DNA of 64,000 nt, taken from the NCBI GenBank assembly GCA_052035405.1, contig JBPOHQ010000008.1, positions 32,893 through 96,892 on the forward strand. The letters are read 5' to 3'. The stretch comes from Candidatus Nomurabacteria bacterium. GTDB lineage: Bacteria > Patescibacteriota > Minisyncoccia > Phycocordibacterales > UBA9973. A program made the translations under genes and the position numbers. Positions 1 through 64,000 of the stretch are shown here, one piece after another. Numbering within the stretch: position 1 is the first letter of the stretch; the number at the start of each line of letters is the position of its first letter. The notes beneath the pieces are model-generated. The model was not told the DNA's origin, searched no databases, and saw only the letters and a program-made list of their open reading frames with translations.

Positions 1-1078
1 TTATATGAAAATATGAACCATTATAATGATTTATGGAGTTTATTCCAACGGCACCATTGGTTCCTGAACCACCATGAACTTCTATATACTGTCCACCACC
101 TATATACATAACCACATGCCCCGCACTTGTATATTGGCTACTTTCTCCTTGTATCCAACCCAATAAATCACCAACTTGTAACGGAATACCATTTACTGAG
201 TTATTGATGACAGACCCACTTACCGTTTCAGATGATGGAAACATTGTTGCTGTGGTGTCCCCAGGTAAACTCATTCCAGCACAAGCGTAAACTTGTTTTA
301 CAAAAGAAGAACAATCTAAATATACTGTTGATGGTGATGTTCCGATAGTACCTCGCTGAGAATTACTATAAGTAACTTTACCATTAAAACTTTGGGCAAT
401 TGAAGCAATTTGGGATTCTCCCCCACTACCGGGACAATTAATACCCATAGCTGTAAGAGCAGAGGGTGATATAGCTGAAAAAGAACCAGCAGCACCTTCT
501 TGAGCTGGTCCTATAACTATTTTTGCTTTAGGTATATTTGGACAAAGATTTAAAAGTTGAGGGTTTATTGTATTTAATATTGCATAAGCTCCGAGTGCTA
601 GAATAAGTCCAAATACTGCATTTCTTGCTTGTTCTAGGCCTGCACCTTTAGCTGAAATACTCTCACTCGTCATGTACTGAATACCACCAATAACTATCAT
701 AATCATCGCTAATACAGCAGAGATTCCTATAAACAATTTTATCAAAACATTAAAATATTTACTTAACGCACAACCTTCTCCACCCACAGCATTAACATTG
801 TAGTTTTCTAAACCCGGCAAAGGTGCAAGCAGTGTATATGTTCCAGGGTTTGAATTACTACTTGTTGGAGAAAGAGTTTGAGTATTTGAACTTGTCCCTG
901 TGTCGTTTAAGACATCTGGATTTGGTGATGGGTCAACAATATTTCCATCTATAGTTAACCCTTCCCCTGTTTGTGCAAACACAAACGTTGAAGTAAAAAT
1001 AAATATAAAAAAACTAACTAGAAAAACAACAAAAAATTCCTTTATATATATTTTTTTTCTTGAATTAAAAATTAACAT
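1..1078 (-). CDS. Membrane-anchored cell-wall hydrolase with a C-terminal NlpC/P60-CHAP-like domain, partial (C-terminus runs off the window start); candidate T4SS-associated VirB1/CwlT-type lytic enzyme
   Basis: Not in the ORF track because no stop falls in the window. Hand translation of the minus strand gives MLIFNSRKKIYIKEFFVVFLVSFFIFIFTSTFVFAQT (signal/anchor), a TM stretch LIKLFIGISAVLAMIMIVIGGIQYM, then ...GIPLQVGDLLGWIQGESSQYTSAGHVVMYIGGGQYIEVHGG... typical of NlpC/P60-CHAP Cys-His peptidases; ATG at 1076-1078. Confidence 0.6.
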   Translation of the reverse strand, partial: MLIFNSRKKIYIKEFFVVFLVSFFIFIFTSTFVFAQTGEGLTIDGNIVDPSPNPDVLNDTGTSSNTQTLSPTSSNSNPGTYTLLAPLPGLENYNVNAVGGEGCALSKYFNVLIKLFIGISAVLAMIMIVIGGIQYMTSESISAKGAGLEQARNAVFGLILALGAYAILNTINPQLLNLCPNIPKAKIVIGPAQEGAAGSFSAISPSALTAMGINCPGSGGESQIASIAQSFNGKVTYSNSQRGTIGTSPSTVYLDCSSFVKQVYACAGMSLPGDTTATMFPSSETVSGSVINNSVNGIPLQVGDLLGWIQGESSQYTSAGHVVMYIGGGQYIEVHGGSGTNGAVGINSINHYNGSYFHI

Positions 1079-2051
1079 TAATTTCTTTGCTTGCTTCTTG
1101 AAAAAGAGTTTTTATATTACTAATAACTATTTTTATTTTAGCACTACCATTTTTACCTTCTTCTGGTTTAATACGTAATTCATTTTTTTGTAAGTTGTCT
1201 AACTGTCTTTCACCTAGTGTCCAAGTAATTTTAACCTTATCTGAAGACAGGTTTTTGGAAGAGAAAAAATAAGGTATAGCTATAAAATCTTCTCCGTTTT
1301 TATCTAAGGTAATACCATTTTTTACCTCTTGATTGAACATAATGCCAAAAACAGGATCTTTTTTATAAATCACAATTTTAGGAGTAATTCCAGAAACTGT
1401 TAAGCTATCTTTTGCCTGCAGGTTTCCAGATATATCAGACACCTTTACTGTTATTGTATCACTTGGGTCTAAATAACTATTTTTAAAACTAAAAGATGTT
1501 TTACCCCAACCAGATGAACTTGGCCTACCTTCTCCATTTTGTTCCCAGGTATAAGAAAGGTTGTTTGGATTAATTTTATTTAACTGTGTTCCAATAGTTG
1601 GTATTGCTACCATCTTAAAAGAACCTTCTTTACTAACTAGAGTTTTACCTTTGTAAAAAGGTGGCTTAAAAGAGTCCACTGCCTCCCAAAGAATATCAAC
1701 ATCTGAAGCGGTTAATAAAATCGATTTTCTAACACTTTGTCCATCAATAGTATCAACAACAACACTTAAATTTGTTTGTGTGCCAAATTCCCCAACATTA
1801 AATGAAAAGCTTTTTTTTCCAATACCGATAGATATAAGTTGATTGTTTACTAACCAAGAGATGTTTGATTTGTTTAAATCAAAAACGTAACTAGTTAACG
1901 TTGCTTTTACTTCTTCGTTTGGTTTTGGGTTTTCTGGAGATAATAGTAGTGTTACATCTGTGTTGTTTAATTGTGCAAAAGTATGTATTCCGGTAAAAGT
2001 ATAAATACATATAACACTCAGAATAAAAATTTTTAAAACACCAGTTTTCAT
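1065..2051 (-). CDS. Hypothetical secreted protein (N-terminal signal peptide) within the T4SS-like cluster
   Basis: ORF track; N-terminus MKTGVLKIFILSVICIYTFTGIHTFAQ is signal-peptide-like; no recognised catalytic motif. Confidence 0.5.
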   Translation of the reverse strand: MKTGVLKIFILSVICIYTFTGIHTFAQLNNTDVTLLLSPENPKPNEEVKATLTSYVFDLNKSNISWLVNNQLISIGIGKKSFSFNVGEFGTQTNLSVVVDTIDGQSVRKSILLTASDVDILWEAVDSFKPPFYKGKTLVSKEGSFKMVAIPTIGTQLNKINPNNLSYTWEQNGEGRPSSSGWGKTSFSFKNSYLDPSDTITVKVSDISGNLQAKDSLTVSGITPKIVIYKKDPVFGIMFNQEVKNGITLDKNGEDFIAIPYFFSSKNLSSDKVKITWTLGERQLDNLQKNELRIKPEEGKNGSAKIKIVISNIKTLFQEASKEINVNF

Positions 2052-2089
2052 GAGTTTATTATACCTAAAACAGACTAATTATCCAAAAC

Positions 2090-3952
2090 TTATCTAGCAA
2101 TAACTGTATTTGTTCCCGAAACTTCAGACTCTTCTAAGTCAGCTTTTGCCTTTTTAATGGACAGTATTTGAGAAGGATCTGAAGTTATAATTTGGTCTTC
2201 TGTGTAAGAAGAGACTATCTTAATAGCTACGTGTTTTAGTCCCGCAAAGAATATACCCTCACCTACTCCAGACTCCAAAAGGAGATATTTTTCTTCATCA
2301 GTGAGGTTAAAGGTTGATTGGAGTATTTCTATGGTACTTGGAGACTGTTTTAAGAGAAGTTGGATTGAAGAGTTGGTAACAATTGGTATTCCATAAGGAG
2401 ATTTCATGAAGTCAGCTGCGTCTTGAGTGATAGTAGCAAGACCTAAGTAATATTTTCTTCCTCTTTTTGCTAAAGAATACAAGAAAGAAGCAGTATCTTC
2501 TGATTTCATCATCCACCACGCCTCATCCACTACAAGAAGTCTCTTCTTTAAGTTTTTACGAATAGTATTCCAGATGTAGTGGGTAACGATATACATAGCA
2601 ATAGGCTTCAACTCGTCTTCCATATCTCGTACAGAGAAAACAACGAATTTTTTGTTGATATCTACATTACTTGGTTTATTGATAAATGTAGACCAAGAAC
2701 CTTTCGTGTATTTTACCAATCTTTGGACCACAGACTCACTTCCCTCCATTCCAGAAAGAACCATTTCAAAGTCTGACAAAAGCGGTGGCTCTATATTAGA
2801 AAAATCAGAATCAGGGGTGATGTCTTTTATGGCATATGTTTCAGATATTGCTCGGTCTACGATAGAATCTTCTTCTGGAGTAAGTCCACCCAACATGAGT
2901 CTGAAGAGACCTACGAGGTTTATAATATTACTTCTCAGCACATCCTCTGTGGTTTCATCTTCTCTTGGAATTGGTAAATCAAAAGGATTGATATGATGAT
3001 CAGAAGAAAGTGAGATATTGAAATATCTTCCACCTACTGTCTCAGCAAGGTACTCATATTCCCTTTCAGGGTCAATCACAATAACATCAATATCAAACAT
3101 GAGCGAACGAAGTATCTCGAGTTTTGTTGCGTAACTTTTTCCAGAACCAGATTTTGCAAAAGTGACAGAATTGTAGTTCTCAAGAGAGAATCTATCAAAT
3201 ACTACCAAACTGGAATTGTGTCTATTAATACCATACAATATTCCTTTATCTGAAGTTAGGTCAAAAGAAACAAAAGGAAAAATACTTGAAAGCGGCTCAG
3301 AATTTAACTTCTGATGTATGCTGATTAAATCGGTTCCAGTAGGAATAACACTTTTAAAACCTTCTTCTTGTTGAAAAAGTGCTGGTTTAATATATATTAA
3401 CTTTGACTCAAGAATGGATTTAATTTCATTCTCTACTTTAAAGAGCTCTAAGTCATTATCTGCATAGACAGTGATATAGACCCCAACATCAAAAAGCTTT
3501 TCTTGTGCTTGAATAAGACTATCACGAAGACCTTCGAGATCTTGATAGGCAGTATCGAGCATCGGGTCACGAACAACCCCTTTTGATTCTCTAATTCCGA
3601 TCTGGCTTTGTACTTCAGCAACTTTTTTCTGGAATTGTCGTAATGCAAGAGAGGTGTCTATCGGATGGATAAATATTGAAACATCAAAAACCTTATCGAG
3701 GTTAATAATAGGAGAAAACCAGTTATCTATAAGAAAACGAGGATAAGAAATTATAAAAAAAGTACGAGCAATTTTGTCCCCCAAGTCTAGGGACTTAGGG
3801 GCAATTTTTAAAGCAGATGGTGCGATAATATCTTGCAGTTCGAGGTTTGCAGATTCATATATTTCTTCAGGCATCACTGACAAAATAGAAGCACCCGCTT
3901 CTGTTTTTTTACCTTCTTCTTTTTTACCTAACAATTTATCGAGAATTCCCAT
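2090..3952 (-). CDS. VirB4/TrbE/ConE-family type IV secretion ATPase
   Basis: Walker A FAKSGSGKSYATK, DPEREYEYL, Walker-B-like LLVVDEAWWMM (DEAW motif typical of VirB4), IYSLAKRGRKYYLGLATITQ. Confidence 0.8.
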   Translation of the reverse strand: MGILDKLLGKKEEGKKTEAGASILSVMPEEIYESANLELQDIIAPSALKIAPKSLDLGDKIARTFFIISYPRFLIDNWFSPIINLDKVFDVSIFIHPIDTSLALRQFQKKVAEVQSQIGIRESKGVVRDPMLDTAYQDLEGLRDSLIQAQEKLFDVGVYITVYADNDLELFKVENEIKSILESKLIYIKPALFQQEEGFKSVIPTGTDLISIHQKLNSEPLSSIFPFVSFDLTSDKGILYGINRHNSSLVVFDRFSLENYNSVTFAKSGSGKSYATKLEILRSLMFDIDVIVIDPEREYEYLAETVGGRYFNISLSSDHHINPFDLPIPREDETTEDVLRSNIINLVGLFRLMLGGLTPEEDSIVDRAISETYAIKDITPDSDFSNIEPPLLSDFEMVLSGMEGSESVVQRLVKYTKGSWSTFINKPSNVDINKKFVVFSVRDMEDELKPIAMYIVTHYIWNTIRKNLKKRLLVVDEAWWMMKSEDTASFLYSLAKRGRKYYLGLATITQDAADFMKSPYGIPIVTNSSIQLLLKQSPSTIEILQSTFNLTDEEKYLLLESGVGEGIFFAGLKHVAIKIVSSYTEDQIITSDPSQILSIKKAKADLEESEVSGTNTVIAR

Positions 3953-4036
3953 GAATTATATTCTAGGTTCCATACTTAAAACACAAACAATATAAATTAT
4001 AATATATTTACAGAATATAACCTAGGCACTAATTAC

Positions 4037-4684
4037 CTAGCTTTGCTTTTCAAGCTCTATCTTACCCTCCAACTCTCCTGGGTTAAAAACTTTATAGAAT
4101 ACTTCTATGACTTCTTCTGTTCCTAGTTGTGCTGATTTTATACCGCAACGAGAAAGTCCTTGCTGAATTACACTTACGCGTTGTTCTAATTGAGAACGCT
4201 TTTCTTCAAAATCAAGCTCTGCTTCCAGTTTTAATTTCTTTTTGTCTTTTTTACCAAAGAACTTATCAAATAAATCAGACTCCGGTTTCAAGCTTGTTTG
4301 AGAATATGGGACTACAATAAAAAAACTTTTTGTCATAATACTTACTGTTTCTGTGAAATTCCTTATAAATTCTATATATTCTTTTGTTTGAAGTTTAAGG
4401 AGTGGCTCAGTTTGTAACTTCATTCTGTTTTCTAAAAGTAAAAGATATGGTCGTATGTCTAGCTTTCTAGATTGTATTGATATTTGTACAGCAAAGTCTA
4501 GGGTGTTTATAAAACTTTGGAATTGTAAAATTGTGGCTCGCTGTTCATCAGCAGATTTTAATGAAAGATTTATAGAATTAGCTAGTATAATCGCACGAAG
4601 TCCACCATCTTTAAGGACAACAACACCATCACGGACTTCCTTGATTGGTACAAACTCTTGAGTTGCTTTTGCATGTATTGCCAT
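4037..4684 (-). CDS. Hypothetical protein immediately upstream of virB4; possibly a separately encoded VirB4 N-terminal-domain-like module
   Basis: ORF track; EVRDGVVVLKDGGLRAIILANSINLSLKSADEQRATILQFQSFINTLDFAVQISIQSRKLD resembles the kdG..l..a.....g.d.e..s.ee pattern of VirB4 N-terminal domains (inference); no TM segment. Confidence 0.4.
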   Translation of the reverse strand: MAIHAKATQEFVPIKEVRDGVVVLKDGGLRAIILANSINLSLKSADEQRATILQFQSFINTLDFAVQISIQSRKLDIRPYLLLLENRMKLQTEPLLKLQTKEYIEFIRNFTETVSIMTKSFFIVVPYSQTSLKPESDLFDKFFGKKDKKKLKLEAELDFEEKRSQLEQRVSVIQQGLSRCGIKSAQLGTEEVIEVFYKVFNPGELEGKIELEKQS

Positions 4685-4687
4685 GTT

Positions 4688-5107
4688 TTAATTTTGTGTT
4701 TCTTTTTGAAGATCTAAAACGTCTAAACTCCAGGCTAAGTCTCGAAGTTTTCCACCGTTTAGTCTCGGGTTGTGAATTTCTTGGGTGCTTGTTTCTGCTT
4801 GTATTGATTGCTGTTTTTTAACTTTTTTAACTTTTCTTTTCCATATAAAAAGTTTATCTTGTAGGGCATATTTAATTCCTGCTTCAAGCATAAAAACAAA
4901 GGGCTTACTGTTTGGTTTATAGAAAGTAAGTGCTAGTGAAAAAGCTGCAACGGCAAGCATGGGAATGATTCCAAAGATTAAACCAAGAAGTCTATATAGT
5001 ACAAAACAAATTCCAGCTCCACCAGCTAAATAAACAAACTCACTAAAGGTGAATGGTCCAAATATTTTATCTTCAATATCTAAAAATTGTGGAACTTTAA
5101 ATTGCAT
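4688..5107 (-). CDS. VirB3/PrgI/ConD-like small two-TM membrane protein
   Basis: 139 aa; two hydrophobic helices (FVYLAGGAGICFVLYRLLGLIFGIIPMLAVAAFSLALTFY); position directly upstream of the virB4-region genes matches Gram-positive T4SS gene order. Confidence 0.5.
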   Translation of the reverse strand: MQFKVPQFLDIEDKIFGPFTFSEFVYLAGGAGICFVLYRLLGLIFGIIPMLAVAAFSLALTFYKPNSKPFVFMLEAGIKYALQDKLFIWKRKVKKVKKQQSIQAETSTQEIHNPRLNGGKLRDLAWSLDVLDLQKETQN

Positions 5108-5170
5108 ATTGTAAACGAATCTTAAACAAGACTGCTATACATATATTGTAATAGTAAATCAATAAAAAGA

Positions 5171-5887
5171 CTACTCGTTTGGGTCTAGTCTGTATGGATC
5201 TACTTTTTTTGTTTCTGTTTTTTGACTCAATTCGTCTGTATTTTGCTTTGTTATGTTGTTCAAAGAATACTCTGTTTGGGTTTTTGTCATTTTAAATGGT
5301 TCAGCTAATTTCTGTGCAGATATTGAATTTGTTGTTTTTGGTATTGTTGTTGGTACGGGGTTTTCTACTTTCACTAGCATGTCTTCCCTGTTTTCTAAGG
5401 GTTCTTCTTTTTTTACATTTGATTCTTTTTTGTCTGATACAACTTCAATACCAGCATTTGTTAAGACTTCTTTTTCCTCTTGTTTTATATTATTAATAGT
5501 AAAATCTCTTTTTGGAACTACAGTCTCTATTTCGATAGATGAAACGTTTTTCTTTTTACTAGAGATACTAATTAAAGAATCTTTTATTTTCTTAAAAATA
5601 AGTTCGTTTAGTTCATTCACCAGGATTTCTGACTGAGATTTATGTATACCCATCCTCATCTCTAGTTCTTGTTGGTAGTTGAGAGGATTTACTAACCCAC
5701 AAAGCAAGAGTTCAGTCTCTAGTTCTAGAGCTGAAAGCTGCTCTAAGTTGTAACCTTTCTTATCTTTCATTGATAGGATCACTCCTCTCCAGTTCACAGA
5801 ACTAATAGCTTCCCTAGTTTCTTTCGGGAGTTTTTCTCGAGCTTTTTCAATTTTTACTTGTAGTAGGTCTATATTTTCGTCTATCAT
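5171..5887 (-). CDS. Hypothetical protein, paralog of the adjacent 165-aa ORF
   Basis: N-terminus KLPKETREAISSVNW...LETELLLCGLVNPLNY parallels MLPKETQEVLSIFPW...TETALLLTGITDSEDY of the 5913..6410 ORF. Confidence 0.45.
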   Translation of the reverse strand: MIDENIDLLQVKIEKAREKLPKETREAISSVNWRGVILSMKDKKGYNLEQLSALELETELLLCGLVNPLNYQQELEMRMGIHKSQSEILVNELNELIFKKIKDSLISISSKKKNVSSIEIETVVPKRDFTINNIKQEEKEVLTNAGIEVVSDKKESNVKKEEPLENREDMLVKVENPVPTTIPKTTNSISAQKLAEPFKMTKTQTEYSLNNITKQNTDELSQKTETKKVDPYRLDPNE

Positions 5888-5912
5888 ATGTTTATTTTAA
5901 CACAGCTTCGTT

Positions 5913-6410
5913 TTATATTTTGAACTGACTAACCAAATTTGTTTTTATAGGAGAGGTGGGGGTTTTTGGTGCAAAACTTTTATCAATTTTTTTTCTTAAA
6001 CTATCGGTAAGATAAATATAATTTCCCCCGGATAAGATAAAACTAATATTCTGATCTATGTCAGTGTTTCTTTGATTTACACCCTGTTTAATCTTTGAAG
6101 TTATCTGTTCGGCTATAGGTTCTAATATTTTGGTCGTTATGACAATTAATATTTTTTCAGTTTCATTTTTAGTTAGACCAACCTCATTCAATAGATTATA
6201 TTTATAATCTTCTGAATCTGTAATTCCAGTAAGCAAAAGAGCTGTTTCTGTTTGAAGTCTAATAATTTCATCTTCAGTAAGAATGAATTCATTACCTATT
6301 TCAGCTAATTTTTCAAACCAAGGAAAAATACTTAAGACTTCTTGAGTTTCCTTTGGAAGCATTAATAATTCTTCTTGTATAGCTTTTTGTAATTTGTTTT
6401 TTGTATCCAT
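5913..6410 (-). CDS. Hypothetical protein, paralog of the adjacent 238-aa ORF
   Basis: Shared LPKET.E...ET.LLL.G motif with the 5171..5887 ORF. Confidence 0.45.
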   Translation of the reverse strand: MDTKNKLQKAIQEELLMLPKETQEVLSIFPWFEKLAEIGNEFILTEDEIIRLQTETALLLTGITDSEDYKYNLLNEVGLTKNETEKILIVITTKILEPIAEQITSKIKQGVNQRNTDIDQNISFILSGGNYIYLTDSLRKKIDKSFAPKTPTSPIKTNLVSQFKI

Positions 6411-6421
6411 ATTAATTTATC

Positions 6422-8746
6422 TTAATGTCCACCTCCTGCCGTAGGTGCTACAGACATTCTTATTTTTCTAGCGGCTTCATCTCCTCCACGAACACTGTAT
6501 TGACCTAGACCTGTTATTTGATCTGTAATATTACTAAATGTACTATTTATATATTTAGCAAACTTATCTTTTCTAGTCTTATTTAGCGATTTAATTTTAC
6601 TTTTTGCTTCTTTGATGTCTTTTGTTTCTATCTCATAGATACTTTTACCACCCATTTTTGAACCTGGATCCGTTTTAGCGTTAGCATCATTTGAATATTT
6701 CTTGTTTATTCTTTCTATAATTAATTCTCCTTTTGGACTGTAGTCAAAATACTCGACATCAATATTCTTTCCTTTTTTAAGAGCATCCATTTCCTGCTTA
6801 AATGCAGATATTTGTGAATCAAAATGGGAAATCTTACTTTTTGAATCTAAGGTGCCATTGTCTGCGTTTTTTGCGTCTTGCAAATTTTTTCTTGCCGCTT
6901 CTATTTGTTTTTCTATTCTTTCTACTTCACCACCAAATTTATTATTCCAAGCATCTTGTACTTCTTCCGCTTCGTGTAGTTTTCTTTTTACTGGTTCGTC
7001 TTCACCTACTTCAAGTTCTTTTGCTCTCTTTAATCTCTTGGCTACCTTTTCTTCTCTCATTTGTGTAAAGCCTCCTTTTCTAGCTTCTCCAAGGTTTGCT
7101 CCAGTAACACCTGCTAAGTTTTTACCGGCAATTTTAAGGGAGCGAATGTCTAGGTTTGATGATCCAAGCTTCATCATAGATTTCTGGAATACGTCACCAA
7201 AAGCATTTTTAGCGGCAAAGTTTTTAACTGCACTATTATTAGCAAGTGCAGCCCCTGCTCTACCGAGAGTAGCACGTCCTGCTACAGCTGCCGCACCAAG
7301 CACCGCTCCCCCCGCAACACCTCCAAGTAATTTCGTTCCAGAAAGTATGGCTTGACCCATTTCACCAGAGTATTTTACTGCAAGCTCTTTTGCTTTCATG
7401 AGAAGTATATATATAAGCATGAATGGTATAATATTTTTCATTAAACCATCAAGCCAGTCTGTTGAGTCGGTTACATCATAGGGAATTTCTTTTAAGAATC
7501 CTCCAAACAAGATAACTACATACAAGAAAAATACAAATATGGGTGCCATGAAGGCGTGTTGGAACAGATCCCCCCAGAATTTTTTGTGTCCAAATCCAGG
7601 TATTTCAAAGGGTACTGTATATGAAGCAAAAGCGAGAGGTGAGAATATCATAAGTATCCAAAGAGAAGCAACTCTAGCAACAAAGAGTATTGCAACAGAA
7701 AGAAACATAAATATCATATAACCCATTATTAGTATGGAAATAATCATGAGAAGGAAAAATTCTCCCAAGTTGCTTGAAATAGGTTGCACCATAACTTCTT
7801 GTGGGTCAAATTGTCTTACTAGTCCAACCGTTATAGACCTCTCACCATTTTCATTTTCTGGCAAAGGTTCACCATTTTTATTCTCAGGGGTTATATTGTT
7901 GTAAAAAACTTTAGTTAATATATTTGATGCGTCTATTACTATTTTTGTTACAAAAAGACTAAAATTTATAATGAGTGCTATGACAACAATCGTTCCAATG
8001 AGTTTTTTATTGTTACCAACGTTGAGGCTAAGTATAGTTTTTATGGCTACATACAATAATGCAACTATAAAAAATATATTTGCAATATCTCTTACAACAC
8101 CCCAAGCTTTTTCTGTAAAACCACTGGTATATGCCGTACTACTTATAGAATAAAATATAAAAAAATCTAAAACACTTGCTGCTAGTCTTGTAAGTGCTGC
8201 AAACGGACGCCATACGAGATTATAAATCATGGATACAATACAATTTGTAAACCATGTACGTGGGTCTGCACTACAACCTATGTCGTCATCATCAGAACTG
8301 ATGCTGGATTGAGAGGCTCCAGGAACACCTGTGCCTGCTTGGATGGATGGGTTGAAATTTATTTGTGTCTGTGCCGTAGTTCCAAGCCAAGTACTGGATG
8401 GAGTAAAGTTACCAGTCCAGGTTCCTTGGGTAATAACTCCATTTACGACAGTTGCATTCCATGTACCTACAACATCATTTGATGTTCCATTCCAGACGGT
8501 AATATCTCCAGAATATGTCCCGTCAGTATAATTAGTGGTCGTACCCGTAAAGGTACCATCAGGGTTAAGTGTTCCACTTCCGTAAATACCATCAAAACGA
8601 GTTGCTGCTGTTTGAGCTAAAGCCTGTTTTAGGTTTGATTCTAATACAATCTTATTATTTTTTATTTCAAAACTAGGAGTTAAAGGCAACAGAAAAATAC
8701 CTAATGTAACAATCAGTATTAAAATTTTTGATGAAATTTTATTCAT
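6422..8746 (-). CDS. VirB6/TrbL-like polytopic membrane protein with an N-terminal secreted domain and a long C-terminal charged coiled-coil tail
   Basis: Signal peptide MNKISSKILILIVTLGIFLLPL, about 6 hydrophobic helices in the middle (FFIVALLYVAIKTIL, IGTIVVIALIINFSLFVTKIVI, FFLLMIISILIMGYMIFMFLSVAILFV...), K/E-rich C-terminus; the architecture matches Gram-positive VirB6 analogues. Confidence 0.5.
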   Translation of the reverse strand: MNKISSKILILIVTLGIFLLPLTPSFEIKNNKIVLESNLKQALAQTAATRFDGIYGSGTLNPDGTFTGTTTNYTDGTYSGDITVWNGTSNDVVGTWNATVVNGVITQGTWTGNFTPSSTWLGTTAQTQINFNPSIQAGTGVPGASQSSISSDDDDIGCSADPRTWFTNCIVSMIYNLVWRPFAALTRLAASVLDFFIFYSISSTAYTSGFTEKAWGVVRDIANIFFIVALLYVAIKTILSLNVGNNKKLIGTIVVIALIINFSLFVTKIVIDASNILTKVFYNNITPENKNGEPLPENENGERSITVGLVRQFDPQEVMVQPISSNLGEFFLLMIISILIMGYMIFMFLSVAILFVARVASLWILMIFSPLAFASYTVPFEIPGFGHKKFWGDLFQHAFMAPIFVFFLYVVILFGGFLKEIPYDVTDSTDWLDGLMKNIIPFMLIYILLMKAKELAVKYSGEMGQAILSGTKLLGGVAGGAVLGAAAVAGRATLGRAGAALANNSAVKNFAAKNAFGDVFQKSMMKLGSSNLDIRSLKIAGKNLAGVTGANLGEARKGGFTQMREEKVAKRLKRAKELEVGEDEPVKRKLHEAEEVQDAWNNKFGGEVERIEKQIEAARKNLQDAKNADNGTLDSKSKISHFDSQISAFKQEMDALKKGKNIDVEYFDYSPKGELIIERINKKYSNDANAKTDPGSKMGGKSIYEIETKDIKEAKSKIKSLNKTRKDKFAKYINSTFSNITDQITGLGQYSVRGGDEAARKIRMSVAPTAGGGH

Positions 8747-8837
8747 GTGTACACAGAAAACTTCTGTACTTTTCTCTGCTGTTTTCTTATTTGTTTATTA
8801 TAGCAAAACTAAATAAACTTACCTCTTTCTGAGTATC

Positions 8838-11243
8838 TTATCTTTTGTTGAAATAATATTCGTACGGATTTTTTGTCTTGAACGGTGAATTTATTCTTCG
8901 GGCATCGATAACTTTATTCTTGTAGTACTCGTATACGGTTAATTTATTTCCAGAGAGCCACAATTGATACGCAGATACATCAGGACGACTTACACGAATC
9001 TCTCTTAGGTCCGGACCTACGTATCCAAATGCTTTACCGAATACGTGTGCAAGGTCCCATGCGAATTGTTGCAAGTTGTCCCCCTCGGTGTAGCCATATT
9101 TTCTTTGGAATATTGGACTCTTTTTAATTCTTCTTGCGAAGACAGTCTCTACTCCTTCGTGATATCTGACAATATCATCATTGTCTGGTTCAAGAGTTTG
9201 TCCAATGATTGGTAAGTGTGGGCCAACAGGACCAACTGGTGTTGTATCTTGCCCATCCGGTATTCCATCATTATCATCATCAGTGTCTAAGTTGTTAGGT
9301 ATTCCATCTCCATCTGCATCATCATCGTCTACATTTGGTATACCGTCACCATCAAGATCTGTGTCTAAGGTGTTTGGCGTACCTCCTCCATCATAGTCTG
9401 TTGGAGTCCCAATTCCAGTAGGACTTCCGTCTAATAAATCAGGTATTCCATCATTGTCATCATCAGTATCAGTAGTATTAGGAATTCCATCTCCGTCAGT
9501 ATCATTGTCTAGGATGTTAGGAATTCCATCCCCGTCCATATCGGAATCTAGGATATTCGGTATTCCTCCACCGTCATAGTCAAAGGGTGTTCCTGTTGCC
9601 GTAGGACTACCATCAAGGAGATCCGGTATTCCATCATTGTCATCATCAGTATCAGTAGTATTAGGAATTCCATCTCCGTCAGTATCATTGTCTAGGATGT
9701 TAGGAATTCCATCCCCGTCTATATCAGAGTCAACAGTATTTAAAAAGCCATCCCCGTCAAAATCTGTAGGGTTCCCTCCATTAGTATTTCCGTCGCCATT
9801 TGGATTTGTTCCGTTTCCATTTCCATTTCCACTATCACTTCCTGTGCCATCATCTCCAACTCCATCGTCTCCAGGATTTCCATCGTCTCCGTTTCCTGTA
9901 TCGGTATACCCACCTGTTTCATTTGGTCCGTTTCCATTATTGTTTCCGCCAGTATTGTTACCACCAGTATTTCCTCCTCCTGGGTCATTTGGTCCACCTG
10001 GATCTATTGCTGGATCATTTCCATAATCAATGTTGTTTCCATTACCGTCGTTTCCTACACCGTTGCCAGGATTATATGGAGTTCCGATATAATCAACAGC
10101 ATCAGTCAGTCTAGTTTTAAAATCCAAAGTAGCACCATAAAATGTTTGTGTTGGACTACTACTGCCTGTTGTGTTTATTGTTTCAGCTACTGCACGGACA
10201 TTGTAAGGAGTGTTTTTTGTTAAACCAGAAAGCTTAAAGCTCATGGTTCCATAACTTTTTGTTTCATGAGTCACTTCTCCAACTTTAATCCAATTTAACT
10301 CGCTCTCTTTTTTATATTCAAAAAATGTTTTTACTTTTCTACTGGAACCATAAGAACCCTTTAAAAAAGCAGATTTTGAAGTTATTTCTGAAGGAAAATA
10401 AGTTATCACAGAAGTATGAGGACAAGATTGACATGGGTCTGTGTGAAAAGTAACGACGCCACCATACTTTATTTCAGTTGGTTTGCGTGCATCATTTGAA
10501 ACAACAGCACAGTATGAATACAGTGTGTCTGGTTCTAAGTTCGTTACATTAGCAAAAAAATTTCCTCCACCAGAAACTTTTCCATAAGCATCTGGTACTG
10601 TTGAAATTATTCCTATCATCTGAGAACCAAATATTTCATTGCAGAAAATAGGTGGTTTGTCTACTCTAGACAATCTAAAGTATCCATAGGCCAAGGATCC
10701 AGTACCACCGACTGAACCCTTTAGTACAACATCAGTATCAGTAAGACCTGTTACTGTGTGGGTTGTTACACCGCTTATTTGATTTCCACTACCGCTACCA
10801 GTGCTTCCTCCACCAGAAGGTGGAGTGACAAGAGTTTTAAAGTTTTTTACACTACCATAATATACTTCACTTCCACCAAAATAAAGTTGATTTTGGTCTG
10901 TTGTTGCTACCGCACAGTAATAATAAGTTGTATCTTGTTGTAAGTTACCTATTTGCTGATTAAGAGTATTTAGTGTTCCTGTTGTTGATGTGTTAAAAGT
11001 AATTGTAGAACTAGAGTAAAAGTTTGTCATATTATAACAACTAGTACTAGCTACTGTTGTATATCTGAAATTAGCATATACAGGAAAATTGTTATAGTTT
11101 GTGACTGTTCCAGAAAGTGTAGCCTGTGTGTCAGTTATGTTTGATGCTGAGTTGGTGTTTACTATCATATACCCAAAAGTTATTGCTGGTACAAGCAATA
11201 ACAGTAGCATGAGTATTTTTTTGTATATTTTTTTACCGTACAC
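8838..11243 (-). CDS. Large secreted or surface repeat protein with thrombospondin-type-3-like calcium-binding repeats (DTDGDGIPN / DDDNDGIPD)
   Basis: N-terminal anchor MYGKKIYKKILMLLLLLVPAITFG; a Gly/Asn-rich tract; repeated D-x-D-x-D-G-IP motifs; near-identical internal duplication. Confidence 0.6.
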   Translation of the reverse strand: MYGKKIYKKILMLLLLLVPAITFGYMIVNTNSASNITDTQATLSGTVTNYNNFPVYANFRYTTVASTSCYNMTNFYSSSTITFNTSTTGTLNTLNQQIGNLQQDTTYYYCAVATTDQNQLYFGGSEVYYGSVKNFKTLVTPPSGGGSTGSGSGNQISGVTTHTVTGLTDTDVVLKGSVGGTGSLAYGYFRLSRVDKPPIFCNEIFGSQMIGIISTVPDAYGKVSGGGNFFANVTNLEPDTLYSYCAVVSNDARKPTEIKYGGVVTFHTDPCQSCPHTSVITYFPSEITSKSAFLKGSYGSSRKVKTFFEYKKESELNWIKVGEVTHETKSYGTMSFKLSGLTKNTPYNVRAVAETINTTGSSSPTQTFYGATLDFKTRLTDAVDYIGTPYNPGNGVGNDGNGNNIDYGNDPAIDPGGPNDPGGGNTGGNNTGGNNNGNGPNETGGYTDTGNGDDGNPGDDGVGDDGTGSDSGNGNGNGTNPNGDGNTNGGNPTDFDGDGFLNTVDSDIDGDGIPNILDNDTDGDGIPNTTDTDDDNDGIPDLLDGSPTATGTPFDYDGGGIPNILDSDMDGDGIPNILDNDTDGDGIPNTTDTDDDNDGIPDLLDGSPTGIGTPTDYDGGGTPNTLDTDLDGDGIPNVDDDDADGDGIPNNLDTDDDNDGIPDGQDTTPVGPVGPHLPIIGQTLEPDNDDIVRYHEGVETVFARRIKKSPIFQRKYGYTEGDNLQQFAWDLAHVFGKAFGYVGPDLREIRVSRPDVSAYQLWLSGNKLTVYEYYKNKVIDARRINSPFKTKNPYEYYFNKR
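9421..9780. repeat. Tandem direct DNA repeat of about 180 bp (two copies, roughly 100 bp near-identical) encoding the DNDTDGDGIPNTTDTDDDNDGIPDLLDGSPT block
   Basis: 9421-9536 and 9601-9716 are almost identical by eye (ggaattccatctccgtcagtatcattgtctaggatgttaggaattccatccccgtc...). Confidence 0.7.
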
Positions 11244-11291
11244 TTTTTATTTTTTCTGTCTTATTTTGGTACTGTATATTTTAACACTTCT

Positions 11292-13874
11292 TTAATAAAT
11301 ACCGAACATTTTTTCAAACTTACGAGTCACAACTCCGCAAACATTTGCGTTGTATGGGCCAACTGGGTAAGACTCCAGTCCTCCAAGATCGGTAGTATTT
11401 CCAGTATCTTTGTCTATATTTGGCAGAGATATTTCCACCCATCCTACAAATTCAGGGCAAGTTGTAGGAGTTACTACCCAGTTATTGACGTACACACTAC
11501 CGTATAAGAATCCTTCGTTTGTGCTCCATGATTGAACTGCATTTTGACTCCATGGAGTTGTGGTGTTTGGATTTAATGGAGCTGTACTTTGTCCTGGTGC
11601 ACCGTATAGGTAATACACAGGAGTACCATAAGGTTGTCTTCTGTAGAATTTACTATAAACAGTATTGTTACTTGAATAAATATTTTTTACTTCTTCTTCA
11701 CACCCACCTGGGCCTTTCAACAGATCATCCCAGACGTACTTTTTTTGACTTTCAAGTTCTTTTAGTAAAGAGTCTGCTTTTGCTACATCATCTCCCGTAA
11801 CCATATCTTTGGTTAATCTTCCAAAGAAAGAAATCCAAGGTCTTAGATCATCCTCGTTTGCGTTTGCTCCACCGAGTGCCTCAATTGCTTCTTTTATTTG
11901 GACAAGTCTGACTACAACACTTTTCTTGAAGGTAATTTCTTCAAAATTATCTTCACCTATTTGTTCGTATCCAACTATTTTATTGTATTCATTGCGTGCT
12001 TCAGTTGTTACCAACGGCATAGGTGCTAAAGAATTTGCCCCACTGTTGTACATTTTGTAAATCTGTTTTCTGTATGTTTCAAAAGTGTTTTCTATAACAT
12101 TTCTTATTCCATCTTCATCTAGAACTTGGTCTTGTTCATTGTTATCACCGGCACCAATAGCACCATAAATGTGTACATCGTAGAGTTTACTAAGGTACGT
12201 TGCAACCTGCCTTTTTACTTGTCTTTCTTTTGAGTTTTCAAGTATTGCTGTAGCTATACCAGACACTATACCCGTAGGGTCAAATGCAGGGAGAAGATCA
12301 AGAAGGGGTGTTTCAAGTCCTACAGGGCTGTATTTTATGGTGTCATAGAAATTATCAACACTAGCTGCACTTTCCCAATCTGGACGTGGTCCAGGAATAC
12401 AGTAATCTAATTGTCTGATTGATTTTACTAACTCTGGAATTACTTCATTTTGTTTTTCTAATTTTTCTATGTAAATTCTTTGTTCATCAATGATTGCCTG
12501 ATTGAGATCTGTTCTGATGTTAAAATCAGGATGTTGTTCAAGCCAATCACTACCAAGTTGCCATGATGGAAAATCTCTTTCTGTTTGTGGATCTGAGTAA
12601 CCACTTGCAGAAGCCGCATCGTTATCTAACACAAAAGCACCACCAGAACCTTCGTTTGAGAAATCAGCAAAACCTTTATTTGTAATATCGCTTGACCATT
12701 TATTTAATAGAGCATCAAGGATTGCCCCTATTGCATCATTTAAATCATCTGCATTTAGAAGATTATTATCAGGATAATTTATGGCTTTAGTTGCAGCCTG
12801 AGCCACCATTTGTCCTGGGGTAACATATTCCCATCTTTTACATATACCGATAATGTTTCCTGAGGAGTCTCTTTCTCCATCTATTAGGGCTTTTTGGTGC
12901 ATTTCTTTGGTTATACCTTCTGGTTCTGCACAACGTTCATCTCCAAGATATCCATTTGCTTGGTCGAGAGCTTTTTGAATTTTGGTAGCAGGTGAAGTTT
13001 GAGTACCTTCAAGTCTGAAGCGTAATTCATTTGACGCCATTAATTGGAAACCTAAAGGATTGTTTGCTGGTACCGAGGTTAAAGATCTCCAAGCATTCCA
13101 ACCACCTTTTGAAAAGTCTGAACTAAAAGTAATAGCATTATATTGTGGTGTTGTTTCAGCGATTAATTCATTTAAAGAATATTGAGCATTGTCTGCAAAT
13201 TTTCTATTGTAAGCGTTTACTTGATTTCTGAGCCAATTTTTTGCATAAGGATATTTTACTGGATCGTCTATTTCGAGTCCAAAAGCTCGTATTTCATTTT
13301 TTGCGATATCTTCAAAGAATTTTCCAGGGTTCTGTAAGAAAAGAGGCTTACCTTCAAAACCATTATTTATCCATGCCACAGTACTTAAAGTTATTTTTTG
13401 AAGCATGAGCTTTATTACCATTCTACCAATACTTTTCAGACAAGTGTCGTTTCTTGCTATGTCATCAACACCCTTTTGGGTTGCGGTGGCCTTATCAAGT
13501 GTTTTTTTTACGTCATTTTTTAACTCTTTTCCAACATCAACGCCAATAGTTTGAGAGTCAGAAACTGCATCAGAGGCTGTTTGTGCAAAACTACTAAGTG
13601 TACCTTTTACACCAAGAACCTCTCCGGCTTTTCCTAAATTTACTCCACCAAAAAGACTTTTTACCGCTCCAGTTATTTTACCCTTACATAACGGTAGTTG
13701 TTTTATTACAGGACCTACATTTTTTAGGTAACTACCTACACCATAAGAACCCCCACTGCTATATCCACCAGCACTCTGGGCATTTACATTTTCTACAAAT
13801 ATAAAATAGGGCGTAGACAAAAAGCTTACAATAAGAAGTGAAGTTATAAAATTTTTAAAATATTTTTTCCCCAC
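11292..13874 (-). CDS. Large (860 aa) secreted hypothetical protein
   Basis: Signal peptide MGKKYFKNFITSLLIVSFLSTPYFIFVENVNAQS; no recognised catalytic motif. Confidence 0.5.
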   Translation of the reverse strand: MGKKYFKNFITSLLIVSFLSTPYFIFVENVNAQSAGGYSSGGSYGVGSYLKNVGPVIKQLPLCKGKITGAVKSLFGGVNLGKAGEVLGVKGTLSSFAQTASDAVSDSQTIGVDVGKELKNDVKKTLDKATATQKGVDDIARNDTCLKSIGRMVIKLMLQKITLSTVAWINNGFEGKPLFLQNPGKFFEDIAKNEIRAFGLEIDDPVKYPYAKNWLRNQVNAYNRKFADNAQYSLNELIAETTPQYNAITFSSDFSKGGWNAWRSLTSVPANNPLGFQLMASNELRFRLEGTQTSPATKIQKALDQANGYLGDERCAEPEGITKEMHQKALIDGERDSSGNIIGICKRWEYVTPGQMVAQAATKAINYPDNNLLNADDLNDAIGAILDALLNKWSSDITNKGFADFSNEGSGGAFVLDNDAASASGYSDPQTERDFPSWQLGSDWLEQHPDFNIRTDLNQAIIDEQRIYIEKLEKQNEVIPELVKSIRQLDYCIPGPRPDWESAASVDNFYDTIKYSPVGLETPLLDLLPAFDPTGIVSGIATAILENSKERQVKRQVATYLSKLYDVHIYGAIGAGDNNEQDQVLDEDGIRNVIENTFETYRKQIYKMYNSGANSLAPMPLVTTEARNEYNKIVGYEQIGEDNFEEITFKKSVVVRLVQIKEAIEALGGANANEDDLRPWISFFGRLTKDMVTGDDVAKADSLLKELESQKKYVWDDLLKGPGGCEEEVKNIYSSNNTVYSKFYRRQPYGTPVYYLYGAPGQSTAPLNPNTTTPWSQNAVQSWSTNEGFLYGSVYVNNWVVTPTTCPEFVGWVEISLPNIDKDTGNTTDLGGLESYPVGPYNANVCGVVTRKFEKMFGIY

Positions 13875-13955
13875 GTTTATTTTTATCTAGAAAGATAGAT
13901 AGTATTATTATACTCTGTTTTTACTTTAAATAAAGTAAAAATGTTTAAAAACAGA

Positions 13956-14894
13956 CTATTCTTGAAGTGAACCTTCTAATTCTTCTACTGCCGTTATTAA
14001 ATCATTACTGTATTTTTCATACTGAGAAAGTCCAGAGAGTCCAACGAGTGGGTCAGTGATGATTTTTGTCATGTTTAATACACTTATACCTGTATTGTTT
14101 GCACCATTTGCTATTGCAAGATGTATGTCTAATAAACCTGTTGGAACAGAAACTTTCATGACAGATTTACTAAAATCTTGATATGCTTGAGCTATTTTGA
14201 TTAGTTCTTGGTTTTGTCCTGTGTTTGTGCTTGTTGAAGAATATATAGATAAATCACTGTTTACTATATCCAACTCATCCCCTAATCCTTCTTTTTCGTA
14301 TTTTTGAAACAGGTTTTTCAATTCTCTGTAATATTCAACCCTATTGAATTCAGTGTCTTCTGTGTTTATGGTCGTTTCTGTATCTTTATATTTGTCTATA
14401 AGCGTAGGGTTTGCAATTCTTTGACCTAAAGCATCAGAAAATGCATTGATCGACTGGTTATCAACTTCTCCTGAGGCTTTCAAAGCTGTATAAGCACTGA
14501 AAAATTCTCTAGCAAATCTTTCTGTTTCTGTAAGTGTTAAATCATTTTTTTCTTGCTCTATGTCCAACTCTTTCTTTTTGTTTTTTACATATATGTTGTC
14601 TGGTATTCCGTTAAAAGTAACTTTCTTATTTTTATCTGTTCCCCAAAGTGCTTCTTCCCAGTCTAAAAGACCATCTCCATCAGTGTCTGTGTTTATAAGT
14701 CCTATAATTGTTTGATTTTCTACTTCTAGTCCATCTACCCCCTTTTTAGAATTAAAGCTTTCTTTTTTTGAAAAAATAAAAAATATTAAAAATAACACAC
14801 AAAATACCAACGCCCAAACGCCTATCATTTTTGTAAATTCTTTACTCGGTAAATATTTTCTGTATTTTTCTGGTATTTTAAATGAGTATTTCAT
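13956..14894 (-). CDS. Membrane-anchored hypothetical protein with a DTDGDGLLDWEE calcium-binding-like motif
   Basis: N-terminal TM VWALVFCVLFLIFFIF; DTDGDGLLDWEEALWGTD motif; start overlaps the stop of the upstream ORF (TAATG). Confidence 0.5.
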   Translation of the reverse strand: MKYSFKIPEKYRKYLPSKEFTKMIGVWALVFCVLFLIFFIFSKKESFNSKKGVDGLEVENQTIIGLINTDTDGDGLLDWEEALWGTDKNKKVTFNGIPDNIYVKNKKKELDIEQEKNDLTLTETERFAREFFSAYTALKASGEVDNQSINAFSDALGQRIANPTLIDKYKDTETTINTEDTEFNRVEYYRELKNLFQKYEKEGLGDELDIVNSDLSIYSSTSTNTGQNQELIKIAQAYQDFSKSVMKVSVPTGLLDIHLAIANGANNTGISVLNMTKIITDPLVGLSGLSQYEKYSNDLITAVEELEGSLQE

Positions 14895-15280
14895 TATTTT
14901 TTTGATGTACCCCAGATGGTTATGGTATCTAGGTTAACTGTTTCTTCTGATGGTGGTTCTATTCTTGTGCAGCTAACGGTTGTTTTACCCTGATATTTTC
15001 CTATAATTTTTTGACCACTATGTGCCGTTGTTCTCGTTTTAGACATTGTCAGTGCTGGTATGAAATATTCTTTAGGCATTCCCACTTTTTGGGGTTTTAT
15101 TTGTATTGTTGTTCCTACCACTATACAGGTATATCCTTGTTGTTCCAGTCTTTCTATGCTTTGTGCCTTTGGTTTTATTATTGTTCCACCAAAAACATTA
15201 CCAAAACCGGCTTGAGCAATATCCCAAAAAAGTAAAGAAATAAAAAGTATTAAAAAAGCATAGACCGTATTTTTCTGCAT
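14894..15280 (-). CDS. Small secreted hypothetical protein; first gene of the minus-strand cluster
   Basis: Signal peptide MQKNTVYAFLILFISLLFWDIAQA; stop overlaps the downstream ATG. Confidence 0.45.
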   Translation of the reverse strand: MQKNTVYAFLILFISLLFWDIAQAGFGNVFGGTIIKPKAQSIERLEQQGYTCIVVGTTIQIKPQKVGMPKEYFIPALTMSKTRTTAHSGQKIIGKYQGKTTVSCTRIEPPSEETVNLDTITIWGTSKK

Positions 15281-15322
15281 TTATATATTATATCAATACT
15301 TGGTTAAAAGAAAAAGGAAAGT

Positions 15323-16108
15323 TTATTTTACAAGAGAAAGTAGTTTAATCCATTCTTCTAGACGTATATCCTCAGCTCGAGTGTTTTTTGTGAGTCCTAC
15401 CTTTTCTAAAATTTCTAACCAGTTGTTCTTTTTATATACACCCTTTAGGTTGCCAATCAGAACTTTTCTTTTATGTGCAAAACCAGCATGAATAATTCCC
15501 CAGAATTTTTCTTCTTTTATACTGTTATCAGTAAATAAATTTCTTGAGATTGAGTGTATTTTAATGACAGCAGAATCCACTTTCGGTGCTGGAGAAAAAT
15601 ATCTTGCGGGTACCTTCATTATCATCTTTGGTGTACCATAAGCTTTAACTGATACAGATAAAATACTTTCTTTTTTATCTTGTGCGACAATTCTTTTTGC
15701 TACTTCATGCTGCACCATAAGCACCATGAGCTCTGGCTGGTATATTTCTGTTAGAAATTTTTTTAAAATTGCACCGGTTATGTTGTATGGAATGTTTGCG
15801 ATTACCTTATATTTTTTTTCTTTTACGGAAAATAGGAGTATATCCTCTTCTAGTAATAGTAATTTCTTACTCATTATTTCTTCTTTAAATTTTTCTTGTA
15901 GAAATGCGAAAAGCTCTCGATCTTTTTCTATGGCAATGACGTGATCAGAGTTCTCCAGTAATCTTTCCGTAAGTGCTCCTTTTCCAGGACCTATTTCTAG
16001 GATTACATCTTCTTTTTTTATTTCTCCAGCTTTTATTATTTCCCTGAGTGCAAGTTCTGATTTCAAGAAATTTTGGCCGAGAGATTTTTTTGCTTTATGT
16101 ACTTTCAT
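15323..16108 (-). CDS. rsmA: 16S rRNA (adenine1518-N6/adenine1519-N6)-dimethyltransferase
   Basis: SLGQNFL, EIGPGKGALT and NIPYNI motifs. Confidence 0.9.
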   Translation of the reverse strand: MKVHKAKKSLGQNFLKSELALREIIKAGEIKKEDVILEIGPGKGALTERLLENSDHVIAIEKDRELFAFLQEKFKEEIMSKKLLLLEEDILLFSVKEKKYKVIANIPYNITGAILKKFLTEIYQPELMVLMVQHEVAKRIVAQDKKESILSVSVKAYGTPKMIMKVPARYFSPAPKVDSAVIKIHSISRNLFTDNSIKEEKFWGIIHAGFAHKRKVLIGNLKGVYKKNNWLEILEKVGLTKNTRAEDIRLEEWIKLLSLVK

Positions 16109-16219
16109 ATTATTTGAGTAAAGTTATAAAATTTTTGAATGGTCTGGCCGAGCCCGAAGCAGAATGCTAGGGCGAGGAGATCTGAGGACCTGAAAAAATT
16201 TTGATAACTTTAGAAATGA

Positions 16220-18181
16220 TTAAATATAAATTGTTTTCACATTTGGATTCTCGTCTCCTCGCTCTATGATATCAGGTGGGATGTCAGATATAAACTCACT
16301 TGGGGAATTTATCTGTCTTGATCCGAAAATAGTTCTGAAATTTGCAAAGGATAAAAATAATTTTTCTTTTGCACGAGTAAGTGCCACATAAAAAAGTCTT
16401 CGCTCTTCTTCGCTGTCTTCAGTACTTTTACTATCACCTATTTTTGAATGTGGGAAGAGTCCGTCTTCAAGTCCGGTAATAAAAACGTATTTAAATTCAA
16501 GGCCTTTTGATGCATGCACTGTCATAAGTTTTACCCCATTTACTTTCTCCTTATTTTTTTCTTCAGCGAGCATGATGGAATCCTGATCTCCTGCAAGTGA
16601 AGCATCTTCCAAAAGTTTTTCTGCCCCCCGACCTCCTTCTAAGTTGTCATACTTTAATGCAAGGGTTACAAGCTCTTTTATATTTTCGAGTCTCTCAAGC
16701 CCTTCATCTCCTCCTTCTAATAATTCATTTTCAATTCCAGTTTTTTTAATGACTAGTTTTATGACGTTAGAGATTTTTTCGTTTTCAATACTGTTTTTTA
16801 TCTCACTGAGAAGTTCATAAAAAGAATTTATTTTTAACTGCATCTTTACTGGTAATCCTTCTCGGTCCCCTGAGAAAAGTTTTGCTAAGGTCGTCTTACC
16901 GATACCTCTCGCTGGGAAGTTTATAATTCTTTTTATGTCTGCTAAATTTTCAGGATTAAGTGCTGCTCGAAGATACGCGAGTGTGTCCTTGATTTCTTTT
17001 CTTTCAAAGAATTTTATTCCTAAGACTTGGTATGGAATGTTGTGTCTCAAGAGAGCTTCTTCTAGTATTCTAGATTGAAAATTTGCCCGATAGAGGATAG
17101 CTATTTCAGAGAGAATATTACTATCAGTGGAACTCGAAGACTTGTCCCACAGTTCCACTATCTTTGTCGCCACAAACTCTGCTTCATCACTTTCCTCTAT
17201 TGCTTCATAGAGAGAGATTTTTTCGCCTTGTGCATTTTTGGTAAATAGGTTTTTATCTGGACGGTATTTATTTTTCTTAATTACTTCATTTGCTGCTTCA
17301 AGAATATTTTGAGTTGAACGGTAATTCTCTTCAAGTGTAACAATCTTTGCTCCTGCGTAGTCTTTTTCAAAACTTAAAATATTTTTTAAATTTGCTCCAC
17401 GCCAAGAATAGATGTTTTGATCTGCATCTCCAACAACACAAATATTTTTATTGTTCTCTGCGAGTAATTTACTCATTAAGTATTGGACTTCATTCGTATC
17501 CTGATACTCATCTATGTGCACATAGTCCCATTTTTGTTGATAGTAGGTCCGGACTTGTTCATTTTCTTTCAATAGTTTTACTGCTTTTAGCAACAGGTCA
17601 TCGAAGTCGAGGCTGTTTCCTTCTGATTTTGCTTTTTCATATTTCCTCCAAACTTGTGCCACGATCTTGCCTAGATAGTCATTAGAATTCTCTACTCGTT
17701 CTTCGTAGTTTTCGAGTTTAGTAAATTTGCCTTTTTCTCGAGAAATAATATTTTTAATTTTTCTGGGTTCGTATTGTTTTGGATCGAGATTGAGTTCTTT
17801 GATGGCGTCTTTGACGATTGAAGTTGTGTCACTGTCGTCGAGGATAGTGAAGTACTTGGTGAGTCCAAGTAGCTGAGCGTTTTCTTTAATTATGTAGACA
17901 CCAAGACTATGAAAAGTAGACACAAAAGGAATCTGGTCTTGTCCTTTTGCGTTTTTCTCTATCTCTAGGATTACTCGTTCTCGCATTTCTTTTGCGGCCT
18001 TATTGGTAAAGGTTACAGCAAGGATTTTTTCTGGAGCAACGCCGTGTTTTATAAGGTTTACAATTCTATGAGTTATTGTTTTAGTCTTACCTGCTCCTGC
18101 TCCAGCGACGATGAGTAGTGGTCCATCTCGGTGTAGAGCTGCTTCTTTTTGTTTGTCATTGAGACCGTGTAGATGTTCCAT
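16220..18181 (-). CDS. uvrD: UvrD/PcrA-family ATP-dependent DNA helicase (start adjusted to MEHLHGLNDKQ)
   Basis: LNDKQKEAA..GPLLIVAGAGAGKTKTITHRI, AVTFTNKAAKEMRERV, VHIDEYQDTN, C-terminal VALTRAKEKL. Confidence 0.9.
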   Translation of the reverse strand: MEHLHGLNDKQKEAALHRDGPLLIVAGAGAGKTKTITHRIVNLIKHGVAPEKILAVTFTNKAAKEMRERVILEIEKNAKGQDQIPFVSTFHSLGVYIIKENAQLLGLTKYFTILDDSDTTSIVKDAIKELNLDPKQYEPRKIKNIISREKGKFTKLENYEERVENSNDYLGKIVAQVWRKYEKAKSEGNSLDFDDLLLKAVKLLKENEQVRTYYQQKWDYVHIDEYQDTNEVQYLMSKLLAENNKNICVVGDADQNIYSWRGANLKNILSFEKDYAGAKIVTLEENYRSTQNILEAANEVIKKNKYRPDKNLFTKNAQGEKISLYEAIEESDEAEFVATKIVELWDKSSSSTDSNILSEIAILYRANFQSRILEEALLRHNIPYQVLGIKFFERKEIKDTLAYLRAALNPENLADIKRIINFPARGIGKTTLAKLFSGDREGLPVKMQLKINSFYELLSEIKNSIENEKISNVIKLVIKKTGIENELLEGGDEGLERLENIKELVTLALKYDNLEGGRGAEKLLEDASLAGDQDSIMLAEEKNKEKVNGVKLMTVHASKGLEFKYVFITGLEDGLFPHSKIGDSKSTEDSEEERRLFYVALTRAKEKLFLSFANFRTIFGSRQINSPSEFISDIPPDIIERGDENPNVKTIYI

Positions 18182-18250
18182 GACATTAAATATATCACAC
18201 AAACTAAAAGTAGCCTCGATGAGTAACATCGAGGCTACTTTTATGAAATA

Positions 18251-18577
18251 TTATTTTATTTTACTCAATACTTCTCTTGCATCTTTTTTAAAACTTTCTC
18301 CTTCTTCGGCTACAATAGATAGAAAATTTGGTACTTTTGCAAAAAAGAATTCCATCAAATCTTCTGCAGGTACGTTCTTTTCAAGAAGTGCATCGTATTC
18401 AGCAAGGTCACCTTCTGACATTTTTGGTAGAATTCTTATAAGTACTGATTGAAAGATAAGTTTACCAATTTTATTGATAGATTCTTCTTGTTGTTCTTCT
18501 GGTAATTTGTCTATCTCAAACATCGTGATAATGTTTTCCCTTATTTCACTTTGAGCTTTTTTTGTATTTGTATCCAT
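18251..18577 (-). CDS. Hypothetical small protein
   Basis: ORF track only. Confidence 0.35.
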   Translation of the reverse strand: MDTNTKKAQSEIRENIITMFEIDKLPEEQQEESINKIGKLIFQSVLIRILPKMSEGDLAEYDALLEKNVPAEDLMEFFFAKVPNFLSIVAEEGESFKKDAREVLSKIK

Positions 18578-18587
18578 GATTGTTATG

Positions 18588-20777
18588 TTATTTTATAATT
18601 TTAATTTGGTCTAATTTGTTTTGTTTAGCTGCTTCTTTTAGGGCCCTATTGACGTATTCTTCAATTGTTTCATCGTGTGAACCTACAGTGAAGGCACTTT
18701 TTTCTAAGGGTTCAAGTCCTGTTATATTATGAAGCTCAATAAAATATTTTATTAGACGAGAATATTCTGGGCTCCATGTTTCAGGTTTGTCTTTCATAAG
18801 TCCATAAATTACTTCAGCTTTAGTTTCTTTGATTGCATTCCAGTAATCCCCTTTAGGAAAAATTTGATCTAAATCATTATCTAGTTTTAATTCTACTTTT
18901 TTATCAATATCTGCCATAGACAATTCTGTATGTTCTACTGTTTCATATGAACCATGTCCCCCATATGTTGGATTGATTGCATATGAGTTTACGTTTTGAC
19001 CTTCTAGACTTTGAAAAGAGCCTGTTGCGTTTGCTTGTACAATTTCTTCATACGTTGGTTTAAACATTTGATCTGCTTCACTCGGCACAATGAGCTTTGG
19101 GGTAGAAGCAAAACGGACTTCGTTATTTTTAAGAAGTTCTTTATCTCTTATTTGTTCCTCCTCGTACATTGGATTAATCTTCTGAGTTGCATTAACTACT
19201 GCTTCAGGTTCTATATTTTCTTGTAAAAATGCATCTCGTTCTACGGGAACTCCGTTTATGTCAGCTAATGAGGATTCAGTTGGTGCATTTGAATGAACTG
19301 AGTTGGAAGATCCTCCTCCCTCAAAGGCTTTTATAACTTTCTCGCGATAGTATTCATAATCTTTTTCTATTCCTTGTTTTGTGTTAGGTTCAAAAAGATC
19401 TCCTTCTTTGTGAATTTCACTCGCTATACCATTTTGGTATTCTTGAACAATTGCTTTTCCTTCTTGATCTATTTTCAACACATATGCAGCTCCACCTTCG
19501 GCTTTTACTCGTACATCGCCGTCTTCTCCGATGTATCCGAGCTTCTTTCCTAGTTCTGCAAGGAATTTTACTTTATCAGGTGCTTGATCATAACCCAGAG
19601 CTTCAGCAAGCTTCGGATCAGCTTCGAGCTGTGACTTAAATGCATAGGTAATACCAATATTATTTTTACCATCTACTAGAGCTTCTTTTGGAATTTCAAA
19701 ATTTTCACTGTTAGTGGTAGACACTGCTGAAGTTGCAGGAGTTTCATTTGAAATTTGGGTACCGTCTTGTCCTTCTAAAATAGTTGGATCAGGAGTTGAT
19801 GTCTTAAATTCGTGAACTGGAATTTCTTCTGCTTCAGTATTCTCAAAGAGATGTATGTTTTTTATACCTTGTATTACCGCCTTTTTCGGTAAATTATCAA
19901 CACCAGTAGCTTGTATAGTAGTAGTTAAAAGTCCTGTACCCATACTGAAGGCTCCACCTGCAATCCTTTTCTTCCATTCCAGACCCTTGAGTTGTTTTTC
20001 TTTTTCTTCTACCTTTTTTGCAAGTTCAGGAAGTTTGTTGAGTACAGTATTTATATCAAAGATTTGTCCCGATGAGCCAAGTAACTCATTGGAAAAAACT
20101 TGCTCTTTTTCGGATTCACTTTCTTCAATTTTGTCTTTGAAATACTCATTTATTGTGAATCGCCCCAAAAAATTAGTAGCACTTAGCATTGTTGTAAGTG
20201 GACCTAATACCATTATTGCTACTGTCGCACCTCCTGTTGCCAGAGCAATTTTTAACCATTTTTTTTGTTTGGGTGTTAGTCCGTCATACCAGTCTTTAAG
20301 TTTTTTAGCGAATTCTTGTGCTTCGTTTGAGGCCATAACGGTATTTAGTCCAACCGCCGCGATTATTTTTGTAGAGATTTTAAATCCAGCTCCAAATAGG
20401 GTCGTAGCTGCTCCGAGTACGTCAGCTGTAGCTAGGGTTGCACCAGTGGTCATAGCCATACTTAGGATTGTCCTGGTTTTATTCTGGGCAGGGTCAAGTA
20501 TCCATTTTTCTGTTTTGAGCCACGTTTGCTTAAAAAAATTGCTAGATTCTAGTGTATCCTCTTGGAATTTTTGCCTTTCCTCAGTAAAGATTCTTTGGGC
20601 TATAAGTATTTTTTGTCCATTATTTAGTTGAGTGTTATTTGTAGATTCTTGTAGATTTATTTCGTTTCTTATTAGTGTTGCTACTTGTTCAAGGTCCATC
20701 TCTGGTTTTGCTTCTATGTTTGATTTAGGAGCAAATATATTTAATTTACTAAAAAATGGTTTTTTAGGGATAGACAT
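18588..20777 (-). CDS. Hypothetical large membrane-associated protein
   Basis: Ala/Gly/Thr-rich hydrophobic segments (ILSMAMTTGATLATADVLGAATTLFGAGF, IALATGGATVAIMVLGPLTTML); no enzymatic motif recognised. Confidence 0.45.
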   Translation of the reverse strand: MSIPKKPFFSKLNIFAPKSNIEAKPEMDLEQVATLIRNEINLQESTNNTQLNNGQKILIAQRIFTEERQKFQEDTLESSNFFKQTWLKTEKWILDPAQNKTRTILSMAMTTGATLATADVLGAATTLFGAGFKISTKIIAAVGLNTVMASNEAQEFAKKLKDWYDGLTPKQKKWLKIALATGGATVAIMVLGPLTTMLSATNFLGRFTINEYFKDKIEESESEKEQVFSNELLGSSGQIFDINTVLNKLPELAKKVEEKEKQLKGLEWKKRIAGGAFSMGTGLLTTTIQATGVDNLPKKAVIQGIKNIHLFENTEAEEIPVHEFKTSTPDPTILEGQDGTQISNETPATSAVSTTNSENFEIPKEALVDGKNNIGITYAFKSQLEADPKLAEALGYDQAPDKVKFLAELGKKLGYIGEDGDVRVKAEGGAAYVLKIDQEGKAIVQEYQNGIASEIHKEGDLFEPNTKQGIEKDYEYYREKVIKAFEGGGSSNSVHSNAPTESSLADINGVPVERDAFLQENIEPEAVVNATQKINPMYEEEQIRDKELLKNNEVRFASTPKLIVPSEADQMFKPTYEEIVQANATGSFQSLEGQNVNSYAINPTYGGHGSYETVEHTELSMADIDKKVELKLDNDLDQIFPKGDYWNAIKETKAEVIYGLMKDKPETWSPEYSRLIKYFIELHNITGLEPLEKSAFTVGSHDETIEEYVNRALKEAAKQNKLDQIKIIK

Positions 20778-20879
20778 AATAGATATATTATATAGTTTTA
20801 TGTTTAATAATACTAAATTCTAAGTTTAAGTCTTATATATTATGCATTAAATGTTTGATTCTGTCAATGAAATCTTTTC

Positions 20880-21030
20880 CACACTAGGGTTGACTTGCCC
20901 GTCCGTATGGGCTACCCTTTATATGTACCTGGCAAGGCATCAGCCTTTCCTTCTGGTACACCCCCGTCTAGGAGCACGATTTTACGGATGAAAGGTAGTA
21001 TGACAGTAACCATCGCAAGAATTTTTTTAT
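20880..21030. other. GC-enriched, strongly self-complementary non-coding segment in the divergent intergenic region; candidate cis-regulatory RNA, class unassigned
   Basis: Nested inverted repeats agggt..gccc(gtccgtat)gggc..accct and gtacc..aggc(atca)gcct..ggtac within an otherwise AT-rich 360-bp spacer. Confidence 0.3.
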
Positions 21031-21139
21031 GAGTACAATAGGGTCGCCCTGTATTCTATCCTTGTTTTACAAGGTTTAGGAAGAATTCTTACGACATTTT
21101 GTTTGTTTTATAAAATCTCATTCTAAAATATTCCGAGCT

Positions 21140-22225
21140 ATGCTGATGTTGCCGTTATGCTTAACGGTTTTTGCTAGTGCTTCTCCTGTTGAAGCGAGTC
21201 TTTTATCTTCTCTTCTTGGTGATGATGCTTCAGCCTCTGCCCCAGAGACCATTTCTACTCCAAATTCTATTGCTAATTCTCAAAACATGTCTCTGCTCCA
21301 AGCCAACGCTTCTTCTGCCTCTTTCCTCGATAAGAAAACCAAAACTAAAGACGATGAAGAAGATGTTAAAGAAGATGCAAGTATTACCATTACCGATAAC
21401 GCCCTCTCTCCAGTCACGAATCCTTTAGGTGTATCAGACGGAACAGACTCTAAAGACCCCTCATTTGATCAAATAAGTATATATGTGGTCAGAGGAGGAG
21501 ACTCTATAGCCAAGATAGCTGAGATGTATGATGTCTCGGTAAATACTATTATGTGGGCGAACGACCTTAAGTCCAAGAAGCTAACCGTCGGTGATACCCT
21601 TATCATTCTTCCTGTTTCAGGCTTACAATATAAGGTTCAAAAAGGTGACACCTTAAAAGGTCTTGCAAAAGAGTATAAAGTAGATGTTGCAGACATTATT
21701 GACTATAACAACCTCACTGAAGATTCAAAACTTTCTGTTGGAGACGAGCTGATTATTCCGGGTGCAGAGGTTGAAGTAAAAGCAGCTATTCCAGTAAAAG
21801 TAAAATCTACAAGCAAGACTGGTAGTATACCTAATAATTTTAATAATGCTGATAGCAGTAAGTCAGTAAGTGGTTTCTTGAAGCCAATCCCTTGCCGTCA
21901 GAGTCAAGGCAGACATGACAAGTATGCTGTCGATCTTGCGTGTGGTAAAGCTGGTGTTTCTATCCAAGCATCTATGTCTGGAAAGGTTATCTTTGCTAAA
22001 AAAGGTTGGAACGGTGCTTTCGGAAATCTTACGATTATTGAAAACAATGGAATCCAGACATTTTATGCCCACCAACAAGACATCTTTGTATCCGTCGGTC
22101 AGCAAGTCTCACAAGGTCAAATCATCGGAACTGTTGGAAATACAGGGCGATCTACGGGTCCACACCTACACTTTGAGGTTCGTGGAGCGAAAAATCCAGG
22201 GTTTGATAACTCTTGGGCAAAATAG
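21140..22225 (+). CDS. Secreted LysM-domain (two copies) peptidase M23 family murein hydrolase
   Basis: Signal peptide; two LysM-like blocks (YVVRGGDSIAKIAEMYDVSVNTIMWAN; YKVQKGDTLKGLAKEYKVDVADIIDYN); C-terminal M23 motifs HQQDIFVSVGQQV..GNTGRSTGPHLHFEV. Confidence 0.85.
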   Translation: MLMLPLCLTVFASASPVEASLLSSLLGDDASASAPETISTPNSIANSQNMSLLQANASSASFLDKKTKTKDDEEDVKEDASITITDNALSPVTNPLGVSDGTDSKDPSFDQISIYVVRGGDSIAKIAEMYDVSVNTIMWANDLKSKKLTVGDTLIILPVSGLQYKVQKGDTLKGLAKEYKVDVADIIDYNNLTEDSKLSVGDELIIPGAEVEVKAAIPVKVKSTSKTGSIPNNFNNADSSKSVSGFLKPIPCRQSQGRHDKYAVDLACGKAGVSIQASMSGKVIFAKKGWNGAFGNLTIIENNGIQTFYAHQQDIFVSVGQQVSQGQIIGTVGNTGRSTGPHLHFEVRGAKNPGFDNSWAK

Positions 22226-22268
22226 TACAAGCACAAAAGCACACAAAAACTTTTCTGAGGAATACTTT

Positions 22269-23018
22269 TTATTCGAGTAAAGTTAATGCGATCATTGCTC
22301 CGATACCAAGGAGAAGCATGATGACTTGGAGGATAAAATATCTTCCTCCTTTGGTCCTTTGTAGTTCTGGGATGAGGTCTCCTACGGCTATGTAAATAAA
22401 TCCTCCAGCCGCTATGGGTAAGATTATTTTTATGAAGTTTTCGCTCATGTCTCCTATTATAAAAACAAGGGCAAGTCCGAGCATGGCGGTCAATGCAGAC
22501 AGAAAATTAAGCCAAAGAGCTCGTGTTTTGCTGTAGCCACTATGAATAAGTACCGCAAAATCTCCTATCTCTTGGGGTATTTCGTGAAGTACGACCGCAA
22601 TGGTCGTTGCTATTCCGACAGGAATACTGATTAAAAAACTTGCTCCAATGACTATACCATCGACAAAATTATGAATACCATCTGAGAAGAGAACTAACTT
22701 ACCCACAGGGTGTATGTGGTATTCATCTGTGTCATCTTCGTGATGGTGCCAGTGTAAAAATTTCTCCAATATAAAAAATATAAATATCCCTAGTATGATA
22801 TACAGTCCAATTGTTGTTGGATTTGTCGCCTCTACGAAAGCTTCAGGAATCAGGTGGATAAAGGCATCTCCGAGTAATGCTCCAACTGCCAGACTAATAA
22901 AAAGAGAAATATATTTTTTAATTAAATCAGCTCGAAGAGAGAGTGTAAAAACTCCAACAAGTGAGATGAGACTTATCGCCGTGACACTTAAGAAAGAATA
23001 TAGATATGTTTCGTTCAT
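22269..23018 (-). CDS. zupT: ZIP-family zinc transporter
   Basis: HNFVDGIVIGASF and HEIPQEIGDFAVL motifs; polytopic membrane protein. Confidence 0.85.
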   Translation of the reverse strand: MNETYLYSFLSVTAISLISLVGVFTLSLRADLIKKYISLFISLAVGALLGDAFIHLIPEAFVEATNPTTIGLYIILGIFIFFILEKFLHWHHHEDDTDEYHIHPVGKLVLFSDGIHNFVDGIVIGASFLISIPVGIATTIAVVLHEIPQEIGDFAVLIHSGYSKTRALWLNFLSALTAMLGLALVFIIGDMSENFIKIILPIAAGGFIYIAVGDLIPELQRTKGGRYFILQVIMLLLGIGAMIALTLLE

Positions 23019-23099
23019 GTGATAAAGATACTATATCCTTAATGCAGTTTATTTGCAAGTAAAAGTTTGTTCAACTTTGATTATTTATGTGGATAAACA

Positions 23100-23660
23100 A
23101 AAGTGACAAGTGTTTTAGTCTCTGGTAGGATGTGCTTATAGTATTGGTTTTTTGATAATTAAAACTTGGCTAGGGCAAAAGAAATAGTGTTTAATATAGT
23201 TATTGAGTACTATTTCTTTTGTCTTGCCATGACAAAGAAAGTATCCAGATGGGTTGTGTCCCATTTTCTGTTTCCGCCTGGAGACAAAAATTAACCCAAT
23301 GACAGGGTTAGTCTGGTGCTTTCTTTTAAGAAAGATATTTGTTTTGGGGTTCCCCCAGGTAAGCGTGTGACGCCCTATCGTCACACAAACTGCCTGGGGT
23401 TTCCAGAACTAAAAAGAATGTTAGATAAGTAAGCACTCAGGGGGAGCCTGGTACAAAGGTTCTGGGTTCCCTTTTTGCTTCATCTGACAAGAGGTAAGAT
23501 TAGCGGTTCTTCCAGCTCTGCTGAAAAGTGGTGGCTGGATTTGTTGAAAAATCCTCTCCATTTTGGAGAGTAAAGATACGAGACAGAAGAAAAGATCCAA
23601 ATAAAATGTGTTGTGCGACTTGGTAGCAATTATCAAGTCGCATTTTTATTTATTTAATTA
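23100..23660 (+). ncRNA. Candidate structured non-coding RNA of unknown class, ending at an intrinsic terminator
   Basis: About 550 nt with no credible ORF; multiple nested helices (ccccagg...cctgggg, gtgtgacg..cgtcacac, ctttctt..aagaaag); terminator gcgactt-N13-aagtcgc followed by a T-run at 23615-23652. Confidence 0.25.
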
Positions 23661-23681
23661 ATTGAATTGTGGATAACTATT

Positions 23682-23708
23682 TTGCATACTTTTTTAAAGT
23701 GGTATAAT
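23682..23708 (+). promoter_or_regulatory. Sigma70-like promoter (TTGCAT-N15-TGgTATAAT, extended -10) driving the multi-hairpin RNA
   Basis: ttgcat at 23682-23687; tggtataat at 23700-23708. Confidence 0.5.
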
Positions 23709-23714
23709 TAATAC

Positions 23715-24090
23715 AGAGATAAAAAAGTTGTTCGACAAACAAGAAGAGAGAGATGTAGGAAATAGTATTTAATTCTTTGAATACTGCTTCCTATATCTAC
23801 CCCTTCTATGATATAGAAAAAAATGCATCTAACGATGCAAACTATCGCCACCACGTGGCAACCAAAAAACTGTTACAATTGTAACAATTTAATTTAATCG
23901 CTAATTATATTAGCAAACCGTTTCCCGCTCTTTCGAGCAAAAAAATTGTTGATTATTATCAACACCTGTTCTTTCTAAAAATAGCTAACATCTGTTAGCA
24001 AAACTCATATAGTCACTTCGGTGACAACATCTATCGCATATTTTATATGCACTACAACCCAGCAAAAAATCGCTGGGTTTTTTGTTTGTA
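23715..24090 (+). ncRNA. Candidate novel non-coding RNA of about 375 nt made of about 12 different short hairpins (12-26 nt palindromes) at roughly 27-nt spacing, bounded by a promoter and a terminator
   Basis: No ORF; palindromes at 23764, 23791, 23824, 23847, 23871, 23900, 23927, 23948, 23984, 24012, 24036 and 24058, including a perfect 16-mer tgttacaattgtaaca and a UUCG-loop hairpin gtcacttcggtgac. Confidence 0.4.
24058..24086 (+). terminator. Rho-independent terminator (cccagc-N8-gctggg followed by TTTTTT)
   Basis: Hairpin plus T-run read directly. Confidence 0.75.
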
Positions 24091-24100
24091 TTTTTAAATT

Positions 24101-24129
24101 TTGCTAAAAAACCAATAACAAGCTATAAT
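24101..24129 (+). promoter_or_regulatory. Consensus sigma70-like promoter TTGCTA-N17-TATAAT upstream of tRNA-Pro
   Basis: ttgcta at 24101-24106; tataat at 24124-24129. Confidence 0.55.
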
Positions 24130-24154
24130 CATAGAGTTTTCAGTAAGAAGTATT

Positions 24155-24225
24155 CGGGCTGTAGTATACCGGTAGTACAAGCGCTTTGGGAGCGTTTAGA
24201 CTGGGTTCGATTCCCAGCAGCCCGA
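24155..24225 (+). tRNA. tRNA-Pro (anticodon UGG); CCA not encoded
   Basis: Cloverleaf by hand: acceptor cgggctg/cagcccg, anticodon loop tttggga, T-arm ctggg-ttcgatt-cccag. Confidence 0.85.
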
Positions 24226-24269
24226 CAAAGATTGAATTATTTAATCTTATTTGATAATATAAAAATATT

Positions 24270-24340
24270 GCGGGATTAGTTTAATGGTAAAATAACAGTT
24301 TTCCAAACTGTGGTTGGGAGTTCGATTCCCCCATCCCGCA
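24270..24340 (+). tRNA. tRNA-Gly (anticodon UCC); CCA not encoded
   Basis: Acceptor gcgggat/atcccgc, anticodon stem acagt/actgt with loop tttccaa, T-loop ttcgatt. Confidence 0.8.
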
Positions 24341-24364
24341 CACCAATAGGCATGTTTTAGACAA

Positions 24365-25273
24365 CTACTTGCTGTTTAATTCATTAACTCTTTTATTGTA
24401 AATATTTATAAAAGCATCAAGTGTTTCCGTTTTAAATGCTAATATTTTTAGCATTACTGGGTCACCTTGTTTTATTTTATCAGCCAAGAGAAGAGATTCT
24501 CTTTGATCTTGAAGCGAAGTTATAAAAGAATAAAATATACTCAATTCTGTTTTTGTTATTGTATTTTCTTCGGCAGGATTATTTTCAGCTAGTTTTTTAT
24601 ATTGTTTATCTGAAAGGTCAAAGTAAAACACAGGCATGTTTTTTAAGGGTGTTAAAATCATTTCTTTATTCTTTATCTTGATTCCATATTTTAAGTCTGC
24701 ACCTCCACTCTCAACAATGGCAAGAGTTTTATCAGCTTTTTTAATTGTAAGAGGCAACGCTCCTTCTGATAGTTCTCTATTGTCTTCAAGTAGACTATCA
24801 AGAGCACAAATTGTTTTACCTGTTTTTTTATTTACAATAATAAAGTCTGTGCCAGCCTCGTAGTCATCATAGCTTGCAGTACGCATAACCAGAAAGTCAT
24901 CGCCCAGCACTTTATTTAAAAGTATAGTTACCATAATTTCTGTTTGAGTACCATTCCTCCTCATCTTATCTTCTCGCCATCTGTTTAAGCAACGATCTTG
25001 TGAAGTAGGATCTTCCGAGTGACATTTTGCAAAACTTAATTCCCTTTTTCTTATAGTTGCTTTATCTTTCTCAATTTCTTCTTTTGAATAAATTCCACCA
25101 TTATCTAGCATAAAGGCATCCATTGAAACGGACCCATCTGTTTTTATTAAATTTTGCTTTCCGTACTCTTCCTCTATTCTTTTATTATTTTCGTTAGAAA
25201 TAAACGAAAGCCTTTTTCGTAGCTTTACACTTAGGTGCTCTAAGGCACTTTGTTCAGGTTTAAATTCTCCCAT
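24365..25273 (-). CDS. Hypothetical protein (302 aa)
   Basis: ORF track only; no motif recognised. Confidence 0.45.
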   Translation of the reverse strand: MGEFKPEQSALEHLSVKLRKRLSFISNENNKRIEEEYGKQNLIKTDGSVSMDAFMLDNGGIYSKEEIEKDKATIRKRELSFAKCHSEDPTSQDRCLNRWREDKMRRNGTQTEIMVTILLNKVLGDDFLVMRTASYDDYEAGTDFIIVNKKTGKTICALDSLLEDNRELSEGALPLTIKKADKTLAIVESGGADLKYGIKIKNKEMILTPLKNMPVFYFDLSDKQYKKLAENNPAEENTITKTELSIFYSFITSLQDQRESLLLADKIKQGDPVMLKILAFKTETLDAFINIYNKRVNELNSK

Positions 25274-25292
25274 TTATGTATTATACCTTATA

Positions 25293-25766
25293 TCATAAAA
25301 CAATATCAGAAATTACATTTATTTTTGCTTTTTTATGAGCTAGATCTAGATAAACCACCAGTAGATCCACTTGCCACCCCGTATCTTCTGAGATTCTATT
25401 GGACATAAGGTATGTCTGGATTGTCCGTGATAGACGCTTCAGTTTCCAAGGGTGCATGTTATCTTCAGGCCGATAATCATCCTTCTCGAACGTTTCATGT
25501 GGAACATTCTTTCCTTCTGTTTCATGAGAAACATTAGTTTTTGATGTTTCACGTGGCACAAATGAAGGTAATGTTACGCGTGAAACGCTTTTTACCTCAA
25601 TAAAATAGAGTTTTCCTTGTTTTTCAGCTATTATATCTATTTCACCCCATTTTTTAGTGTAGTTACGATCAATTACTGAGTAACCGTGTTTCACAAGAAA
25701 ATTAACGGCGATATTCTCGCCAATTTCTCCTGTTTTCTGGGTTTTTGAAGTAAAAACCTTTGGCAT
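25293..25766 (-). CDS. yraN: YraN/UPF0102-family endonuclease-like protein carrying an in-frame repeat insertion
   Basis: GEIGENIAVNFLVKHGYSVIDRNY..GEIDIIAEKQGKLYFIEVKS and a C-terminal GWQVDLLVV block fit UPF0102; an inserted segment VTLPSFVPRETSKTNVSHETEGKNVPHETFEKDDY is encoded by the palindrome array. Confidence 0.65.
   Translation of the reverse strand: MPKVFTSKTQKTGEIGENIAVNFLVKHGYSVIDRNYTKKWGEIDIIAEKQGKLYFIEVKSVSRVTLPSFVPRETSKTNVSHETEGKNVPHETFEKDDYRPEDNMHPWKLKRLSRTIQTYLMSNRISEDTGWQVDLLVVYLDLAHKKAKINVISDIVL
25491..25585. repeat. Array of four 14-bp palindromic elements at exact 27-bp spacing inside yraN (gtttcatgtggaac, gtttcatgagaaac, gtttcacgtggcac, gttacgcgtgaaac)
   Basis: Copies start at 25491, 25518, 25545 and 25572; the 27-bp period keeps the reading frame (9 codons). 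Confidence 0.8.
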
Positions 25767-25842
25767 GTATTAATTATACAAACAAAACGATAAAAATGTT
25801 ATATGTGTAACAAATCACAACTACGTTTTATAAATAATTAGT

Positions 25843-25856
25843 GTTTCATGTGGAAC
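25843..25856. repeat. Solo intergenic copy of the 14-bp palindromic element (gtttcatgtggaac, identical to the 25491 copy)
   Basis: Exact 14/14 match to the copy at 25491. Confidence 0.6.
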
Positions 25857-26039
25857 AAGAAGTTGGAAATGACAATTAGAGCCAATTCTATATTTTATAA
25901 GGGTTTTTTAGGTTACTTTGGTCTAAAAGACAAGATTTTTATGTCCGTTATGCACAATACCAACATAGTTATCCACAGTCTGTTAGTAAGTCCTTATTTT
26001 TTAATAACCACAAATATCAGTCATCAGAGACAAAATTTG

Positions 26040-26111
26040 TGCACCCGGAGGGATTCGAACCCCCAACGACGGTTCCGAAGACCGGCGTGATATCCATTTC
26101 ACTACGGGTGC
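26040..26111 (-). tRNA. tRNA-Arg (anticodon UCG, tentative); CCA not encoded
   Basis: Minus-strand cloverleaf: acceptor gcacccg/cgggtgc, D-arm gtga-aatggata-tcac, anticodon loop cttcgga with one C:U mismatch at the base of the anticodon stem, T-arm ggggg-ttcgaat-ccctc. Confidence 0.65.
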
Positions 26112-26132
26112 ATGGAATTAATCAACTTACAA

Positions 26133-26161
26133 AGTATAGCTTATTATGGTTTTTTAATCAA
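26133..26161 (-). promoter_or_regulatory. Sigma70-like promoter (TTGATT-N17-TATACT on the minus strand) upstream of tRNA-Arg
   Basis: Reverse complement of 26133-26161 reads ttgatt-aaaaaaccataataagc-tatact. Confidence 0.4.
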
Positions 26162-26224
26162 AAATATTTAGTGATGAAAGCTGAAACGCTATAATATTCA
26201 TATTTAATATGCTAAAAAAGAAAA

Positions 26225-26253
26225 TTGCAAATCGATAAGCAAAGTAATATAAT
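26225..26253 (+). promoter_or_regulatory. Consensus sigma70-like promoter TTGCAA-N17-TATAAT upstream of tRNA-Gly(GCC) and cca
   Basis: ttgcaa at 26225-26230; tataat at 26248-26253. Confidence 0.55.
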
Positions 26254-26289
26254 GATTTAGTTCTTTTATTTTTTATTATACATAACTAA

Positions 26290-26360
26290 GCGGTTATGGT
26301 TTAGTGGTAGAACACGTCCTTGCCAAGGATGAGACGGGAGTTCGATTCTCCCTAGCCGCA
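26290..26360 (+). tRNA. tRNA-Gly (anticodon GCC); CCA not encoded
   Basis: gcggtta...cacgtccttgccaaggatg... close to the canonical tRNA-Gly(GCC) anticodon arm; T-loop ttcgatt. Confidence 0.85.
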
Positions 26361-26371
26361 CAAATTCCAAG

Positions 26372-27964
26372 GTGGAACAAAATACTAAAAATTTAAAAAC
26401 AAAGATACCTAAAGAGGTTTCACATGTAACAAAAAACCTAGAAGAAGCTGGTTTTGATGTTTTTCTTGTTGGAGGGTGCGTAAGAGATATTTTAATGAAT
26501 AAAGAGCCTAAAGATTGGGATCTGACTACCAACGCTACTCCAGAACAGATTATTCCATTGTTCGACAAGACTGTGTACGAGAATAACTTCGGAACGGTAG
26601 CTGTTTGCGTGCCACGTGAAACAAAAAATACCTTTGTTCCGCATGAAACAGGAGTTTTTGATGTTTCACGTGGCACAAATGGTTCAACTAATAAAAATGT
26701 TACACATGTAACAGAAGAAAGTGTTCCACATGAAACGCTAGAATATGAGATAATTGAGGTTACTCCATATAGAACCGAGACAAAATACAGTGATTTTAGA
26801 CATCCCGATGAAGTAAAATTCAGCGATAAACTAGAAGATGATCTAAAAAGACGTGATTTTACAGTAAATGCTATGGTTATGGACTCTCAGGGTCATGTGC
26901 AGGATCTGTATAATGGTTTAACGGACATAAAGGACAAAATTTTAAGGACAGTAGGAGAGCCAGACGAGAGATTTAACGAAGATGCACTTAGAATGTTAAG
27001 AGCTGTTCGTTTTGCTTGCCAGCTTGGATTTTCTATTTCACATGAAACATCTGAAAGCATGTTTCGAAATGCCGATTTAATAAAAAAGATATCCACAGAG
27101 AGGATTCGTGATGAATTTTCAAAGATAATCATGTCACCGACTCCGGCCGCTGGAGTGGTTATGTTACAAAAATTTGGATTATTAAAACATGTTATTCCTG
27201 AGTTAGAGGAGGGTATAGGATGTGTTCAAGGTGGTGCACATATATACGATGTGTGGGAACATTTGTTAATGGCTCTCCAGCACGCTGCAGATAAAAATTG
27301 GCCATTTGAAATTCGTTTTGCCGCACTTATGCATGACATAGGTAAACCGAGAACTCGAAGACCTGGAGAAAAGAAAGCCTATACTTTCTACGGACATGAA
27401 GTCGTGGGTGCACGAATGGCGAAGAAAATAATGGAGAGATTAAAATATTCTAGAAAAGAAACAGAACTAGTGGAGATTTTTGTCCGAACTCACATGTTTT
27501 TCTCTGATACAGAGAAAATAACTCTCTCTGCTGTACGGAGAATTATTGCGAAAGTTGGAAAAGAAAATATTTGGTTACTTATGAATATTCGTGAGTGTGA
27601 CCGAGTCGGCATGAAAAAAACAGAAGCACCGTATAGATTACGTAAATACTTTGCCATGATAGAAGAAGCTCTTCGTGATCCTATTTCTGTGAAACAGCTT
27701 AAAATTGACGGAAGTTACATGATTAACATGTTACACATGAAACCTGGACCCCGCATGGGCTGGATGTTAAACGCTTTACTTGAAGAAGTTCTAGAAGATC
27801 CGACAAAGAATGAAATTGAGTATTTAAAAAATAAAATTCTAGAATTAGAAAAACTTGAGGATAAAGATTTACGAGAACTTGGCGAGAAAGGGAAAGAAGC
27901 AAAAGAAGAATTAGAAGAAGAAGAAATAGAAAAATTACATGCTAAGCATGGGGTAAAAAAATAA
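26372..27964 (+). CDS. cca: CCA-adding tRNA nucleotidyltransferase (polymerase-beta head plus HD domain) with in-frame palindromic-repeat insertions; GTG start 12 nt after tRNA-Gly
   Basis: FLVGGCVRDILMNKEPKDWDLTT, RRDFTVNAM, HD motif LMHDIGKP; an atypical inserted segment VCVPRETKNTFVPHETGVFDVSRGTNGSTNKNVTHVTEESVPHETLEYE. Confidence 0.85.
   Translation: MEQNTKNLKTKIPKEVSHVTKNLEEAGFDVFLVGGCVRDILMNKEPKDWDLTTNATPEQIIPLFDKTVYENNFGTVAVCVPRETKNTFVPHETGVFDVSRGTNGSTNKNVTHVTEESVPHETLEYEIIEVTPYRTETKYSDFRHPDEVKFSDKLEDDLKRRDFTVNAMVMDSQGHVQDLYNGLTDIKDKILRTVGEPDERFNEDALRMLRAVRFACQLGFSISHETSESMFRNADLIKKISTERIRDEFSKIIMSPTPAAGVVMLQKFGLLKHVIPELEEGIGCVQGGAHIYDVWEHLLMALQHAADKNWPFEIRFAALMHDIGKPRTRRPGEKKAYTFYGHEVVGARMAKKIMERLKYSRKETELVEIFVRTHMFFSDTEKITLSAVRRIIAKVGKENIWLLMNIRECDRVGMKKTEAPYRLRKYFAMIEEALRDPISVKQLKIDGSYMINMLHMKPGPRMGWMLNALLEEVLEDPTKNEIEYLKNKILELEKLEDKDLRELGEKGKEAKEELEEEEIEKLHAKHGVKK
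26417..26430. repeat. Single copy of the 14-bp palindromic element (gtttcacatgtaac) near the 5' end of cca
   Basis: Encodes VSHVT in the cca frame. Confidence 0.55.
26609..26736. repeat. Array of five 14-bp palindromic elements inside cca (starts 26609, 26636, 26663, 26699, 26723; spacings 27, 27, 36, 24, all multiples of 3)
   Basis: gtgccacgtgaaac, gttccgcatgaaac, gtttcacgtggcac, gttacacatgtaac, gttccacatgaaac. Confidence 0.8.
27714..27743. repeat. Degenerate copy plus intact copy of the palindromic element (gttacatgattaac ... gttacacatgaaac) near the 3' end of cca
   Basis: Read directly; encodes MINMLHMKPG. Confidence 0.5.
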
Positions 27965-27994
27965 AACACCACACACGTGGTGTTTTATTTTTTA
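27964..27994. terminator. Bidirectional intrinsic terminator (caccac-acac-gtggtg flanked by A-run and T-run) between convergent cca and the DUF1211 gene
   Basis: Hairpin with flanking runs. Confidence 0.7.
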
Positions 27995-27996
27995 GA

Positions 27997-28617
27997 CTAC
28001 TTAATTATTTTCTCAACTAATCGAGTGCTGTACGGAAACAAGTTAAAGATTACTGCGAGGGTGAAGAGTGTTAAAGAAAAAGTTGTACTGTAAAAAGACA
28101 GAGGAATAGCGATGAGTGCAAATATCATAGGTACGAGTGTGCGAATAGTACTTCCTTTTATTTCATGAGCACTTATTTCTGGATTTTTTATATGAGGAGA
28201 GAAAAGTACATATCGACGCATCCAATATAAACAAAGTCCTATGAGGATAATATGGATTCCGAATATAGTGATAGCGAGCTCGTTGGTATTAAAGTGTCCG
28301 AGTAAACTAGCTGAAAAAGGAAGGAGTGAAACAAACATGAAAAAGAGACCATTTATATTGGTAAGTGTTGCATCTATATTTTTTGCGTAGACTGAATTAA
28401 AAAAGTGGTGTGCTTTCCAGTATGTGAAAAGCAAAGAGAAGGTGAGTAGGTATGTTAGGAACGAAGGAACCAAAGAGATTACTTCATTTAAAAGTTCTAA
28501 ATTTGTTGCTTGTCCTAAATAAGATAAATAAGTGGGAACTTTTATTTCGAAAACAAGTATGGTCATAACGATGGCAAATATACCGTCGGATAGCTGGTCT
28601 AATCTTGAGTGGTTCAT
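27997..28617 (-). CDS. DUF1211/TMEM175-like multi-pass membrane protein (putative K+ channel family)
   Basis: RLDQLSDGIFAIVMTILVFEI matches the RxxxFSDGVFAIAITLLVLE signature; about 6 TM helices. Confidence 0.55.
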   Translation of the reverse strand: MNHSRLDQLSDGIFAIVMTILVFEIKVPTYLSYLGQATNLELLNEVISLVPSFLTYLLTFSLLFTYWKAHHFFNSVYAKNIDATLTNINGLFFMFVSLLPFSASLLGHFNTNELAITIFGIHIILIGLCLYWMRRYVLFSPHIKNPEISAHEIKGSTIRTLVPMIFALIAIPLSFYSTTFSLTLFTLAVIFNLFPYSTRLVEKIIK

Positions 28618-28722
28618 GTTTTGATTATATCAAATAAAAGAATTATTAAAACAAGACTGTTCGGGTTTGGTCTCTATAAATGCTATAATGGAGTATTAAT
28701 ATAAATAAAAAGATATAAAATC

Positions 28723-29211
28723 ATGATTTCAAAAGAACAATACTTAGAAGCAATAAAAAAGGAGATTTCAATAATTAAACACCTAGGAGAAAAAATTACA
28801 GAGGAACAGCTTGCTTTTAAGCCGACAGAAGGTCAGCGTACCATGCAGGAATTAATGCAATATTTAACGACTATATTTGTTATGGGTGCAGATAGCGTGG
28901 CAACTGGTGACGGTGAGGCGTATAAGAAATACATTGGTTCACCTATGCCTACACGAGAGAACTTCAGTTCGATGATGGATGAAGAGCTTGCTAAATTTGT
29001 GGGATTCGTAGAGCCTCTCAGTGAAGAAGATATGAAAGTTGAAATCTCTATGTGGGGGATGAATCAGTCTCGTGCGAAGCATCTCCTTGGACTTCTCAAC
29101 ATTGCATCTGCATATAAAATGCAAATGTTTTTGTACATGAAACAGACGGGGATGACGCACTTAAATACCATGAATCTTTGGGCGGGAATGGATACTCCAC
29201 CAAAAGAGTAA
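28723..29211 (+). CDS. Hypothetical protein, possibly DinB/YfiT-like helical bundle
   Basis: Weak C-terminal resemblance (HLLGLLNIASAYKMQMFLYMKQTG); low confidence. Confidence 0.35.
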   Translation: MISKEQYLEAIKKEISIIKHLGEKITEEQLAFKPTEGQRTMQELMQYLTTIFVMGADSVATGDGEAYKKYIGSPMPTRENFSSMMDEELAKFVGFVEPLSEEDMKVEISMWGMNQSRAKHLLGLLNIASAYKMQMFLYMKQTGMTHLNTMNLWAGMDTPPKE

Positions 29212-29216
29212 TTTAT

Positions 29217-30008
29217 TTAAATCTCAATCATCACAGGGCAATGATCTGATCCCAATACTTCTGGTAGGATTTTCGCATCTTTAACTTTCTGTTTTAACTT
29301 TTCACTTACAAAAAAGTAATCTATTCTCCATCCGGCGTTTCGCTCTCGTGCTTTTGCAAAGTGACTCCACCAAGTATAGTGACCACTCCCTTGTGTAAAC
29401 ATTCTAAATGTATCTACGAATCCAAGTTTTATCATGTTGTCTATACCCTCCCGCTCTTCTTCGGTGAATCCTTTTACTCCAACGTTTTGTTTTGGTCGAG
29501 CGAGGTCGTCTGGAGTGTGGGCGACATTTAAGTCTCCGCAAAAGATGACAGGTTTATTTTTTTCTAACTCTTTCATATACGCGAGGAACGCAGGGTCCCA
29601 ACTTTTATGACGGAGGGGGATACGAGAAAGGTCATCTTTTGCGTTTGGGGTGTACACATTTGCGATGTAAAAGTTTTTATATTCTGCTACGATGACACGG
29701 CCTTCTTTATTTGGATCCCCGTAGCCATCATCTTTAATCTTGTACTTTTTAGCAATTTTTTCTGGAAGGTCAAAGACTACAGAAATAGGTTTTTCTTTAG
29801 TAAATATTGCCGTGCCGCTGTAGCCTTTGCGAGTAGCGGAATTCCAATACTCTTCGTAGTCTGTTAGATCTACTTCACTTTGGTGTTGTTCTGCTTTTGT
29901 CTCTTGGAGACAGAGAATATCTGGCTGATATGTTTCAATAAAAGAAACAAAAAGTCCTTTTCTGTGCACTGCTCGTATGCCGTTTACATTCCAAGAAATT
30001 ATTTTCAT
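29217..30008 (-). CDS. xth: Exodeoxyribonuclease III / AP endonuclease
   Basis: MKIISWNVNGIRA, LCLQETK, C-terminal SDHCPV. Confidence 0.9.
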   Translation of the reverse strand: MKIISWNVNGIRAVHRKGLFVSFIETYQPDILCLQETKAEQHQSEVDLTDYEEYWNSATRKGYSGTAIFTKEKPISVVFDLPEKIAKKYKIKDDGYGDPNKEGRVIVAEYKNFYIANVYTPNAKDDLSRIPLRHKSWDPAFLAYMKELEKNKPVIFCGDLNVAHTPDDLARPKQNVGVKGFTEEEREGIDNMIKLGFVDTFRMFTQGSGHYTWWSHFAKARERNAGWRIDYFFVSEKLKQKVKDAKILPEVLGSDHCPVMIEI

Positions 30009-30142
30009 TACTCAAATAATAGCATATCTAGTTTATCAATACTTAAAAATAAAGTAGACAAAAAGTTATATATATATTAGTCTTTGAATGAAAGATCTTG
30101 AAAAATAGATCTAATTTCTTTTAACTAACATTTCTTTTGTTT

Positions 30143-30310
30143 ATGAAAAAGAAAGTATTTGAACGATTACTAATAATCCTATTTATCCTATTAATAGTTA
30201 TCCATTTTTCCGGTTATCTTCTACTTTCTTATCAAATGGGAGAAATTGATCGACTTAAAGAAAAAAGGGATACAGTTGTAACTAATATAAAAATTTTACA
30301 AAGGGAGTGA
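30143..30310 (+). CDS. Unannotated small membrane protein (55 aa, below the ORF-track cutoff); single TM plus charged tail
   Basis: MKKKVFERLLIILFILLIVIHFSGYLLLSYQMGEIDRLKEKRDTVVTNIKILQRE, followed by a strong terminator. Confidence 0.35.
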   Translation: MKKKVFERLLIILFILLIVIHFSGYLLLSYQMGEIDRLKEKRDTVVTNIKILQRE

Positions 30311-30322
30311 TTATTTTAACTT

Positions 30323-30360
30323 CGCCGGAGACCTCAACGTTCTCCGGCGTTTCTGTCTTT
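30323..30360 (+). terminator. Rho-independent terminator (cgccggaga-N9-tctccggcg followed by a T-rich tract)
   Basis: 9-bp GC-rich stem. Confidence 0.65.
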
Positions 30361-30375
30361 ACTTGGTTTTTTATC

Positions 30376-31311
30376 TTATCTCTTACTATGATATTTTTTA
30401 TGAGTCTCTAAAAGTTTTTTGTCGGTGACGTGAGTGTATATCTGCGTAGTAGAAATACTTGAGTGTCCAAGCATCATCTGTACAGAACGTAAGTCTGCAC
30501 CGTTACCGAGCAAGTCCGTTGCAAACATATGACGCATAACGTGAGGAGTAACCTTTTTAGATATTCCAGCCTTAGTCGCATGTTGTTTAACAATCCTTTC
30601 TATTGATCTTTTCCCTAGACCTTTCATATCCATATTTTTCTTTGAAATATTTTTTTTATCAATATCGTTCCCAACTTGTACAAATAACGCTTCGGACATG
30701 TCTTTACGTAATGCTAAATATTTCTTTACTGCTTCTTTGGCTGTATCAGAAATAAATACTACGCGAACTTTACCACCTTTACCTCGCACAGATAATTCGT
30801 CTGTAGTTAAATCGATATCAGCCGTTAAGGAACAAAGTTCTGAAACACGTAATCCGGTGGAGAATAGAAGCTCTAGAATGGCCTTATCTCTCACATCTTT
30901 TATGTCCGAACCTTTTGGGGAATCTAAAAGTCTGTTTAATTCTGTTTCAGTAATGAGGTCAAGTTGACGTTCTCCAACTTTTGCGAGCTCTATTTTCTCT
31001 GCGGACATTGTCCTTATCTCTTGACGTGTGAGATATTTAAGGAATGCACGTAACGCTATCAGGTAATAATTTTGAGTTTTTTTAGAAAGAGTTTCTCCTT
31101 TATCTTTATGGTGACCTGTACTTTGTCTATTGAGCCATAGTCTAAATTCACGGACCATGGTGTCATTTATTTTTTCTGGATCATCATTTTTTGTGTAGTC
31201 TAAAAATCTACTGAGATAATGGTCATAATTCTCGACTGTTTTGAGCGATCTACCTTTTTCTATCTCTACGTATTCTAGAAATTGAGTCTTTAGTTTTTTA
31301 AGGGATGCCAT
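30376..31311 (-). CDS. xerD: Tyrosine site-specific recombinase XerC/XerD family
   Basis: R..GLRVSEL, HVMRHMFATDLL, LGHSSISTTQIYTHV catalytic motifs. Confidence 0.85.
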   Translation of the reverse strand: MASLKKLKTQFLEYVEIEKGRSLKTVENYDHYLSRFLDYTKNDDPEKINDTMVREFRLWLNRQSTGHHKDKGETLSKKTQNYYLIALRAFLKYLTRQEIRTMSAEKIELAKVGERQLDLITETELNRLLDSPKGSDIKDVRDKAILELLFSTGLRVSELCSLTADIDLTTDELSVRGKGGKVRVVFISDTAKEAVKKYLALRKDMSEALFVQVGNDIDKKNISKKNMDMKGLGKRSIERIVKQHATKAGISKKVTPHVMRHMFATDLLGNGADLRSVQMMLGHSSISTTQIYTHVTDKKLLETHKKYHSKR

Positions 31312-31388
31312 GGATGTATTTTATCATACTATTGTGCGACATAGACATGGGCTTGCTTTTTTTCGTGATATATGATAGTATACTAATC

Positions 31389-31652
31389 ATGTTAGCAACA
31401 AAGAAAAAACAAGCAGTTATAAAGAAACATCAAATTCACGATAAAGATACAGGGTCTACTGTGGTTCAGGTGGCTATTTTGTCTACTAAAATTGATGAAT
31501 TGGCAAAACATTTAAAGAAACACAAGAAAGATAATCATTCTCGACGTGGCTTAATAAAAATGGTTGCAGATCGAAGAACTCATTTAAAATACTTAGAGCG
31601 AAAAGACAAGACTCAACACGCTGCTCTCTTAAAAAAGATGGACCTTGCTTAA
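31389..31652 (+). CDS. rpsO: 30S ribosomal protein S15 (start adjusted to MLATKKK)
   Basis: DTGSTVVQVAILSTKIDELAKHLKKHKKDNHSRRGLIKMVADRRTHLKYL. Confidence 0.9.
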   Translation: MLATKKKQAVIKKHQIHDKDTGSTVVQVAILSTKIDELAKHLKKHKKDNHSRRGLIKMVADRRTHLKYLERKDKTQHAALLKKMDLA

Positions 31653-31666
31653 AAGCAAGGTTTTTC
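31643..31666 (+). terminator. Hairpin overlapping the rpsO stop codon plus a T-run; terminator/attenuator in the rpsO-pnp region
   Basis: ccttgctt-aa-aagcaagg-ttttt. Confidence 0.5.
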
Positions 31667-31761
31667 TTTACTTCTATTTTCTATATAGTGATATACTTAG
31701 ATAAGTTTTTTACACGTTTTGTTTTCAATTTTTTTTAATAATATTAATCTAATTTTTATAT

Positions 31762-32271
31762 ATGACAGTTATAAAACACAAAGAGCAAAGAGTAGGGGTT
31801 TTTATAGATACTCAAAATCTATATCACTCAGCTCGTAATTTATACAAAGCTCGAGTTAACTTTGGTGCAGTATTAAAGGACGCCGTTGCAGGACGCAAAC
31901 TGGTCCGTGCAGTAGCGTACGTCATCACCACAGAAGCAGGGGATGAGAAAAACTTTTTTGAAGCTCTTACTAAGCTAGGTATAGAGACTAAGACAAAAGA
32001 TCTACAAGTGTTTCACACTGGTACAAAAAAGGGTGACTGGGATGTGGGGCTCACAGTGGACGCTATCAAAATGGCTCCACGACTAGACTCTGTTGTAATC
32101 ATCTCTGGAGATGGGGATTTTATTCCGCTCGTAGAATACTTACAGACTATGGGAGTACAAGTCGAAGTTGTTTCTTTTGGAAAATCAACATCTTCTAATC
32201 TTCGTGACACAGTAGACGACTTTGTAGACCTCTCTGAGAATCCAAAGAAGTATCTTATAGGGCTGCACTAA
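31762..32271 (+). CDS. NYN-domain (LabA-like) predicted RNA nuclease family protein
   Basis: VGVFIDTQNLYHSAR ... VVIISGDGDFIPLVEYLQTMGVQVEVVSF. Confidence 0.7.
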   Translation: MTVIKHKEQRVGVFIDTQNLYHSARNLYKARVNFGAVLKDAVAGRKLVRAVAYVITTEAGDEKNFFEALTKLGIETKTKDLQVFHTGTKKGDWDVGLTVDAIKMAPRLDSVVIISGDGDFIPLVEYLQTMGVQVEVVSFGKSTSSNLRDTVDDFVDLSENPKKYLIGLH

Positions 32272-32453
32272 GAAGAAACTCTTATAAGGTTTTTTACAAA
32301 AAAGCATTAAAATGCTACTATCTTACTATATTTACTAGTTAATCAGGTTCGTCTTTAGATAGAGATAATGTTAATCAGGCAGAATGTGTCTGTGAAACAA
32401 TACTTTATTCTAAAGAGGAATCAAACACTAGGTACATTGCCTAGGAATTATAT

Positions 32454-34577
32454 ATGCAAAAGAAAGAATATGAAGTGGAAATTGGCGGCAAGAAATTGAC
32501 TGCTATTTTTAGTGATTTAGCAGATCAAGCTCACGGATCAGTGATGCTTAAATATGGAGAGACTATAGTACTCGCGACAGCTTGTATGTCTAAAGACAAA
32601 CAAGCGGGACTCGGATTTTTTAATCTGACTGTAGATTATGCAGAGAAGTTTTATGCAACAGGTAAAATTCTTGGCTCTCAATATGTCCGTCGCGAAGGTA
32701 AACCTTCAACAGAAGCAATTCTAGCAAGTCGTGTGATTGACCGAACACTCCGACCACTTTTTGATCAGAAACTCAGACATGCGGTACAAGTTATCGTGAC
32801 GGTTATTGCCTGTGATGATAACGATCCAGCCATGCTTGCGGTGAATGCTGCATCACTTGCACTTTCTGTATCTAATATTCCTTGGAAAGGTCCAGTAGGA
32901 TGCGTCAGAATTGGTAAGTATGACAGTGATACATTAACTGTAAATGCATCGACAACTTTACGGGGAGAAGAGTATCCATACAAATTTGATTTAACTGTAT
33001 GTGGACAAAACGGCACTATTAATATGATAGAAGCAGCAGCGAGACAAGCAAAGGAGGAAGATTTAAAAGAAGCACTAGAAGTAGCAAGTCTTGAAATAAC
33101 TAAACTCGAAGAATTCCAGAAAAATATTGTAAAAGAAATTGGTAAAGAAAAAAGAGTAATCACTCATGAGAAAATTAGCGATGAATCTGTGAATTTATTT
33201 AATCAACACATCCTACCAAAAATGGAAGAAGCAATATTCGCAGGTGCAGGAAAAGCAAAAATAGACATGTTGCATACGGAATGGAATGACTTAGTGAAAG
33301 AATATTACGCAGAAAAAAATCCAGACAAAAAAGACTTTTCTTTAGAGGATGATTTATTTGATGATACTGAAAACGACATGCTCCATGAGAAAGCTATCAA
33401 AGAAAACAAGAGAGCTGATGGAAGAAGAATGGATGAAGTCCGTGAACTGTATGCACAAGCTGGTGGGCTTTCAAGTATTCTACATGGCTCAGGAATATTT
33501 TACCGTGGAGGGACCCATGTACTTTCAGTGCTCACACTTGGTGGACCTGGAGATAAACAAGAGGTGAATGGTATGGATGTCACCGCTTCACGAAGATTTA
33601 TGCATCACTATAACTTCCCTCCATTCTCAGCTGGAGAGCCTGGACGATCAGGATTTACCAATCGTCGTGAAGTAGGACATGGAGCTCTTGCTGAGAAGGC
33701 AATACTGATGGTTCTTCCAGATAAAGAAACTTTCCCTTATACAATCCGTGTTGTGTCTGAATCTATGGCATCCAACGGTTCTACTTCACAAGCTTCTATT
33801 TGTGCGACAACACTTGCACTTATGGATGGAGGTGTGCCGATACTTGCACCAGTTGCTGGTATTGCAATGGGACTTATGTATGAAAATGATACTGCATACA
33901 AAGTGCTTACCGATATTCAAGGACCAGAAGATCATCATGGAGATATGGACTTCAAAGTTGCTGGAACACGTGATGGAATTACTGCAATACAACTTGATGT
34001 AAAAGTAGATGGAGTGCCAATTAAAATATTAGGCGAAGCGATGATCCAAGCGAAAGCTGCACGTATGACTATTTTAGACAGGATCGAAAAAGAAATAGCA
34101 CAACCACGAAAAGAAATTTCTCCAAACGCACCAAAAATAATTTCTATTAAAATAAATCCAGAAAAGATAGGTCTGGTTATCGGTTCTGGAGGCAAGACAA
34201 TTAAAGATATAAAAGAAAGAACTGGAGCAGAAATAACCATAGAAGATGATGGAACTGTATACTTTACTGGTACAGGAGAAGCACCTGTATTAGCTCAAAA
34301 GATAGTAGAAGAGATGACTCATGAGTTTAAAGTTGGTGAAGTTTTAAAAGGTGAGGTGGTAAAAATAGCTGACTTCGGAGCTTTTATACGATTAAATGAT
34401 TTTTCTGACGGGATGGTTCACATTTCTGAATTGGCACCATTTCGTGTAGACCGAGTAGCTGATATAATGAAAGAAGGGATGATTGTGCCGATAAAGGTTA
34501 TTGGTATTGATACACAAAAAGGTAAAATTAGTTTGTCTATAAAAGAAGCAGATCAAAACTTTTTCAAAAAAGTTTGA
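32454..34577 (+). CDS. pnp: Polyribonucleotide nucleotidyltransferase (PNPase)
   Basis: Two RNase PH domains, KH (GLVIGSGGKTIKDI) and S1 C-terminus; FMHHYNFPPFSAGE. Confidence 0.95.
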   Translation: MQKKEYEVEIGGKKLTAIFSDLADQAHGSVMLKYGETIVLATACMSKDKQAGLGFFNLTVDYAEKFYATGKILGSQYVRREGKPSTEAILASRVIDRTLRPLFDQKLRHAVQVIVTVIACDDNDPAMLAVNAASLALSVSNIPWKGPVGCVRIGKYDSDTLTVNASTTLRGEEYPYKFDLTVCGQNGTINMIEAAARQAKEEDLKEALEVASLEITKLEEFQKNIVKEIGKEKRVITHEKISDESVNLFNQHILPKMEEAIFAGAGKAKIDMLHTEWNDLVKEYYAEKNPDKKDFSLEDDLFDDTENDMLHEKAIKENKRADGRRMDEVRELYAQAGGLSSILHGSGIFYRGGTHVLSVLTLGGPGDKQEVNGMDVTASRRFMHHYNFPPFSAGEPGRSGFTNRREVGHGALAEKAILMVLPDKETFPYTIRVVSESMASNGSTSQASICATTLALMDGGVPILAPVAGIAMGLMYENDTAYKVLTDIQGPEDHHGDMDFKVAGTRDGITAIQLDVKVDGVPIKILGEAMIQAKAARMTILDRIEKEIAQPRKEISPNAPKIISIKINPEKIGLVIGSGGKTIKDIKERTGAEITIEDDGTVYFTGTGEAPVLAQKIVEEMTHEFKVGEVLKGEVVKIADFGAFIRLNDFSDGMVHISELAPFRVDRVADIMKEGMIVPIKVIGIDTQKGKISLSIKEADQNFFKKV

Positions 34578-34594
34578 TTAATCTAAATTCTTAG

Positions 34595-35509
34595 ATGATA
34601 AAAGACGAAAAACTACAAACAAAAGTTATAGAAACATATACTGGTGATATGCTGAAGGCTATCAACCAAAACGAAGGCGGGCTCATACAGAAAATAATTC
34701 ACGAACAAGAAGCTCATGAAGCAGAAAAACAAAATTTTTCTCCACAATCGAAACAAAATAGAATTTTTACTATTGTTGGTTTTGTTTTAATCCTTGCTGC
34801 TCTCTCTGGTATTGGATATGTTTTTCTGAAGAAGGATGACGGTACCGTAGCTATTGCACCACAATTTACACCACTGATTTTTACAGATAAGACTCGGTTC
34901 TTGGATATAACTGGTATGGGTAAAGAAAAAATTATAGACTCTATTCTTGTGGCAAGTAAAACTGCAGAGCTGAAACCAGGAGGAATTCATGCTCTATACA
35001 CAATGAGAAACAATAGGGTTCTAGGACTTACAGATTTCCTTAAAGCTATCCAATCAAATTTAATATTTGGACCAAATGACTTTGTAAACGAGAATTTCCT
35101 TCTAGGAATATCGAGTCCTCAATCAAGGTTTGAGACTGAAGTGGTAGTAGACCCTACCAAAATAATTGCTCCGCCACCTACTGTAATAGGGGGAAACTTG
35201 TTTATTCTCTTAAAAATTCGCTCCTTTACTGACATTTTTAAGACTATGCAAGATTGGGAAAAGAAAATGTTTGTCGATATGCATGATTTTTTTGGTATTC
35301 CTATCTCCACAGAAACAAGCTACCTTATAACTAAAGACTTTGAGAATGATATTATTCAGAATAAAAATGCTCGAGTATTACGTGACAAAGAAGCAAATAT
35401 TGTAATGATGTATGTTTTTGCTGATGATAATACTATTGTTATATCCAACAAAGAAGAAACTGTTCGTGAAATTATAGGAAGATTGGCGGGAAGTAAGGTT
35501 AAAAAATAA
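34595..35509 (+). CDS. Hypothetical membrane-anchored protein
   Basis: Single TM IFTIVGFVLILAALSGIGYVFL. Confidence 0.45.
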   Translation: MIKDEKLQTKVIETYTGDMLKAINQNEGGLIQKIIHEQEAHEAEKQNFSPQSKQNRIFTIVGFVLILAALSGIGYVFLKKDDGTVAIAPQFTPLIFTDKTRFLDITGMGKEKIIDSILVASKTAELKPGGIHALYTMRNNRVLGLTDFLKAIQSNLIFGPNDFVNENFLLGISSPQSRFETEVVVDPTKIIAPPPTVIGGNLFILLKIRSFTDIFKTMQDWEKKMFVDMHDFFGIPISTETSYLITKDFENDIIQNKNARVLRDKEANIVMMYVFADDNTIVISNKEETVREIIGRLAGSKVKK

Positions 35510-35524
35510 GGCTTTAAAAGTTGT

Positions 35525-35552
35525 TTGCCTTTCATGTTCGACGTGATATGAT
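35525..35552 (+). promoter_or_regulatory. Promoter TTGCCT-N16-TGaTATGAT placed 6 nt before the ATG (leaderless arrangement)
   Basis: tatgat at 35547-35552; ATG at 35559. Confidence 0.45.
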
Positions 35553-35558
35553 ACGTCT

Positions 35559-35918
35559 ATGCCACTAGATAAAAAGAAAATTAAAGAAAAATTAGAAAAA
35601 GAAAGAGATGTTTTAATAGAACAGCTGAAAGATATGGGTAAAATGAACCCAAAGACCGGTGAATGGGAGGTGACTCAAGAAGATTTAGGTTATAAAGATA
35701 CAGACCAGAATGACCTCGCTGACAAATTTGAAGACTTTGAATCCAAAAGTTCAATGATGGAAGTTTTAGAACCTAGACTCAATAGTATTTTAGGAGCGTT
35801 AAAAAACATAAACAAAGAGTCTTTTGGTGTTTGTAAAGTTTGTAAAAAAGACATCGAAGCAGCACGACTTGCAGCAAACCCTGCAGCACGGACTTGTAAA
35901 AAACATTTAGAAAGTTAA
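35559..35918 (+). CDS. DksA/TraR-family C4 zinc-finger protein
   Basis: C-terminal CKVCKKDIEAARLAANPAARTCKKH four-Cys finger and coiled-coil N-terminus. Confidence 0.7.
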   Translation: MPLDKKKIKEKLEKERDVLIEQLKDMGKMNPKTGEWEVTQEDLGYKDTDQNDLADKFEDFESKSSMMEVLEPRLNSILGALKNINKESFGVCKVCKKDIEAARLAANPAARTCKKHLES

Positions 35919-35930
35919 TTTGAATTAAAC

Positions 35931-37484
35931 ATGAGCTTTGCACGGGTTTACTCTGCACAAGTACATCTATTAACAGGAGTCATCGTCACCATAGAGGTGG
36001 ATTTGTCTCGTGGACTTCATGCTTTTAATGTTGTTGGCTTGCCTGATAAAGCAGTAGATGAGGCAAAAGATAGAGTGAGTAGTGCAATAAAAAACTCAGG
36101 TTTTAAGTCTCCAAAAGCTCAAAATCAAAAGATAATAGTTTCTCTGTCTCCGGCGGACCTTAAAAAAGAGGGTCCGTCTTTTGATTTACCCATAGCTCTC
36201 GCGTATATGCTTTCCTCTGGGGATATAGAGTTTGATAGCGAGAAGAAGATATTTTTCGGAGAGCTCGGACTCGATGGGACCCTCCGACCAATTAAAGGCA
36301 CACTACCTCTCGTCCAAGAAGCCAAAAAAGTAGGCTTTGAAGAAATCTACCTACCAATAGAAAATGCTGTTGAGGCAGCTCTCATAGAAGGAGTAAAAAT
36401 ATTTGGTGCAAAGAACCTCAAAGAAGTAGTAGGGCATTTGGATGAGAGTAATAAAAATTTTGAAAATAAAGAAATAAGTAAAATTGAAATTCAACCGAAG
36501 ACAGAAATAGTATACGAAGAAGTTTTTCGTGGTACAGACTTTTCAGATATTCGTGGACAAGAAGGTGCAAAGAGAGGACTTGAGATCGCTGCCGCAGGTG
36601 GTCACAATATCGCAATGTATGGACCACCAGGTACAGGTAAGACAATGCTCGCTCGTGCGTTCTCTGCAATTTTGCCAGAACTTTCGACTGATGATGTTTT
36701 GGAAATTACAGGGATACATTCTATTGTCGGAGCGAATCGTGGAGAGCTCGTGTGCACTCCGCCATTTCGTGCACCACATCATACTTCATCATATGTGTCT
36801 CTTATTGGTGGAGGAACATTTCCAAAACCCGGAGAGGTGACGCTCGCTCACAAGGGAGTTTTATTTTTGGATGAATTTCCTGAATTCGAAAAAAGAGTTA
36901 TTGAAAGTTTACGACAACCACTTGAAGATAATATTGTATCAATTTCTCGTGCTCGTGGTTCTGCGATTTTTCCATCAAATTTTATTTTAGTCGCAGCGAT
37001 GAATCCTTGCCCATGCGGTAACACTGGATCGAAAAATAAAAATTGTGTTTGTAAGCCAAGCGACCTCGATCGATATAAAAGAAAACTCTCTGGACCTATC
37101 ATGGATCGCATTGATCTCTGGGTATCTGTCGGAGATATTGATTACAAAAAGTTAGGTGACGTAGGTACCGGAGAGAAGAGTGAAACAATAAAAGAGAGAG
37201 TGAAGTCTGCGAGAGAAATCCAGAAAAAAAGATTTGAAAATTTTGAAAGAAAGATACACACAAATAGTGAGATGAATGTAAAAGATTTGTCGAGGGTGGT
37301 AAAACTAAAAGACGAGGTCCGAGATCTTCTCGACAAGTCCGCAGAGTCACTTGGACTCTCTGCTCGAGCATATCATCGAGTTATAAAAATTGCTCAGACT
37401 ATCGCTGACCTCGAAAATTCTTTGGAGATAAATTCAAACCACATCCTAGAAGCGATCCAATACCGCCCGAAGGTTAATTTATAA
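35931..37484 (+). CDS. comM: YifB/ComM-family Mg-chelatase-like AAA+ ATPase
   Basis: Lon-like N-terminal domain, Walker A GPPGTGKTMLA, LFLDEFPEF, C-terminal helix. Confidence 0.85.
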   Translation: MSFARVYSAQVHLLTGVIVTIEVDLSRGLHAFNVVGLPDKAVDEAKDRVSSAIKNSGFKSPKAQNQKIIVSLSPADLKKEGPSFDLPIALAYMLSSGDIEFDSEKKIFFGELGLDGTLRPIKGTLPLVQEAKKVGFEEIYLPIENAVEAALIEGVKIFGAKNLKEVVGHLDESNKNFENKEISKIEIQPKTEIVYEEVFRGTDFSDIRGQEGAKRGLEIAAAGGHNIAMYGPPGTGKTMLARAFSAILPELSTDDVLEITGIHSIVGANRGELVCTPPFRAPHHTSSYVSLIGGGTFPKPGEVTLAHKGVLFLDEFPEFEKRVIESLRQPLEDNIVSISRARGSAIFPSNFILVAAMNPCPCGNTGSKNKNCVCKPSDLDRYKRKLSGPIMDRIDLWVSVGDIDYKKLGDVGTGEKSETIKERVKSAREIQKKRFENFERKIHTNSEMNVKDLSRVVKLKDEVRDLLDKSAESLGLSARAYHRVIKIAQTIADLENSLEINSNHILEAIQYRPKVNL

Positions 37485-37504
37485 AAGTGTGTTAGTATCA
37501 AAAT

Positions 37505-38140
37505 ATGAAAAAGAAAATAATTATTTTTGATATGGATGGAGTGCTTTTTGATACAAATGAGATTGCTTCTCGGCACATGTCACTTCGATTCCCTGGTATC
37601 TCTGAAGAAATAAAATTAGAATTACTAACTGGAAATTTTCACGAAGAGTTAGAAAAACTTTCTTTAGAGCGAGTTCAAGAATCAGAAGAAGAAAAACTTG
37701 AAAGACAGGTTAGATATGTACATGAAAAATCACAAGCCCCGATGTATGATGGCATGAAAGAGTTGCTCAAAAAATTGCACGCAGAGGGATATTTTATTTG
37801 TCTGAATACTTCTGCGTGGGAGAGGAACACCTTGCCTCTTTTAGATAGGGTGGGGATAATTAGTTTATTTGATTTCCTTGGGACTGCTGAAGTTTCAAAA
37901 AGTAAATTAGAAAAATTTAAAATTATAAAGGACAAATATGAGGCAGACTTAAAGGACATGCTTTTTATAACGGACACCTCAGGAGACATCAGAGAGGCAA
38001 ACAGTGCTGGTGTTTCTACTGTCGCTGTAACATGGGGTGCACACGATGAAAGTTATTTTACTCGTGAACCATACGAACACCTACTTAAAATAATCCACTC
38101 TGTTCCCGAACTTGAGAGTTTCATAGAGAACTACCAGTAG
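37505..38140 (+). CDS. HAD-superfamily hydrolase (subfamily IA)
   Basis: IIFDMDGVLFDT motif I; LNTS; FITDTSGDIREANSAGV. Confidence 0.8.
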   Translation: MKKKIIIFDMDGVLFDTNEIASRHMSLRFPGISEEIKLELLTGNFHEELEKLSLERVQESEEEKLERQVRYVHEKSQAPMYDGMKELLKKLHAEGYFICLNTSAWERNTLPLLDRVGIISLFDFLGTAEVSKSKLEKFKIIKDKYEADLKDMLFITDTSGDIREANSAGVSTVAVTWGAHDESYFTREPYEHLLKIIHSVPELESFIENYQ

Positions 38141-38476
38141 CGTGTACCAGTTAACTAGTTATTCAAAAATAACCATCTGTTTAACAACATCTTATGTTAC
38201 ACAGGGATGTTAATCATGAATTGATTACCTATAAATGGGGGCATCAAAAAAGTTTTGTGTTACGTGTTTCACAAGAATTAAAAGACATATAAATAAAAAA
38301 GAACCGCTTTGCAACATGATGTGCTGGCAGTTCTTAAGGTTTTCACTTTTGAAGATGTTGTACAATAATAAGAATGTTTATTACTATAAATACCACTGTC
38401 CCATAAAAATTAAGTCCCGTTTTTCCATTTGTGTTATGGAGGGTACGGTGGGCGGGTGGGAAGAAGCATAAGATTT

Positions 38477-38887
38477 TTATTTATACATATAAGGAAATAC
38501 ATTCATCACATAATGCTTGAGCCCAGATATAAAAAGGGGGAGTTTTGCATTAATGTAGTTTCTGTAAGTTAAAACAAGCTCGGAATCCTCACTGGATACT
38601 TCTGTCTTACAGATATAGGCGATTGGTTTACCATCATCTATGTTTGTGTTTACAAAGTGAAGTGTTGCACCGGTGTATACTGGACTATTTTGTTGCCGAG
38701 CAAAAGCGATTGCATCTCCTACTGGATTTGCTCCACGGAAACAAAATGGTTCGTCTAATAAGGTTGGACCAGGATGGATGTTTAAAACTTTTCCATACAT
38801 ACCTAGTGTGCCAATAAGGTACTCGATAATAGCCATATAGGAATCGGATATAATTATATCCACCCCTATTTCGTTTGCTTTTTCCAA
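38477..38887 (-). CDS. Formyltransferase catalytic-core fragment (PurN/Fmt family) lacking the N-terminal Rossmann part; possibly disrupted gene; TTG start in the ORF track
   Basis: VLNIHPGPTLL...FRG...TGATLHFVNTNIDDGKPIA matches the N-10-formyl-THF transferase core (NIHPSLLP...HFV...D.G.II). Confidence 0.4.
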   Translation of the reverse strand: MEKANEIGVDIIISDSYMAIIEYLIGTLGMYGKVLNIHPGPTLLDEPFCFRGANPVGDAIAFARQQNSPVYTGATLHFVNTNIDDGKPIAYICKTEVSSEDSELVLTYRNYINAKLPLFISGLKHYVMNVFPYMYK

Positions 38888-39309
38888 AACTTTTTTTCAA
38901 AAGTCAGTTTAGCAATTTTGCGAGAATCTATATTCTGTTTCGGAAGTTCTCTAAAATGAGAAGGAATATTCCAAACAGGGATTCCTAAATCAAGTGGAAA
39001 AATCCACGGTCCACCATTTTCAGGTAGAAGCGGAAAGTTTCCTTTCAAGTCTTCTTCGGTGTCATCAACAATAACACCTCTAACTTCAACAAGTCCGTGT
39101 AGTATTCCTCCGTGTCTGGTTTCCTTTTTTGTTCTTTCAATGACTCCTTCCATGTATTGAAAGTTGCCGTCTACTAAAATTTTCTGCCCATTGTACTCTT
39201 CGAGAGCTATGTCTCGAAGAGAGGTTAAAAAAAGCACACCCAAAGGTTTGCCAGGAATCACGTCTTGGACAAGTGCTTCTTTTGCGAAGAAAAACAAGGC
39301 TCCTTCCAT
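38866..39309 (-). CDS. Hypothetical ORF overlapping the formyltransferase fragment in another frame; possibly the upstream part of a frameshifted gene
   Basis: ORF track only. Confidence 0.25.
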   Translation of the reverse strand: MEGALFFFAKEALVQDVIPGKPLGVLFLTSLRDIALEEYNGQKILVDGNFQYMEGVIERTKKETRHGGILHGLVEVRGVIVDDTEEDLKGNFPLLPENGGPWIFPLDLGIPVWNIPSHFRELPKQNIDSRKIAKLTFEKKFWKKQTK

Positions 39310-39449
39310 TTTTTTATTTTTAAGTAACGAGTCGGTTTTATCTGCCGAAACAGTTCCCAGAGAGTTCTAGTATTTTCTAAGTTTTTTATATCATATTAAT
39401 ATAAAAAGTAAAGTTTTATGAATATCTTTGTATCTGTTATACTCAAAAA

Positions 39450-40115
39450 ATGATTTTCCCAAAATTAAAAAATAAAGTTTTTGGTTATGTGGATCTAAAT
39501 CTGGAAGCAGAAGAGTGGATAGAGAAAAAAGGTTTGATTGTTTCAGAGTTAGAAAATCCATTGATTGATCCAAAAGTTTGTGAAGAATTTGTGAATGATG
39601 TACATAAAAAATATTCTTTGGATTTTTCTTATGGAGGGTGGATGGAAGATAGGTCTTTTTTATGGAAAGCTGGGTATTTAGAAAAAGAAAAAATGTTTAT
39701 TCATCTAGGTGTAGATATCAATGTGCCTGTAGGGACTGAAGTCGCCACAGATTTTAAAGCAGAAGTATTAAAAATAGACAATGACTATCCTCTCGATGGT
39801 GGTTGGGGCACACATGTTTTTTTAAAGAATTTAGAAAAAGACGTTTGTGTGTTGTACGCACACTTAGATCAAGAAGTTTTTTGTAAGGAAGGGGATGTTT
39901 TAGAAAAAGATACTATTTTTGCAAAAGTTGGAGAAGCCCCTTTTAATGGTAATTGGTTTCCTCATGTACACGTACAAACTATTAGTATAGAGTATTATGA
40001 ACAACTGAAACAAACAAATGATTGGGAACGTTTTGATGGTTATGGACTGAAAAACGATAGTAGAGAAAATGCTCGTAAGCATAGAGATCCTCTAGGGTTT
40101 ATTTCTCTCACTTAG
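39450..40115 (+). CDS. Peptidase M23 family protein
   Basis: HLGVDINVPVGTEVATDFKAEVL, YAHLD, HVHVQ. Confidence 0.75.
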   Translation: MIFPKLKNKVFGYVDLNLEAEEWIEKKGLIVSELENPLIDPKVCEEFVNDVHKKYSLDFSYGGWMEDRSFLWKAGYLEKEKMFIHLGVDINVPVGTEVATDFKAEVLKIDNDYPLDGGWGTHVFLKNLEKDVCVLYAHLDQEVFCKEGDVLEKDTIFAKVGEAPFNGNWFPHVHVQTISIEYYEQLKQTNDWERFDGYGLKNDSRENARKHRDPLGFISLT

Positions 40116-40135
40116 TTTATCCACAGGTGTTTTTG

Positions 40136-40164
40136 TTGACAGTGAACGAGCGTTCACCTATACT
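40136..40164 (+). promoter_or_regulatory. Promoter TTGACA-N17-TATACT whose spacer is a canonical Gram-positive-type SOS/LexA box GAAC-N4-GTTC (gtgaacgagcgttcac, 40142-40157)
   Basis: ttgaca at 40136-40141; palindrome 40142-40157; tatact at 40159-40164. Confidence 0.65.
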
Positions 40165-40251
40165 ATATGCATAGGTCGCTTTATAAAATTTAATAGACCG
40201 AGCCGTGTTTCTTTCTTTGACATACGGCTTGTGTCTGAATAAAAGTAACAC

Positions 40252-40455
40252 ATGTCACAAACACAATATTTAAGTTTCTTAGAAAGAGAGATAAACAAAC
40301 TAAATAAGATTATTGACTATAAAATAATTCATCAAGAAAATTATTCAAAAGAGGCGAGAGACCACAAACTTCTTTTAAAGAAAGTTCGCTATCACTCACG
40401 TTCCCGTTTGAACTTTTTTCAGAGGTTTTTTCAAGTTCAAAAGTTTCAATTTTAA
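40252..40455 (+). CDS. Small hypothetical ORF between the SOS-box promoter and lexA
   Basis: ORF track; basic protein; may be a leader peptide or spurious. Confidence 0.3.
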   Translation: MSQTQYLSFLEREINKLNKIIDYKIIHQENYSKEARDHKLLLKKVRYHSRSRLNFFQRFFQVQKFQF

Positions 40456-40458
40456 TAT

Positions 40459-41025
40459 ATGGAGAATTCGTATCAAGACAAAATTCAAAATTTTTATTCT
40501 AAGAATAAACGAATGCCGACATACTCGGAGATGATGAAGCTTTTCGGATTGAAGTCTAAAAATGCAATTTACAAAATTGTGAATAAATTAGAAGAAGCAG
40601 GAATGGTTGCAAAGGATCATCTAGGAAGACTCATTCCTACACAATCCTTTGGAGAGATTCCTATGCTTGGACTTGTGAAAGCAGGTTTCCCGTCTGATGC
40701 CGAAGAGCAAGTTCTCGACACTATGAGCCTTGATGACCTACTTATAGGGAAAAAAGAACTAACTTATATGCTTGAGGTAGATGGAGACTCGATGATCGAA
40801 GCACATATACAAAAAGGAGACACAGTGCTTGTCGAGAAAACTAATTCTGCAAAAGACGGAGAAATAGTCATCGCTGAAGTAGACGGAGAGTTTACTATGA
40901 AATATTTCAAAACTAAAAATGGCAAAGTCTGGCTCGAACCCGCTAATAAGAATTTTAAAAACATATACCCTACTCAGAGCCTAAACGTAATAGCAAAAGT
41001 AAAAGCGGTGATTAGGAAATATTAA
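40459..41025 (+). CDS. lexA: LexA-like repressor (N-terminal HTH plus S24 peptidase domain)
   Basis: MLEVDGDSMIEAHIQKGDTVLVEK...GEIVIAEVDGEFTMKYF with the Ser-Lys dyad region. Confidence 0.8.
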   Translation: MENSYQDKIQNFYSKNKRMPTYSEMMKLFGLKSKNAIYKIVNKLEEAGMVAKDHLGRLIPTQSFGEIPMLGLVKAGFPSDAEEQVLDTMSLDDLLIGKKELTYMLEVDGDSMIEAHIQKGDTVLVEKTNSAKDGEIVIAEVDGEFTMKYFKTKNGKVWLEPANKNFKNIYPTQSLNVIAKVKAVIRKY

Positions 41026-41049
41026 CCAAAAAATTGTTATAATGAGTAT

Positions 41050-42102
41050 ATGTCTGCAGTTACTGGGTTAAAATCTAATTTAATAAATTTGTCGAACAAG
41101 CGTCCTCTTTCAGGCACTAAAGAATCTCTGAAATTTATTGATTTTTGTGCTGGGATTGGTGCTGGACGTATCGGCTTGGAAAAAAATGGACTAACTTGTG
41201 TTGGATTTTCTGAAATAGACAAACAAGCTGAATTAACTTATAGAAAGCTTTTTGGTGATGAGGAAATAAATTACGGAGATTTGATGAAAATAGACGCAAA
41301 CAAGTTGCCTGATTTTGATATGATGATTGCCGGCTTTCCTTGTCAAAGTTTTTCCGTTATTGGTCAAAGAAAGGGTATGCAAGATGAACGTGGGCAGATT
41401 ATTTATGGCCTTACTAAGATAATGCGTTCAAAAAATCTCAAATACTTTATCTTAGAAAATGTGAAGGGGCTTACTAATCATGAAAAAGGTAATTCACTCA
41501 AGATTATTTTAAACGAATTAGACAGGGTTGGGTATAAAGTTTTCCATAAAGTGTTGAATAGCATTGACTACGGTGTACCGCAAATGCGTGAGAGAATTTA
41601 CCTTGTTGGTATTAGAAAGGATTTAGTGCCTAAAAATTTTGAATTTAATTTTCCAGAACCTCAATCAAAAGTAGACGTAAAACATTACTTAATTGATCCA
41701 AGGGAGTCTGAATTTAAAGAAAATAAAGTTGTTTATGCAACATTTTTAAGATATCTAAAAAATAAGTACAACAATAATCAGTATTCCGTTAAGAGTTTTC
41801 TTAAACAAGAATATGTAATATTGGACACAAGGCAGTCTGATTTAAGGATTTATCATAATAGAGTGCCTACTCTCAGGACAGGTAGACATGGTATTTTATA
41901 TGTAAGAGATGGAAAATTTAGAAAACTATCCGGAGTTGAGTCTTTGTTGTTGCAAGGTTTTCCTAAAGATCTTATTAAGAGAGTAGATGGATATATCAAT
42001 GAAAATTATCTGCTGAAGCAGGCTGGGAATGCTATGACTGTTAACACTATTGAAGCTATTTCTAGAGAGTTGTTTAAGACATTGAAAAAATATGAACAAT
42101 AA
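41050..42102 (+). CDS. DNA (cytosine-5)-methyltransferase
   Basis: Motif I DFCAGIGAG, motif IV GFPCQSFS, ENVKGL, QAGNAM; layout resembles M.MspI/HpaII-type enzymes (specificity not assigned). Confidence 0.9.
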   Translation: MSAVTGLKSNLINLSNKRPLSGTKESLKFIDFCAGIGAGRIGLEKNGLTCVGFSEIDKQAELTYRKLFGDEEINYGDLMKIDANKLPDFDMMIAGFPCQSFSVIGQRKGMQDERGQIIYGLTKIMRSKNLKYFILENVKGLTNHEKGNSLKIILNELDRVGYKVFHKVLNSIDYGVPQMRERIYLVGIRKDLVPKNFEFNFPEPQSKVDVKHYLIDPRESEFKENKVVYATFLRYLKNKYNNNQYSVKSFLKQEYVILDTRQSDLRIYHNRVPTLRTGRHGILYVRDGKFRKLSGVESLLLQGFPKDLIKRVDGYINENYLLKQAGNAMTVNTIEAISRELFKTLKKYEQ

Positions 42103-42871
42103 AAAGAAAAACCAGAAAGAAATGGTGGCTCTTGGCTCAAAAACCGCAAAGGGCGGGTTTGCAAACGAGCAGGACGTTATTAATCGATTTAATAATTGGA
42201 AGACCGATATGATTGCTCAAGAATGGTTAGCAGAAATGAATTACAAAATAGACGATATTGAGTTTGTGCAAGCTTCAAAAGTGAAAGGTCAATATAAAGC
42301 CGATATTCAGGTTAGGATAACTATATTAATAAAACAACAATCTCAAGAGGATGTGCAGAATTTACAGGTGAAGCTCGTGAGTAATCCGCAAGGATTTAAT
42401 CAAATAGATAAAAGATGGGTTGATAAATATGTGGAACTTTGGAATATCCCCGCTGACGTATCAAGGATACTTAAGCTTTTTACTGGTGAAATAGCTTCCT
42501 CAAAAAGCGGTTTAAGAGATCCGCGAAGAATGTTTTTAGATGAAATGAGTGTGTCTGACCAAGATAAACTTATAAAATTTATAGAGGGAAACAAGATCTT
42601 GATTATTTCAGATTTATTAAAAGGTAGAGGGGAATTTTCTGCAGATTGGACATTGGTTATTTTAAAAGTTACAGGAGATGATGCTTGGGTTTTAAGATCA
42701 GTAAATCACGTTATGAATGTTTTTGGTTCAGGTGAAGTCCTAATTACTCGTAAGGGTAGTTTGAATATTGGTAATATTACCATGCAAAGAAAAGGGGGAG
42801 ATGGAGGTCGCAAAACAGCTCAAATGCTTCAATTTAAAATAAATCCTGTCTTGTTATTTGATAGTAAATAA
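42092..42871 (+). CDS. Putative type II restriction endonuclease partner of the m5C methyltransferase (MspI-like?)
   Basis: Start overlaps the MTase stop by 11 nt; C-terminal RKGGDGGRKTAQMLQFK loosely resembles the MspI C-terminus; identity tentative. Confidence 0.45.
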   Translation: MNNKKKNQKEMVALGSKTAKGGFANEQDVINRFNNWKTDMIAQEWLAEMNYKIDDIEFVQASKVKGQYKADIQVRITILIKQQSQEDVQNLQVKLVSNPQGFNQIDKRWVDKYVELWNIPADVSRILKLFTGEIASSKSGLRDPRRMFLDEMSVSDQDKLIKFIEGNKILIISDLLKGRGEFSADWTLVILKVTGDDAWVLRSVNHVMNVFGSGEVLITRKGSLNIGNITMQRKGGDGGRKTAQMLQFKINPVLLFDSK

Positions 42872-42880
42872 ATAAATTTC

Positions 42881-42918
42881 AAAAACAAAAACCCCGATAA
42901 ACGGGGTTTTTGTTTTTG
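42881..42918. terminator. Bidirectional intrinsic terminator (ccccg-ataaa-cgggg flanked by A-run and T-run) between the convergent R-M operon and hup
   Basis: Read directly. Confidence 0.8.
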
Positions 42919-42945
42919 TCTCGAGACAAATAGTTTTTCCTAATA

Positions 42946-43218
42946 TTATTCGACTGCGTCTTTTAGAGCTTTTGCAGGTCGGAATTTTGGAACTTTCTTT
43001 GCAGCAACCTTAACTTGCTCTCCAGTCTTTGGATTACGAGCCATTCTTGCAGCACGTCCTTTTACAGAGAAGATTCCGAATCCAGCGATTGATACTTCAC
43101 CTCCTTTTTTTAAAGTTGCGATGATTGCATCAAACAATCCATCTACGATTTCTTCTGCTTGTACTTTTGTTCCTCCTAGTTTTCCTTGTACCCATTCAGC
43201 TAATGCTTGTTTATTCAT
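42946..43218 (-). CDS. hup: HU-family DNA-binding protein
   Basis: MNKQALAE...GFGIFSVKGRAARMARNPKTGEQVKVAAKKVPKFRPAKALK. Confidence 0.9.
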   Translation of the reverse strand: MNKQALAEWVQGKLGGTKVQAEEIVDGLFDAIIATLKKGGEVSIAGFGIFSVKGRAARMARNPKTGEQVKVAAKKVPKFRPAKALKDAVE

Positions 43219-43395
43219 ATGTTTTATATTTTTATTTTTTAAGTTAACCTAATACTTTTAGAAAGTATTAAGGCAAATATTTTTAATATCTCGACCTATG
43301 CTTACTTATACATTATACAATAAGGGTTTTTTAACGGCAATGATTTTATAAGTTGACTTATCTAATATATGTTGTTTAAAAAATGTATTTTTGTC

Positions 43396-43436
43396 ATTTT
43401 TTAAACGAAAAAGACCTTATTGTAAGGGTCTTTTTC
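43396..43436. terminator. Hairpin with flanking A-run and T-run downstream of rny
   Basis: aaaaagacctt-attgt-aagggtcttttt. Confidence 0.45.
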
Positions 43437-43449
43437 GTTGTTATATAGA

Positions 43450-44979
43450 TTATCTAGCGTATTCAATAATCTTTGTTTCACGGATGAGAGTTACCTTTAT
43501 TTCACCAGGGTATTTAAGTTCTTGTTCTATTTTTAGAGCTATATCTCGAGCCATGAGCTTGGATTCAACATCAGATATTTTCTCAGGGGTAACAAAGATT
43601 CTAATCTCACGTCCTGCTGAGAGAGCATAAGATTTTTCTACTCCTTCAAAGCCGTTTACTAATGCCTCTAATTCTTTTAATCTCTTTAGATAATTCTCCA
43701 CTGAGTCACGTCGTGCTCCAGGTCGTCCTCCGGAGATAGCGTCTGCTGTCTGCACAATGATAGATTCTATCGTTTCATAAGGGTAATCCTCATGGTGAGA
43801 TTTCATTGCGGTCACTATTCTTTCATCTGCACCAAATTTCTGAAGGATTCTCATACCTATTTCGACGTGTGTACCTTGTACTTCGTGGTCGAGAGCTTTT
43901 CCTATATCATGCACTAGTGCTCCAGCTTTTGCTATTGCTACGTCTGCACCGAGCTCTTCTGCAAGCATTCCAGCGATATGAGCCATTTCTATAGAGTGTT
44001 GGAGAACATTTTGTCCGTAACTAGTTCGGAAGTACAAACGTCCAATGATAGCGACTATGCGTGGGTCAAAGTTGAATATTCCACATTCATATACTGCTTG
44101 TTCTCCTTTTTCTTTTATTATCTTATTTATTTCTTCTTTTGCTTTTTCTACAAGTTCCTCAATTTTTGCTGGTTGAATTCGTCCATCTAAAATAAGATTC
44201 TCAAGAGCAAGACGAGCTACTTGTCTACGTACTGGGTCAAATGATGAGATAACTATTGAACCTGGAGTATCATCAACAATGAGTTCAACCCCTGCTGCTC
44301 TTTCAAATGATCGGATGTTTCTACCTTCTTTACCGATAATCTTACCTTTTATTTCATTATTCGGTATAGCGACAGTAGTTACCATAAGGTCTGCTGCAGT
44401 AGAAGAAGCAAGTCTCTGGATAGAAGTAGCGAGTATTTCTTTTGCTCTTCGGTCTAATTTTTCTTCATTGTTGTTTTCAACTTTAACCATACGAACAAGT
44501 AAGTCTTCTTCGTATTTCTTCTCAATCTCTTTCATGAGCTGTTCTTTTGCTTCTTCTTCAGAAAGTTTTGCTACTTTTTCAAGCTCAGCTCTCTTTTCAT
44601 TTTCAATATTTAAGACTTTCTCTTGAATTTTCTTGATCTCTTCGACTTTAAGCTTGATGTTTTCAACCTCTTTATCTATCTCTGTTTGACGACTATCTAG
44701 AAGTTCATCTTTCTTAATAAGTCTTTTTTCTGTCTCTTTAAATTCTTGCTCCCGCTTCTTTTCTTCTTCTGCTACTTTTGCAAGCTTTTCTTCAGATTTT
44801 GCCTTAGCTTCATCTGTGATTCTCTGTGCTTCTTCCTTTGCACCGATCATCATTTGCTTAATGTCTATTTCTATTGAGCGTCTCTTTCCAAGTGCTATGA
44901 AAAGTCGTAGGTAATATCCTATTACAACGCCCAAAAGAAGGAGTATCGCTCCTGTTATGATTATTGCTGTTAAACTCAT
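43450..44979 (-). CDS. rny: Ribonuclease Y
   Basis: N-terminal TM, coiled coil, KH (IIGKEGRNIRSFERAAGVELIVDDTP) and HD (HSIEMAHIAGMLA...VHDIGK) domains. Confidence 0.9.
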   Translation of the reverse strand: MSLTAIIITGAILLLLGVVIGYYLRLFIALGKRRSIEIDIKQMMIGAKEEAQRITDEAKAKSEEKLAKVAEEEKKREQEFKETEKRLIKKDELLDSRQTEIDKEVENIKLKVEEIKKIQEKVLNIENEKRAELEKVAKLSEEEAKEQLMKEIEKKYEEDLLVRMVKVENNNEEKLDRRAKEILATSIQRLASSTAADLMVTTVAIPNNEIKGKIIGKEGRNIRSFERAAGVELIVDDTPGSIVISSFDPVRRQVARLALENLILDGRIQPAKIEELVEKAKEEINKIIKEKGEQAVYECGIFNFDPRIVAIIGRLYFRTSYGQNVLQHSIEMAHIAGMLAEELGADVAIAKAGALVHDIGKALDHEVQGTHVEIGMRILQKFGADERIVTAMKSHHEDYPYETIESIIVQTADAISGGRPGARRDSVENYLKRLKELEALVNGFEGVEKSYALSAGREIRIFVTPEKISDVESKLMARDIALKIEQELKYPGEIKVTLIRETKIIEYAR

Positions 44980-45222
44980 GGGGCTTATACCAGCCTATAA
45001 AAACAAACCACTATATTTTGAGGCTCAATTTCCGGATAAAAAGGGCGGTAATATCAAGTTTTTTCTTTAGTGAAATGTGTTTCGAAAACATATGTGGAGT
45101 ATTCCTATAAACCAATTTGAATAAATTTTTAAAATGTAGAACAACCTCAATATATCAGATATATTAAGGTTTGTCTATTTTGGTATTTTTTGTTTTTAGG
45201 ATATTTCCTGTTTAAAAAAGTA

Positions 45223-45828
45223 TTATTCGGAGACTTTTGCAAGAGGGGTCTTTGATTTGTTGACTATTTCGTCTACAATACCGTATTTTTTAGCTTCGCT
45301 GGCGTCCATCCAATTGTCTCTCTCTACGTCTTTTTCTATAGTAGCCAATTTCTGTCCAGTATTTTTAGCTAAAATGTCATTTAATTGAGCTCGTAGTTTC
45401 AATATGTGCTTGGCAGAAATTTCGATATCTGTAGCTTGACCATCAGCACCACCATGTGGTTGGTGAATCATAACTTCTGAATTAGGTAAGGCAAACCTTT
45501 TACCCTTAGCACCGCCAGCAAGCAGGAACGCACCCATTGAAGCTGCCATGCCTACGCAGATAGTAGAAACATCTGGCTTTACAAACTGCATTGTGTCATA
45601 GATAGCCAAACCAGCTGATACGGAACCACCTGGTGAATTTATATATAAATAAATATCTTTTTTAGCATCTTCGTTAGCCAAGAAAAGTATTTGTGCAATA
45701 ACAATATTGGCTACATGGTCATCTATTGGACCACCTAGAAATATGATACGATCTCGTAGTAGGCGAGAGTATATATCATAAGCCCGTTCGCCAAATTGTG
45801 ATTTTTCTATAACTGTTGGTATTAACAT
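45223..45828 (-). CDS. clpP: ATP-dependent Clp protease proteolytic subunit
   Basis: [21 protein letters not shown], catalytic Ser and His context MIHQPHGG. Confidence 0.95.
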
Positions 45829-45892
45829 TCTTATATAATATATCTCTCAAACATTTTGCACAAGTTGTCTCTGTTTATATGAATGTAAATTT

Positions 45893-45921
45893 AAAAATCC
45901 TCCAGAATATGGAGGATTTTT
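45893..45921. terminator. Intrinsic terminator between tig and clpP (tcctcca-gaata-tggagga flanked by A-run and T-run)
   Basis: Read directly. Confidence 0.7.
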
Positions 45922-45934
45922 AAATAAAGTCACC

Positions 45935-46996
45935 TTATTGGATTTCTAAGAATTGAAATATCTTTTCGTTAGTTAAGATATTTTCTGCGTGAATAGTAGC
46001 TCTTTCTCGATCTGCATCTTTGTAGTGCTCTAATATATGATTAACTTCTTTTTCTACTTCAGCTTCATCTGCGACAATATTTTCTGTTTGAGATATTTTG
46101 TGAAGTACGAGACCGAGTTTTGCTTTTTTCTCAGCGTCATTTCTAAATTCTCCTTTTAAATCCTCAACAGTTTTGTTTAAATGCTTAAGGTAGTCTTCAA
46201 ATTTTAATCCCATTTGAGTTATGTCTGATTCCATTCTGTAAAGAATTTTATTGAGTTCAAGGTTAATCAGTACTTCAGGAACTTCTATCTTTGATTCGTC
46301 TATTATTTTTTCAACTATCTTCAGTCTATTTTTTTCTTTTGCAAGGTTTCCTTTTTCTAGGATAAGGTTTTCTTTTAGTTTTTCTTTAAAGTCAGCGACG
46401 TTTGCAAAGGGTCCCATTGATTGAACAAATTCATCTGTAAGTTCTGGTAGCTCTGGTTCTTTATTTTTTTCTTCTTCTGAAAGTTCAACTCCTTCTGTTA
46501 TGTGCTTCTTCGGAGTTCTAGATTTCTGAATGTCTTTTATGGTGTTTTCTAGTTCTTCGTCTGTAACAGTTATGTTCTTTTCCTCTGGTGTGATGCTTGA
46601 ATTGATATCTTTTGCAATTTTTTTGTAGTCGGGAAGAGTTACTTCTGGAATTGTTGCTGTTTTAATCTTAAATCCTAATGGATTATTTCTCCCTAGTTTA
46701 GTGATGGCTATTTCTGGTCTATCGATAACATCGAGCTTGTGTTCCTCAATCATTTTTGGATAGTGTTCACCGAGAGCGAGTTCTGCCATTTCTTCTAAAA
46801 TACTTATTTCAGGAATTTTTGAAATCATGATGTTTTCTGGAACTTTTCCTTTTCTAAAACCATCAATTTCTAAGTTTTTACCTAGATTTTCTAAAGCTTT
46901 TTTATAGTAAGATTCAAAGACGGTGGTCTCTATTTCTCCTTCAATTTCTATCTCACTTTTTGGTAATTTAGTTATTTTTATGTTCACAGTACTCAT
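45935..46996 (-). CDS. tig: Trigger factor (short form, apparently lacking the PPIase domain)
   Basis: Ribosome-binding signature IDGFRKGKVP in the N-terminal domain. Confidence 0.7.
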   Translation of the reverse strand: MSTVNIKITKLPKSEIEIEGEIETTVFESYYKKALENLGKNLEIDGFRKGKVPENIMISKIPEISILEEMAELALGEHYPKMIEEHKLDVIDRPEIAITKLGRNNPLGFKIKTATIPEVTLPDYKKIAKDINSSITPEEKNITVTDEELENTIKDIQKSRTPKKHITEGVELSEEEKNKEPELPELTDEFVQSMGPFANVADFKEKLKENLILEKGNLAKEKNRLKIVEKIIDESKIEVPEVLINLELNKILYRMESDITQMGLKFEDYLKHLNKTVEDLKGEFRNDAEKKAKLGLVLHKISQTENIVADEAEVEKEVNHILEHYKDADRERATIHAENILTNEKIFQFLEIQ

Positions 46997-47079
46997 ATAA
47001 GGGTATAATTGTATTTATTTCTAATAAGTACAGTAAATATATCTTTTTATTCTTATTTTGTCTATTTTTGATCTAAAAT

Positions 47080-47110
47080 AAAAAATCCACTCTAGTAGAG
47101 TGGATTTTTA
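47080..47110. terminator. Intrinsic terminator (atccactc-tagta-gagtggat followed by TTTT) downstream of the 47124 gene
   Basis: Read directly. Confidence 0.65.
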
Positions 47111-47123
47111 AAAAGATAACGGG

Positions 47124-47384
47124 TTACTGAATTGTTTCTACATCAACAGCAGTGTCAGTACTGTTAGTGTTATTCATGTCTTGTTCTAGGATTGTAAGTT
47201 CATCATATGCTTTAATCGCCGCAGCTTCTTCGCTAGAATTTGCTGTGGTGTTTTGTTCTTCTGCTGTCTCTGGTTTGTCTAATTTAGTCATCCATACGTA
47301 GATACCGCCAATAATTAATACAAGTACGACGATGATTGATCCGATTAATGCACCATTTGATTTTTTTTCCATTGTTGGTTCCAT
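47124..47384 (-). CDS. Small single-TM hypothetical protein
   Basis: ALIGSIIVVLVLIIGGIYVW. Confidence 0.4.
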   Translation of the reverse strand: MEPTMEKKSNGALIGSIIVVLVLIIGGIYVWMTKLDKPETAEEQNTTANSSEEAAAIKAYDELTILEQDMNNTNSTDTAVDVETIQ

Positions 47385-47415
47385 ATAATTTTTAGATTAA
47401 TTAAATTAATAATTT

Positions 47416-48150
47416 TTATTGATTCGCAGTAGCGTTTACGTTTGCATTAGTGTTTGCATTTACTTCAGATGTTGCTCTTTTTGCTTTTACAGAGTCCTTT
47501 AAAGCTTTCACTGCGTCATTTAACGTCTTGTAAGAATCTTTAAGGAGGTTTTCAGCATCAGTAATCATTGTCTTGAGTTTTGTTTTATTCTCCCCTTTAA
47601 TTTCATCTGTTGATGCTGCAAGCATTGTATGAATTTCAAGTACTTTTGTTTTTGCTTCTTCTAATTTAGTGTGAGCAGTATTAACATGAGTTTGTGCAAG
47701 AGTAGTGTCTATGCCAAGTTCTGCTACTTTATCCATTTGTACATTGACGCGACCTTCAAAAGTTGCAACTCTTTCTATTGCTAAATCAAATCGGATTAAT
47801 GCTTGCTCTCTACTCTTAAGTCTCTCTTCTTTTATTTTAGCTGTTGCTTTGTTTGTTTCTGCCTTTATCTTTGCTTTTAGAGCATCCATTTTAGCTGCTG
47901 CTTGTGCTCGAAGTATATCTATCTTACTTTTGACTTCTCCTTTGATTTCCTCTTTTTCGGTGCTGGTACCGAGATTTTGATCTAACGGTTTTGCATCTCG
48001 AATCATTCCATCTTGACCAACAATCCCTTGTTTTACAGAAGTTGTTGCAGTTGCGGAACCTTTTACGCTTGTTGAAAGCTCTGCTTGTGCTGCACTAACT
48101 CCAGTAGACAAGAACCCAACAATAACTAAAAATCCTAAATATTTTTTCAT
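47416..48150 (-). CDS. Secreted coiled-coil hypothetical protein
   Basis: Signal peptide ending AAQA; K/A/E-rich heptad-like sequence. Confidence 0.45.
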   Translation of the reverse strand: MKKYLGFLVIVGFLSTGVSAAQAELSTSVKGSATATTSVKQGIVGQDGMIRDAKPLDQNLGTSTEKEEIKGEVKSKIDILRAQAAAKMDALKAKIKAETNKATAKIKEERLKSREQALIRFDLAIERVATFEGRVNVQMDKVAELGIDTTLAQTHVNTAHTKLEEAKTKVLEIHTMLAASTDEIKGENKTKLKTMITDAENLLKDSYKTLNDAVKALKDSVKAKRATSEVNANTNANVNATANQ

Positions 48151-48264
48151 AATTTTTTAATATTAAATTTAATAATCTGACCTATACTATAGTATACCCT
48201 TTAAACAAAAATCACCCAAAGCAGTTTGGATGATTTTTGTGGATAGATAACTTATATTTCGCTT

Positions 48265-48852
48265 TTATTCTTCAAATTTTGATAGATATTGGGTTTTATA
48301 TCTTTCCTGGCATTCCTTGATTATTTTCATAGCTTCTTCTTTTCCGAAGAAGCCTAATACTTTACAGGTTCCAGGTTTTTTAAGGTCTTTATAGTGTTCA
48401 AAATAATGCTCTGTTTCTTTTTCCCAGTGACCTCCAAGTTCTTCAAAAGAGTTAATGTGGTCCATTCTTTTGTCGTCTGCTAATACAGTGATGATCTTGT
48501 CGTCTCTTTCTCCTCCATCTTCGAACTTCATTACTCCGATTACTCGAAGCTCAGCGAGAGATCCAGGTACAAGGGGTTCTGTAACATTCGCAATTACCAA
48601 ATCAAGCATATCATTATCTTGGTCCCAGGTTTGTGGAATAAGTCCGTATGCTACAGGGTATGCAAGAGATGAATACCCAACTCGGTCTAATTTGAGCTGT
48701 CCAGATTCAGTAATGAATTCGTATTTATTAATAGAATTAGAATTAATTTCTATGAGTCCGTTAACGATACCTTTTGATTCGTCTACATAAGATTCAAGTA
48801 CATGTTGTAAATTCAACATGAATTTTGAAGGTTTGTGATGTATATTTGCCAT
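48265..48852 (-). CDS. ppa: Inorganic pyrophosphatase (family I)
   Basis: DNDMLDLVI, EDGGERDDKIITVLADD, and EHYKDL near the C-terminus. Confidence 0.9.
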   Translation of the reverse strand: MANIHHKPSKFMLNLQHVLESYVDESKGIVNGLIEINSNSINKYEFITESGQLKLDRVGYSSLAYPVAYGLIPQTWDQDNDMLDLVIANVTEPLVPGSLAELRVIGVMKFEDGGERDDKIITVLADDKRMDHINSFEELGGHWEKETEHYFEHYKDLKKPGTCKVLGFFGKEEAMKIIKECQERYKTQYLSKFEE

Positions 48853-48875
48853 ATAATGTAATTATAGTCTTATTA

Positions 48876-50045
48876 TTATTTAGCTTCAACTTCTTCACCC
48901 ATATCCACTTCGTCTCCGTCGGTTGATACAACATCTGCACCGTTACCTTTGATGTCAATTCTCCAACCAGTGAGCTTTGCAGCAAGACGGACATTTTGTC
49001 CTCCTTTTCCGATTGCGAGTGAAAGTTGATCTTCGGTAACTTCTACTACAGCTTTGTGTTCTTTTTCGTCTATTTCAATAGAAGTTACTTTTGCAGGAGA
49101 CAAAGAGTTTGAGACAAGCACTTTTGGATCATCTGACCAAGGAATAATGTCTATTTTTTCACCACCGAGTTCGTTTGTGATTGTGTTTACTCGTGTACCT
49201 TTTTGTCCGACACAAGATCCTACTGGATCAATGTGATCATCATTTGAAAATACTGCAATTTTACTTCGTGCACCAGCTTCACGGGCTATAGATTTTATTT
49301 CTACTACTCCATTTTCTATTTCTGGAGCTTCAACAGCGAAAAGTTTCTCAATAAATTTTGGATGAGTTCTTGAGAGTCTTAGGTTGATTCCTCTTGGTGT
49401 GTCTTCTACAGAATATAGGTAAGCACGCAATCTTTGTCCACGAGCAAAATGCTCTCCTGGAATCTGTTCTTCTACTGGGAGTATGCCTGTAGCACGATTA
49501 AAATCAATATATACATTACCTCTTTCTATTTTTTGTACTATACCAGAAATAACTTCTCCTTCTTTTGTGCCATATTCATCAATAATTGAGTTTCTCTCAG
49601 CTTCACGAATTCTTTGAATGATAACTTGTTTCGCTGTTTGTGCTGCAATACGTCCATAATCTTCTTTATCCTCAAGAGGAAAGATGATTTCATCGTTTAA
49701 TTCAGCACCTTTTTTGATTTTCTTAGCATCTTCAAGAAGTATATGGTGTTCAGGATTGAAACGTACTCGTTCATCTCCGTCTTCTTTAATAGAATATTCT
49801 TCGTCTTCATCTGCCATATCCATACGTGCGATACTTTCATCGACAACGATTTTAACCTGGAAAAAGTCAGTTTTTCCTGTTTCGAGGTCAAATTTTGCAC
49901 GAACTATTTGTCCTTTCTTTCCGTAATCTTTCTTGTATGCTGCGGCCATTGCTTGTTCGATGGCATCTAATATTTTTTCTTTTGGAATTTTTCTCTCTTC
50001 CTCTAGCTGTTCCAATGCTGATTTAAATGTTTTTATGTCTAACAT
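48876..50045 (-). CDS. nusA: Transcription termination/antitermination factor NusA
   Basis: N-terminal domain, S1, two KH (AIGKGGQNVRLAAKLTGWRIDIK). Confidence 0.9.
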   Translation of the reverse strand: MLDIKTFKSALEQLEEERKIPKEKILDAIEQAMAAAYKKDYGKKGQIVRAKFDLETGKTDFFQVKIVVDESIARMDMADEDEEYSIKEDGDERVRFNPEHHILLEDAKKIKKGAELNDEIIFPLEDKEDYGRIAAQTAKQVIIQRIREAERNSIIDEYGTKEGEVISGIVQKIERGNVYIDFNRATGILPVEEQIPGEHFARGQRLRAYLYSVEDTPRGINLRLSRTHPKFIEKLFAVEAPEIENGVVEIKSIAREAGARSKIAVFSNDDHIDPVGSCVGQKGTRVNTITNELGGEKIDIIPWSDDPKVLVSNSLSPAKVTSIEIDEKEHKAVVEVTEDQLSLAIGKGGQNVRLAAKLTGWRIDIKGNGADVVSTDGDEVDMGEEVEAK

Positions 50046-50213
50046 ATATTTAATTGTTATTTAATTTTTAATTTTTCGACTATTAAATTTTTTAATTCTC
50101 ATCATTTTTATCTGATTAAGAAAAAATAAAAGCCCCGGTTTGACAGGACTTGTATATTTCAAAGTATATCATATCTTATCCACAGGTCAAATTAACTTCC
50201 TCAAAAACATATT

Positions 50214-50549
50214 ATGTTGTATAATTCTCGTATGTCTAGGCAAAATATTATTTTGTTACTTTCACTACTAATCATTTTAGTGATTTTTGCCAGTTTTTAT
50301 TTTTATAAAAAAAGTAAAGATACGTATGTTCCTCCAGTTGTAGAACAAACTCCCTTAGAAAAGAAAGAAGCAGCTGAAAGAGAAGAATTAAAGAAAATAA
50401 ATACATCGGTAAAGCCAGTAGAGCCAAAACAAGAAGAAAAAATGCGTAACGAGCTTGAAGAGTTTCAGCCTGCTCCATCTGCCAATACTCTGAGTGAAGA
50501 AGATATGAGAAAGGCTCTTTTGGAACTTAATTCACCGTCTAATCCTTAG
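50214..50549 (+). CDS. Hypothetical membrane-anchored protein
   Basis: TM IILLLSLLIILVIFASFYFY. Confidence 0.4.
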   Translation: MLYNSRMSRQNIILLLSLLIILVIFASFYFYKKSKDTYVPPVVEQTPLEKKEAAEREELKKINTSVKPVEPKQEEKMRNELEEFQPAPSANTLSEEDMRKALLELNSPSNP

Positions 50550-50556
50550 TTAAAAA

Positions 50557-52131
50557 ATGCAAAAATATTTTAAAAAATTTTTAAGTTTGGGATTTATAAC
50601 AGTATTTGCTTTTATTGCTGTTTCTTATTCCATTCCAGCTAAGGGTAGTGTAACAGACAATGTATCTGGTTTTGCTTGGGAGGCAAATGACTGGGTGGAT
50701 AAAAATAGTAATGGAGTTGTAGATGTAAACGAAGATATGACTGAACCTGGTGGAACAGGATGGATATCTTTCAATTGTACATCTGATGTGTCTGGAACTT
50801 GTGGTTCTTCTGATTACGGTGTAACAATCAATCCAACTACAGGGGACATCACTGGTTATGCTTGGTCTTCAAACTATGGATGGCTTAAATTTGGTGGACA
50901 CTCTGGGTTCCCTACAGGTGGAGGTACGGTAGCAGAAAATGCAAAGATAAACTTTAGTTCAGGTACCGCTAATGCGAGACCAATGACAGGCTGGGCACGT
51001 TTTTGTGCTGTATATTCATCTGGTTGTGACGGAGCCCTAGCTCCTAGTTCAGTCCGTGGAGGCTGGGATGGCTGGGTGAGCTTTTCTGGAACAGCTCCTA
51101 CCTATGGTGTAACTTTAAATACTTCGGTAACCCCAAATGTTTTCAGTGGTTATGCTTGGGGAGGAAATGGTGGTTCTGGTAATATAGGTAAAAACGTTGT
51201 TGGTTGGATATCTTTCAATTGTGCAAGTGGTGGCAACTGTGGAACTTCAGACTATAAAGTCTCATATAATCCACCTGGAACACCCACTGTAGATATTCAA
51301 GCTACTCCTGTTGCTGGTGGTGCAACAACTCTTTCTTGGACAGGTTCAAACTTAGCTTCAGGTAACTCTTGTGTTGGTAGTCAAACTGGACCAAGCTCTA
51401 CGAGTTGGACTGGGTCTCACCCTTCTCCATCAGGGTCTTTCCCTCTATCAGGCTTAGTTGATGGAACCTATGTATTCACTATAACTTGTGCGGGTAATCC
51501 TTTTGGTTCTGCAGTGGACAATGTTACTGTGGTGGTGGGTGCTGGGCTTGATTTGTACGCAGACTCTCTTACAGTGTTTGCACCTAGCTATCAGACCACT
51601 CTTCACTGGGATTCTGTTCCTTCTGGTTACCCTTTAACAAACTGTACTCCTAGTAGTAATCCAGCTGTGGCTGCGTGGGATAATTTAGCACCTTGGAACA
51701 TACCTCCAGCCGGATCTTTTGTAGTAACAGTACCTCCAGCTTCGAATCCTACTCGTTTTACACTTACTTGTTATGATAACGGAACTCCTATTGTTAAATT
51801 TGTTGACTTAAATAGAGGTTCTCTCAGTGAAGTTGTAAATCTTTCAAGTACTGCTGTTGTGAATAATTTAACTACTCTTTCTTATTCTTTTACTAACATT
51901 GATGAAAATACTTGTGTAGCTACTTCTAATCCATTAGTAAAGAGTTGGGATGGTAGATTTGAGATACCTCCTCCATATTCTCTTTCAGATGTCGCAGTTC
52001 CAGCTGGAGTAGATACAACGTATACATTAACCTGTATTGGTACTCAGACAGGAAATTCTATATCAGATAGCATAACCTTAAATGAAAATAGTGGAAATAC
52101 TGGTACACCGCCACAATATATCGAAAATTAA
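50557..52131 (+). CDS. Secreted hypothetical protein with internal repeats (GYAW..N.GWISFNC.S...CG.SDY..)
   Basis: Signal peptide; the motif recurs about three times. Confidence 0.5.
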   Translation: MQKYFKKFLSLGFITVFAFIAVSYSIPAKGSVTDNVSGFAWEANDWVDKNSNGVVDVNEDMTEPGGTGWISFNCTSDVSGTCGSSDYGVTINPTTGDITGYAWSSNYGWLKFGGHSGFPTGGGTVAENAKINFSSGTANARPMTGWARFCAVYSSGCDGALAPSSVRGGWDGWVSFSGTAPTYGVTLNTSVTPNVFSGYAWGGNGGSGNIGKNVVGWISFNCASGGNCGTSDYKVSYNPPGTPTVDIQATPVAGGATTLSWTGSNLASGNSCVGSQTGPSSTSWTGSHPSPSGSFPLSGLVDGTYVFTITCAGNPFGSAVDNVTVVVGAGLDLYADSLTVFAPSYQTTLHWDSVPSGYPLTNCTPSSNPAVAAWDNLAPWNIPPAGSFVVTVPPASNPTRFTLTCYDNGTPIVKFVDLNRGSLSEVVNLSSTAVVNNLTTLSYSFTNIDENTCVATSNPLVKSWDGRFEIPPPYSLSDVAVPAGVDTTYTLTCIGTQTGNSISDSITLNENSGNTGTPPQYIEN

Positions 52132-52183
52132 AATTATAAGTAACATTAAAAATTAACATTATCAACACAATTACCAAATTATT

Positions 52184-55100
52184 ATGAATTTAAAAAATAA
52201 CAACACAATAAAAACTTTATTAAAATCATTTTTCTTCTTAGCTTTAATTGCAGTGTCTATAAATGCAGTTGCTGTTTGGCAAGCACCGACAGCTGTACCT
52301 ACTTCTGGAAACGTTGCAACTCCGATAAACTCAGGTACTGATGCCCAGATAAAAAATGGTGGCTTGACCGTAGGATTTTTCCAGTCCAATGGTGTTTCTG
52401 TGTTGTCTGGTAGTGTTGATATTGGTGGCACTTTGACTATCTCGAGTGGTACTCCCGGAGCAAACAAGGTTCTGACTTCAAATGCCTCAGGCGTTGCTAC
52501 ATGGCAAACGCCGGCAGTGACAGGAGCTCCACTTAGTGCTTCTTTTATAACTCAAACAGCAGATGCTAGTTTGACTAACGAACAAGCTCTTGCAACACTA
52601 GGTACAGGATTACTTAAAAATACGACAGGTACAGGGGTGTTATCTATTGCAACTCCTGGTACAGATTATTATAATTCAGCGTCTTTTAACCTCACAGGTC
52701 CAGTAACTTCAGTTGGACTAGCTACTGCAATCACAGATGGAGCTATTGTAACAGCAGATTTAGCAAACAGTGCAGTAACCATAGCTAAGATAAGTGCTAC
52801 AGGAACTCCTTCTGCTACTACATATCTACGAGGTGATGGTACTTGGTCAACTCCTGCTGGAGGCGGAGGTGGAGGAGCTCTCTCTGATGGAGATTATGGT
52901 GATATCACAGTGACTGGTTCTGGAGGAATTTGGAATATAGATCCAAGTACTGTGGGCACTACTGAAATTGTAGATAATGCGATAAATAACCCTAAAATAC
53001 TTGATAATGCAGTAACAAATTCAAAAATTATAAATGGTGCCGTGACTATAAGTAAAATAGGTACCACTTCAGGTACAGCTTCAGCTTCTACTTTCTTACG
53101 AGGTGACGGTACGTGGTCTGCTGGTCCTGTTGGTCCGCAAGGTATACAAGGACCAGCTGGAGCTACTGGTGCCACCGGAGCAACTGGAGCACAGGGTGCA
53201 CAAGGACCTCAAGGTCCCCAAGGCCCTCAGGGACCACAAGGTCCTGCAGGTACAGGAAGTGGTATAGTCGGTCCAGGTACAATAAATCGTCTAGCTAAAT
53301 TTACAGCAACAGATACAGTGGATGATTCTATTATTTGGGACAATGGTACAAATATTGGTATAAATACGGTTGCGGCATCAGACGCACTAAATAGACTTAC
53401 GGTCAGACAGAGTGTAAATGCTACTCCAGCGGTTTTCTCATCTTATGGTTTTGGATTAATGAACCAATCAAGTGTGGAATTGACTCTTGGTGCTGATGCA
53501 AGTAATGCTTATTTACAAAGTTGGAATACAAAGCCATTAGTTATAAATGGTCAAGGAAATAATGTGGGTATTGGCGTAAGTCCAACTACAAAACTGGACG
53601 TTAACGGGGTGGTGAAAGCAACTGGTTTTCAGATAGGTACTTCTTCAACAAGCGGATGGGTTCTTACTACTAATGCTTCTGGAGTTGGTACATGGGCAGC
53701 ATTACCAGCAGCAACACAAGGCAATCTTTCTGGAGACATAACATCTTCAGGTCTTGTAACTAGCTATAATAATACAGTACCTGTAACTAAGGGTGGTACA
53801 GGACTTACTTCAATTGCAGCTAGGTCAATTTGGGTTGCTAACACCGCAAACACAATTACAACTCTTAATCCTGGAGCAGGTCAATCTATACGTATAAACG
53901 CGGCAAACACTGGTTGGGAAGTCTATACTCCTGCTACTGGTAGTGGAAGTGGAACAGTTACTTCAGTCGGACTTACAACAAATACAACAGGTGCGGATAT
54001 TAGTGTTTCTGGTTCACCTATTACTACAAGTGGATCATTTACTCTAAGTATTCCTACGGCTTCTGGTTCAGCTCGTGGTGCTCTGTCTTCTGCTGACTGG
54101 ACGACTTTCAACAATAAGATGTCTAATCCTATGACGACTACAGGAGATGTTATTGTAGGTGGTTCTTCAGGGTCTCCTACAAGGTTGGCTGCTGGTACAG
54201 CAGGACTTGTCCTTAAATCAAACGGACCCGGAGTGGCTCCAAGCTGGCAAGCAGATGCGACAGGTGGTGCGGGAGGAATAACCACTGTTGGTGCTATTGA
54301 TACTCAAACTAAATCAACAAATGGATTAGTCATAAACGGAACAAGTATTTATGCTCAAACAGCAGATTCCTCAAATCCAGGACTTGTTTCTATTTCTGGA
54401 CAGACTTTTTCTGGAGATAAAGCGTTTAACGGTAAGGTTGGTATAAATATGACTACTCCTTCTCGTAACTTGGATGTAACAGGAACTGGTCGTTTTACGG
54501 CTGGGTTTATATCAGTTTCAGGAAACGCAAACAGTACAAGCACTACTACAGTCACAGGTACAAGCACACAATTTACTACTCAATTAAGAATAGGGGATCT
54601 TATTACTATCAGCGGACAAACAAGAAGAGTCACAAACATATCAAACAACACACAACTCACAGTTAACTCTGCTTTTTCTGGAGCAAGCGGTGCTATAAGT
54701 GGATTTGCTCCAATTCTTATGGTTAGATCTTTGAGTGGTAATGAATTAATAGTTGACGCTGGTGGAGACGTAGGAATAGGATTAGGAAATGGTATTCCAA
54801 GTGCAAAGCTTGATGTTCGAGCAACAACTTCAAACCCTGCAGGTATAAATCTTTCACCATGGAGCACTTCAGCTGGAAATACTTCTGAATTAAGATTCTC
54901 TGAACTTACTGCAAATGGTATTAACTTTATAGGATTTAAATCTCCAGACTCTATCTCTACAGATACTACATATGTATGGCCGAGTGCAGTACCTACCGCA
55001 GGTCAAGTCTTAACAGCTGGTGCACCAGTTTCTGGGATTTCTACCTTATCATGGGCTGCTGGAGGAGGAGGTGGTGGTGCTATAAGTGCACTTACTGCGG

Positions 55101-55993
55101 CTACTGTTGCAAATACTATAAACAACTCTGCATGGATGCAAGAATGGCAATGGAATACACTTGGATCTGGAACAGGACTTAAACTTTCTTCTGCATCAAC
55201 AGCCGCACCTGGAGCCACACAAAGACTTTTTGAAATATCAGTTACAGGTACAGGCTCAGGAGGAAGTACTTCAACTGCATCACATGTAACAAACAGTAAG
55301 ACAAACAGTGGAGGCACAAATGTTGCAGGTTACTTCTCTGCATCAGGTGCTACTACCGCTAACTACGCTTTATATGTTGGAGCTGGAGTTATAGGAAATT
55401 TAAATGGAACTGCTGCAGCACCTAGCTATACATTTAGCGGTAGTGCAACTACCGGTATGTGGTCTTCAGCTGTAAACACACTAAACTTCGCAACAGCTGG
55501 TACAAACAGACTAACTATTGATTCTACTGGAGGGGTTACTGCTACAGGTCTTGCAGGTACTGGAGAAAGAAGAGTCTGTGTAGACAGTACGGGTAAATTT
55601 AAAGTATGTGCTTCGGAAATTAATAAGATTATATCTTTTGCACTTAAATATAATGGTGGTACAAGCTTTACCGCAGAGAACACTTCAGTCTTATGGACTG
55701 ATGATCCTACAGATGTCAGTGAAAACGTACTAGTTGTAAGTGCTACAAATCCTAGTACAGGACGTTATTTACTAAATGTCACTTTTGATGGATGGAGCAT
55801 GGATTCTGACGAGATGGTTTCTGCGACGTATGTAGCTCAATCAAACGGTCTACACAAAATGTCTTTGAAAGATGAGGATGGTAATAATAACTTAGAATTT
55901 CAAATATCAAATGACAACGTGCCATCAAATATGGATGTTGGAGATGAATTGTACTTTATTATGCAATGGCCTACTGTTGGTATAAATAACTAG
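52184..55993 (+). CDS. Giant (1269 aa) surface or fibre-like protein with a collagen-like Gly-X-Y tract and Thr/Ser/Gly-rich repeats
   Basis: N-terminal hydrophobic anchor; [45 protein letters not shown]; recurring [17 protein letters not shown] / [17 protein letters not shown] blocks. Confidence 0.6.
53123..53262 (+). repeat. Collagen-like (G-X-Y)n coding tract within the giant protein
   Basis: About 46 consecutive Gly-X-Y triplets. Confidence 0.8.
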
Positions 55994-56016
55994 TTTTTAT
56001 TTTCTTGGTACAAAAT

Positions 56017-56063
56017 TAACAAAAAAATCCTCTTAAGTTTTATCTTTTGAGGATTTTTTTGTT
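56017..56063 (+). terminator. Hairpin (aaatcctc ... gaggattt) followed by a T-run downstream of the giant protein gene
   Basis: Read directly; large loop, moderate confidence. Confidence 0.45.
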
Positions 56064-56068
56064 ATAAT
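56063..56068 (+). promoter_or_regulatory. -10 hexamer TATAAT 6 nt upstream of the pilB ATG (leaderless arrangement)
   Basis: ttgttataat-atatct-ATG. Confidence 0.4.
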
Positions 56069-56074
56069 ATATCT

Positions 56075-57820
56075 ATGCAAATTAATGAAGATCAACTCAA
56101 AAGATTTATTTTAGATGCTGGGCTGATTAAACGAGCAGATCTTGATGCTATTGAGAAAAAAGCAATAGAACAAAAACAAAAACTAGGGGACATGCTTCTA
56201 ACTGAAGGAAAAATATCTGAAGTTGATCTAAAGAGAATGGAAGCGTTTGTTTTAGGTATTCCTTTCATAAACCTTATAAATGAAAAAATAGAATTAGACA
56301 TATTGTCTTTGATCCCAGAACCCCTTGCACACAAATACAATATTATTGCCTACAAAAAATCTGATAAGGGGTTAGAGGTTGCGATGCTTGATGTTGATGA
56401 TTTACCAGTTATTGATTTTATTAAAAAGAAGTCTGGTTATAAAATATTACCAAGACTTACCGATACTGCATCTATCAAAAGTGCATTGTTGCAGTATAAA
56501 AAAAGTCTTCAGGCGGAATTTGATACTATTATTCAAAAAGAAGTTGGACCACTTTCGGTTGCAAAAGAAGAAGGTGAAAAATCAGAAGCAGAACTTAAAG
56601 AGATGGCTGAAGACTTGCCTGTCGTAAAAATAGTTGATTCACTCATCTTTCACGGAATTTTACAGGGAGCATCTGATATACATATCGAGCCAGGAGAAAA
56701 TGATTTAACAGTACGATATAGAATAGACGGTATTTTGCATGATGCAATGATACTTGATAAAAATGCTGGTAGTGGTATTACTGCTCGTATTAAAGTGTTG
56801 TCTAATCTAAAACTTGACGAAAAAAGATTACCTCAAGACGGTAGATTTAAGATTGAGCAAAATGGAGACAAGGTGTCTTTTCGTGTCTCAACACTTCCAA
56901 CATTTTTTGGAGAGAAAACTGTTATCAGAATCTTGCGTGAAAATGCACATGGTTTTTCTCTTGAGGGATTAGGTTTTCATGGTGAAGGACTAGAAAGAAT
57001 TTATGAATCATTGAAACAAAAAACAGGTATGGTGCTCGCGACCGGTCCGACTGGTTCTGGAAAGACTACGACTCTCTATACTATGCTGGATATTTTGAAT
57101 AAACCAGAAGTAAATATATCTACAGTAGAAGACCCTATTGAGTATCAGATGCCTAGAGTTAACCAAACTCAAGTTAAATCAGAGATAGGTTTATCTTTTG
57201 CCAACGGGCTTCGCTCACTTCTTCGTCAAGATCCTGATATTGTGATGGTGGGGGAGATTCGAGATGGAGAGACAGCAAGTATTGCGGTCAACGCTTCTCT
57301 TACTGGTCACTTGGTGCTTTCTACTATACACACAAACTCCGCAGCTGGAGCCATCCCAAGACTTGTAGATATGGGAGTATTACCTTTTCTTATTGTTTCT
57401 ACAGTGAAGACTATTATTGCTCAGCGTCTAGTAAGAAGACTTACTCCTAGTAAGGAAAAATATTTCTTGTCAGAGGCAGAACTAGAAAGTTTAAGTAAAA
57501 TTGTTGATTTAGATAGAATGTTGGTATTCCTTAAAAAAGAAAAGATTGTTGGCGAGAAAGATGACTGGAAAACAATTCCTTTCTATAAGGCTGTAAAAAG
57601 TGCTGATTCTGAATCTGGTTATGCGAGTCGTGTTGGAATTCATGAAGTTCTAAAAGTAAGCAACACTATCCGCGAGATGATTATCAAAGGTGCTTCTCAA
57701 GATGAAATAGAAAAACAAGCAAAAGAAGAGGGAATGATGACAATGATAGAAGATGGTGTTTTTCAGGCCGTGTTAGGACTTACTACGATAGAAGAAGTAT
57801 TTCGTGTTGTCTCTGAGTAA
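56075..57820 (+). CDS. pilB: Type IV pilus assembly ATPase PilB (GspE family)
   Basis: GspE N-terminal domain; Walker A ATGPTGSGKTTTLY; Asp box; His box VLSTIHTNSAAGAIPRL. Confidence 0.9.
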   Translation: MQINEDQLKRFILDAGLIKRADLDAIEKKAIEQKQKLGDMLLTEGKISEVDLKRMEAFVLGIPFINLINEKIELDILSLIPEPLAHKYNIIAYKKSDKGLEVAMLDVDDLPVIDFIKKKSGYKILPRLTDTASIKSALLQYKKSLQAEFDTIIQKEVGPLSVAKEEGEKSEAELKEMAEDLPVVKIVDSLIFHGILQGASDIHIEPGENDLTVRYRIDGILHDAMILDKNAGSGITARIKVLSNLKLDEKRLPQDGRFKIEQNGDKVSFRVSTLPTFFGEKTVIRILRENAHGFSLEGLGFHGEGLERIYESLKQKTGMVLATGPTGSGKTTTLYTMLDILNKPEVNISTVEDPIEYQMPRVNQTQVKSEIGLSFANGLRSLLRQDPDIVMVGEIRDGETASIAVNASLTGHLVLSTIHTNSAAGAIPRLVDMGVLPFLIVSTVKTIIAQRLVRRLTPSKEKYFLSEAELESLSKIVDLDRMLVFLKKEKIVGEKDDWKTIPFYKAVKSADSESGYASRVGIHEVLKVSNTIREMIIKGASQDEIEKQAKEEGMMTMIEDGVFQAVLGLTTIEEVFRVVSE

Positions 57821-57823
57821 TAT

Positions 57824-59041
57824 ATGCTCTTTTTTTATAAAGCAAAATTAAAGAATGGAGAAATTATAGAAGCAACAATGGAAGGTGATGATAAATTTTC
57901 TGTTTCTAGAGAATTAAAATCCAGAGGTTATGCCCCTGTCACTATAATTGAGAAAAAAGAAAGTAGTTTTGACCCACTCGCTGTATTTAAATCACTCTTT
58001 GGTGGTGTTAAAAACAGTGAATTAATTATTGTTACTAAAAATTTAAGTGGTATGATCAAGGCGGGATTGTCACTTTCTCGTGCCTTATCTGTGCTTGAAA
58101 AACAAACAAAAAACGATGCTCTTCAAAAGATTTTAAATGCTGTTGTTTTAGAGATAAACTCAGGAGGCACACTTTCTTCTGGTTTGAATAAATTTCCAAA
58201 AACTTTCTCTAAGTTGTTCGTATCTATGACACGTGCAGGGGAAGAGTCTGGTAATTTAGCAAATTCACTTTCTGAAGTTGGTTTGATTTTAGAAAAATCA
58301 AATAACCTTACAAAAAAAGTTAAAGGTGCATTGATATATCCTGGAGTAATTATCACTGCGATGATTGTCGTGGGTGTGCTAATGTTTGCATTTATTGTGC
58401 CTACTCTAGCTAAAACTTTCAAAGAGTTGAATGTAGCATTACCGAAATCAACTCAAGCCGTAATTGCTCTAGGAGATTTTTTTTCAAATAATTTAATTTT
58501 AGCATTTGTTATTTTAATTTTAGCCGGTTTTGGACTTTTTTCTTTTTTTAGGGCTAAATTTATGGCTAAATATATAGACTTTGTAATCATACGTTTACCC
58601 ATGCTTGGAACAATGGTAAAAGAGATTAATACTGCTCGTACTGCTCGTACGATGGCATCGCTGCTTGTTTCTGGTGTGTCTATCACTCGCGCAATTGAAA
58701 TTACAGAAGATGTTGTTCAAAACATTTATTATAAAAAAATTTTAGTTAAAGCTAAAGAAGAGATAGAGAAAGGTTCTCCTTTTTCTCAGGCGTTTAACGA
58801 AAGTAATGGACTTTATCCTGTTATGATGACTGAGATGGTTCAGGTAGGAGAAGAGACGGGTAAATTATCAGACATGCTTTTGCAAATTGCTATCTTTTAC
58901 GAAGAGGAAGTTGAAAATAAAACAAAAAATCTTTCGACTATTATTGAGCCAGTTCTGATGGTTTTTGTTGGAGGTGGTGTTGGTTTTTTTGCCATGTCGA
59001 TGATTACACCATTGTATTCTATCCTGGATAATATAAACTAG
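57824..59041 (+). CDS. pilC: Type IV pilus platform protein PilC (GspF family)
   Basis: Two GspF repeats and three TM segments. Confidence 0.85.
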   Translation: MLFFYKAKLKNGEIIEATMEGDDKFSVSRELKSRGYAPVTIIEKKESSFDPLAVFKSLFGGVKNSELIIVTKNLSGMIKAGLSLSRALSVLEKQTKNDALQKILNAVVLEINSGGTLSSGLNKFPKTFSKLFVSMTRAGEESGNLANSLSEVGLILEKSNNLTKKVKGALIYPGVIITAMIVVGVLMFAFIVPTLAKTFKELNVALPKSTQAVIALGDFFSNNLILAFVILILAGFGLFSFFRAKFMAKYIDFVIIRLPMLGTMVKEINTARTARTMASLLVSGVSITRAIEITEDVVQNIYYKKILVKAKEEIEKGSPFSQAFNESNGLYPVMMTEMVQVGEETGKLSDMLLQIAIFYEEEVENKTKNLSTIIEPVLMVFVGGGVGFFAMSMITPLYSILDNIN

Positions 59042-59045
59042 TATT

Positions 59046-60014
59046 ATGAATAAATCCAAAAAAAAAGGTATCTCCGCAATAGAAGTAATAACAACTGTTT
59101 CTATTGTTGTTTTGATTACCGTGGTTGTTTTACCTCAGTTTTCAAAGATAAAAGAGAGACAGTCTCTGAATAACTCAGCCTCAACTGTCATAACAGCTCT
59201 TAATAAGGCAAGCTCACAGAGTCTTGCATCTGTAGACTCTTACGTTTATGGAGTTCGTTTTAATGCGAATTCTATTGTTGTCTTTAGAGGTACTACATAT
59301 TCAGCCTCTACGTTAAATGAAACGTTAGATATACCTAGTCCTTCTAGTATTACAGATGTTACTTTAAATGGTGTTAGTGCAATTCCAGGTGAAATGTATT
59401 TCAATAGGCTTACCAACATACCTTCAAAAACTGGTACAGTCACCATAACTACAGGTTCTTCTCAAAAAATAATTACAATTGGTGCTACAGGTATCGTAAG
59501 TGTCAGTGGAGCTTCTGGTAGTTCAAATTACAATTTAAATGTAACTGTCTCTAGCGGAGGTTCAGTATCGTCAAGTCCAGGGACTATCAACTGTAATCCA
59601 ACTTGTTCAAATAGCCTGAGTTCTGGAACGGGAGTAATTTTAACCGCTACTCCAAGCGGAGGGTATACCTTTTCTGGATGGTCCGGAGATTGTACTGGTA
59701 CAGGGACTTGTAGCCTAAGTATGAATTCAAACAAAAGTACAACAGCAACTTTTGTTCCTTCTGTTACTAACTATGATTTAAATGTCACGGTTTTAAGTGA
59801 AGGGACTGTAACATCGGATATTGGTTCAATTAGTTGTGACCCTACTTGTACAGAGAGTTTTTCTTCCGGAGACATTGTGACTTTAACTGCCAGCCCAAGT
59901 AAGTTTCATGTATTTTCTGAATGGGAAGGATCTTGTAAGGGTCAAGAAACAAATACCTGTGAACTTACGATGGACTCTACAAAAAATGTAACTGCAATTT
60001 TTGCTCCCGAGTAA
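59046..60014 (+). CDS. Large type IV pilin-like protein (class III prepilin signal G|ISAIEV)
   Basis: MNKSKKKGISAIEVITTVSIVVLITVVVL. Confidence 0.65.
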   Translation: MNKSKKKGISAIEVITTVSIVVLITVVVLPQFSKIKERQSLNNSASTVITALNKASSQSLASVDSYVYGVRFNANSIVVFRGTTYSASTLNETLDIPSPSSITDVTLNGVSAIPGEMYFNRLTNIPSKTGTVTITTGSSQKIITIGATGIVSVSGASGSSNYNLNVTVSSGGSVSSSPGTINCNPTCSNSLSSGTGVILTATPSGGYTFSGWSGDCTGTGTCSLSMNSNKSTTATFVPSVTNYDLNVTVLSEGTVTSDIGSISCDPTCTESFSSGDIVTLTASPSKFHVFSEWEGSCKGQETNTCELTMDSTKNVTAIFAPE

Positions 60015-60070
60015 TCTTTGACTATAAATTATTTTCCTTCAATCTTAAAGATGTTATAATTAGTTAGTAA

Positions 60071-60574
60071 ATGAATTTTCTGCTAAAAACAAAAAATATT
60101 TCAACTACTAAAAAACAAAAAGGTTTTTTAGTAGTTGAAATATTGGTTGCAGCTTCTATTATTACTCTTACTATTTTATCTGCTACGGTTGTTGCCCAAA
60201 AGTCTATTTACGTATCCCGTCAGGCACTTAATGCTACACAAGCAGCATACCTTTTAGAAGAAGGAGCAGAAGCTGTGCGAATTTACAGAGATAATACCTG
60301 GACTAATATTTCTGGTATGACAGTAGGTACTAATTATTACCCGCTTTTTTCTGGTGGTACATGGACTTTTCCAACATCTGCGTCAACTATAGGTATATTT
60401 ACTCGCAAGGTTGTCATCTCAAATGTAAATCGTGACAATTCAACAAAAGATATTGTGACAAGTGGAGGTACCGTAGATGCTGGTACAAAACTTGTTACTG
60501 TCACAGTGAGTTGGAACGAGGGCACTAATGTTATTACGAAGACACTGCCTTTTTATATAACTAATATATTTTAA
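60071..60574 (+). CDS. Type IV pilin/pseudopilin-like protein
   Basis: KGFLVVEILVAASIITLTILSA prepilin motif. Confidence 0.6.
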   Translation: MNFLLKTKNISTTKKQKGFLVVEILVAASIITLTILSATVVAQKSIYVSRQALNATQAAYLLEEGAEAVRIYRDNTWTNISGMTVGTNYYPLFSGGTWTFPTSASTIGIFTRKVVISNVNRDNSTKDIVTSGGTVDAGTKLVTVTVSWNEGTNVITKTLPFYITNIF

Positions 60575-60587
60575 TAATAAAAAGATA

Positions 60588-61085
60588 ATGAAACTTTTTC
60601 ATAAAAAAACATCCGGATACACCATGATAGAGCTTCTCTTTTATATCTCTATTTTTGCTGTAGTTTTTTTAATTATGATTAACTCCATCATGGTGATGAC
60701 TCGATCTTTCAGAGAAACTTCAGTTAATACAGACATAATTCAGAGTTCTAATATAATGGATAGAATTTCTCGTGAGATAAGAAAAGCAGAGTCTATACAT
60801 ACAATCAGCACCAATAGTCTTAAATTAAATACAACAAATGACGCAGGTACAGCGACGACAGTTCAGTTCTCGCTCTCCGGTTCTAATATTGTTTTTTACG
60901 ATAATGATGTTTTGCTTGGTAATTTAAATTCACCCAACGTATCGGTGACCGCACTAACTTTTACTCAGATAACAACAGCTAAAGGGGCTGCTGTAAAAGT
61001 ATTTATGACTGTTGTGTCTAATAATTATGGATCTACCCGTGCGGAGAATTTTTATGACACTATAGTATTAAGAGGTAATTATTAG
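60588..61085 (+). CDS. Type IV pilin/pseudopilin-like protein
   Basis: SGYTMIELLFYISIFAVVFLIM prepilin motif. Confidence 0.6.
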   Translation: MKLFHKKTSGYTMIELLFYISIFAVVFLIMINSIMVMTRSFRETSVNTDIIQSSNIMDRISREIRKAESIHTISTNSLKLNTTNDAGTATTVQFSLSGSNIVFYDNDVLLGNLNSPNVSVTALTFTQITTAKGAAVKVFMTVVSNNYGSTRAENFYDTIVLRGNY

Positions 61086-61098
61086 TATTTATATAAAA

Positions 61099-62388
61099 AT
61101 GATTTTTAATAAAAAATATAATTTCAGAAATAAAAAGCAAGGAGGTCAAGTAATGATACTTTCTGTTGTATTTTTTGTTTCTATTACACTCACTGTCATT
61201 GCTGGTCTAGTATCTCCTGCGGTAAGAGAGTTTAAAATATCTACTGATGCTATTCGTTCAAGGCAAAGTCTGTATTTGTCAGAGTCTGGAGCAGAAGATG
61301 CATATTATCGCTTAAAAAATCTTATGACTATTGGTTCCTCTGAGGTTATTACTCTAAATGGAAATACAGTTACGACAACGATCGATAGTTCTGTTCAAAA
61401 TGAAAATAATATTATTTCGCTTGCAGATGTTTCTTCTCGTCAACGCAAAACACAGTTAAAGCTCGTTTCTACTGATGGTGTTTCTTTTCAGTATGGAGTA
61501 CAGATTGGAGATGGGGGTATTCAGTTGTTTGGCACATCAAAGCTTGGGGGAAGTACATTTACCAACGGAAACATACAAGGACTTTCAAGTGCTTCACGCA
61601 ATATCATAGAAGGAGACGCTATTTCAGCTGGAGGTTCAATGCTTTATATAACGACCGATACTGTAGGTAAGGCTAATTTTATTTCAAACTCAACTATTGG
61701 TACTGACGCATACTACAATAGTATTATTAATACCACAGCTGGTACGTATCATCCTGGTTCACCAGATGTAGCTGATCTACCAATGCCAATCCTTGACCCT
61801 GTTATTGATGACTGGGAGGCAGATGCAGTAGCTGGAGGTACTGTAACTACTCCTTGTCCCGCTGGAAGATATACAATAAACAGTAATACTACTCTTGGAC
61901 CATTAAAAATAAATTGTAATTTTTTGTATATTGAAAGTAACGCTGTGCTTACTTTAACAGGGCCTGTATGGGTAACAGGTGACATTGTGATTAGGCAAAA
62001 CGCCTCTGTTATATCAAATGGGCCTACTGGTTTTGCTTTAATAGCGGACAAAACAAGTGATCACACTAATTCAAGTAGAGTTACAATAAATACAACACTC
62101 AGTACTAATTCAAATCCTACATACCATGTGGTACTTGTTTCTAGAAATTCTAGCACCTCTCAGGCTGCTATTGATGTTACTAATTCCAATAGTAGTTATA
62201 CACTTCCTTATATCTTATATGCACCAGATGGTAAGGCAGCTTTTAACTCAAGTATGAATATTAAAGTTATATCGGTGAAAGGTTTAAACGTATTAAATAA
62301 TGCATTTTTAGAATTTACTACGGGACCAATAGATCCATATTTTCCAACCTTTGGTTGGAGTTCCTCAATCTGGAAAGAAATTCAATGA
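61099..62388 (+). CDS. Pilus-associated hypothetical protein with an N-terminal TM (PilX-like position)
   Basis: VMILSVVFFVSITLTVIAGL; follows the pilin genes. Confidence 0.4.
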   Translation: MIFNKKYNFRNKKQGGQVMILSVVFFVSITLTVIAGLVSPAVREFKISTDAIRSRQSLYLSESGAEDAYYRLKNLMTIGSSEVITLNGNTVTTTIDSSVQNENNIISLADVSSRQRKTQLKLVSTDGVSFQYGVQIGDGGIQLFGTSKLGGSTFTNGNIQGLSSASRNIIEGDAISAGGSMLYITTDTVGKANFISNSTIGTDAYYNSIINTTAGTYHPGSPDVADLPMPILDPVIDDWEADAVAGGTVTTPCPAGRYTINSNTTLGPLKINCNFLYIESNAVLTLTGPVWVTGDIVIRQNASVISNGPTGFALIADKTSDHTNSSRVTINTTLSTNSNPTYHVVLVSRNSSTSQAAIDVTNSNSSYTLPYILYAPDGKAAFNSSMNIKVISVKGLNVLNNAFLEFTTGPIDPYFPTFGWSSSIWKEIQ

Positions 62389-62415
62389 CACTTTTCTTGT
62401 GTGGTATAATGACGT

Positions 62416-63177
62416 ATGTCTAAAAATATTGTAATCGGAAATTGGAAAATGCACCCTTTAACCCTAAAAGAAGGGGAGAAATTATTTGCAGATATTGCAA
62501 AACAAGTGCAAGCGTTTAAAAAAACAGATATCGTTATTTGCCCTCCTTTTTTATATATAGAAAAATTAAAAAAAATATCTAAAAAAATATATCTTGGATC
62601 TCAAAATGGATACCATGGGGATGTTGGTGCTTCCACAGGAGAGATCTCTTTTGGAATGCTAAGTAACTTAGGTGTTAGATATGTAATCTTGGGTCACTCT
62701 GAGAGAAGAACCCTAGGAGAATCAAATTTTGATATAAACAGAAAAATAAAATCAGCACTTTCTTTTAAAATTACTCCAATTTTGTGTGTTGGAGAGAGTG
62801 TTAGAGATGAAAACCATGAGTATTTAAATTTTATTAAAACTCAAGTAGAAGAGTGTTTGCTAGGTATTACAAAGATTTCTTTATCCAAAATTGTAATAGC
62901 ATATGAGCCTGTGTGGGCGATAGGTAAAGACGCTGCTCGTGTGGCCACCCCAGGGGAGTTTTTAGAAATCAGTATTTTTATTAAAAAGATACTTATTGAT
63001 AAGTTCGGCAAATTGGCAACACAGGATCTTCGCATTATTTACGGTGGGTCAGTTCACCCAGAAAATGCAGCATCTTTTCTAATAGAGGGCAAAGCCCAAG
63101 GCTTTCTGCCGGGGCGAGATTCTCTGAATGCAAAGAAGTTTTTAGAAATAATTAAAATTACAGAAAATACAAAATAG
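62416..63177 (+). CDS. tpiA: Triosephosphate isomerase
   Basis: GNWKMH, ILGHSERR, AYEPVWAIG. Confidence 0.9.
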   Translation: MSKNIVIGNWKMHPLTLKEGEKLFADIAKQVQAFKKTDIVICPPFLYIEKLKKISKKIYLGSQNGYHGDVGASTGEISFGMLSNLGVRYVILGHSERRTLGESNFDINRKIKSALSFKITPILCVGESVRDENHEYLNFIKTQVEECLLGITKISLSKIVIAYEPVWAIGKDAARVATPGEFLEISIFIKKILIDKFGKLATQDLRIIYGGSVHPENAASFLIEGKAQGFLPGRDSLNAKKFLEIIKITENTK

Positions 63178-63178
63178 T

Positions 63179-64000
63179 ATGCAAAGTATTAAAAAAATAA
63201 AAAATTTTAAAGGTAAAAAGGTAGTAGTAAGAGTCGATTTCAATGTACCTGTTAAAGATGGCAAGGTAGAAGACAATTTTAGAATTAAAAAAGGTATACC
63301 AACTATAGAATATCTAGTAAAAAAAGGAGCACAAGTTGTGATATTGATGCATTTAGGTAAAGATGGAAATAGTGATATAAATCCTGTGATTAAAGAGTTT
63401 TTCAGATTATCGAAGTTTTCAAAAGATAAAGTAGAGTTTTATAAAAATGTGAGGAGTTTTAAAGGCGAAGAAGAAAACAGTAAAGAGCTCGCAAAAGAGT
63501 TTGCTAAGTTAGGAGATATTTATGTAAATGATGCTTTCTCTGTCTCGCACCGAGCACATGCATCTGTCGTGGGTATTACTAAGTTTTTGCCGAGCTATGC
63601 AGGGCTCCAACTTGAAGAAGAAGTAAAGAATTTATCTGTTGTCTTTAATAAACCAAAACATCCATTTTTATTTATCTTGGGTGGTTCAAAGTTTTCTACA
63701 AAAATGCCTTTAATAAAAAAGTATTTAAAATTAGCAGACGCAGTATTTGTCGGCGGTGCACTTGCTAATGATTTCCTTAAAGCAAATGGTTGCGAGGTTG
63801 GTCAGTCTCTCGTAGACGGGGAAGGGTATGGTATCGAGAAATTACTAAAAGATAAAAAACTACTACTCCCTATAGATGTTGTTGTTCAAACAAAAAATGG
63901 TTTGATAACTAAAAATTCGCACCAAGTTCTAAAAGAGGAGACAATAATTGATATTGGTGAACAATCAGTACAATATCTCAATGGGTTAGTAAAAAGTTCA
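63179..64000 (+). CDS. pgk: Phosphoglycerate kinase, partial (runs off the window end); not in the ORF track
   Basis: Hand translation MQSIKKIKNFKGKKVVVRVDFNVP..., LMHLGKDG, VNDAFSVSHRAHAS; ATG 2 nt after the tpiA stop. Confidence 0.85.
   Translation, partial: MQSIKKIKNFKGKKVVVRVDFNVPVKDGKVEDNFRIKKGIPTIEYLVKKGAQVVILMHLGKDGNSDINPVIKEFFRLSKFSKDKVEFYKNVRSFKGEEENSKELAKEFAKLGDIYVNDAFSVSHRAHASVVGITKFLPSYAGLQLEEEVKNLSVVFNKPKHPFLFILGGSKFSTKMPLIKKYLKLADAVFVGGALANDFLKANGCEVGQSLVDGEGYGIEKLLKDKKLLLPIDVVVQTKNGLITKNSHQVLKEETIIDIGEQSVQYLNGLVKSS

Follow-up and report, generated by a model that had tools for sequence, protein, structure and literature searches.

The intergenic palindrome at position 25843 is, judging from sequence, very probably a parS site, and the principal, intergenic one in a conserved cluster of such sites close to the putative origin of a Nomurabacteria/Paceibacterota (Patescibacteria) chromosome. 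We assign this reading a probability of about 0.85. The window, by which we mean the whole 64-kb stretch of DNA that was analysed, contains three exact copies of the 14-mer GTTTCATGTGGAAC, at 25492-25505, 25843-25856 and, on the minus strand, 26723-26736. An earlier note on this sequence had described the second copy as non-coding and identical at 14 of 14 positions to a copy inside yraN. Both statements are exact, with the yraN copy starting at 25492 rather than 25491, 351 bp away, and the gene is indeed yraN (Pfam UPF0102/YraN, E 1e-16). The 25843 copy occupies the spacer between the start of yraN (25766) and a tRNA-Arg gene (26039-26111, minus strand). The sole open reading frame over it (25848-26090) is without support and overlaps the tRNA-Arg gene.

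A parS site, the centromere of a bacterial chromosome, is a palindrome of 16 bp onto which the partition protein ParB is loaded. Conserved chromosomal parS sites are mainly TGTTNCACGTGAAACA (PMC7022226), and those of P. aeruginosa are TGTTCCACGTGGAACA (PMC4368675). For the scans we used TGTTNCACGTGNAACA, our own symmetric relaxation of the published consensus, which also covers the P. aeruginosa sites. The flagged 16-mer differs from TGTTNCACGTGNAACA at one position and from the strict consensus TGTTTCACGTGAAACA at two. We count it among sites of the TGTTNCACGTGAAACA type because of the single mismatch to TGTTNCACGTGNAACA and because its spacer orthologues in relatives are canonical. In P. aeruginosa, ChIP-seq peaks of ParB are enriched in six heptamers, and both half-sites of the flagged 16-mer are among them (PMC5961200). 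Scanning with TGTTNCACGTGNAACA found no perfect parS in the window; the best sites carry one mismatch, and the flagged site is among the four best. The earlier note had offered, as a fallback, that the CACGTG core could be a protein-binding site; this appears essentially right, the motif corresponding to the parS consensus.

The sites are concentrated in a single locus. The earlier note had proposed counting the motif against shuffled sequence, and the count bears out an excess: 12 sites lie within two mismatches of GTTTCATGTGGAAC in the 64-kb window against 0.65 expected, none of 100 shuffles reaches 12, and all twelve are confined to 25492-27743. When TGTTNCACGTGNAACA is used with up to two mismatches, 14 of the 15 hits in the window fall in 25491-27744. 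Half-sites follow the same pattern, with 18 of 55 located within 2.4 kb (25.4-27.8 kb) where 2.06 are expected (P = 8e-13; four heptamers, first-order Markov model). Outside the cluster the number of half-sites is at chance level (37 observed, 37.0 expected). The distant partial copies to which the earlier note had drawn attention do exist, CACATGTAAC at 55281-55290 and GTTACGTG/GTTTCAC at 38259-38272, but they belong to this chance background. The cluster extends over ~1.3 kb, or 2.3 kb when two outlying sites in the CCA gene are included (Table 1). The first outlier (27034) is found at the same offset in the closest relative, L002, and in a few others, and the clade consensus at this position is not parS-like; the second (27729) is present in L002 at one mismatch and has no wider conservation. 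The lineage of the window has more degenerate sites than most relatives and zero perfect ones.

Table 1. Positions of the parS-like sites, their host genes and the adjoining DnaA boxes in the 64-kb window.
Feature	Position	Strand	Remarks
yraN (UPF0102)	25293..25766	-	Pfam PF02021, E 1e-16; hosts one array
Array of four parS-like units	25491..25587	-	starts 25492, 25519, 25546, 25573; 27-bp spacing
29-nt stretch AGTTTTTGATGTTTCACGTGGCACAAATG	25536..25564		identical to 26653-26681
N-terminal yraN site, FLVKH	25687..25702	-	degenerate in the window: TTTTCTTGTGAAAC on the coding strand
Decayed companion site TGTTATATGTGTAACA	25797..25812		45 bp upstream of the primary site
Flagged primary site TGTTTCATGTGGAACA, parS-like 16-mer	25842..25857		intergenic; half-sites GTTTCAT and GTTCCAC
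DnaA boxes TTATGCACA (1 mismatch) and TTATCCACA (perfect, 25969-25977)	25948..25977	+	oriC-like module adjoining parS
CCA-adding enzyme (tRNA nucleotidyltransferase) gene	26372..27964	+	Pfam PolyA_pol, PolyA_pol_RNAbd, HD; hosts the other array
N-terminal CCA site GGTTTCACATGTAACA, VSHVT	26416..26431	+	codons 16-20; fixed in relatives as GTTTCACATGTAAC
Array of five parS-like units	26608..26737	+	starts 26609, 26636, 26663, 26699, 26723
Outlying lineage-specific site TATTTCACATGAAACA	27034..27049	+	CCA gene; peptide ISHET
Outlying lineage-specific site TGTTACACATGAAACC	27729..27744	+	CCA gene; peptide LHMK, other open frame

We compared the locus with 80 loci from Nomurabacteria/Paceibacterota MAGs, found via the CCA-adding enzyme at 62-90% protein identity. 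The gene order is kept: M23 peptidase, ZIP transporter, yraN on the minus strand, one or more tRNAs, the CCA gene on the plus strand, TMEM175, exonuclease and xerC. A perfect 14-mer core is present in 47 of the 80 loci, nearly always in the yraN-CCA spacer, which is the position of the flagged site. The spacer site of relatives is usually the full TGTTTCACGTGAAACA, and a degenerate second copy is common 16-27 bp upstream of their perfect parS. Counted at up to two mismatches to GTTTCACGTGAAAC, the locus (-1400 to +750 of the CCA start) contains 359 sites in 152 kb, or 2.36 per kb, as against 10 sites in 1,011 kb of ±10 kb flanks, or 0.0099 per kb, which is the chance level; the enrichment is ~240-fold. 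The sites are thus enriched above chance and held at a conserved position among relatives. By position and sequence, the flagged site is the predicted orthologue of their canonical spacer parS.

Several features place the cluster near a putative replication origin. The cumulative GC skew of the window has its minimum at ~20-26 kb, and gene orientation diverges: up to ~21 kb the genes point leftward, and beyond ~31 kb most point rightward. In all 35 relatives whose loci extend 5 kb or more to either side, skew is higher in the right flank than in the left, and in 30 of them it goes from negative on the left to positive on the right. GC skew in part follows gene orientation. The spacer holds DnaA boxes downstream of parS: the distance from parS to the perfect box is 126 bp in the window and mostly 130-132 bp in ~50 relatives. 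Perfect TTATCCACA boxes hardly occur in relatives outside the 1 kb that precedes the CCA gene. The alignment of relatives reveals a conserved module comprising, in order, parS, ATGTCTTTTA, AATATC, CTTATTTTACAA, TAAAAGACA, ATGTCCTTTATAAACATTACCAACATAGTTATCCACAG, TAAAGGACA and the tRNA. Motif scans found no dnaA gene within ±10 kb in the 80 relatives, so that oriC is placed here from skew and boxes alone; the sign change of the skew, the divergence of gene orientation and the DnaA box all lie close to the flagged site.

Other elements were observed in the same region. A repeated motif, TGTCYTTTA / TAAARGACA, surrounds the two DnaA boxes of the oriC-like module between yraN and the first tRNA, with ~4 copies that face either way. 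Relatives conserve this motif well; in the window (25860-26038) it is degenerate in part. A gene for an XerC/D-type tyrosine recombinase (30376-31311, minus strand) is located within a few kb of the putative origin, a placement that the conserved gene order preserves in nearly all relatives. Between the ZIP transporter gene and a tRNA-Pro gene is a 1.1-kb non-coding stretch (23019-24154) with GC-rich, structured-looking segments, two perfect DnaA boxes (23088 and 23668) and, at 23871, the perfect 16-bp palindrome TGTTACAATTGTAACA. We considered this stretch as a part of the conserved module and rejected it, as Rfam gives no credible match to it and the loci of relatives contain nothing similar.

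Six-frame motif scans (GERR, DHTTV, GxGKTHL) and Pfam searches of nearly all long ORFs, run with a relaxed E-value on orphan ORFs, found no ParB, ParA or DnaA gene in the 64-kb window, and the motif scans of the ±10 kb around the loci of the 80 relatives recovered no ParB or ParA either. ParB is assumed to be present in this lineage. Together with the location of sites near the yraN promoter and beside DnaA boxes, and the relaxation of motif position 7 in coding units, the lack of a ParB hit in the sequences scanned would fit an operator of another DNA-binding protein, such as a local regulator recognising the CACGTG palindrome or an origin-binding factor. Such an operator would hardly account for the perfect 16-bp identity to canonical parS seen across dozens of genomes, and multiple clustered sites at the origin are the typical arrangement of parS. 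We consider an operator of this kind improbable, although it is the strongest of the alternatives to parS.

The parS-like sites outside the spacer reside in the two flanking genes. In yraN, the four units of the array are read in frame as VSRVT, VPRET, VSHET and VPHET. The Pfam UPF0102 match gets as far as profile position 43 of 80 and breaks off right before the array, and the structure PDB 3fov aligns to yraN residues 11-78 only. In relatives the number of units inserted here ranges from 0 to 4 (0-4). The N-terminal site, which encodes FLVKH, has orthologues GTTTCTCGTGAAACA in 65 relatives with 77-100% identity by base, mostly 90-100%, four-fold degenerate positions included, the Leu codon CTC standing at 77%. 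Adjoining yraN is a 302-aa ORF (24365-25273, minus strand) for which Pfam gives no match up to E = 1 and which has a homologue in only one of the 80 relatives (L005, 50% identity).

The CCA-adding enzyme is readily recognised by its similarity to PDB 6ibp (E 4e-50). Its five units are read in frame as VPRET, VPHET, VSRGT, VTHVT and VPHET. Residues 19-80 and 123-266 align to 6ibp residues 50-112 and 112-255, and residues 81-122 have no counterpart in the solved enzymes 6ibp and 7otr. As the aligned blocks adjoin at 6ibp residue 112, the segment 81-122 is a pure insertion, with the FGTV strand on one side and the E(I/V)TxxR motif on the other. Relatives have 1-5 units here, always in the same frame. 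The N-terminal site encoding VSHVT is conserved at 90-100% at most bases in 79 relatives, synonymous positions included, four-fold degenerate ones among them; the only lower positions are a C/T position (78%) and a flanking A (62%). Its codons GTT (100%), TCA (96-97%) and GTA (97%) far exceed their background frequencies of 34, 24 and 28%.

The arrays appear to change by local events. Spacers between units are unrelated, with the exception of one 29-nt stretch shared by the two arrays, and the common part is a core of 14-16 bp. Tandem Repeats Finder detects only the last two units of the arrays and misses the others because their spacers have diverged. In the CCA gene the 29-nt stretch is read in the sense direction, as GVFDVSRGTNG; in yraN it is read in antisense, as FVPRETSKT. 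In 65 genomes compared no other has an identity above 20 nt between these genes. This indicates a recent local duplication or gene conversion between the arrays as the probable source. The variation in unit number among relatives (1-5 in the CCA gene, 0-4 in yraN), at fixed loop positions, fits tandem expansion and contraction and insertion alike. The suggestion of the earlier note that the element is recombinogenic finds limited support in this variation and in the one 29-nt identity, both local; its companion idea of a mobile element with a wider genomic distribution is not supported, the copies being limited to one 2.3-kb locus and their density in relatives falling from 2.36 to 0.0099 per kb outside it.

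A MITE-like or RPE-like mobile palindrome, inserting in frame into genes and into spacers and spreading through the genome, would account for identical 14-mers in three contexts, for in-frame insertions with variable copy number, for the 29-nt identity joining two genes, and for other GC-rich palindromes inserted within units in relatives. Against it, copies outside the locus are at chance in the window and in ~1 Mb of relatives' flanks, only the 14-16 bp core is common while spacers differ apart from the 29-nt stretch, and the sites are orthologous across genomes of 62-90% protein identity. Terminal repeats are absent, as are the target-site duplications that the earlier note had suggested looking for around the copies, and the core equals a known binding site. 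Dispersal at non-orthologous sites was not found, and we reject a miniature mobile element on distribution (37 half-sites against 37.0; 10 sites in 1,011 kb); it is somewhat less probable than an operator of another protein. An RNA element was also discarded, as Rfam gives only tRNAs in the window.

Insertions of other sequences were observed at the same places in relatives. The GC-rich palindrome TTGTCCGCCAAAGCTTTGGCGTCGGCGGA (LSAKALASAE) splits a parS-like unit near its centre, in frame, in ~20 relatives. It is found in the CCA loop of L074 (~10261-10300), L067, L060, L015, L034 and L070 and in the yraN loop of L037, L022, L027 and L029. Nearly all copies within the ±10 kb loci are in the parS region, and none is present in the window. 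This palindrome could be a mini-element targeting parS, or an extension of the palindrome. The GC-rich hairpin insertions AAGGGGGAGATGCCGAAGGCAGAAGGGG (KGEMPKAEG) and CCCTCTCCTTATCAAGGAGAGGG (SPYQGEGE) occupy the same CCA and yraN loops: L021 (6072-6100), L030 (756-784), L043, L017 and L036 in the CCA loop and L064 (2906-2934) in the yraN loop. A few copies of CCCTCTCCTTATCAAGGAGAGGG also occur elsewhere in the flanks.

Codon usage separates constraint on the DNA from constraint on the peptide. In 58 V[SP]RET units, GTT (Val) accounts for 93% against 34% in the background, CGT (Arg) for 78% against 19%, AGR (Arg) for 0% against 50%, and ACA (Thr) for 74% against 43%. Loop units are always in the frame in which GTT is Val, and one of the other two frames contains TGA. 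The codon bias and the existence of perfect non-coding copies locate the constraint in the DNA and not in the peptide; the conservation of synonymous sites, like the codon usage, suggests that selection acts on the DNA. A share of the bias could come from recent common ancestry of duplicated units rather than from selection. A scan of third codon positions along the CCA gene was weakly discriminating, since AT-rich two-fold codons are high everywhere. In V[SP]RET units the Ser/Pro codon is unconstrained at its third base, which falls on position 7 of the 16-mer, and many coding units are therefore probably weak sites or half-sites. That selection acts on the peptide V-S/P-R/H-E-T in both proteins, with the DNA palindrome as a by-product, is scarcely credible and was rejected on the non-coding orthologue and codon usage: all loop coding units do share one frame and every relative has a recognisable form of the peptide, but the best, perfectly palindromic copies are non-coding, the units occur in two unrelated proteins, the FLVKH site is in a different frame, CGT is never replaced by AGR, GTT reaches 93%, synonymous sites are conserved, and the segment is absent from solved homologues.

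The analysis shows the sequence match to parS, the clustering and conservation of the sites, their position at the putative origin, their in-frame insertion and the constraint on the DNA; binding by ParB, and what would follow from it, we infer. Following the ParB-CTP clamp and ParA/SMC mechanism as outlined in PMC7053999 and PMC8494293, ParB dimers would nucleate on the full and half sites of the cluster, close as CTP-dependent clamps and then spread, and the spreading would mark the origin region for ParA-dependent segregation and for SMC loading. The cluster lies on both sides of the oriC-like DnaA-box module. The spacer between yraN and the tRNA has one or two sites, and yraN and the CCA gene each have a fixed site close to their 5' ends. 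The arrays, variable in number of units and with a step of mostly 27 bp (9 codons), would occupy a surface loop in YraN and, in the CCA-adding enzyme, a β-hairpin belonging to the head domain. As the genome is densely coding, extra sites may have accumulated inside permissive protein loops, where they would use the frame giving V-S/P-R/H-E-T. The arrays would grow, shrink and exchange sequence through local duplication or gene conversion.

A bolder proposal, to which we give somewhat less than even odds, is that the centromere of these very small genomes, dense in genes, is built largely inside proteins. The parS units would then act as an evolvable in-frame cassette, colonising permissive loops of the two oriC-flanking genes, lengthening and shortening by 9-codon steps, and copied between genes in either orientation; such copying would be feasible because the palindrome gives an acceptable peptide on both strands. 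If true, this would represent a distinct mode of centromere growth, with a DNA-level function shaping protein sequence.

The remainder of the window contains genes of other kinds. A C5 cytosine methyltransferase gene followed by a gene for an R.HinP1I-family endonuclease (41050-42871, plus strand) is likely a type II restriction-modification pair. A VirB4/TraG-like ATPase with a PrgI-family protein (2090-5107, minus strand) and a T2SSE/T2SSF pair of pilus ATPase and platform protein (56075-59041, plus strand) are typical Patescibacteria surface machinery.

Our literature search found no paper describing parS in Patescibacteria, and searches for parS/ParB in CPR, Saccharibacteria and Parcubacteria likewise returned nothing relevant. 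The predicted cluster would place the centromere, together with a likely oriC that is distant from dnaA, in an uncultured clade of Patescibacteria, and may aid origin-based growth estimates and genome finishing for Patescibacteria MAGs. It would account for the puzzling VSRET/VPHET repeats inserted into two conserved enzymes, as features of the DNA and not of the proteins, and offers a compact natural case of overlapping codes, in which an array of predicted ParB sites is translated in both orientations.

Among known systems, the cluster most resembles chromosomal parS/ParB (Spo0J): it has the same 16-bp palindrome, perfect in relatives, in several copies at the origin, and intragenic copies are usual in such systems. 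The B. subtilis site inside spo0J reportedly also reads VPRET. Unlike known chromosomal parS, the window has no perfect copy, its sites are packed into ~1.3 kb directly around DnaA boxes, and most belong to tandem in-frame arrays, with units mostly 27 bp apart and varying in number, inserted into loops of two housekeeping proteins. B. subtilis and C. glutamicum have 10 parS sites each and S. pneumoniae has 4 (PMC7022226), and nine of the ten sites of P. aeruginosa are within coding sequences (PMC4368675). The half-parS sites of P. aeruginosa ParB, GTTCCAC, GTTTCAC, GTTCCAT and GTTTCAT, number in the hundreds genome-wide (PMC5961200). The sites of the window are built from the same heptamers and many coding units keep only one good arm, but its half-sites are at chance level outside one locus.

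Plasmid centromeres consist of tandem repeats for proteins of the ParB family, such as F sopC with 12 repeats of 43 bp, and are non-coding with plasmid-specific sequences. They share with the cluster the tandem short palindromic binding sites and diverged spacers, whereas the array of the window is chromosomal, canonical in sequence and translated. Rickettsia palindromic elements (RPE) are selfish, genome-dispersed sequences of ~100-150 bp inserted in frame in protein genes, and to our knowledge have no binding function. As with RPE, palindromic DNA is tolerated here in frame in surface loops of conserved proteins; unlike RPE, the units of the window are mostly 27 bp apart, restricted to the origin locus and matched to a known protein-binding site. 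The Noc-binding site (NBS), TATTTCCCGGGAAATA, is a related palindrome bound by a ParB paralogue. It departs from parS at positions 2 and 7 in both arms, and position 7 helps to tell parS from NBS; the conserved intergenic copy has the parS bases (G2 and A7). In comparison with these systems, parS itself, its clustering at the origin and its frequent intragenic location are textbook features, and what is unusual is the packing around DnaA boxes, the tandem, in-frame, variable arrays in two housekeeping proteins and the exchange between the arrays.

Follow-up and report, generated by a model that had tools for sequence, protein, structure and literature searches.

A cluster of short palindromes that lies mainly within two housekeeping genes of a Parcubacteria/Paceibacteria (CPR) genome is very probably an origin-proximal, ParB-loading centromere embedded in coding DNA. 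The palindromes were encountered in a 64,000-nucleotide stretch of a Candidatus Nomurabacteria contig (hereafter the window), and their sequence argues strongly that they are parS sites, TGTTNCACGTGNAACA, the 16-bp centromere sequence that is recognised by ParB/Spo0J dimers and is near-universal in bacteria. Purifying selection acts on the DNA of these sites and not on the peptides that they encode.

Matches to GTTNCACGTGNAAC with at most one mismatch in its 12 specified core positions occur 10 times in the window, compared with 0.05 expected, and none of 100 shuffles reached this number. All 10 reside between 25.49 and 27.74 kb, in the cca gene, in the divergent yraN (UPF0102) gene, or in the spacer between the two, and the rest of the window outside this yraN-cca zone carries no copy at the same threshold. 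A looser search permitting up to three mismatches yielded 16 matches, compared with 3.6 expected. In total, 13 parS-like copies (four in yraN, one intergenic and eight in cca) form one compact cluster of 2.3 kb, whose components are as follows.

25293..25766, minus strand: yraN (UPF0102) gene (Pfam PF02021), with a four-site array in the loop after the IEVKS strand
25491..25506: parS-like site CGTTTCATGTGGAACA, one core mismatch; the minus strand reads VPHET in YraN
25518..25533: parS-like site TGTTTCATGAGAAACA, two core mismatches, in YraN
25545..25560: parS-like site TGTTTCACGTGGCACA, one core mismatch, VPRET in YraN
25572..25587: parS-like site TGTTACGCGTGAAACG, one core mismatch, VSRVT in YraN
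25842..25857: intergenic parS-like site TGTTTCATGTGGAACA, between the yraN start and tRNA-Arg, with no real gene over it
26039..26111, minus strand: tRNA-Arg(TCG), within the cluster
26290..26361, plus strand: tRNA-Gly(GCC), within the cluster
26372..27964, plus strand: cca gene, class II CCA-adding enzyme with an HD domain, 530 amino acids, eight sites
26416..26431: parS-like site GGTTTCACATGTAACA, VSHVT (residues 16-20), in the N-terminal helix of Cca
26612..26737, plus strand: 42-codon Cca insertion (residues 81-122), comprising five sites and their spacers
26608..26623: Cca array unit 1, CGTGCCACGTGAAACA (VPRET)
26635..26650: Cca array unit 2, TGTTCCGCATGAAACA (VPHET), two core mismatches
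26662..26677: Cca array unit 3, TGTTTCACGTGGCACA (VSRGT)
26698..26713: Cca array unit 4, TGTTACACATGTAACA (VTHVT)
26722..26737: Cca array unit 5, TGTTCCACATGAAACG (VPHET)
27034..27049: weaker site TATTTCACATGAAACA, two core mismatches, ISHET (Cca residues 222-226)
27729..27744: site TGTTACACATGAAACC, in the other open frame, LHMK (Cca residues about 453-457)

A preliminary description of this DNA had reported five 14-mers in cca at 26609, 26636, 26663, 26699 and 26723. Each was found at its position, the reported spacings of 27, 27, 36 and 24 nt hold, and the open reading frame (ORF) at 26372..27964 on the plus strand reads VPRETKNTFVPHETGVFDVSRGTNGSTNKNVTHVTEESVPHETLEYE exactly as had been quoted. 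The solo copy described near the 5ʹ end of cca, at 26417 (GTTTCACATGTAAC), is also real. Of the copies proposed near the 3ʹ end (27714-27743), the element at 27730-27743 (GTTACACATGAAAC) is a good match, whereas the stretch at 27714 has three core mismatches and probably arose by chance. A further copy that was absent from that description is located at 27035 (ATTTCACATGAAAC). It had also been recognised that two unrelated genes flanking tRNAs share the repeat, and indeed UPF0102/YraN carries four copies (25492, 25519, 25546 and 25573, spaced by 27, 27 and 27 nt) in addition to those in Cca, with an intergenic copy at 25843. An assembly artefact does not account for the array, as the Cca protein encoded by an independent public assembly is identical, including the array. 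The same five-unit Cca array is present in two relatives at 90-93% identity.

For comparison among related genomes, we assembled a set of 81 sequences consisting of the window and 80 orthologous cca loci, each taken with 10 kb on either side of cca. At least one copy of the palindrome is present in 60 of the 81 sequences and a perfect copy in 29; the related genomes together hold 50 perfect GTTNCACGTGNAAC cores. The commonest 16-mer over the whole set is TGTTTCACGTGAAACA (12 copies), which is the optimal, or consensus, parS sequence in the literature, and the second commonest across the related genomes is TGTTACACATGTAACA, which forms unit 4 of the Cca array. The flanking T (51-64%) and A (50-52%) of the 16-mer recur although the search imposed neither, and the most variable position is the known N position of parS. 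Bases G1 and A6 of each half-site discriminate parS from NBS, the binding site of Noc (Jalal et al.), and these bases are of the parS type rather than the NBS type in our collection, with G at 87-100% and A at 95-100%. The 16-bp inverted repeat TGTTNCACGTGNAACA is thus present at this locus, though none of the 13 window copies is a perfect parS. Each instead combines one consensus half-site with one half-site that carries a single change, often at the central CpG, where CACATG or CATGTG replaces CACGTG. Binding can be abolished by changes close to the middle of the site in the related SopB-sopC system, and the affinity of ParB for the imperfect sites of the window may be low.

The genomic distribution of the sites is equally characteristic. 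All 223 copies in the 81 sequences reside between -4 and +2.5 kb of the cca start, in clusters spanning 0.25-5 kb, and the flanks outside this zone (about 0.79 Mb over the 81 sequences) contain none. A sequence that is 100% identical to window positions 1-2519 (L081) extends the locus leftward to rpmH-rnpA-yidD-yidC-jag and then to dnaA-dnaN, which places dnaA about 29-30 kb from the cluster. Locus tags in nine other Parcubacteria genomes place cca 23-43 genes from dnaA. Over the 82 kb covered for this genome, and in the 10 kb to either side of cca elsewhere, the copies are therefore few, undispersed and origin-proximal. In the literature, parS is typically restricted to the origin domain, and clustering at a single locus near the origin is a parS signature.

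An origin within the window itself was considered, as a cumulative GC-skew minimum at 20-26 kb and perfect DnaA boxes at 23088, 23668 and 25969 first hinted at one. This idea was dropped as unproven because the skew tracks gene strand and because dnaA-dnaN, with boxes of its own, lies about 30 kb to the left. Searches of the window and of the 22.9-24.2 kb region with Rfam models returned only tRNAs. Two other explanations for a recurring short sequence were set aside: DNA-uptake sequences are ruled out since those are dispersed genome-wide, and restriction-site avoidance is ruled out since the number of copies in the flanks, which is zero, matches chance expectation.

If the sites are parS, the arrangement might have arisen and might operate as follows. 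The genome has very little non-coding DNA, and most sites are therefore written into coding sequence. In tolerant surface loops of cca and yraN they multiplied as phased arrays, in which the usual centre-to-centre distance is 27 or 24 bp (9 or 8 codons). The host proteins would thereby carry a disordered passenger insertion, and the V-x-R-E-T peptides would be a by-product of the centromere. ParB dimers are expected to load on the sites as CTP-dependent clamps, and a dense array could thus create a strong loading zone from which a partition complex forms and SMC is recruited to the origin region. 

A variant of this arrangement, which we regard as unlikely, is that the arrays serve two purposes, being the main centromere of the organism while their translation or transcription also matters, either through throttling of expression or through co-option of the peptide. 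Under the first version, ParB clamps that load inside cca, yraN and the pair of tRNA genes could reduce the expression of these genes and thereby couple tRNA maturation to the cycle of replication and segregation. Under the second, exposed V-x-R-E-T repeats could, for instance, tether Cca or YraN to the partition complex.

No gene for the protein that would read the sites was found beside them. A Pfam scan of 40 window ORFs revealed no parB, parA or dnaA, and neither parB nor parA was found in the 64-kb window plus the 18 kb added by two overlapping sequences, L081 and L082 (82 kb in total). Regular expressions for GERRxRA and KGGxGKT revealed no parB or parA within 10 kb of cca in the 80 genomes, and a phmmer search of 3,881 ORFs from all loci, with approximate Spo0J, Thermus ParB and Soj sequences as queries, returned no ParB or ParA. 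A conserved unknown neighbour was entertained as the binding protein and rejected, as the 302-amino-acid ORF adjoining yraN occurs in only 2 of 80 loci. Among 17 Parcubacteria genomes, a 2015 core-gene table for the phylum records COG1475 (the ParB group) in 13 and SMC in 14, and the COG1475 genes are located far from dnaA. COG1192 (ParA) is missing from the same table, and the classical ParA-driven segregation step may consequently be missing as well. Our searches of the literature found nothing relevant on parS or ParB in CPR/Patescibacteria, and searches with the peptide words of the array returned only noise.

The missing neighbouring parB leaves some room for a different DNA-binding protein, such as a lineage-specific regulator of the yraN-tRNA-cca region or a Noc-like paralogue, with the likeness to parS reflecting shared ancestry or convergence. 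Divergent promoters and two tRNA genes lie within the bounds of the cluster, and the imperfect copies of the window are conserved as such among strains. Nevertheless, the perfect cores and the consensus 16-mer of the related genomes, the parS-type discriminating bases, and the single-locus clustering close to the origin all favour ParB, as does the membership of the ParB group among the core genes of the phylum. Moreover, at least 10 sites spread over 2 kb of coding sequence are unlike the layout of an operator. We consequently judge a different binder to be quite unlikely. As a related and likewise unlikely reading, a factor other than canonical ParB could read the uniformly imperfect sites of this particular genome.

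Cca matches the Pfam families PolyA_pol, PolyA_pol_RNAbd, HD and tRNA_NucTran2_2 and aligns with CCA-adding enzymes in the PDB (E = 4e-50). Its alignment with PDB 6IBP is interrupted only at query residues 81-122, which lack a counterpart there, and the insertion is thereby delimited. The preliminary description had placed the array between the nucleotidyltransferase head and the rest of Cca, but it instead splits the head domain, which PolyA_pol matches in two stretches. Residues 84-122, which lie between strands 76-81 and 125-132, have a predicted confidence (pLDDT) of less than 50, and the insertion is therefore predicted to form the disordered tip of a beta-hairpin. Likewise, YraN matches PF02021 (E = 9.9e-17) with an interruption after profile position 43, and PDB 3FOV aligns to YraN only up to the array. 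At the corresponding position, YraN orthologues have 0-4 V-x-R/H-E-T units, and the arrays have added as many as about 60 residues to their host proteins.

From a native loop of 10-11 residues, the Cca array expanded in situ by the addition of units, mostly 9 codons apart. Distant Cca orthologues retain a loop of this length without sites, one relative (L005) carries a single site within a loop of ancestral length, and loops are longer where there are more sites (Spearman rho 0.58, p = 4e-8). In 120 orthologues, the spacing from one unit to the next is 9 amino acids in 96 of 160 cases and 8 in 23, and neighbouring copies in non-coding DNA are spaced by 24-26 bp.

This history bears directly on the earlier proposal that the palindromes are a spreading selfish element, that is, a mobile repeat like the Rickettsia palindromic elements that inserts in frame and is tolerated. 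Such an element would explain why one motif family occurs in frame in two unrelated genes, why copy number differs between orthologues (1 to 6 in Cca), and why sequence appears to have moved or been converted between the colinear Cca and YraN arrays, as the Cca site at 26662 and the YraN site at 25545 share 29 nt of identity that includes flanking spacer bases. However, an array that begins as one site in a loop of ancestral length requires no insertion event, and the 14-16 bp units lack terminal repeats and target-site duplications. Dispersal across unrelated genes is not seen, as nothing is present beyond the 6.5-kb zone in about 0.79 Mb of flanks or in the rest of the window, and the same orthologous slots are filled across the clade, down to about 50% Cca identity (the slot of site 26416 in 20 orthologous genomes and that of 27729 in 15). 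Furthermore, the consensus is a known host protein-binding site, and purifying selection constrains its copies more strongly than it constrains synonymous positions in the host gene, which is the opposite of what is expected for tolerated junk or for insertions whose presence and absence are free of selection. A selfish origin is thus largely refuted and is very improbable.

Selection on the sites can be separated from selection on the protein. In a comparison of three strains (90-93% identity), the 16-mers vary at 8.5% of their third-codon positions, compared with 40.2% for the rest of cca (Fisher p = 5e-6), whereas the spacers between sites in the insertion vary at 52%. Sites 26416 and 27034 are identical in the three strains, unit 2 of the array (26635) varies in its left half and is constant in its right half, and the slot of site 27729 holds CACGTG in one relative (L085). 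Codon choice follows the palindrome: valine in the motif is encoded by GTT in 18 of 20 cases (35% background) and arginine by CGT in 7 of 9 (21% background), and AGA, which accounts for 27% of the background, is never used.

Reading frames lead to the same conclusion. One of the three frames of GTTTCACGTGAAAC contains TGA, so a genic copy must use one of the other two, which explains why the spacings are multiples of three. The first open frame, GTT-TCA-CGT-GAA-ACA, yields V-S/P/T-R/H-E-T, and the second, nnG-TTT-CAC-GTG-AAA, yields F-H-V-K. Copies within cca are distributed over the frames as 76, 20 and 4. Of the 115 copies outside cca, 41 lie where there is no ORF of at least 100 amino acids, and the remainder use frame 0, frame 2 and rarely frame 1, mostly on the minus strand, with several overlapping the yraN start codon as MFHVKQ.

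These observations are difficult to reconcile with V-x-R/H-E-T being a functional module of Cca and YraN whose palindromy is incidental. In favour of such a module, translation runs through every array, more than 120 orthologues keep an intact ORF, and the N-terminal VSHVT lies in a confidently predicted helix in which V16, V19 and T20 are invariant among 21 orthologues. A module selected as protein should, however, occupy one coding frame and allow free synonymous change, whereas the palindrome occurs in DNA without a long ORF and in a second frame that encodes F-H-V-K, and synonymous positions in its units show about 5-fold less variation than those in other parts of cca. The third residue alternates among R, H and C, which are chemically unrelated and one transition apart at the CpG, and the insertion is predicted to be disordered and is missing from solved homologues and distant orthologues. 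Selection for a peptide is therefore highly improbable, and the preliminary description was right that these are not host-protein repeats: the sites use two frames, both coding strands and DNA devoid of long ORFs, and they conserve synonymous positions while the peptide spacers are free to change. Least probable of all are RNA hairpins that control the stability or translation of the cca and yraN mRNAs, for although each unit lies within a transcript in the arrays and could in principle form a short hairpin, perfect palindromes of 14-16 nt without a spacer give only weak stems of 5-6 bp, copies also occur in DNA without a long ORF and in genes on both strands, and a role in RNA gives no reason for the conserved flanking T and A or for the identity with parS.

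The centromere interpretation provides a concrete, sequence-defined candidate for a large branch of uncultured bacteria, and the yraN-tRNA-cca locus could serve as a marker of the origin domain in fragmented assemblies. Selection on a DNA site that writes protein sequence would also explain a class of odd low-complexity insertions in CPR proteins. Caution is thus warranted against taking V-x-R-E-T, F-H-V-K, or the Cca and YraN insertions for functional protein motifs or mobile elements. Finally, the tight 24-27-bp phasing raises the issue of the minimum distance at which neighbouring ParB dimers or clamps can load.

The parS/ParB system itself is well known, and what is new here is an architectural variant of it. 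Chromosomal parS sites bound by ParB (Spo0J) consist of the same 16-bp inverted repeat, TGTTNCACGTGAAACA, occur in few copies in the origin region (8-10 in Bacillus subtilis, 10 in Corynebacterium glutamicum, and 4 in Streptococcus pneumoniae, which has no ParA), and include tolerated degenerate copies. Genic sites are already known among them as well, and the parS inside spo0J of B. subtilis reads V-P-R-E-T, in the same frame as the arrays described above. In contrast to those systems, most sites here form phased tandem arrays (24-27 bp) within two housekeeping ORFs whose proteins are lengthened as a result, and the anchor of the cluster is yraN-tRNA-cca, with no parAB operon nearby. NBS, which is read by the ParB-family protein Noc, is likewise a 16-bp palindrome, but it differs at two positions per half-site, with A and C where the sites described here have G and A, and it is distributed chromosome-wide rather than clustered near the origin. 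Rickettsia palindromic elements are about 100-150 bp long, are dispersed in many genes genome-wide, and are not known to match a host binding site. They are reportedly in-frame selfish repeats in protein-coding genes, as Ogata et al. are said to have described in 2000. Like the parS-like sites, they place palindromes in frame within unrelated genes, where the protein is exposed and tolerant of additions, whereas the units here are 16 bp, reside at one locus in orthologous slots, and are under purifying selection. In its layout, the locus resembles sopC of the F plasmid, in which 12 repeats of 43 bp, each containing a 16-bp inverted repeat to which the ParB homologue SopB binds, form a regular head-to-tail array of ParB-family sites and thus one compact centromere. 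However, sopC is non-coding and has a longer unit and a different site sequence, whereas the array described here is chromosomal, carries the chromosomal parS sequence, and is translated.

The preliminary description had reported one family of palindromes in two unrelated genes, and our analysis confirms this, the second gene being yraN:

25293..25766, minus strand, yraN (UPF0102; Pfam)
26372..27964, plus strand, cca, class II CCA-adding enzyme with an HD domain (Pfam)

The five 14-mers of the cca array were recovered at 26609, 26636, 26663, 26699 and 26723, with spacings of 27, 27, 36 and 24 nt, and the translation quoted for them is that of the 530-codon ORF 26372..27964(+). The solo copy reported at 26417 is also a good match, whereas the stretch given near the 3ʹ end (27714–27743) holds up only in part: the copy at 27730 matches well, and the 27714 stretch is weak, with three core mismatches. 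There is an additional cca copy at 27035, and yraN carries four copies, 27 nt apart (25492, 25519, 25546 and 25573), with one intergenic copy at 25843. Allowing at most one mismatch to GTTNCACGTGNAAC, the window holds 10 copies compared with 0.05 expected, all within 25.49–27.74 kb. Most 14-mers are preceded by T and followed by A to give a 16-mer, and all window copies (13/13) are imperfect, combining one consensus half-site with one that bears a single change, often in the central CpG. Assembly artefact, which had been raised as a possible source of the array, is contradicted by an independent assembly encoding an identical Cca protein, and by the presence of the same five units in two relatives at 90–93% identity. 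A 136-codon antisense ORF through the Cca array (26266–26676(−); MPRETSKTPVSCGTKVFFVSRGT) could be reported by gene callers, but is spurious, since neither strand of the palindromic units contains a stop in the frames used.

We fetched 80 orthologous cca loci from one genome per species, including flanks of at most 10 kb on either side, and in these the commonest 16-mer is TGTTTCACGTGAAACA. This is the optimal parS of Bacillus subtilis ParB and the consensus in many phyla. The flanking T (51–64%) and A (50–52%) are enriched in these loci, though not demanded by the search, and the N position of the parS consensus is the most variable position here too. Binding by a different protein was considered. 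Two bases per half-site, G1 and A6, tell parS from the Noc binding site (NBS). The copies carry the parS-type bases at these positions (G in 87–100%, A in 95–100%), and this agreement, together with the exact parS consensus, makes a different DNA-binding protein unlikely. An RNA role for the palindromes has no support. The analysis as a whole shows a single-locus, origin-proximal cluster of sites whose consensus is identical to parS. Site quality is strongly lineage-dependent: one related locus (L014; contig CAZYHU010000013.1) has 13 sites, 12 with perfect cores, over 5 kb from −2.8 to +2.3 kb around cca, whereas those of the window genome are all imperfect.

The genome belongs to a CPR bacterium of Parcubacteria/Paceibacteria type. 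When the window is taken together with the 80 loci, all copies (223/223) fall inside a zone from −4 kb to +2.5 kb relative to the cca start, with none in ~0.79 Mb of flanking sequence. At least one copy occurs in 60/81 sequences and a perfect copy in 29/81, with cluster spans of 0.25–5 kb. Upstream copies reside in the divergently transcribed yraN, found upstream of cca in about 50 loci, and in the adjoining spacer. Outside cca, 41/115 copies fall where no ORF of at least 100 aa exists; the remainder are read in frame 0 (V-S-R-E-T), in frame 2 (F-H-V-K), which frequently overlaps the yraN start codon as MFHVKQ, or rarely in frame 1, only where the N position converts TGA to TGT. Within cca, the counts for the three frames are 76, 20 and 4, and four slots recur (residues 15–19, the 80–120 loop, 345–360 and about 450).

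Selection on these sites was assessed among the window genome and its two relatives. Third-codon positions are variable in 8.5% of columns inside the eight 16-mers of cca and in 40.2% of those in the rest of the gene (Fisher p = 5e-6). Over all positions, 52% of columns vary in the spacers within the insert, a 42-codon insertion in Cca, compared with 18% in the rest of cca. When motif peptides were chosen by protein pattern alone, their Val codon was GTT in 18/20 cases against a 35% background, and their Arg codon was CGT in 7/9 against 21% and never AGA, against 27%. Imperfect forms such as TGTTACACATGTAACA are invariant in the three strains, and they are maintained as such rather than decaying. 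Together the patterns show that purifying selection acts on the DNA of the sites. A protein-level repeat fails to explain copies in DNA lacking a long ORF, use of a second reading frame and conservation of synonymous sites, and the preliminary description was right to set host-protein repeats aside. Spacings in multiples of three arise because a DNA site inside a gene is restricted in its reading frame, and are no sign of a protein repeat. The spreading selfish element that the preliminary description proposed, akin to in-frame RPE repeats, fails on the confined distribution of the copies, their orthologous conservation and the selection upon them.

Cca aligns continuously to the solved CCA-adding enzyme 6IBP except for residues 81–122, which have no counterpart. 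The insertion had been placed between the head and body of Cca, but this alignment shows the head domain itself split at a hairpin turn. An AlphaFold model has strands at residues 76–81 and 125–132, with pLDDT <50 for 84–122. Distant orthologues have a 10–11-residue loop without a site at this position (e.g. VNEDTEDETLK), one related locus (L005) has a single site in an equally long loop (IQEDVSRETLR), and closer relatives have 2–6 units in loops of up to 73 residues; loops are longer where sites are more numerous (rho 0.58, p = 4e-8). Point mutation within the native loop thus gave rise to the first site, and amplification followed. The YraN array, of 0–4 units, follows the same pattern directly behind the catalytic (I/V)EVK strand. 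The alignments show arrays embedded in coding loops, where they grew in place. Neighbouring units are spaced 9 aa apart in 96/160 cases and 8 aa in 23/160, and non-coding neighbours are 24–26 bp apart. The two window arrays are colinear on the plus strand and, 1.1 kb apart, share a 29-nt identity (AGTTTTTGATGTTTCACGTGGCACAAATG; 25533–25563 and 26650–26680) that includes fast-evolving spacer bases; one array has probably been converted by, or duplicated from, the other in recent time.

A public contig (L081) that is 100% identical to window 1–2519 carries, further to the left, rpmH-rnpA-yidD-yidC-jag and then dnaA-dnaN, whose intergenic spacer contains DnaA boxes; dnaA is thereby placed ~29–30 kb from the cluster. 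Judging by the locus tags that Nelson and Stegen (2015) list in their table of core genes, 23–43 genes separate cca from dnaA in nine genomes of Parcubacteria, with 36 in the single-contig genome RAAC4. Such a location is as expected from the literature, where parS sites are a feature of the origin domain. COG1475 (the ParB group) appears in the same table for 13/17 genomes and SMC for 14/17, and ParA (COG1192) is missing from its core list. We located no parB in the readable 82 kb of this genome or within ±10 kb of cca in the 80 genomes. In the tabulated genomes ParB lies far from dnaA, which would explain its absence near cca. Beside the cluster are three perfect DnaA boxes (TTATCCACA; 23088(−), 23668(−) and 25969(+)) and a cumulative GC-skew minimum at ~20–26 kb, with dnaA-dnaN ~30 kb further left. 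These features possibly represent a displaced or second DnaA-binding region; alternatively, the skew merely follows gene strand.

Other features of the neighbourhood were recorded. The gene order yraN-cca-exoIII-xer-NYN-PNPase is broadly kept in the clade, and the XerC/D-type tyrosine recombinase gene (30376–31311(−)) lies 4–5 kb downstream of cca in 40/80 genomes. Between a ZIP transporter gene and tRNA-Pro, ~400 nt (23225–23650(+)) of an ORF-free stretch (23018–24155) folds far better than its shuffled versions do (z = −7.9), and its end has a terminator-like hairpin and U-run. Neither Rfam nor blastn against the 80 loci gave a match, and it is a candidate structured RNA of a new kind. At 41050–42871(+), a gene for a C-5 cytosine methyltransferase precedes one for an R.HinP1I-family restriction endonuclease; the pair (a GCGC-type system) adjoins an S24/LexA-like peptidase gene (40459–41025). 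A minus-strand block between jag and ksgA, adjoining the origin genes (1–15300(−) and L081 1442–3859), encodes a TraG-type P-loop ATPase (2090–3952), a protein with faint T4SS-pilin and clear NlpC/P60 matches, and several large proteins without a family. The block is similar to the type IV secretion system of Patescibacteria in bioRxiv 10.1101/2025.01.22.634366.

By analogy with established ParB biology, ParB dimers would load on the sites as CTP-dependent clamps and then slide outwards. A dense array would act as a strong loading zone, at which the partition complex would be assembled and SMC recruited. The 24–27-bp phasing may mark the tightest packing possible for dimers that sit on roughly opposite helix faces. 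The V-S-R-E-T and F-H-V-K peptides would be passengers, with coding loops serving as homes for the sites because the genome is compact. The parS element is textbook knowledge, and parS sites inside genes are already known. In the searchable literature we found no description of any CPR centromere, of a fixed centromere home at yraN-tRNA-cca, or of two housekeeping proteins whose variable-length insertions are translated from phased tandem parS arrays. What seems new is the architecture of the cluster rather than the parS system itself. If ParA is truly absent here, the arrangement would resemble the ParA-less system of Streptococcus pneumoniae.

Follow-up and report, generated by a model that had tools for sequence, protein, structure and literature searches.

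Introduction

Autoregulated lexA (dinR) promoters of Gram-positive bacteria carry the SOS or "Cheo" box CGAAC-N4-GTTCG. In Type II restriction-modification (R-M) systems, C proteins act through C-boxes and delay the endonuclease (R) relative to the methyltransferase (M), and methyltransferases of the M.SsoII, M.EcoRII and M.MspI type carry an N-terminal regulatory helix-turn-helix (HTH). Defence genes tend to be concentrated at chromosomal integration hot spots, which are flanked by conserved core genes. An SOS network in Patescibacteria has reportedly been described by Sanchez-Osuna, Barbe and Erill in Environ Microbiol in 2017 (reference 9 of PMC8565304).

The locus studied here lies in a 64-kb window (the whole stretch of Candidatus Nomurabacteria DNA that was analysed) and combines a lexA operon, headed by a predicted LexA operator, with a Type II R-M pair that appears to have entered the interval from lexA to its terminator. 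We have compared it with 80 lexA loci from different Nomurabacteria/Paceibacteria (Patescibacteria) species, 857 kb altogether.

Results

A predicted LexA operator in the spacer of the lexA promoter

The promoter region of the lexA operon contains the following elements:

40117-40125, + strand: TTATCCACA, a perfect DnaA-box-consensus 9-mer, 10 nt 5' of the lexA -35
40136-40141, + strand: TTGACA, -35 element of the promoter of the lexA operon, kept in 79 of 80 related loci
40142-40157, no strand assigned: predicted LexA operator GTGAACGAGCGTTCAC, a 16-bp palindrome with a GAAC-N4-GTTC core, in the promoter spacer
40159-40164, + strand: -10 hexamer TATACT of the lexA-operon promoter, from the motif scan and related loci

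The palindrome had been predicted to fill the spacer between TTGACA and TATACT, and this was confirmed, the 17-nt spacer consisting of GTGAACGAGCGTTCAC followed by a single C. The complete promoter (TTGACA-GTGAACGAGCGTTCAC-C-TATACT, 40136-40164) agrees with the consensus at 11 of 12 positions and was the top match within 39400-43400.

The number of boxes in the window is by itself insufficient to tell a genuine site from a chance one. GAAC-N4-GTTC occurs twice in the 64 kb against 0.75 expected, which is not significant (two or more copies in 16 of 100 shuffles), and the second copy, at position 28959, is intragenic. It is the conservation across species that marks the palindrome as genuine: TGAAC-N4-GTTCA was found exactly once per lexA locus in 80/80 Nomurabacteria/Paceibacteria species and nowhere else in the 857 kb, each time upstream of lexA, with a TTGACA-like hexamer on one side and a TATACT-like one on the other. 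The non-significant count would suit an inverted repeat that arose by chance, or an operator used by another regulator, but the same placement was retained in all 80 species despite otherwise diverged flanks, the site sits in lexA's own promoter, and its core matches the established Gram-positive LexA motif. Based on this conservation a chance palindrome was rejected, and we attach a negligible probability to the site belonging to anything other than LexA. The original prediction of a real LexA-type operator is supported by the same placement, and the promoter-operator is best described as a predicted case of ordinary autoregulation by LexA, with a box of the Gram-positive type.

No other SOS gene carrying a box was found in the 64-kb window, and the ten large window ORFs scanned included no recognisable recA, uvr or SOS repair gene. 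The 9-mer TTATCCACA falls just beyond the coordinates of the original description. Of 81 lexA loci, 70 have this exact 9-mer at a distance of 9-11 nt from the -35, on its 5' side, with about 14 further copies in the 857 kb, and the literature searched gave no precedent for a DnaA box in the promoter region of lexA. An RNA element in the ~90-nt leader of the lexA operon was considered and rejected: the Rfam scan of the window returned four tRNAs only, with no known RNA element in the leader, and the leader differs between the window and the related locus L007.

Proteins of the lexA operon

Two genes follow the promoter:

40252-40455, + strand: conserved 67-aa protein, first gene of the lexA operon, with 3 nt between its stop codon and the ATG of lexA
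40459-41025, + strand: lexA, 188 aa, winged-HTH and S24 self-cleaving domain (TIGR00498, PF00717)

The LexA protein matched the TIGR00498 equivalog over its full length (128.2 bits, cut-off 110.95) and the S24 domain family PF00717 (5e-29); the DNA-binding domain family PF01726 gave 17.4 bits, under the cut-off of 23.7. The A75-G76 cleavage site and the S111 and K148 dyad were invariant in 23 aligned orthologues, and lexA was orthologous and syntenic across 80 species. Judged from its sequence, the product is a bona fide LexA.

A homologue of the 67-aa protein was found upstream of lexA in 80/80 loci. The family comprises 69 representative clusters, all of ~65 aa, and has no match in Pfam or NCBIfam. 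Its AlphaFold2 model (pLDDT 84.5) has helices at residues 3-26 and 32-60, and a two-helix hairpin is predicted. The fold search with this model returned only generic coiled hairpins, all non-significant (E > 1).

The R-M pair and its predicted GCGC specificity

Downstream of lexA lie two overlapping genes:

41050-42102, + strand: C5-cytosine DNA methyltransferase M, M.HhaI-like (GCGC), PF00145 at 2.5e-74
42092-42871, + strand: Type II restriction endonuclease R, R.HinP1I family (G^CGC), PF11463 at 7.7e-81, its start overlapping the M end by 11 nt

The ORF coordinates and family matches agree with the gene string that had been claimed, i.e., a small ORF, LexA, an m5C methyltransferase and an endonuclease. 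PF00145 was matched over its full length, and the motifs FCAGIGAG, GFPCQSFS, ENVKGL, QMRERIY and GNAMTV are present in the M translation. The best solved structure was M.HhaI (1e-48, vs. 5e-31 for M.HaeIII). R aligned over its full length with R.HinP1I (PDB 1YNM, 2.4e-78, residues 11-257) and the catalytic D...QVK is kept. The PF00145 and PF11463 matches show the two genes to be a real methyltransferase/endonuclease pair, with the endonuclease falling in a nuclease family.

The composition of the window points to the same specificity. GCGC is its most avoided 4-mer, with 2 copies against 35.2 expected (O/E 0.06, ~18-fold depleted), whereas across relatives it is not depleted (O/E = 1.07). The GCGC deamination products GTGC and GCAC are enriched. 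This is strong but indirect evidence that M and R form a GCGC-specific Type II system. The G+C content of the R-M module (0.32-0.34) is the same as that of the flanks, and a recent foreign origin of the module by composition was therefore rejected.

Insertion of the pair between lexA and its predicted ancestral terminator

Two features lie to the right of R:

42880-42918, no strand assigned: bidirectional intrinsic terminator with a 17-bp perfect stem, common to the lexA unit and the HU gene
42946-43218, - strand: HU-family nucleoid protein (PF00216, 2.5e-31), the convergent right flank of the insertion site

The gene string had been claimed to run without a terminator until a hairpin after R. 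This was confirmed: no terminator-like site was found on the + strand before the 42880-42918 hairpin, and the gap between lexA and M is only 24 nt. The hairpin aligns with the one located directly 3' of lexA in three related loci, and the window sequence after R aligns with the sequence right after the lexA stop in relatives that do not have the R-M pair. An ancestral-type layout, in which lexA is followed by the convergent HU gene within 55-204 nt, was seen in 34 of 67 species, and HU itself is 84-96% identical in related loci. These alignments identify the hairpin as the ancestral lexA terminator. Since the post-R sequence corresponds to the ancestral lexA/HU spacer plus terminator, the original prediction was correct in its second alternative, that the R-M unit had inserted into the lexA operon.

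The lexA-M-R order was found in the window's own species only, a species present in runs SRR23702474-86, with homologues of the pair located elsewhere in unrelated contexts. The nearest R homologues (76-85% identity) follow a C gene, a Dam-class methyltransferase, a tRNA or other contexts; none comes after lexA, and a conserved lexA-M-R arrangement was rejected on this ground.

In four of the related loci, remnants of the lexA 3'-end or of the terminator flank the inserts, the flanking repeats being copies of these two sequences. In the window, an AT-rich direct repeat (41076-41099 and 42865-42888, 18/24 identical) could mark the exact ends of the insert, and could also have arisen by chance. 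An integron-like cassette array was considered because the cargo is co-oriented behind one promoter, and was rejected as no integrase or attC-like repeats were seen.

Accessory genes after lexA in related species

We have found cargo between lexA and HU in 32 of 67 related species, 12 of which have R-M genes there. The R-M cargo is of at least eight kinds (NgoPII, TdeIII, HNH, PD-(D/E)XK, Dam-class, Eco57I-like, type I and m5C), and the non-defence cargo includes HAD phosphatases and ABC transporters. The original description of the arrangement as unusual was thus overstated, and the space after lexA is, from this comparison, a clade-wide hot spot for accessory genes. Cargo orientation is nearly always that of lexA, with 12/12 R-M inserts in other species being co-oriented. 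This could reflect the insertion mechanism rather than a benefit of co-transcription.

The M promoter and the absent C gene

One further element lies between lexA and M:

41035-41043, + strand: extended -10 TGTTATAAT, located 6 nt 5' of the M start codon and predicted to drive a leaderless M-R transcript

The internal promoter TATAAT-N6-ATG that had been proposed for M was found again, with TATAAT at 41038-41043 as part of the extended -10 TGTTATAAT. In this genome, a -10 element lies 5-8 nt before the ATG in 23 of 47 genes and a Shine-Dalgarno sequence in 2 of 47, and TGnTATAAT-N6-ATG also precedes post-lexA R-M cargo in other species. Neither GAAC-N4-GTTC nor a match to the 16-mer (up to 3 mismatches) was found near 41026-41050. 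The M-R pair consequently lacks what characterizes a member of the SOS regulon, a LexA box at the driving promoter, and an influence of SOS on M could come by read-through only.

The first 18-19 codons of M (41050-41106) form a lineage-specific N-terminal extension, which is missing from the 332-aa homologues. The closest M-R homologues (loci L087, L089 and L094) have their own HTH_3 C gene upstream, and in L087 and L089 an inverted repeat ATATCA-N8-TGATAT is also located upstream. No HTH_3 (XRE-type) C gene, as would define a C-protein-controlled operon, lies within 40100-42900 of the window. The idea that LexA takes the C-protein role was not upheld: the M promoter has no LexA box, the closest homologues carry a C gene of their own, and M has a standard leaderless-type promoter, as do about half of the genome's genes.

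A stronger form of that idea would make LexA the functional controller that replaced the lost C protein, with M-R expressed mostly from the LexA-repressed promoter, switched by damage, and the arrangement maintained by selection. lexA does occupy the position of the C gene in homologous C-M-R operons, immediately upstream and co-oriented, with no terminator before M; the shared orientation of the 12 R-M inserts in other species fits as well, and the LexA-methyltransferase fusions of the phylum would be an independent coupling of LexA and R-M. Yet M has its own promoter, devoid of a LexA box, the arrangement is restricted to one species, the C-box-style delay of R relative to M has no counterpart here, and the literature searched gave no precedent for LexA-regulated R-M systems. 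We regard LexA as the controller of M-R as quite improbable.

Proposed regulation of M-R

We consider it likely that the locus is an autoregulated lexA operon with an inserted GCGC module, which lost its C gene, has its own M promoter and receives added transcripts by read-through. With a LexA dimer on GTGAACGAGCGTTCAC in its spacer, the promoter would be occluded for RNA polymerase; repression would be lifted once LexA, stimulated by RecA, cleaves itself. In this species, a GCGC Type II module would have entered the space after the lexA stop codon, ahead of the bidirectional lexA/HU terminator, and would have lost the C gene and operator kept by its closest relatives. M would have gained its 18-19-codon N-terminal extension and be expressed from its own extended -10 as a leaderless mRNA. 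The 11-nt overlap between the M end and the R start implies that R would be translated by coupling to M. We infer LexA binding to the operator, leaderless transcription of M and M-R translational coupling from the DNA sequence.

With no terminator in the gap from lexA to M, RNA initiated at the LexA-repressed promoter should extend over M-R as well, which would add a damage-inducible increment to constitutive expression. By this route, an SOS influence on M-R through read-through from the lexA promoter appears possible.

In the opposite case, the R-M module would be transcriptionally independent of lexA, using its own leaderless promoter only, with the location being permissive and nothing else. 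Transcripts of lexA could stop or decay before M, for instance if Rho terminates them within the untranslated gap. The extended -10 before M is strong and of a type used genome-wide, the R-M cargo of other species likewise brings such a promoter, and the site also houses the HAD phosphatases and ABC transporters; moreover, the lexA 3'-end remnants suggest a recombination mechanism behind the co-orientation. This is opposed by the 24-nt gap, which is too small for an intrinsic terminator, and by the ancestral lexA terminator now being located after R. Several other cargo genes start 2-20 nt past lexA without a promoter, so that read-through at the site appears to be used. Full independence seems to us somewhat unlikely, and we keep read-through added to the module's own promoter as the preferred reading.

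LexA-methyltransferase fusions in related genomes

LexA-methyltransferase fusions were found to be widespread in related genomes, where they form a large family in the phylum (~525 aa). In these proteins, an m5C methyltransferase belonging to a Type II system is joined to a complete LexA-like domain of the predicted self-cleaving type. A conserved TTTCGG-N6-TTCGG element is located in the fusions' own promoter. Their partners are convergent endonucleases of the Bsp6I, NgoFVII or PD-(D/E)XK type, with Vsr in some loci. The literature searched gave no precedent for such fusions.

Discussion

The operator described here fits textbook LexA autoregulation, and its main contribution is that an uncultured clade now has a very clean consensus. 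More useful is the structural finding that R-M genes of these small-genome bacteria have recurrently landed between lexA and its terminator; by landing there, they would join a transcription unit under SOS control (the operator being predicted). Should expression prove to be damage-dependent, this would be a new mode of Type II regulation, and would connect the defence of the genome with the response to DNA damage in organisms not yet grown. In this lineage GCGC has dropped 18-fold and its deamination products have risen, which looks like a clear natural case of a host genome being reshaped by an R-M system.

A wider proposal is that R-M systems of Patescibacteria are systematically wired to the RecA/LexA damage signal, replacing or supplementing C proteins. 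Two routes may have led there: R-M cassettes entering the lexA unit, co-oriented and before the terminator (the window and at least 12 further species), and the ~525-aa LexA-m5C methyltransferase fusions. Such general wiring is doubtful at present; if true, damage-triggered cleavage of LexA would shift the balance between modification and restriction, e.g., as Type II restriction alleviation or as a phage-triggered switch.

Compared with Gram-positive lexA (dinR), the locus shares the GAAC-N4-GTTC core, a palindromic operator that overlaps the promoter of lexA, and an S24-type LexA in which Ala-Gly, Ser and Lys are present; a similar box is found in B. subtilis. It differs in its palindrome, GTGAACG-N2-CGTTCAC, which is of greater length and hardly varies, and in having a single operator, exactly in the -35/-10 spacer. 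The 67-aa gene preceding lexA and the DnaA-box 9-mer upstream of the -35 are further differences.

With C-protein-controlled operons (PvuII, AhdI and Esp1396I types) and with L087, L089 and L094, the locus has in common a small, co-oriented DNA-binding repressor gene upstream. In contrast to them, the window has no HTH_3 C gene or C-box, and its LexA operator belongs to a different promoter, ~900 nt upstream, rather than to that of M or R. The fusions of related genomes resemble the M.SsoII/M.EcoRII/M.MspI type in having a DNA-binding domain on the methyltransferase of an R-M pair, but their regulatory module is a complete LexA of the predicted self-cleaving type. LexA and M of the window are two distinct proteins, whose genes share a reading frame and are set apart by one stop codon and 8 codons.

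Like chromosomal integration hot spots, the site holds variable cargo, often R-M, between conserved flanks (lexA and HU). Unlike them, it involves no integrase or tRNA, and the cargo is located upstream of the flanking gene's terminator and almost always co-oriented, so that it would join the lexA transcription unit. Finally, the pair resembles the HinP1I and HhaI systems (GCGC; PDB 1YNM and 1MHT families): R is related to R.HinP1I over its full length, with D...QxK, M is nearest to M.HhaI, the two genes are adjacent and co-oriented, and GCGC is avoided by the host genome. It differs from these systems in that its specificity is predicted from sequence, that M has 18-19 extra N-terminal residues and a predicted leaderless promoter, and that the pair lies inside the lexA transcription unit.

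The lexA operon and its operator

We have found the four co-oriented ORFs of the original prediction in place behind the predicted TTGACA/palindrome/TATACT promoter, and, as it had also held, no terminator-like structure occurred until past the endonuclease gene. The features, with M denoting the m5C methyltransferase and R the endonuclease, are as follows.

40136-40164, +: lexA-operon promoter TTGACA-GTGAACGAGCGTTCACC-TATACT (sigma-70 match 11/12, 17-nt spacer)
40252-40455, +: small ORF of 67 aa, first gene of the lexA operon
40459-41025, +: LexA, 188 aa (TIGR00498, 128 bits, cut-off 111; S24 domain, 5e-29)
TATAAT at 41038, +: extended -10 element TGTTATAAT, read from the sequence, ending 6 nt 5' of the M ATG
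41050-42102, +: M, C5-cytosine methyltransferase, 350 aa (PF00145, 2.5e-74)
42092-42871, +: R, R.HinP1I endonuclease family, 259 aa (PF11463, 7.7e-81), overlapping M by 11 nt
42880-42918, both strands: hairpin with a 17-bp perfect stem, first terminator-like structure 3' of the promoter, common to the HU gene
42946-43218, -: HU gene, convergent with the lexA unit

LexA retained Ala75-Gly76, Ser111 and Lys148, and hundreds of homologues (70-96% identical) are annotated from Nomurabacteria, Paceibacterota and other Patescibacteria. Its surroundings showed a conserved synteny, with a Mg-chelatase-like gene, variable DNA, the small ORF, lexA, HU (convergent), RNase Y and ClpP. A homologue of the 67-aa ORF lay just 5' of lexA in 80/80 loci (39-72% identity), and an exhaustive search gave 69 representative clusters, each of ~65 aa, in which N18, I21, D22 and H38 are invariant and the C-terminal tail is aromatic/basic. 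The protein had no match in Pfam or NCBIfam; it was predicted to form a two-helix hairpin (pLDDT 84.5), for which the structure search returned no significant neighbor. On this sequence evidence, the ORF is a real gene and its product a conserved LexA partner within the clade.

The promoter at 40136-40164 was the top sigma-70 match in the 4 kb scanned. The palindrome GTGAACGAGCGTTCAC, with perfect arms and the core GAAC-N4-GTTC, fills 16 of the 17 spacer bases. The search for further boxes proposed with the original prediction, run on the 64-kb window, did yield one, but within a gene (two copies in all vs. 0.75 expected). The count alone thus does not place the LexA box beyond chance, and it is conservation that decides. 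In the lexA loci of 80 different species genomes (857 kb altogether), TGAAC-N4-GTTCA occurred exactly once per locus in 80/80 species and nowhere else, always upstream of lexA and flanked by -35 and -10 hexamers resembling TTGACA and TATACT. The 80-locus consensus was TTGACA-(0-1 nt)-GTGAACG-NN-CGTTCAC-N-TATACT. Judged by this conservation, the operator is real yet ordinary, and promoter and box represent classical LexA autoregulation through a Gram-positive-type motif. The SOS network of Patescibacteria is reportedly the subject of a 2017 paper by Sanchez-Osuna et al. (in the reference list of PMC8565304).

Upstream of the lexA -35, the window carries TTATCCACA (40117-40125), a perfect DnaA-box consensus. 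It was present 9-11 nt 5' of the -35 in 70/81 lexA promoters, with ~14 other copies in the 857 kb, and was found inverted at the head of the promoters of LexA-methyltransferase fusion genes from related genomes (L096-L175). Such a shared element suggests that lexA and the fusion genes are under common control, by DnaA or some other factor. Elsewhere in the window, the cumulative GC skew reached its minimum at ~20000-26400, where gene orientation shifts from mostly - to mostly +. This stretch holds four tRNA genes and DnaA-box 9-mers at 23088, 23668 and 25969; neither dnaA nor dnaN was recognized nearby. It may be a replication origin.

Insertion of M-R between lexA and its terminator

The window sequence 3' of R (AAAACAAAAACCCCG...CGGGGTTTTTGTTTTTGTCTCGAGA) aligned with the DNA directly after the lexA stop codon in three related species (L007, L032 and L069). 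M-R is thus enclosed by the lexA stop codon on one side and the terminator belonging to lexA itself on the other, bearing out the suggestion that the restriction-modification (R-M) unit had inserted into the lexA operon. The order lexA-M-R was confined to contigs of the same species (L001-L006).

The companion claim that the arrangement is unusual did not hold within the clade, where R-M genes commonly follow lexA. Among the 67 species with both flanks of the lexA-HU gap on the contig, a convergent HU gene lay 55-204 nt after lexA in 34, the gap holding a bidirectional hairpin, whereas 32 had ORFs in the gap, 70/75 of these on the lexA strand. Twelve species carried R-M genes there, of at least eight kinds:

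NgoPII with an m5C methyltransferase
TdeIII with an N4/N6 methyltransferase
N4/N6 methyltransferase with an HNH or PD-(D/E)XK nuclease
PD-(D/E)XK nuclease with an m5C methyltransferase
two Dam-class methyltransferases with an HNH nuclease
Eco57I-like methyltransferase
type I HsdM with HsdS
lone m5C methyltransferase

Beyond these twelve species, the loci L011 and L022 had m5C methyltransferases after lexA. The first R-M gene started ~20-46 nt 3' of lexA in nearly all R-M-bearing species, which leaves too little room for a terminator, and was usually preceded by TGnTATAAT-N6-ATG. By this clade-wide survey, the M-R insertion site is a hot spot.

Several inserts were flanked by repeats: a copy of the lexA 3' end (16/20) immediately after R in the sister variant L001 (10534-10553), a 45-nt remnant of the lexA 3' end in L051 (7927-7971), an exact 14-nt repeat in L054 (7476-7489) and a duplicated terminator in L009 (8316-8345). 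These repeats suggest that recombination at the conserved lexA end brings the cassettes in, which would also account for the uniform cargo orientation. In the window, a weak direct repeat (18/24; 41076-41099 and 42865-42888) may mark the ends of the M-R insert.

In L001, two genes that the window lacks at 42872-42880 also lie between R and the terminator (10576-11859: Exo_endo_phos and a split NTPase_I-T). R itself ends differently, with ...LFDR in L001 vs. ...LFDSK in the window. L001 has three more genes, placed between the Mg-chelatase-like gene and the HAD gene (2727-5165: AAA_14/DUF4143, Peptidase_S51 and a 136-aa ORF), none of which is present in the window at ~37485-37505. Just 3' of the lexA/HU terminator, many species share a conserved short palindrome, TCTCGAGA (often ATCTCGAGAT), located at 42919-42927 in the window.

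Two small-protein families with no reliable Pfam match also occupied the gap (L014, L037 and L043, 129-136 aa; L040, L054 and L059, 113-162 aa). Their genes begin 2-20 nt past the end of lexA, lack a promoter motif and are probably true extra lexA-operon members in those species.

M-R, a predicted GCGC system

The putative endonuclease of the original prediction proved to belong to a nuclease family. R aligned over its full length with R.HinP1I (G^CGC; PDB 1YNM; 2.4e-78) and kept the D...QVK catalytic motif, while M was much nearer to M.HhaI (GCGC; 1e-48) than to M.HaeIII (5e-31). GCGC was by a wide margin the most avoided 4-mer of the window, with 2 sites vs. 35-42 expected (O/E 0.06, ~18-fold depletion), at 24181 and 58689, one of them within a tRNA gene (24155-24225). 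The 80 related species showed no such loss (O/E 1.07), so that GCGC was purged in the window's lineage specifically. The m5C-deamination products GTGC and GCAC were enriched (O/E 1.14 and 1.28 vs. 0.94 and 1.02 in relatives), which speaks for long-standing methyltransferase activity in this lineage. By family match and GCGC avoidance, M-R is very probably a genuine GCGC system.

Probable expression of M-R

The predicted internal TATAAT-N6-ATG promoter of M was present as an extended -10. Of 47 genes in the window, only 2 had a Shine-Dalgarno sequence, and in 23 the ATG followed a -10 element (often TGnTATAAT) at a distance of 5-8 nt. The mRNAs of this genome thus appear to be leaderless as a rule, a pattern that the M promoter fits by its layout. 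The lexA promoter is an exception, with a full -35 and a leader of ~90 nt.

A motif search of the window found no LexA box in the M promoter, leaving the proposal that LexA acts in the role of a C protein (the HTH_3 controller of some R-M operons) unsupported. The closest M-R homologues (M 76% and R 83% identical) form C-M-R operons whose C gene (68-71 aa, HTH_3) ends 4-8 nt before M; the C-gene promoter has an inverted repeat in two of these loci (L087 and L089). Other homologues lack a C gene and lie in unrelated contexts. The homologous methyltransferases all have 332 aa, and the window M carries 18-19 extra N-terminal residues, its homology beginning at the position of their start codon. 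The missing C gene and the extra N-terminus point to the loss of the controller and of the original start, and to the gain of a local promoter and start, during or after insertion.

Having no signals of its own and overlapping M, R is likely translated by coupling to M. With the ancestral terminator now 3' of R, transcription starting at the LexA-repressed promoter should continue across M-R; where Shine-Dalgarno sequences are lacking, as in this organism, translation could plausibly re-initiate 24 nt beyond the lexA stop. DNA damage would likely add an increment to M-R expression, with roughly even chances that this increment is quantitatively relevant.

LexA-methyltransferase fusions in related genomes

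A second LexA-like gene in the related locus L072 encodes a 528-aa fusion, in which a complete LexA (wHTH, Ala-Gly site, Ser/Lys) is joined to an m5C methyltransferase. The family comprises at least 120 clusters of ~525-aa proteins in Parcubacteria (77-81% identical), and no description of such fusions was found in the literature searched. The fusion genes considered are as follows.

L072, 1800-3386, -: fusion gene
L091, 4001-5578: fusion gene
L096-L175: fusion genes

Their promoters are conserved as TGTGGATAAC...TTTCGG-N6-TTCGG-TTATAAT. A convergent ORF lay 4-8 nt after the fusion gene in 74 loci; these ORFs fall into at least seven unrelated families and include Bsp6I-like, NgoFVII-like and PD-(D/E)XK endonucleases. 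Twelve loci had a Vsr gene 5' of the fusion gene, and five an HTH_3 gene close by. The endonuclease neighbors and Vsr indicate that the fusions are methyltransferases of Type II systems, and the loci resemble Type II R-M systems in which a damage-cleavable regulator is attached to the methyltransferase.

In the window, lexA and M happen to share a reading frame, with a single stop codon and eight further codons between them. Their products are only ~30-36% identical to the two halves of the fusion, and hence no direct descent is implied. The fusions lend some plausibility to the hypothesis of SOS-controlled restriction.
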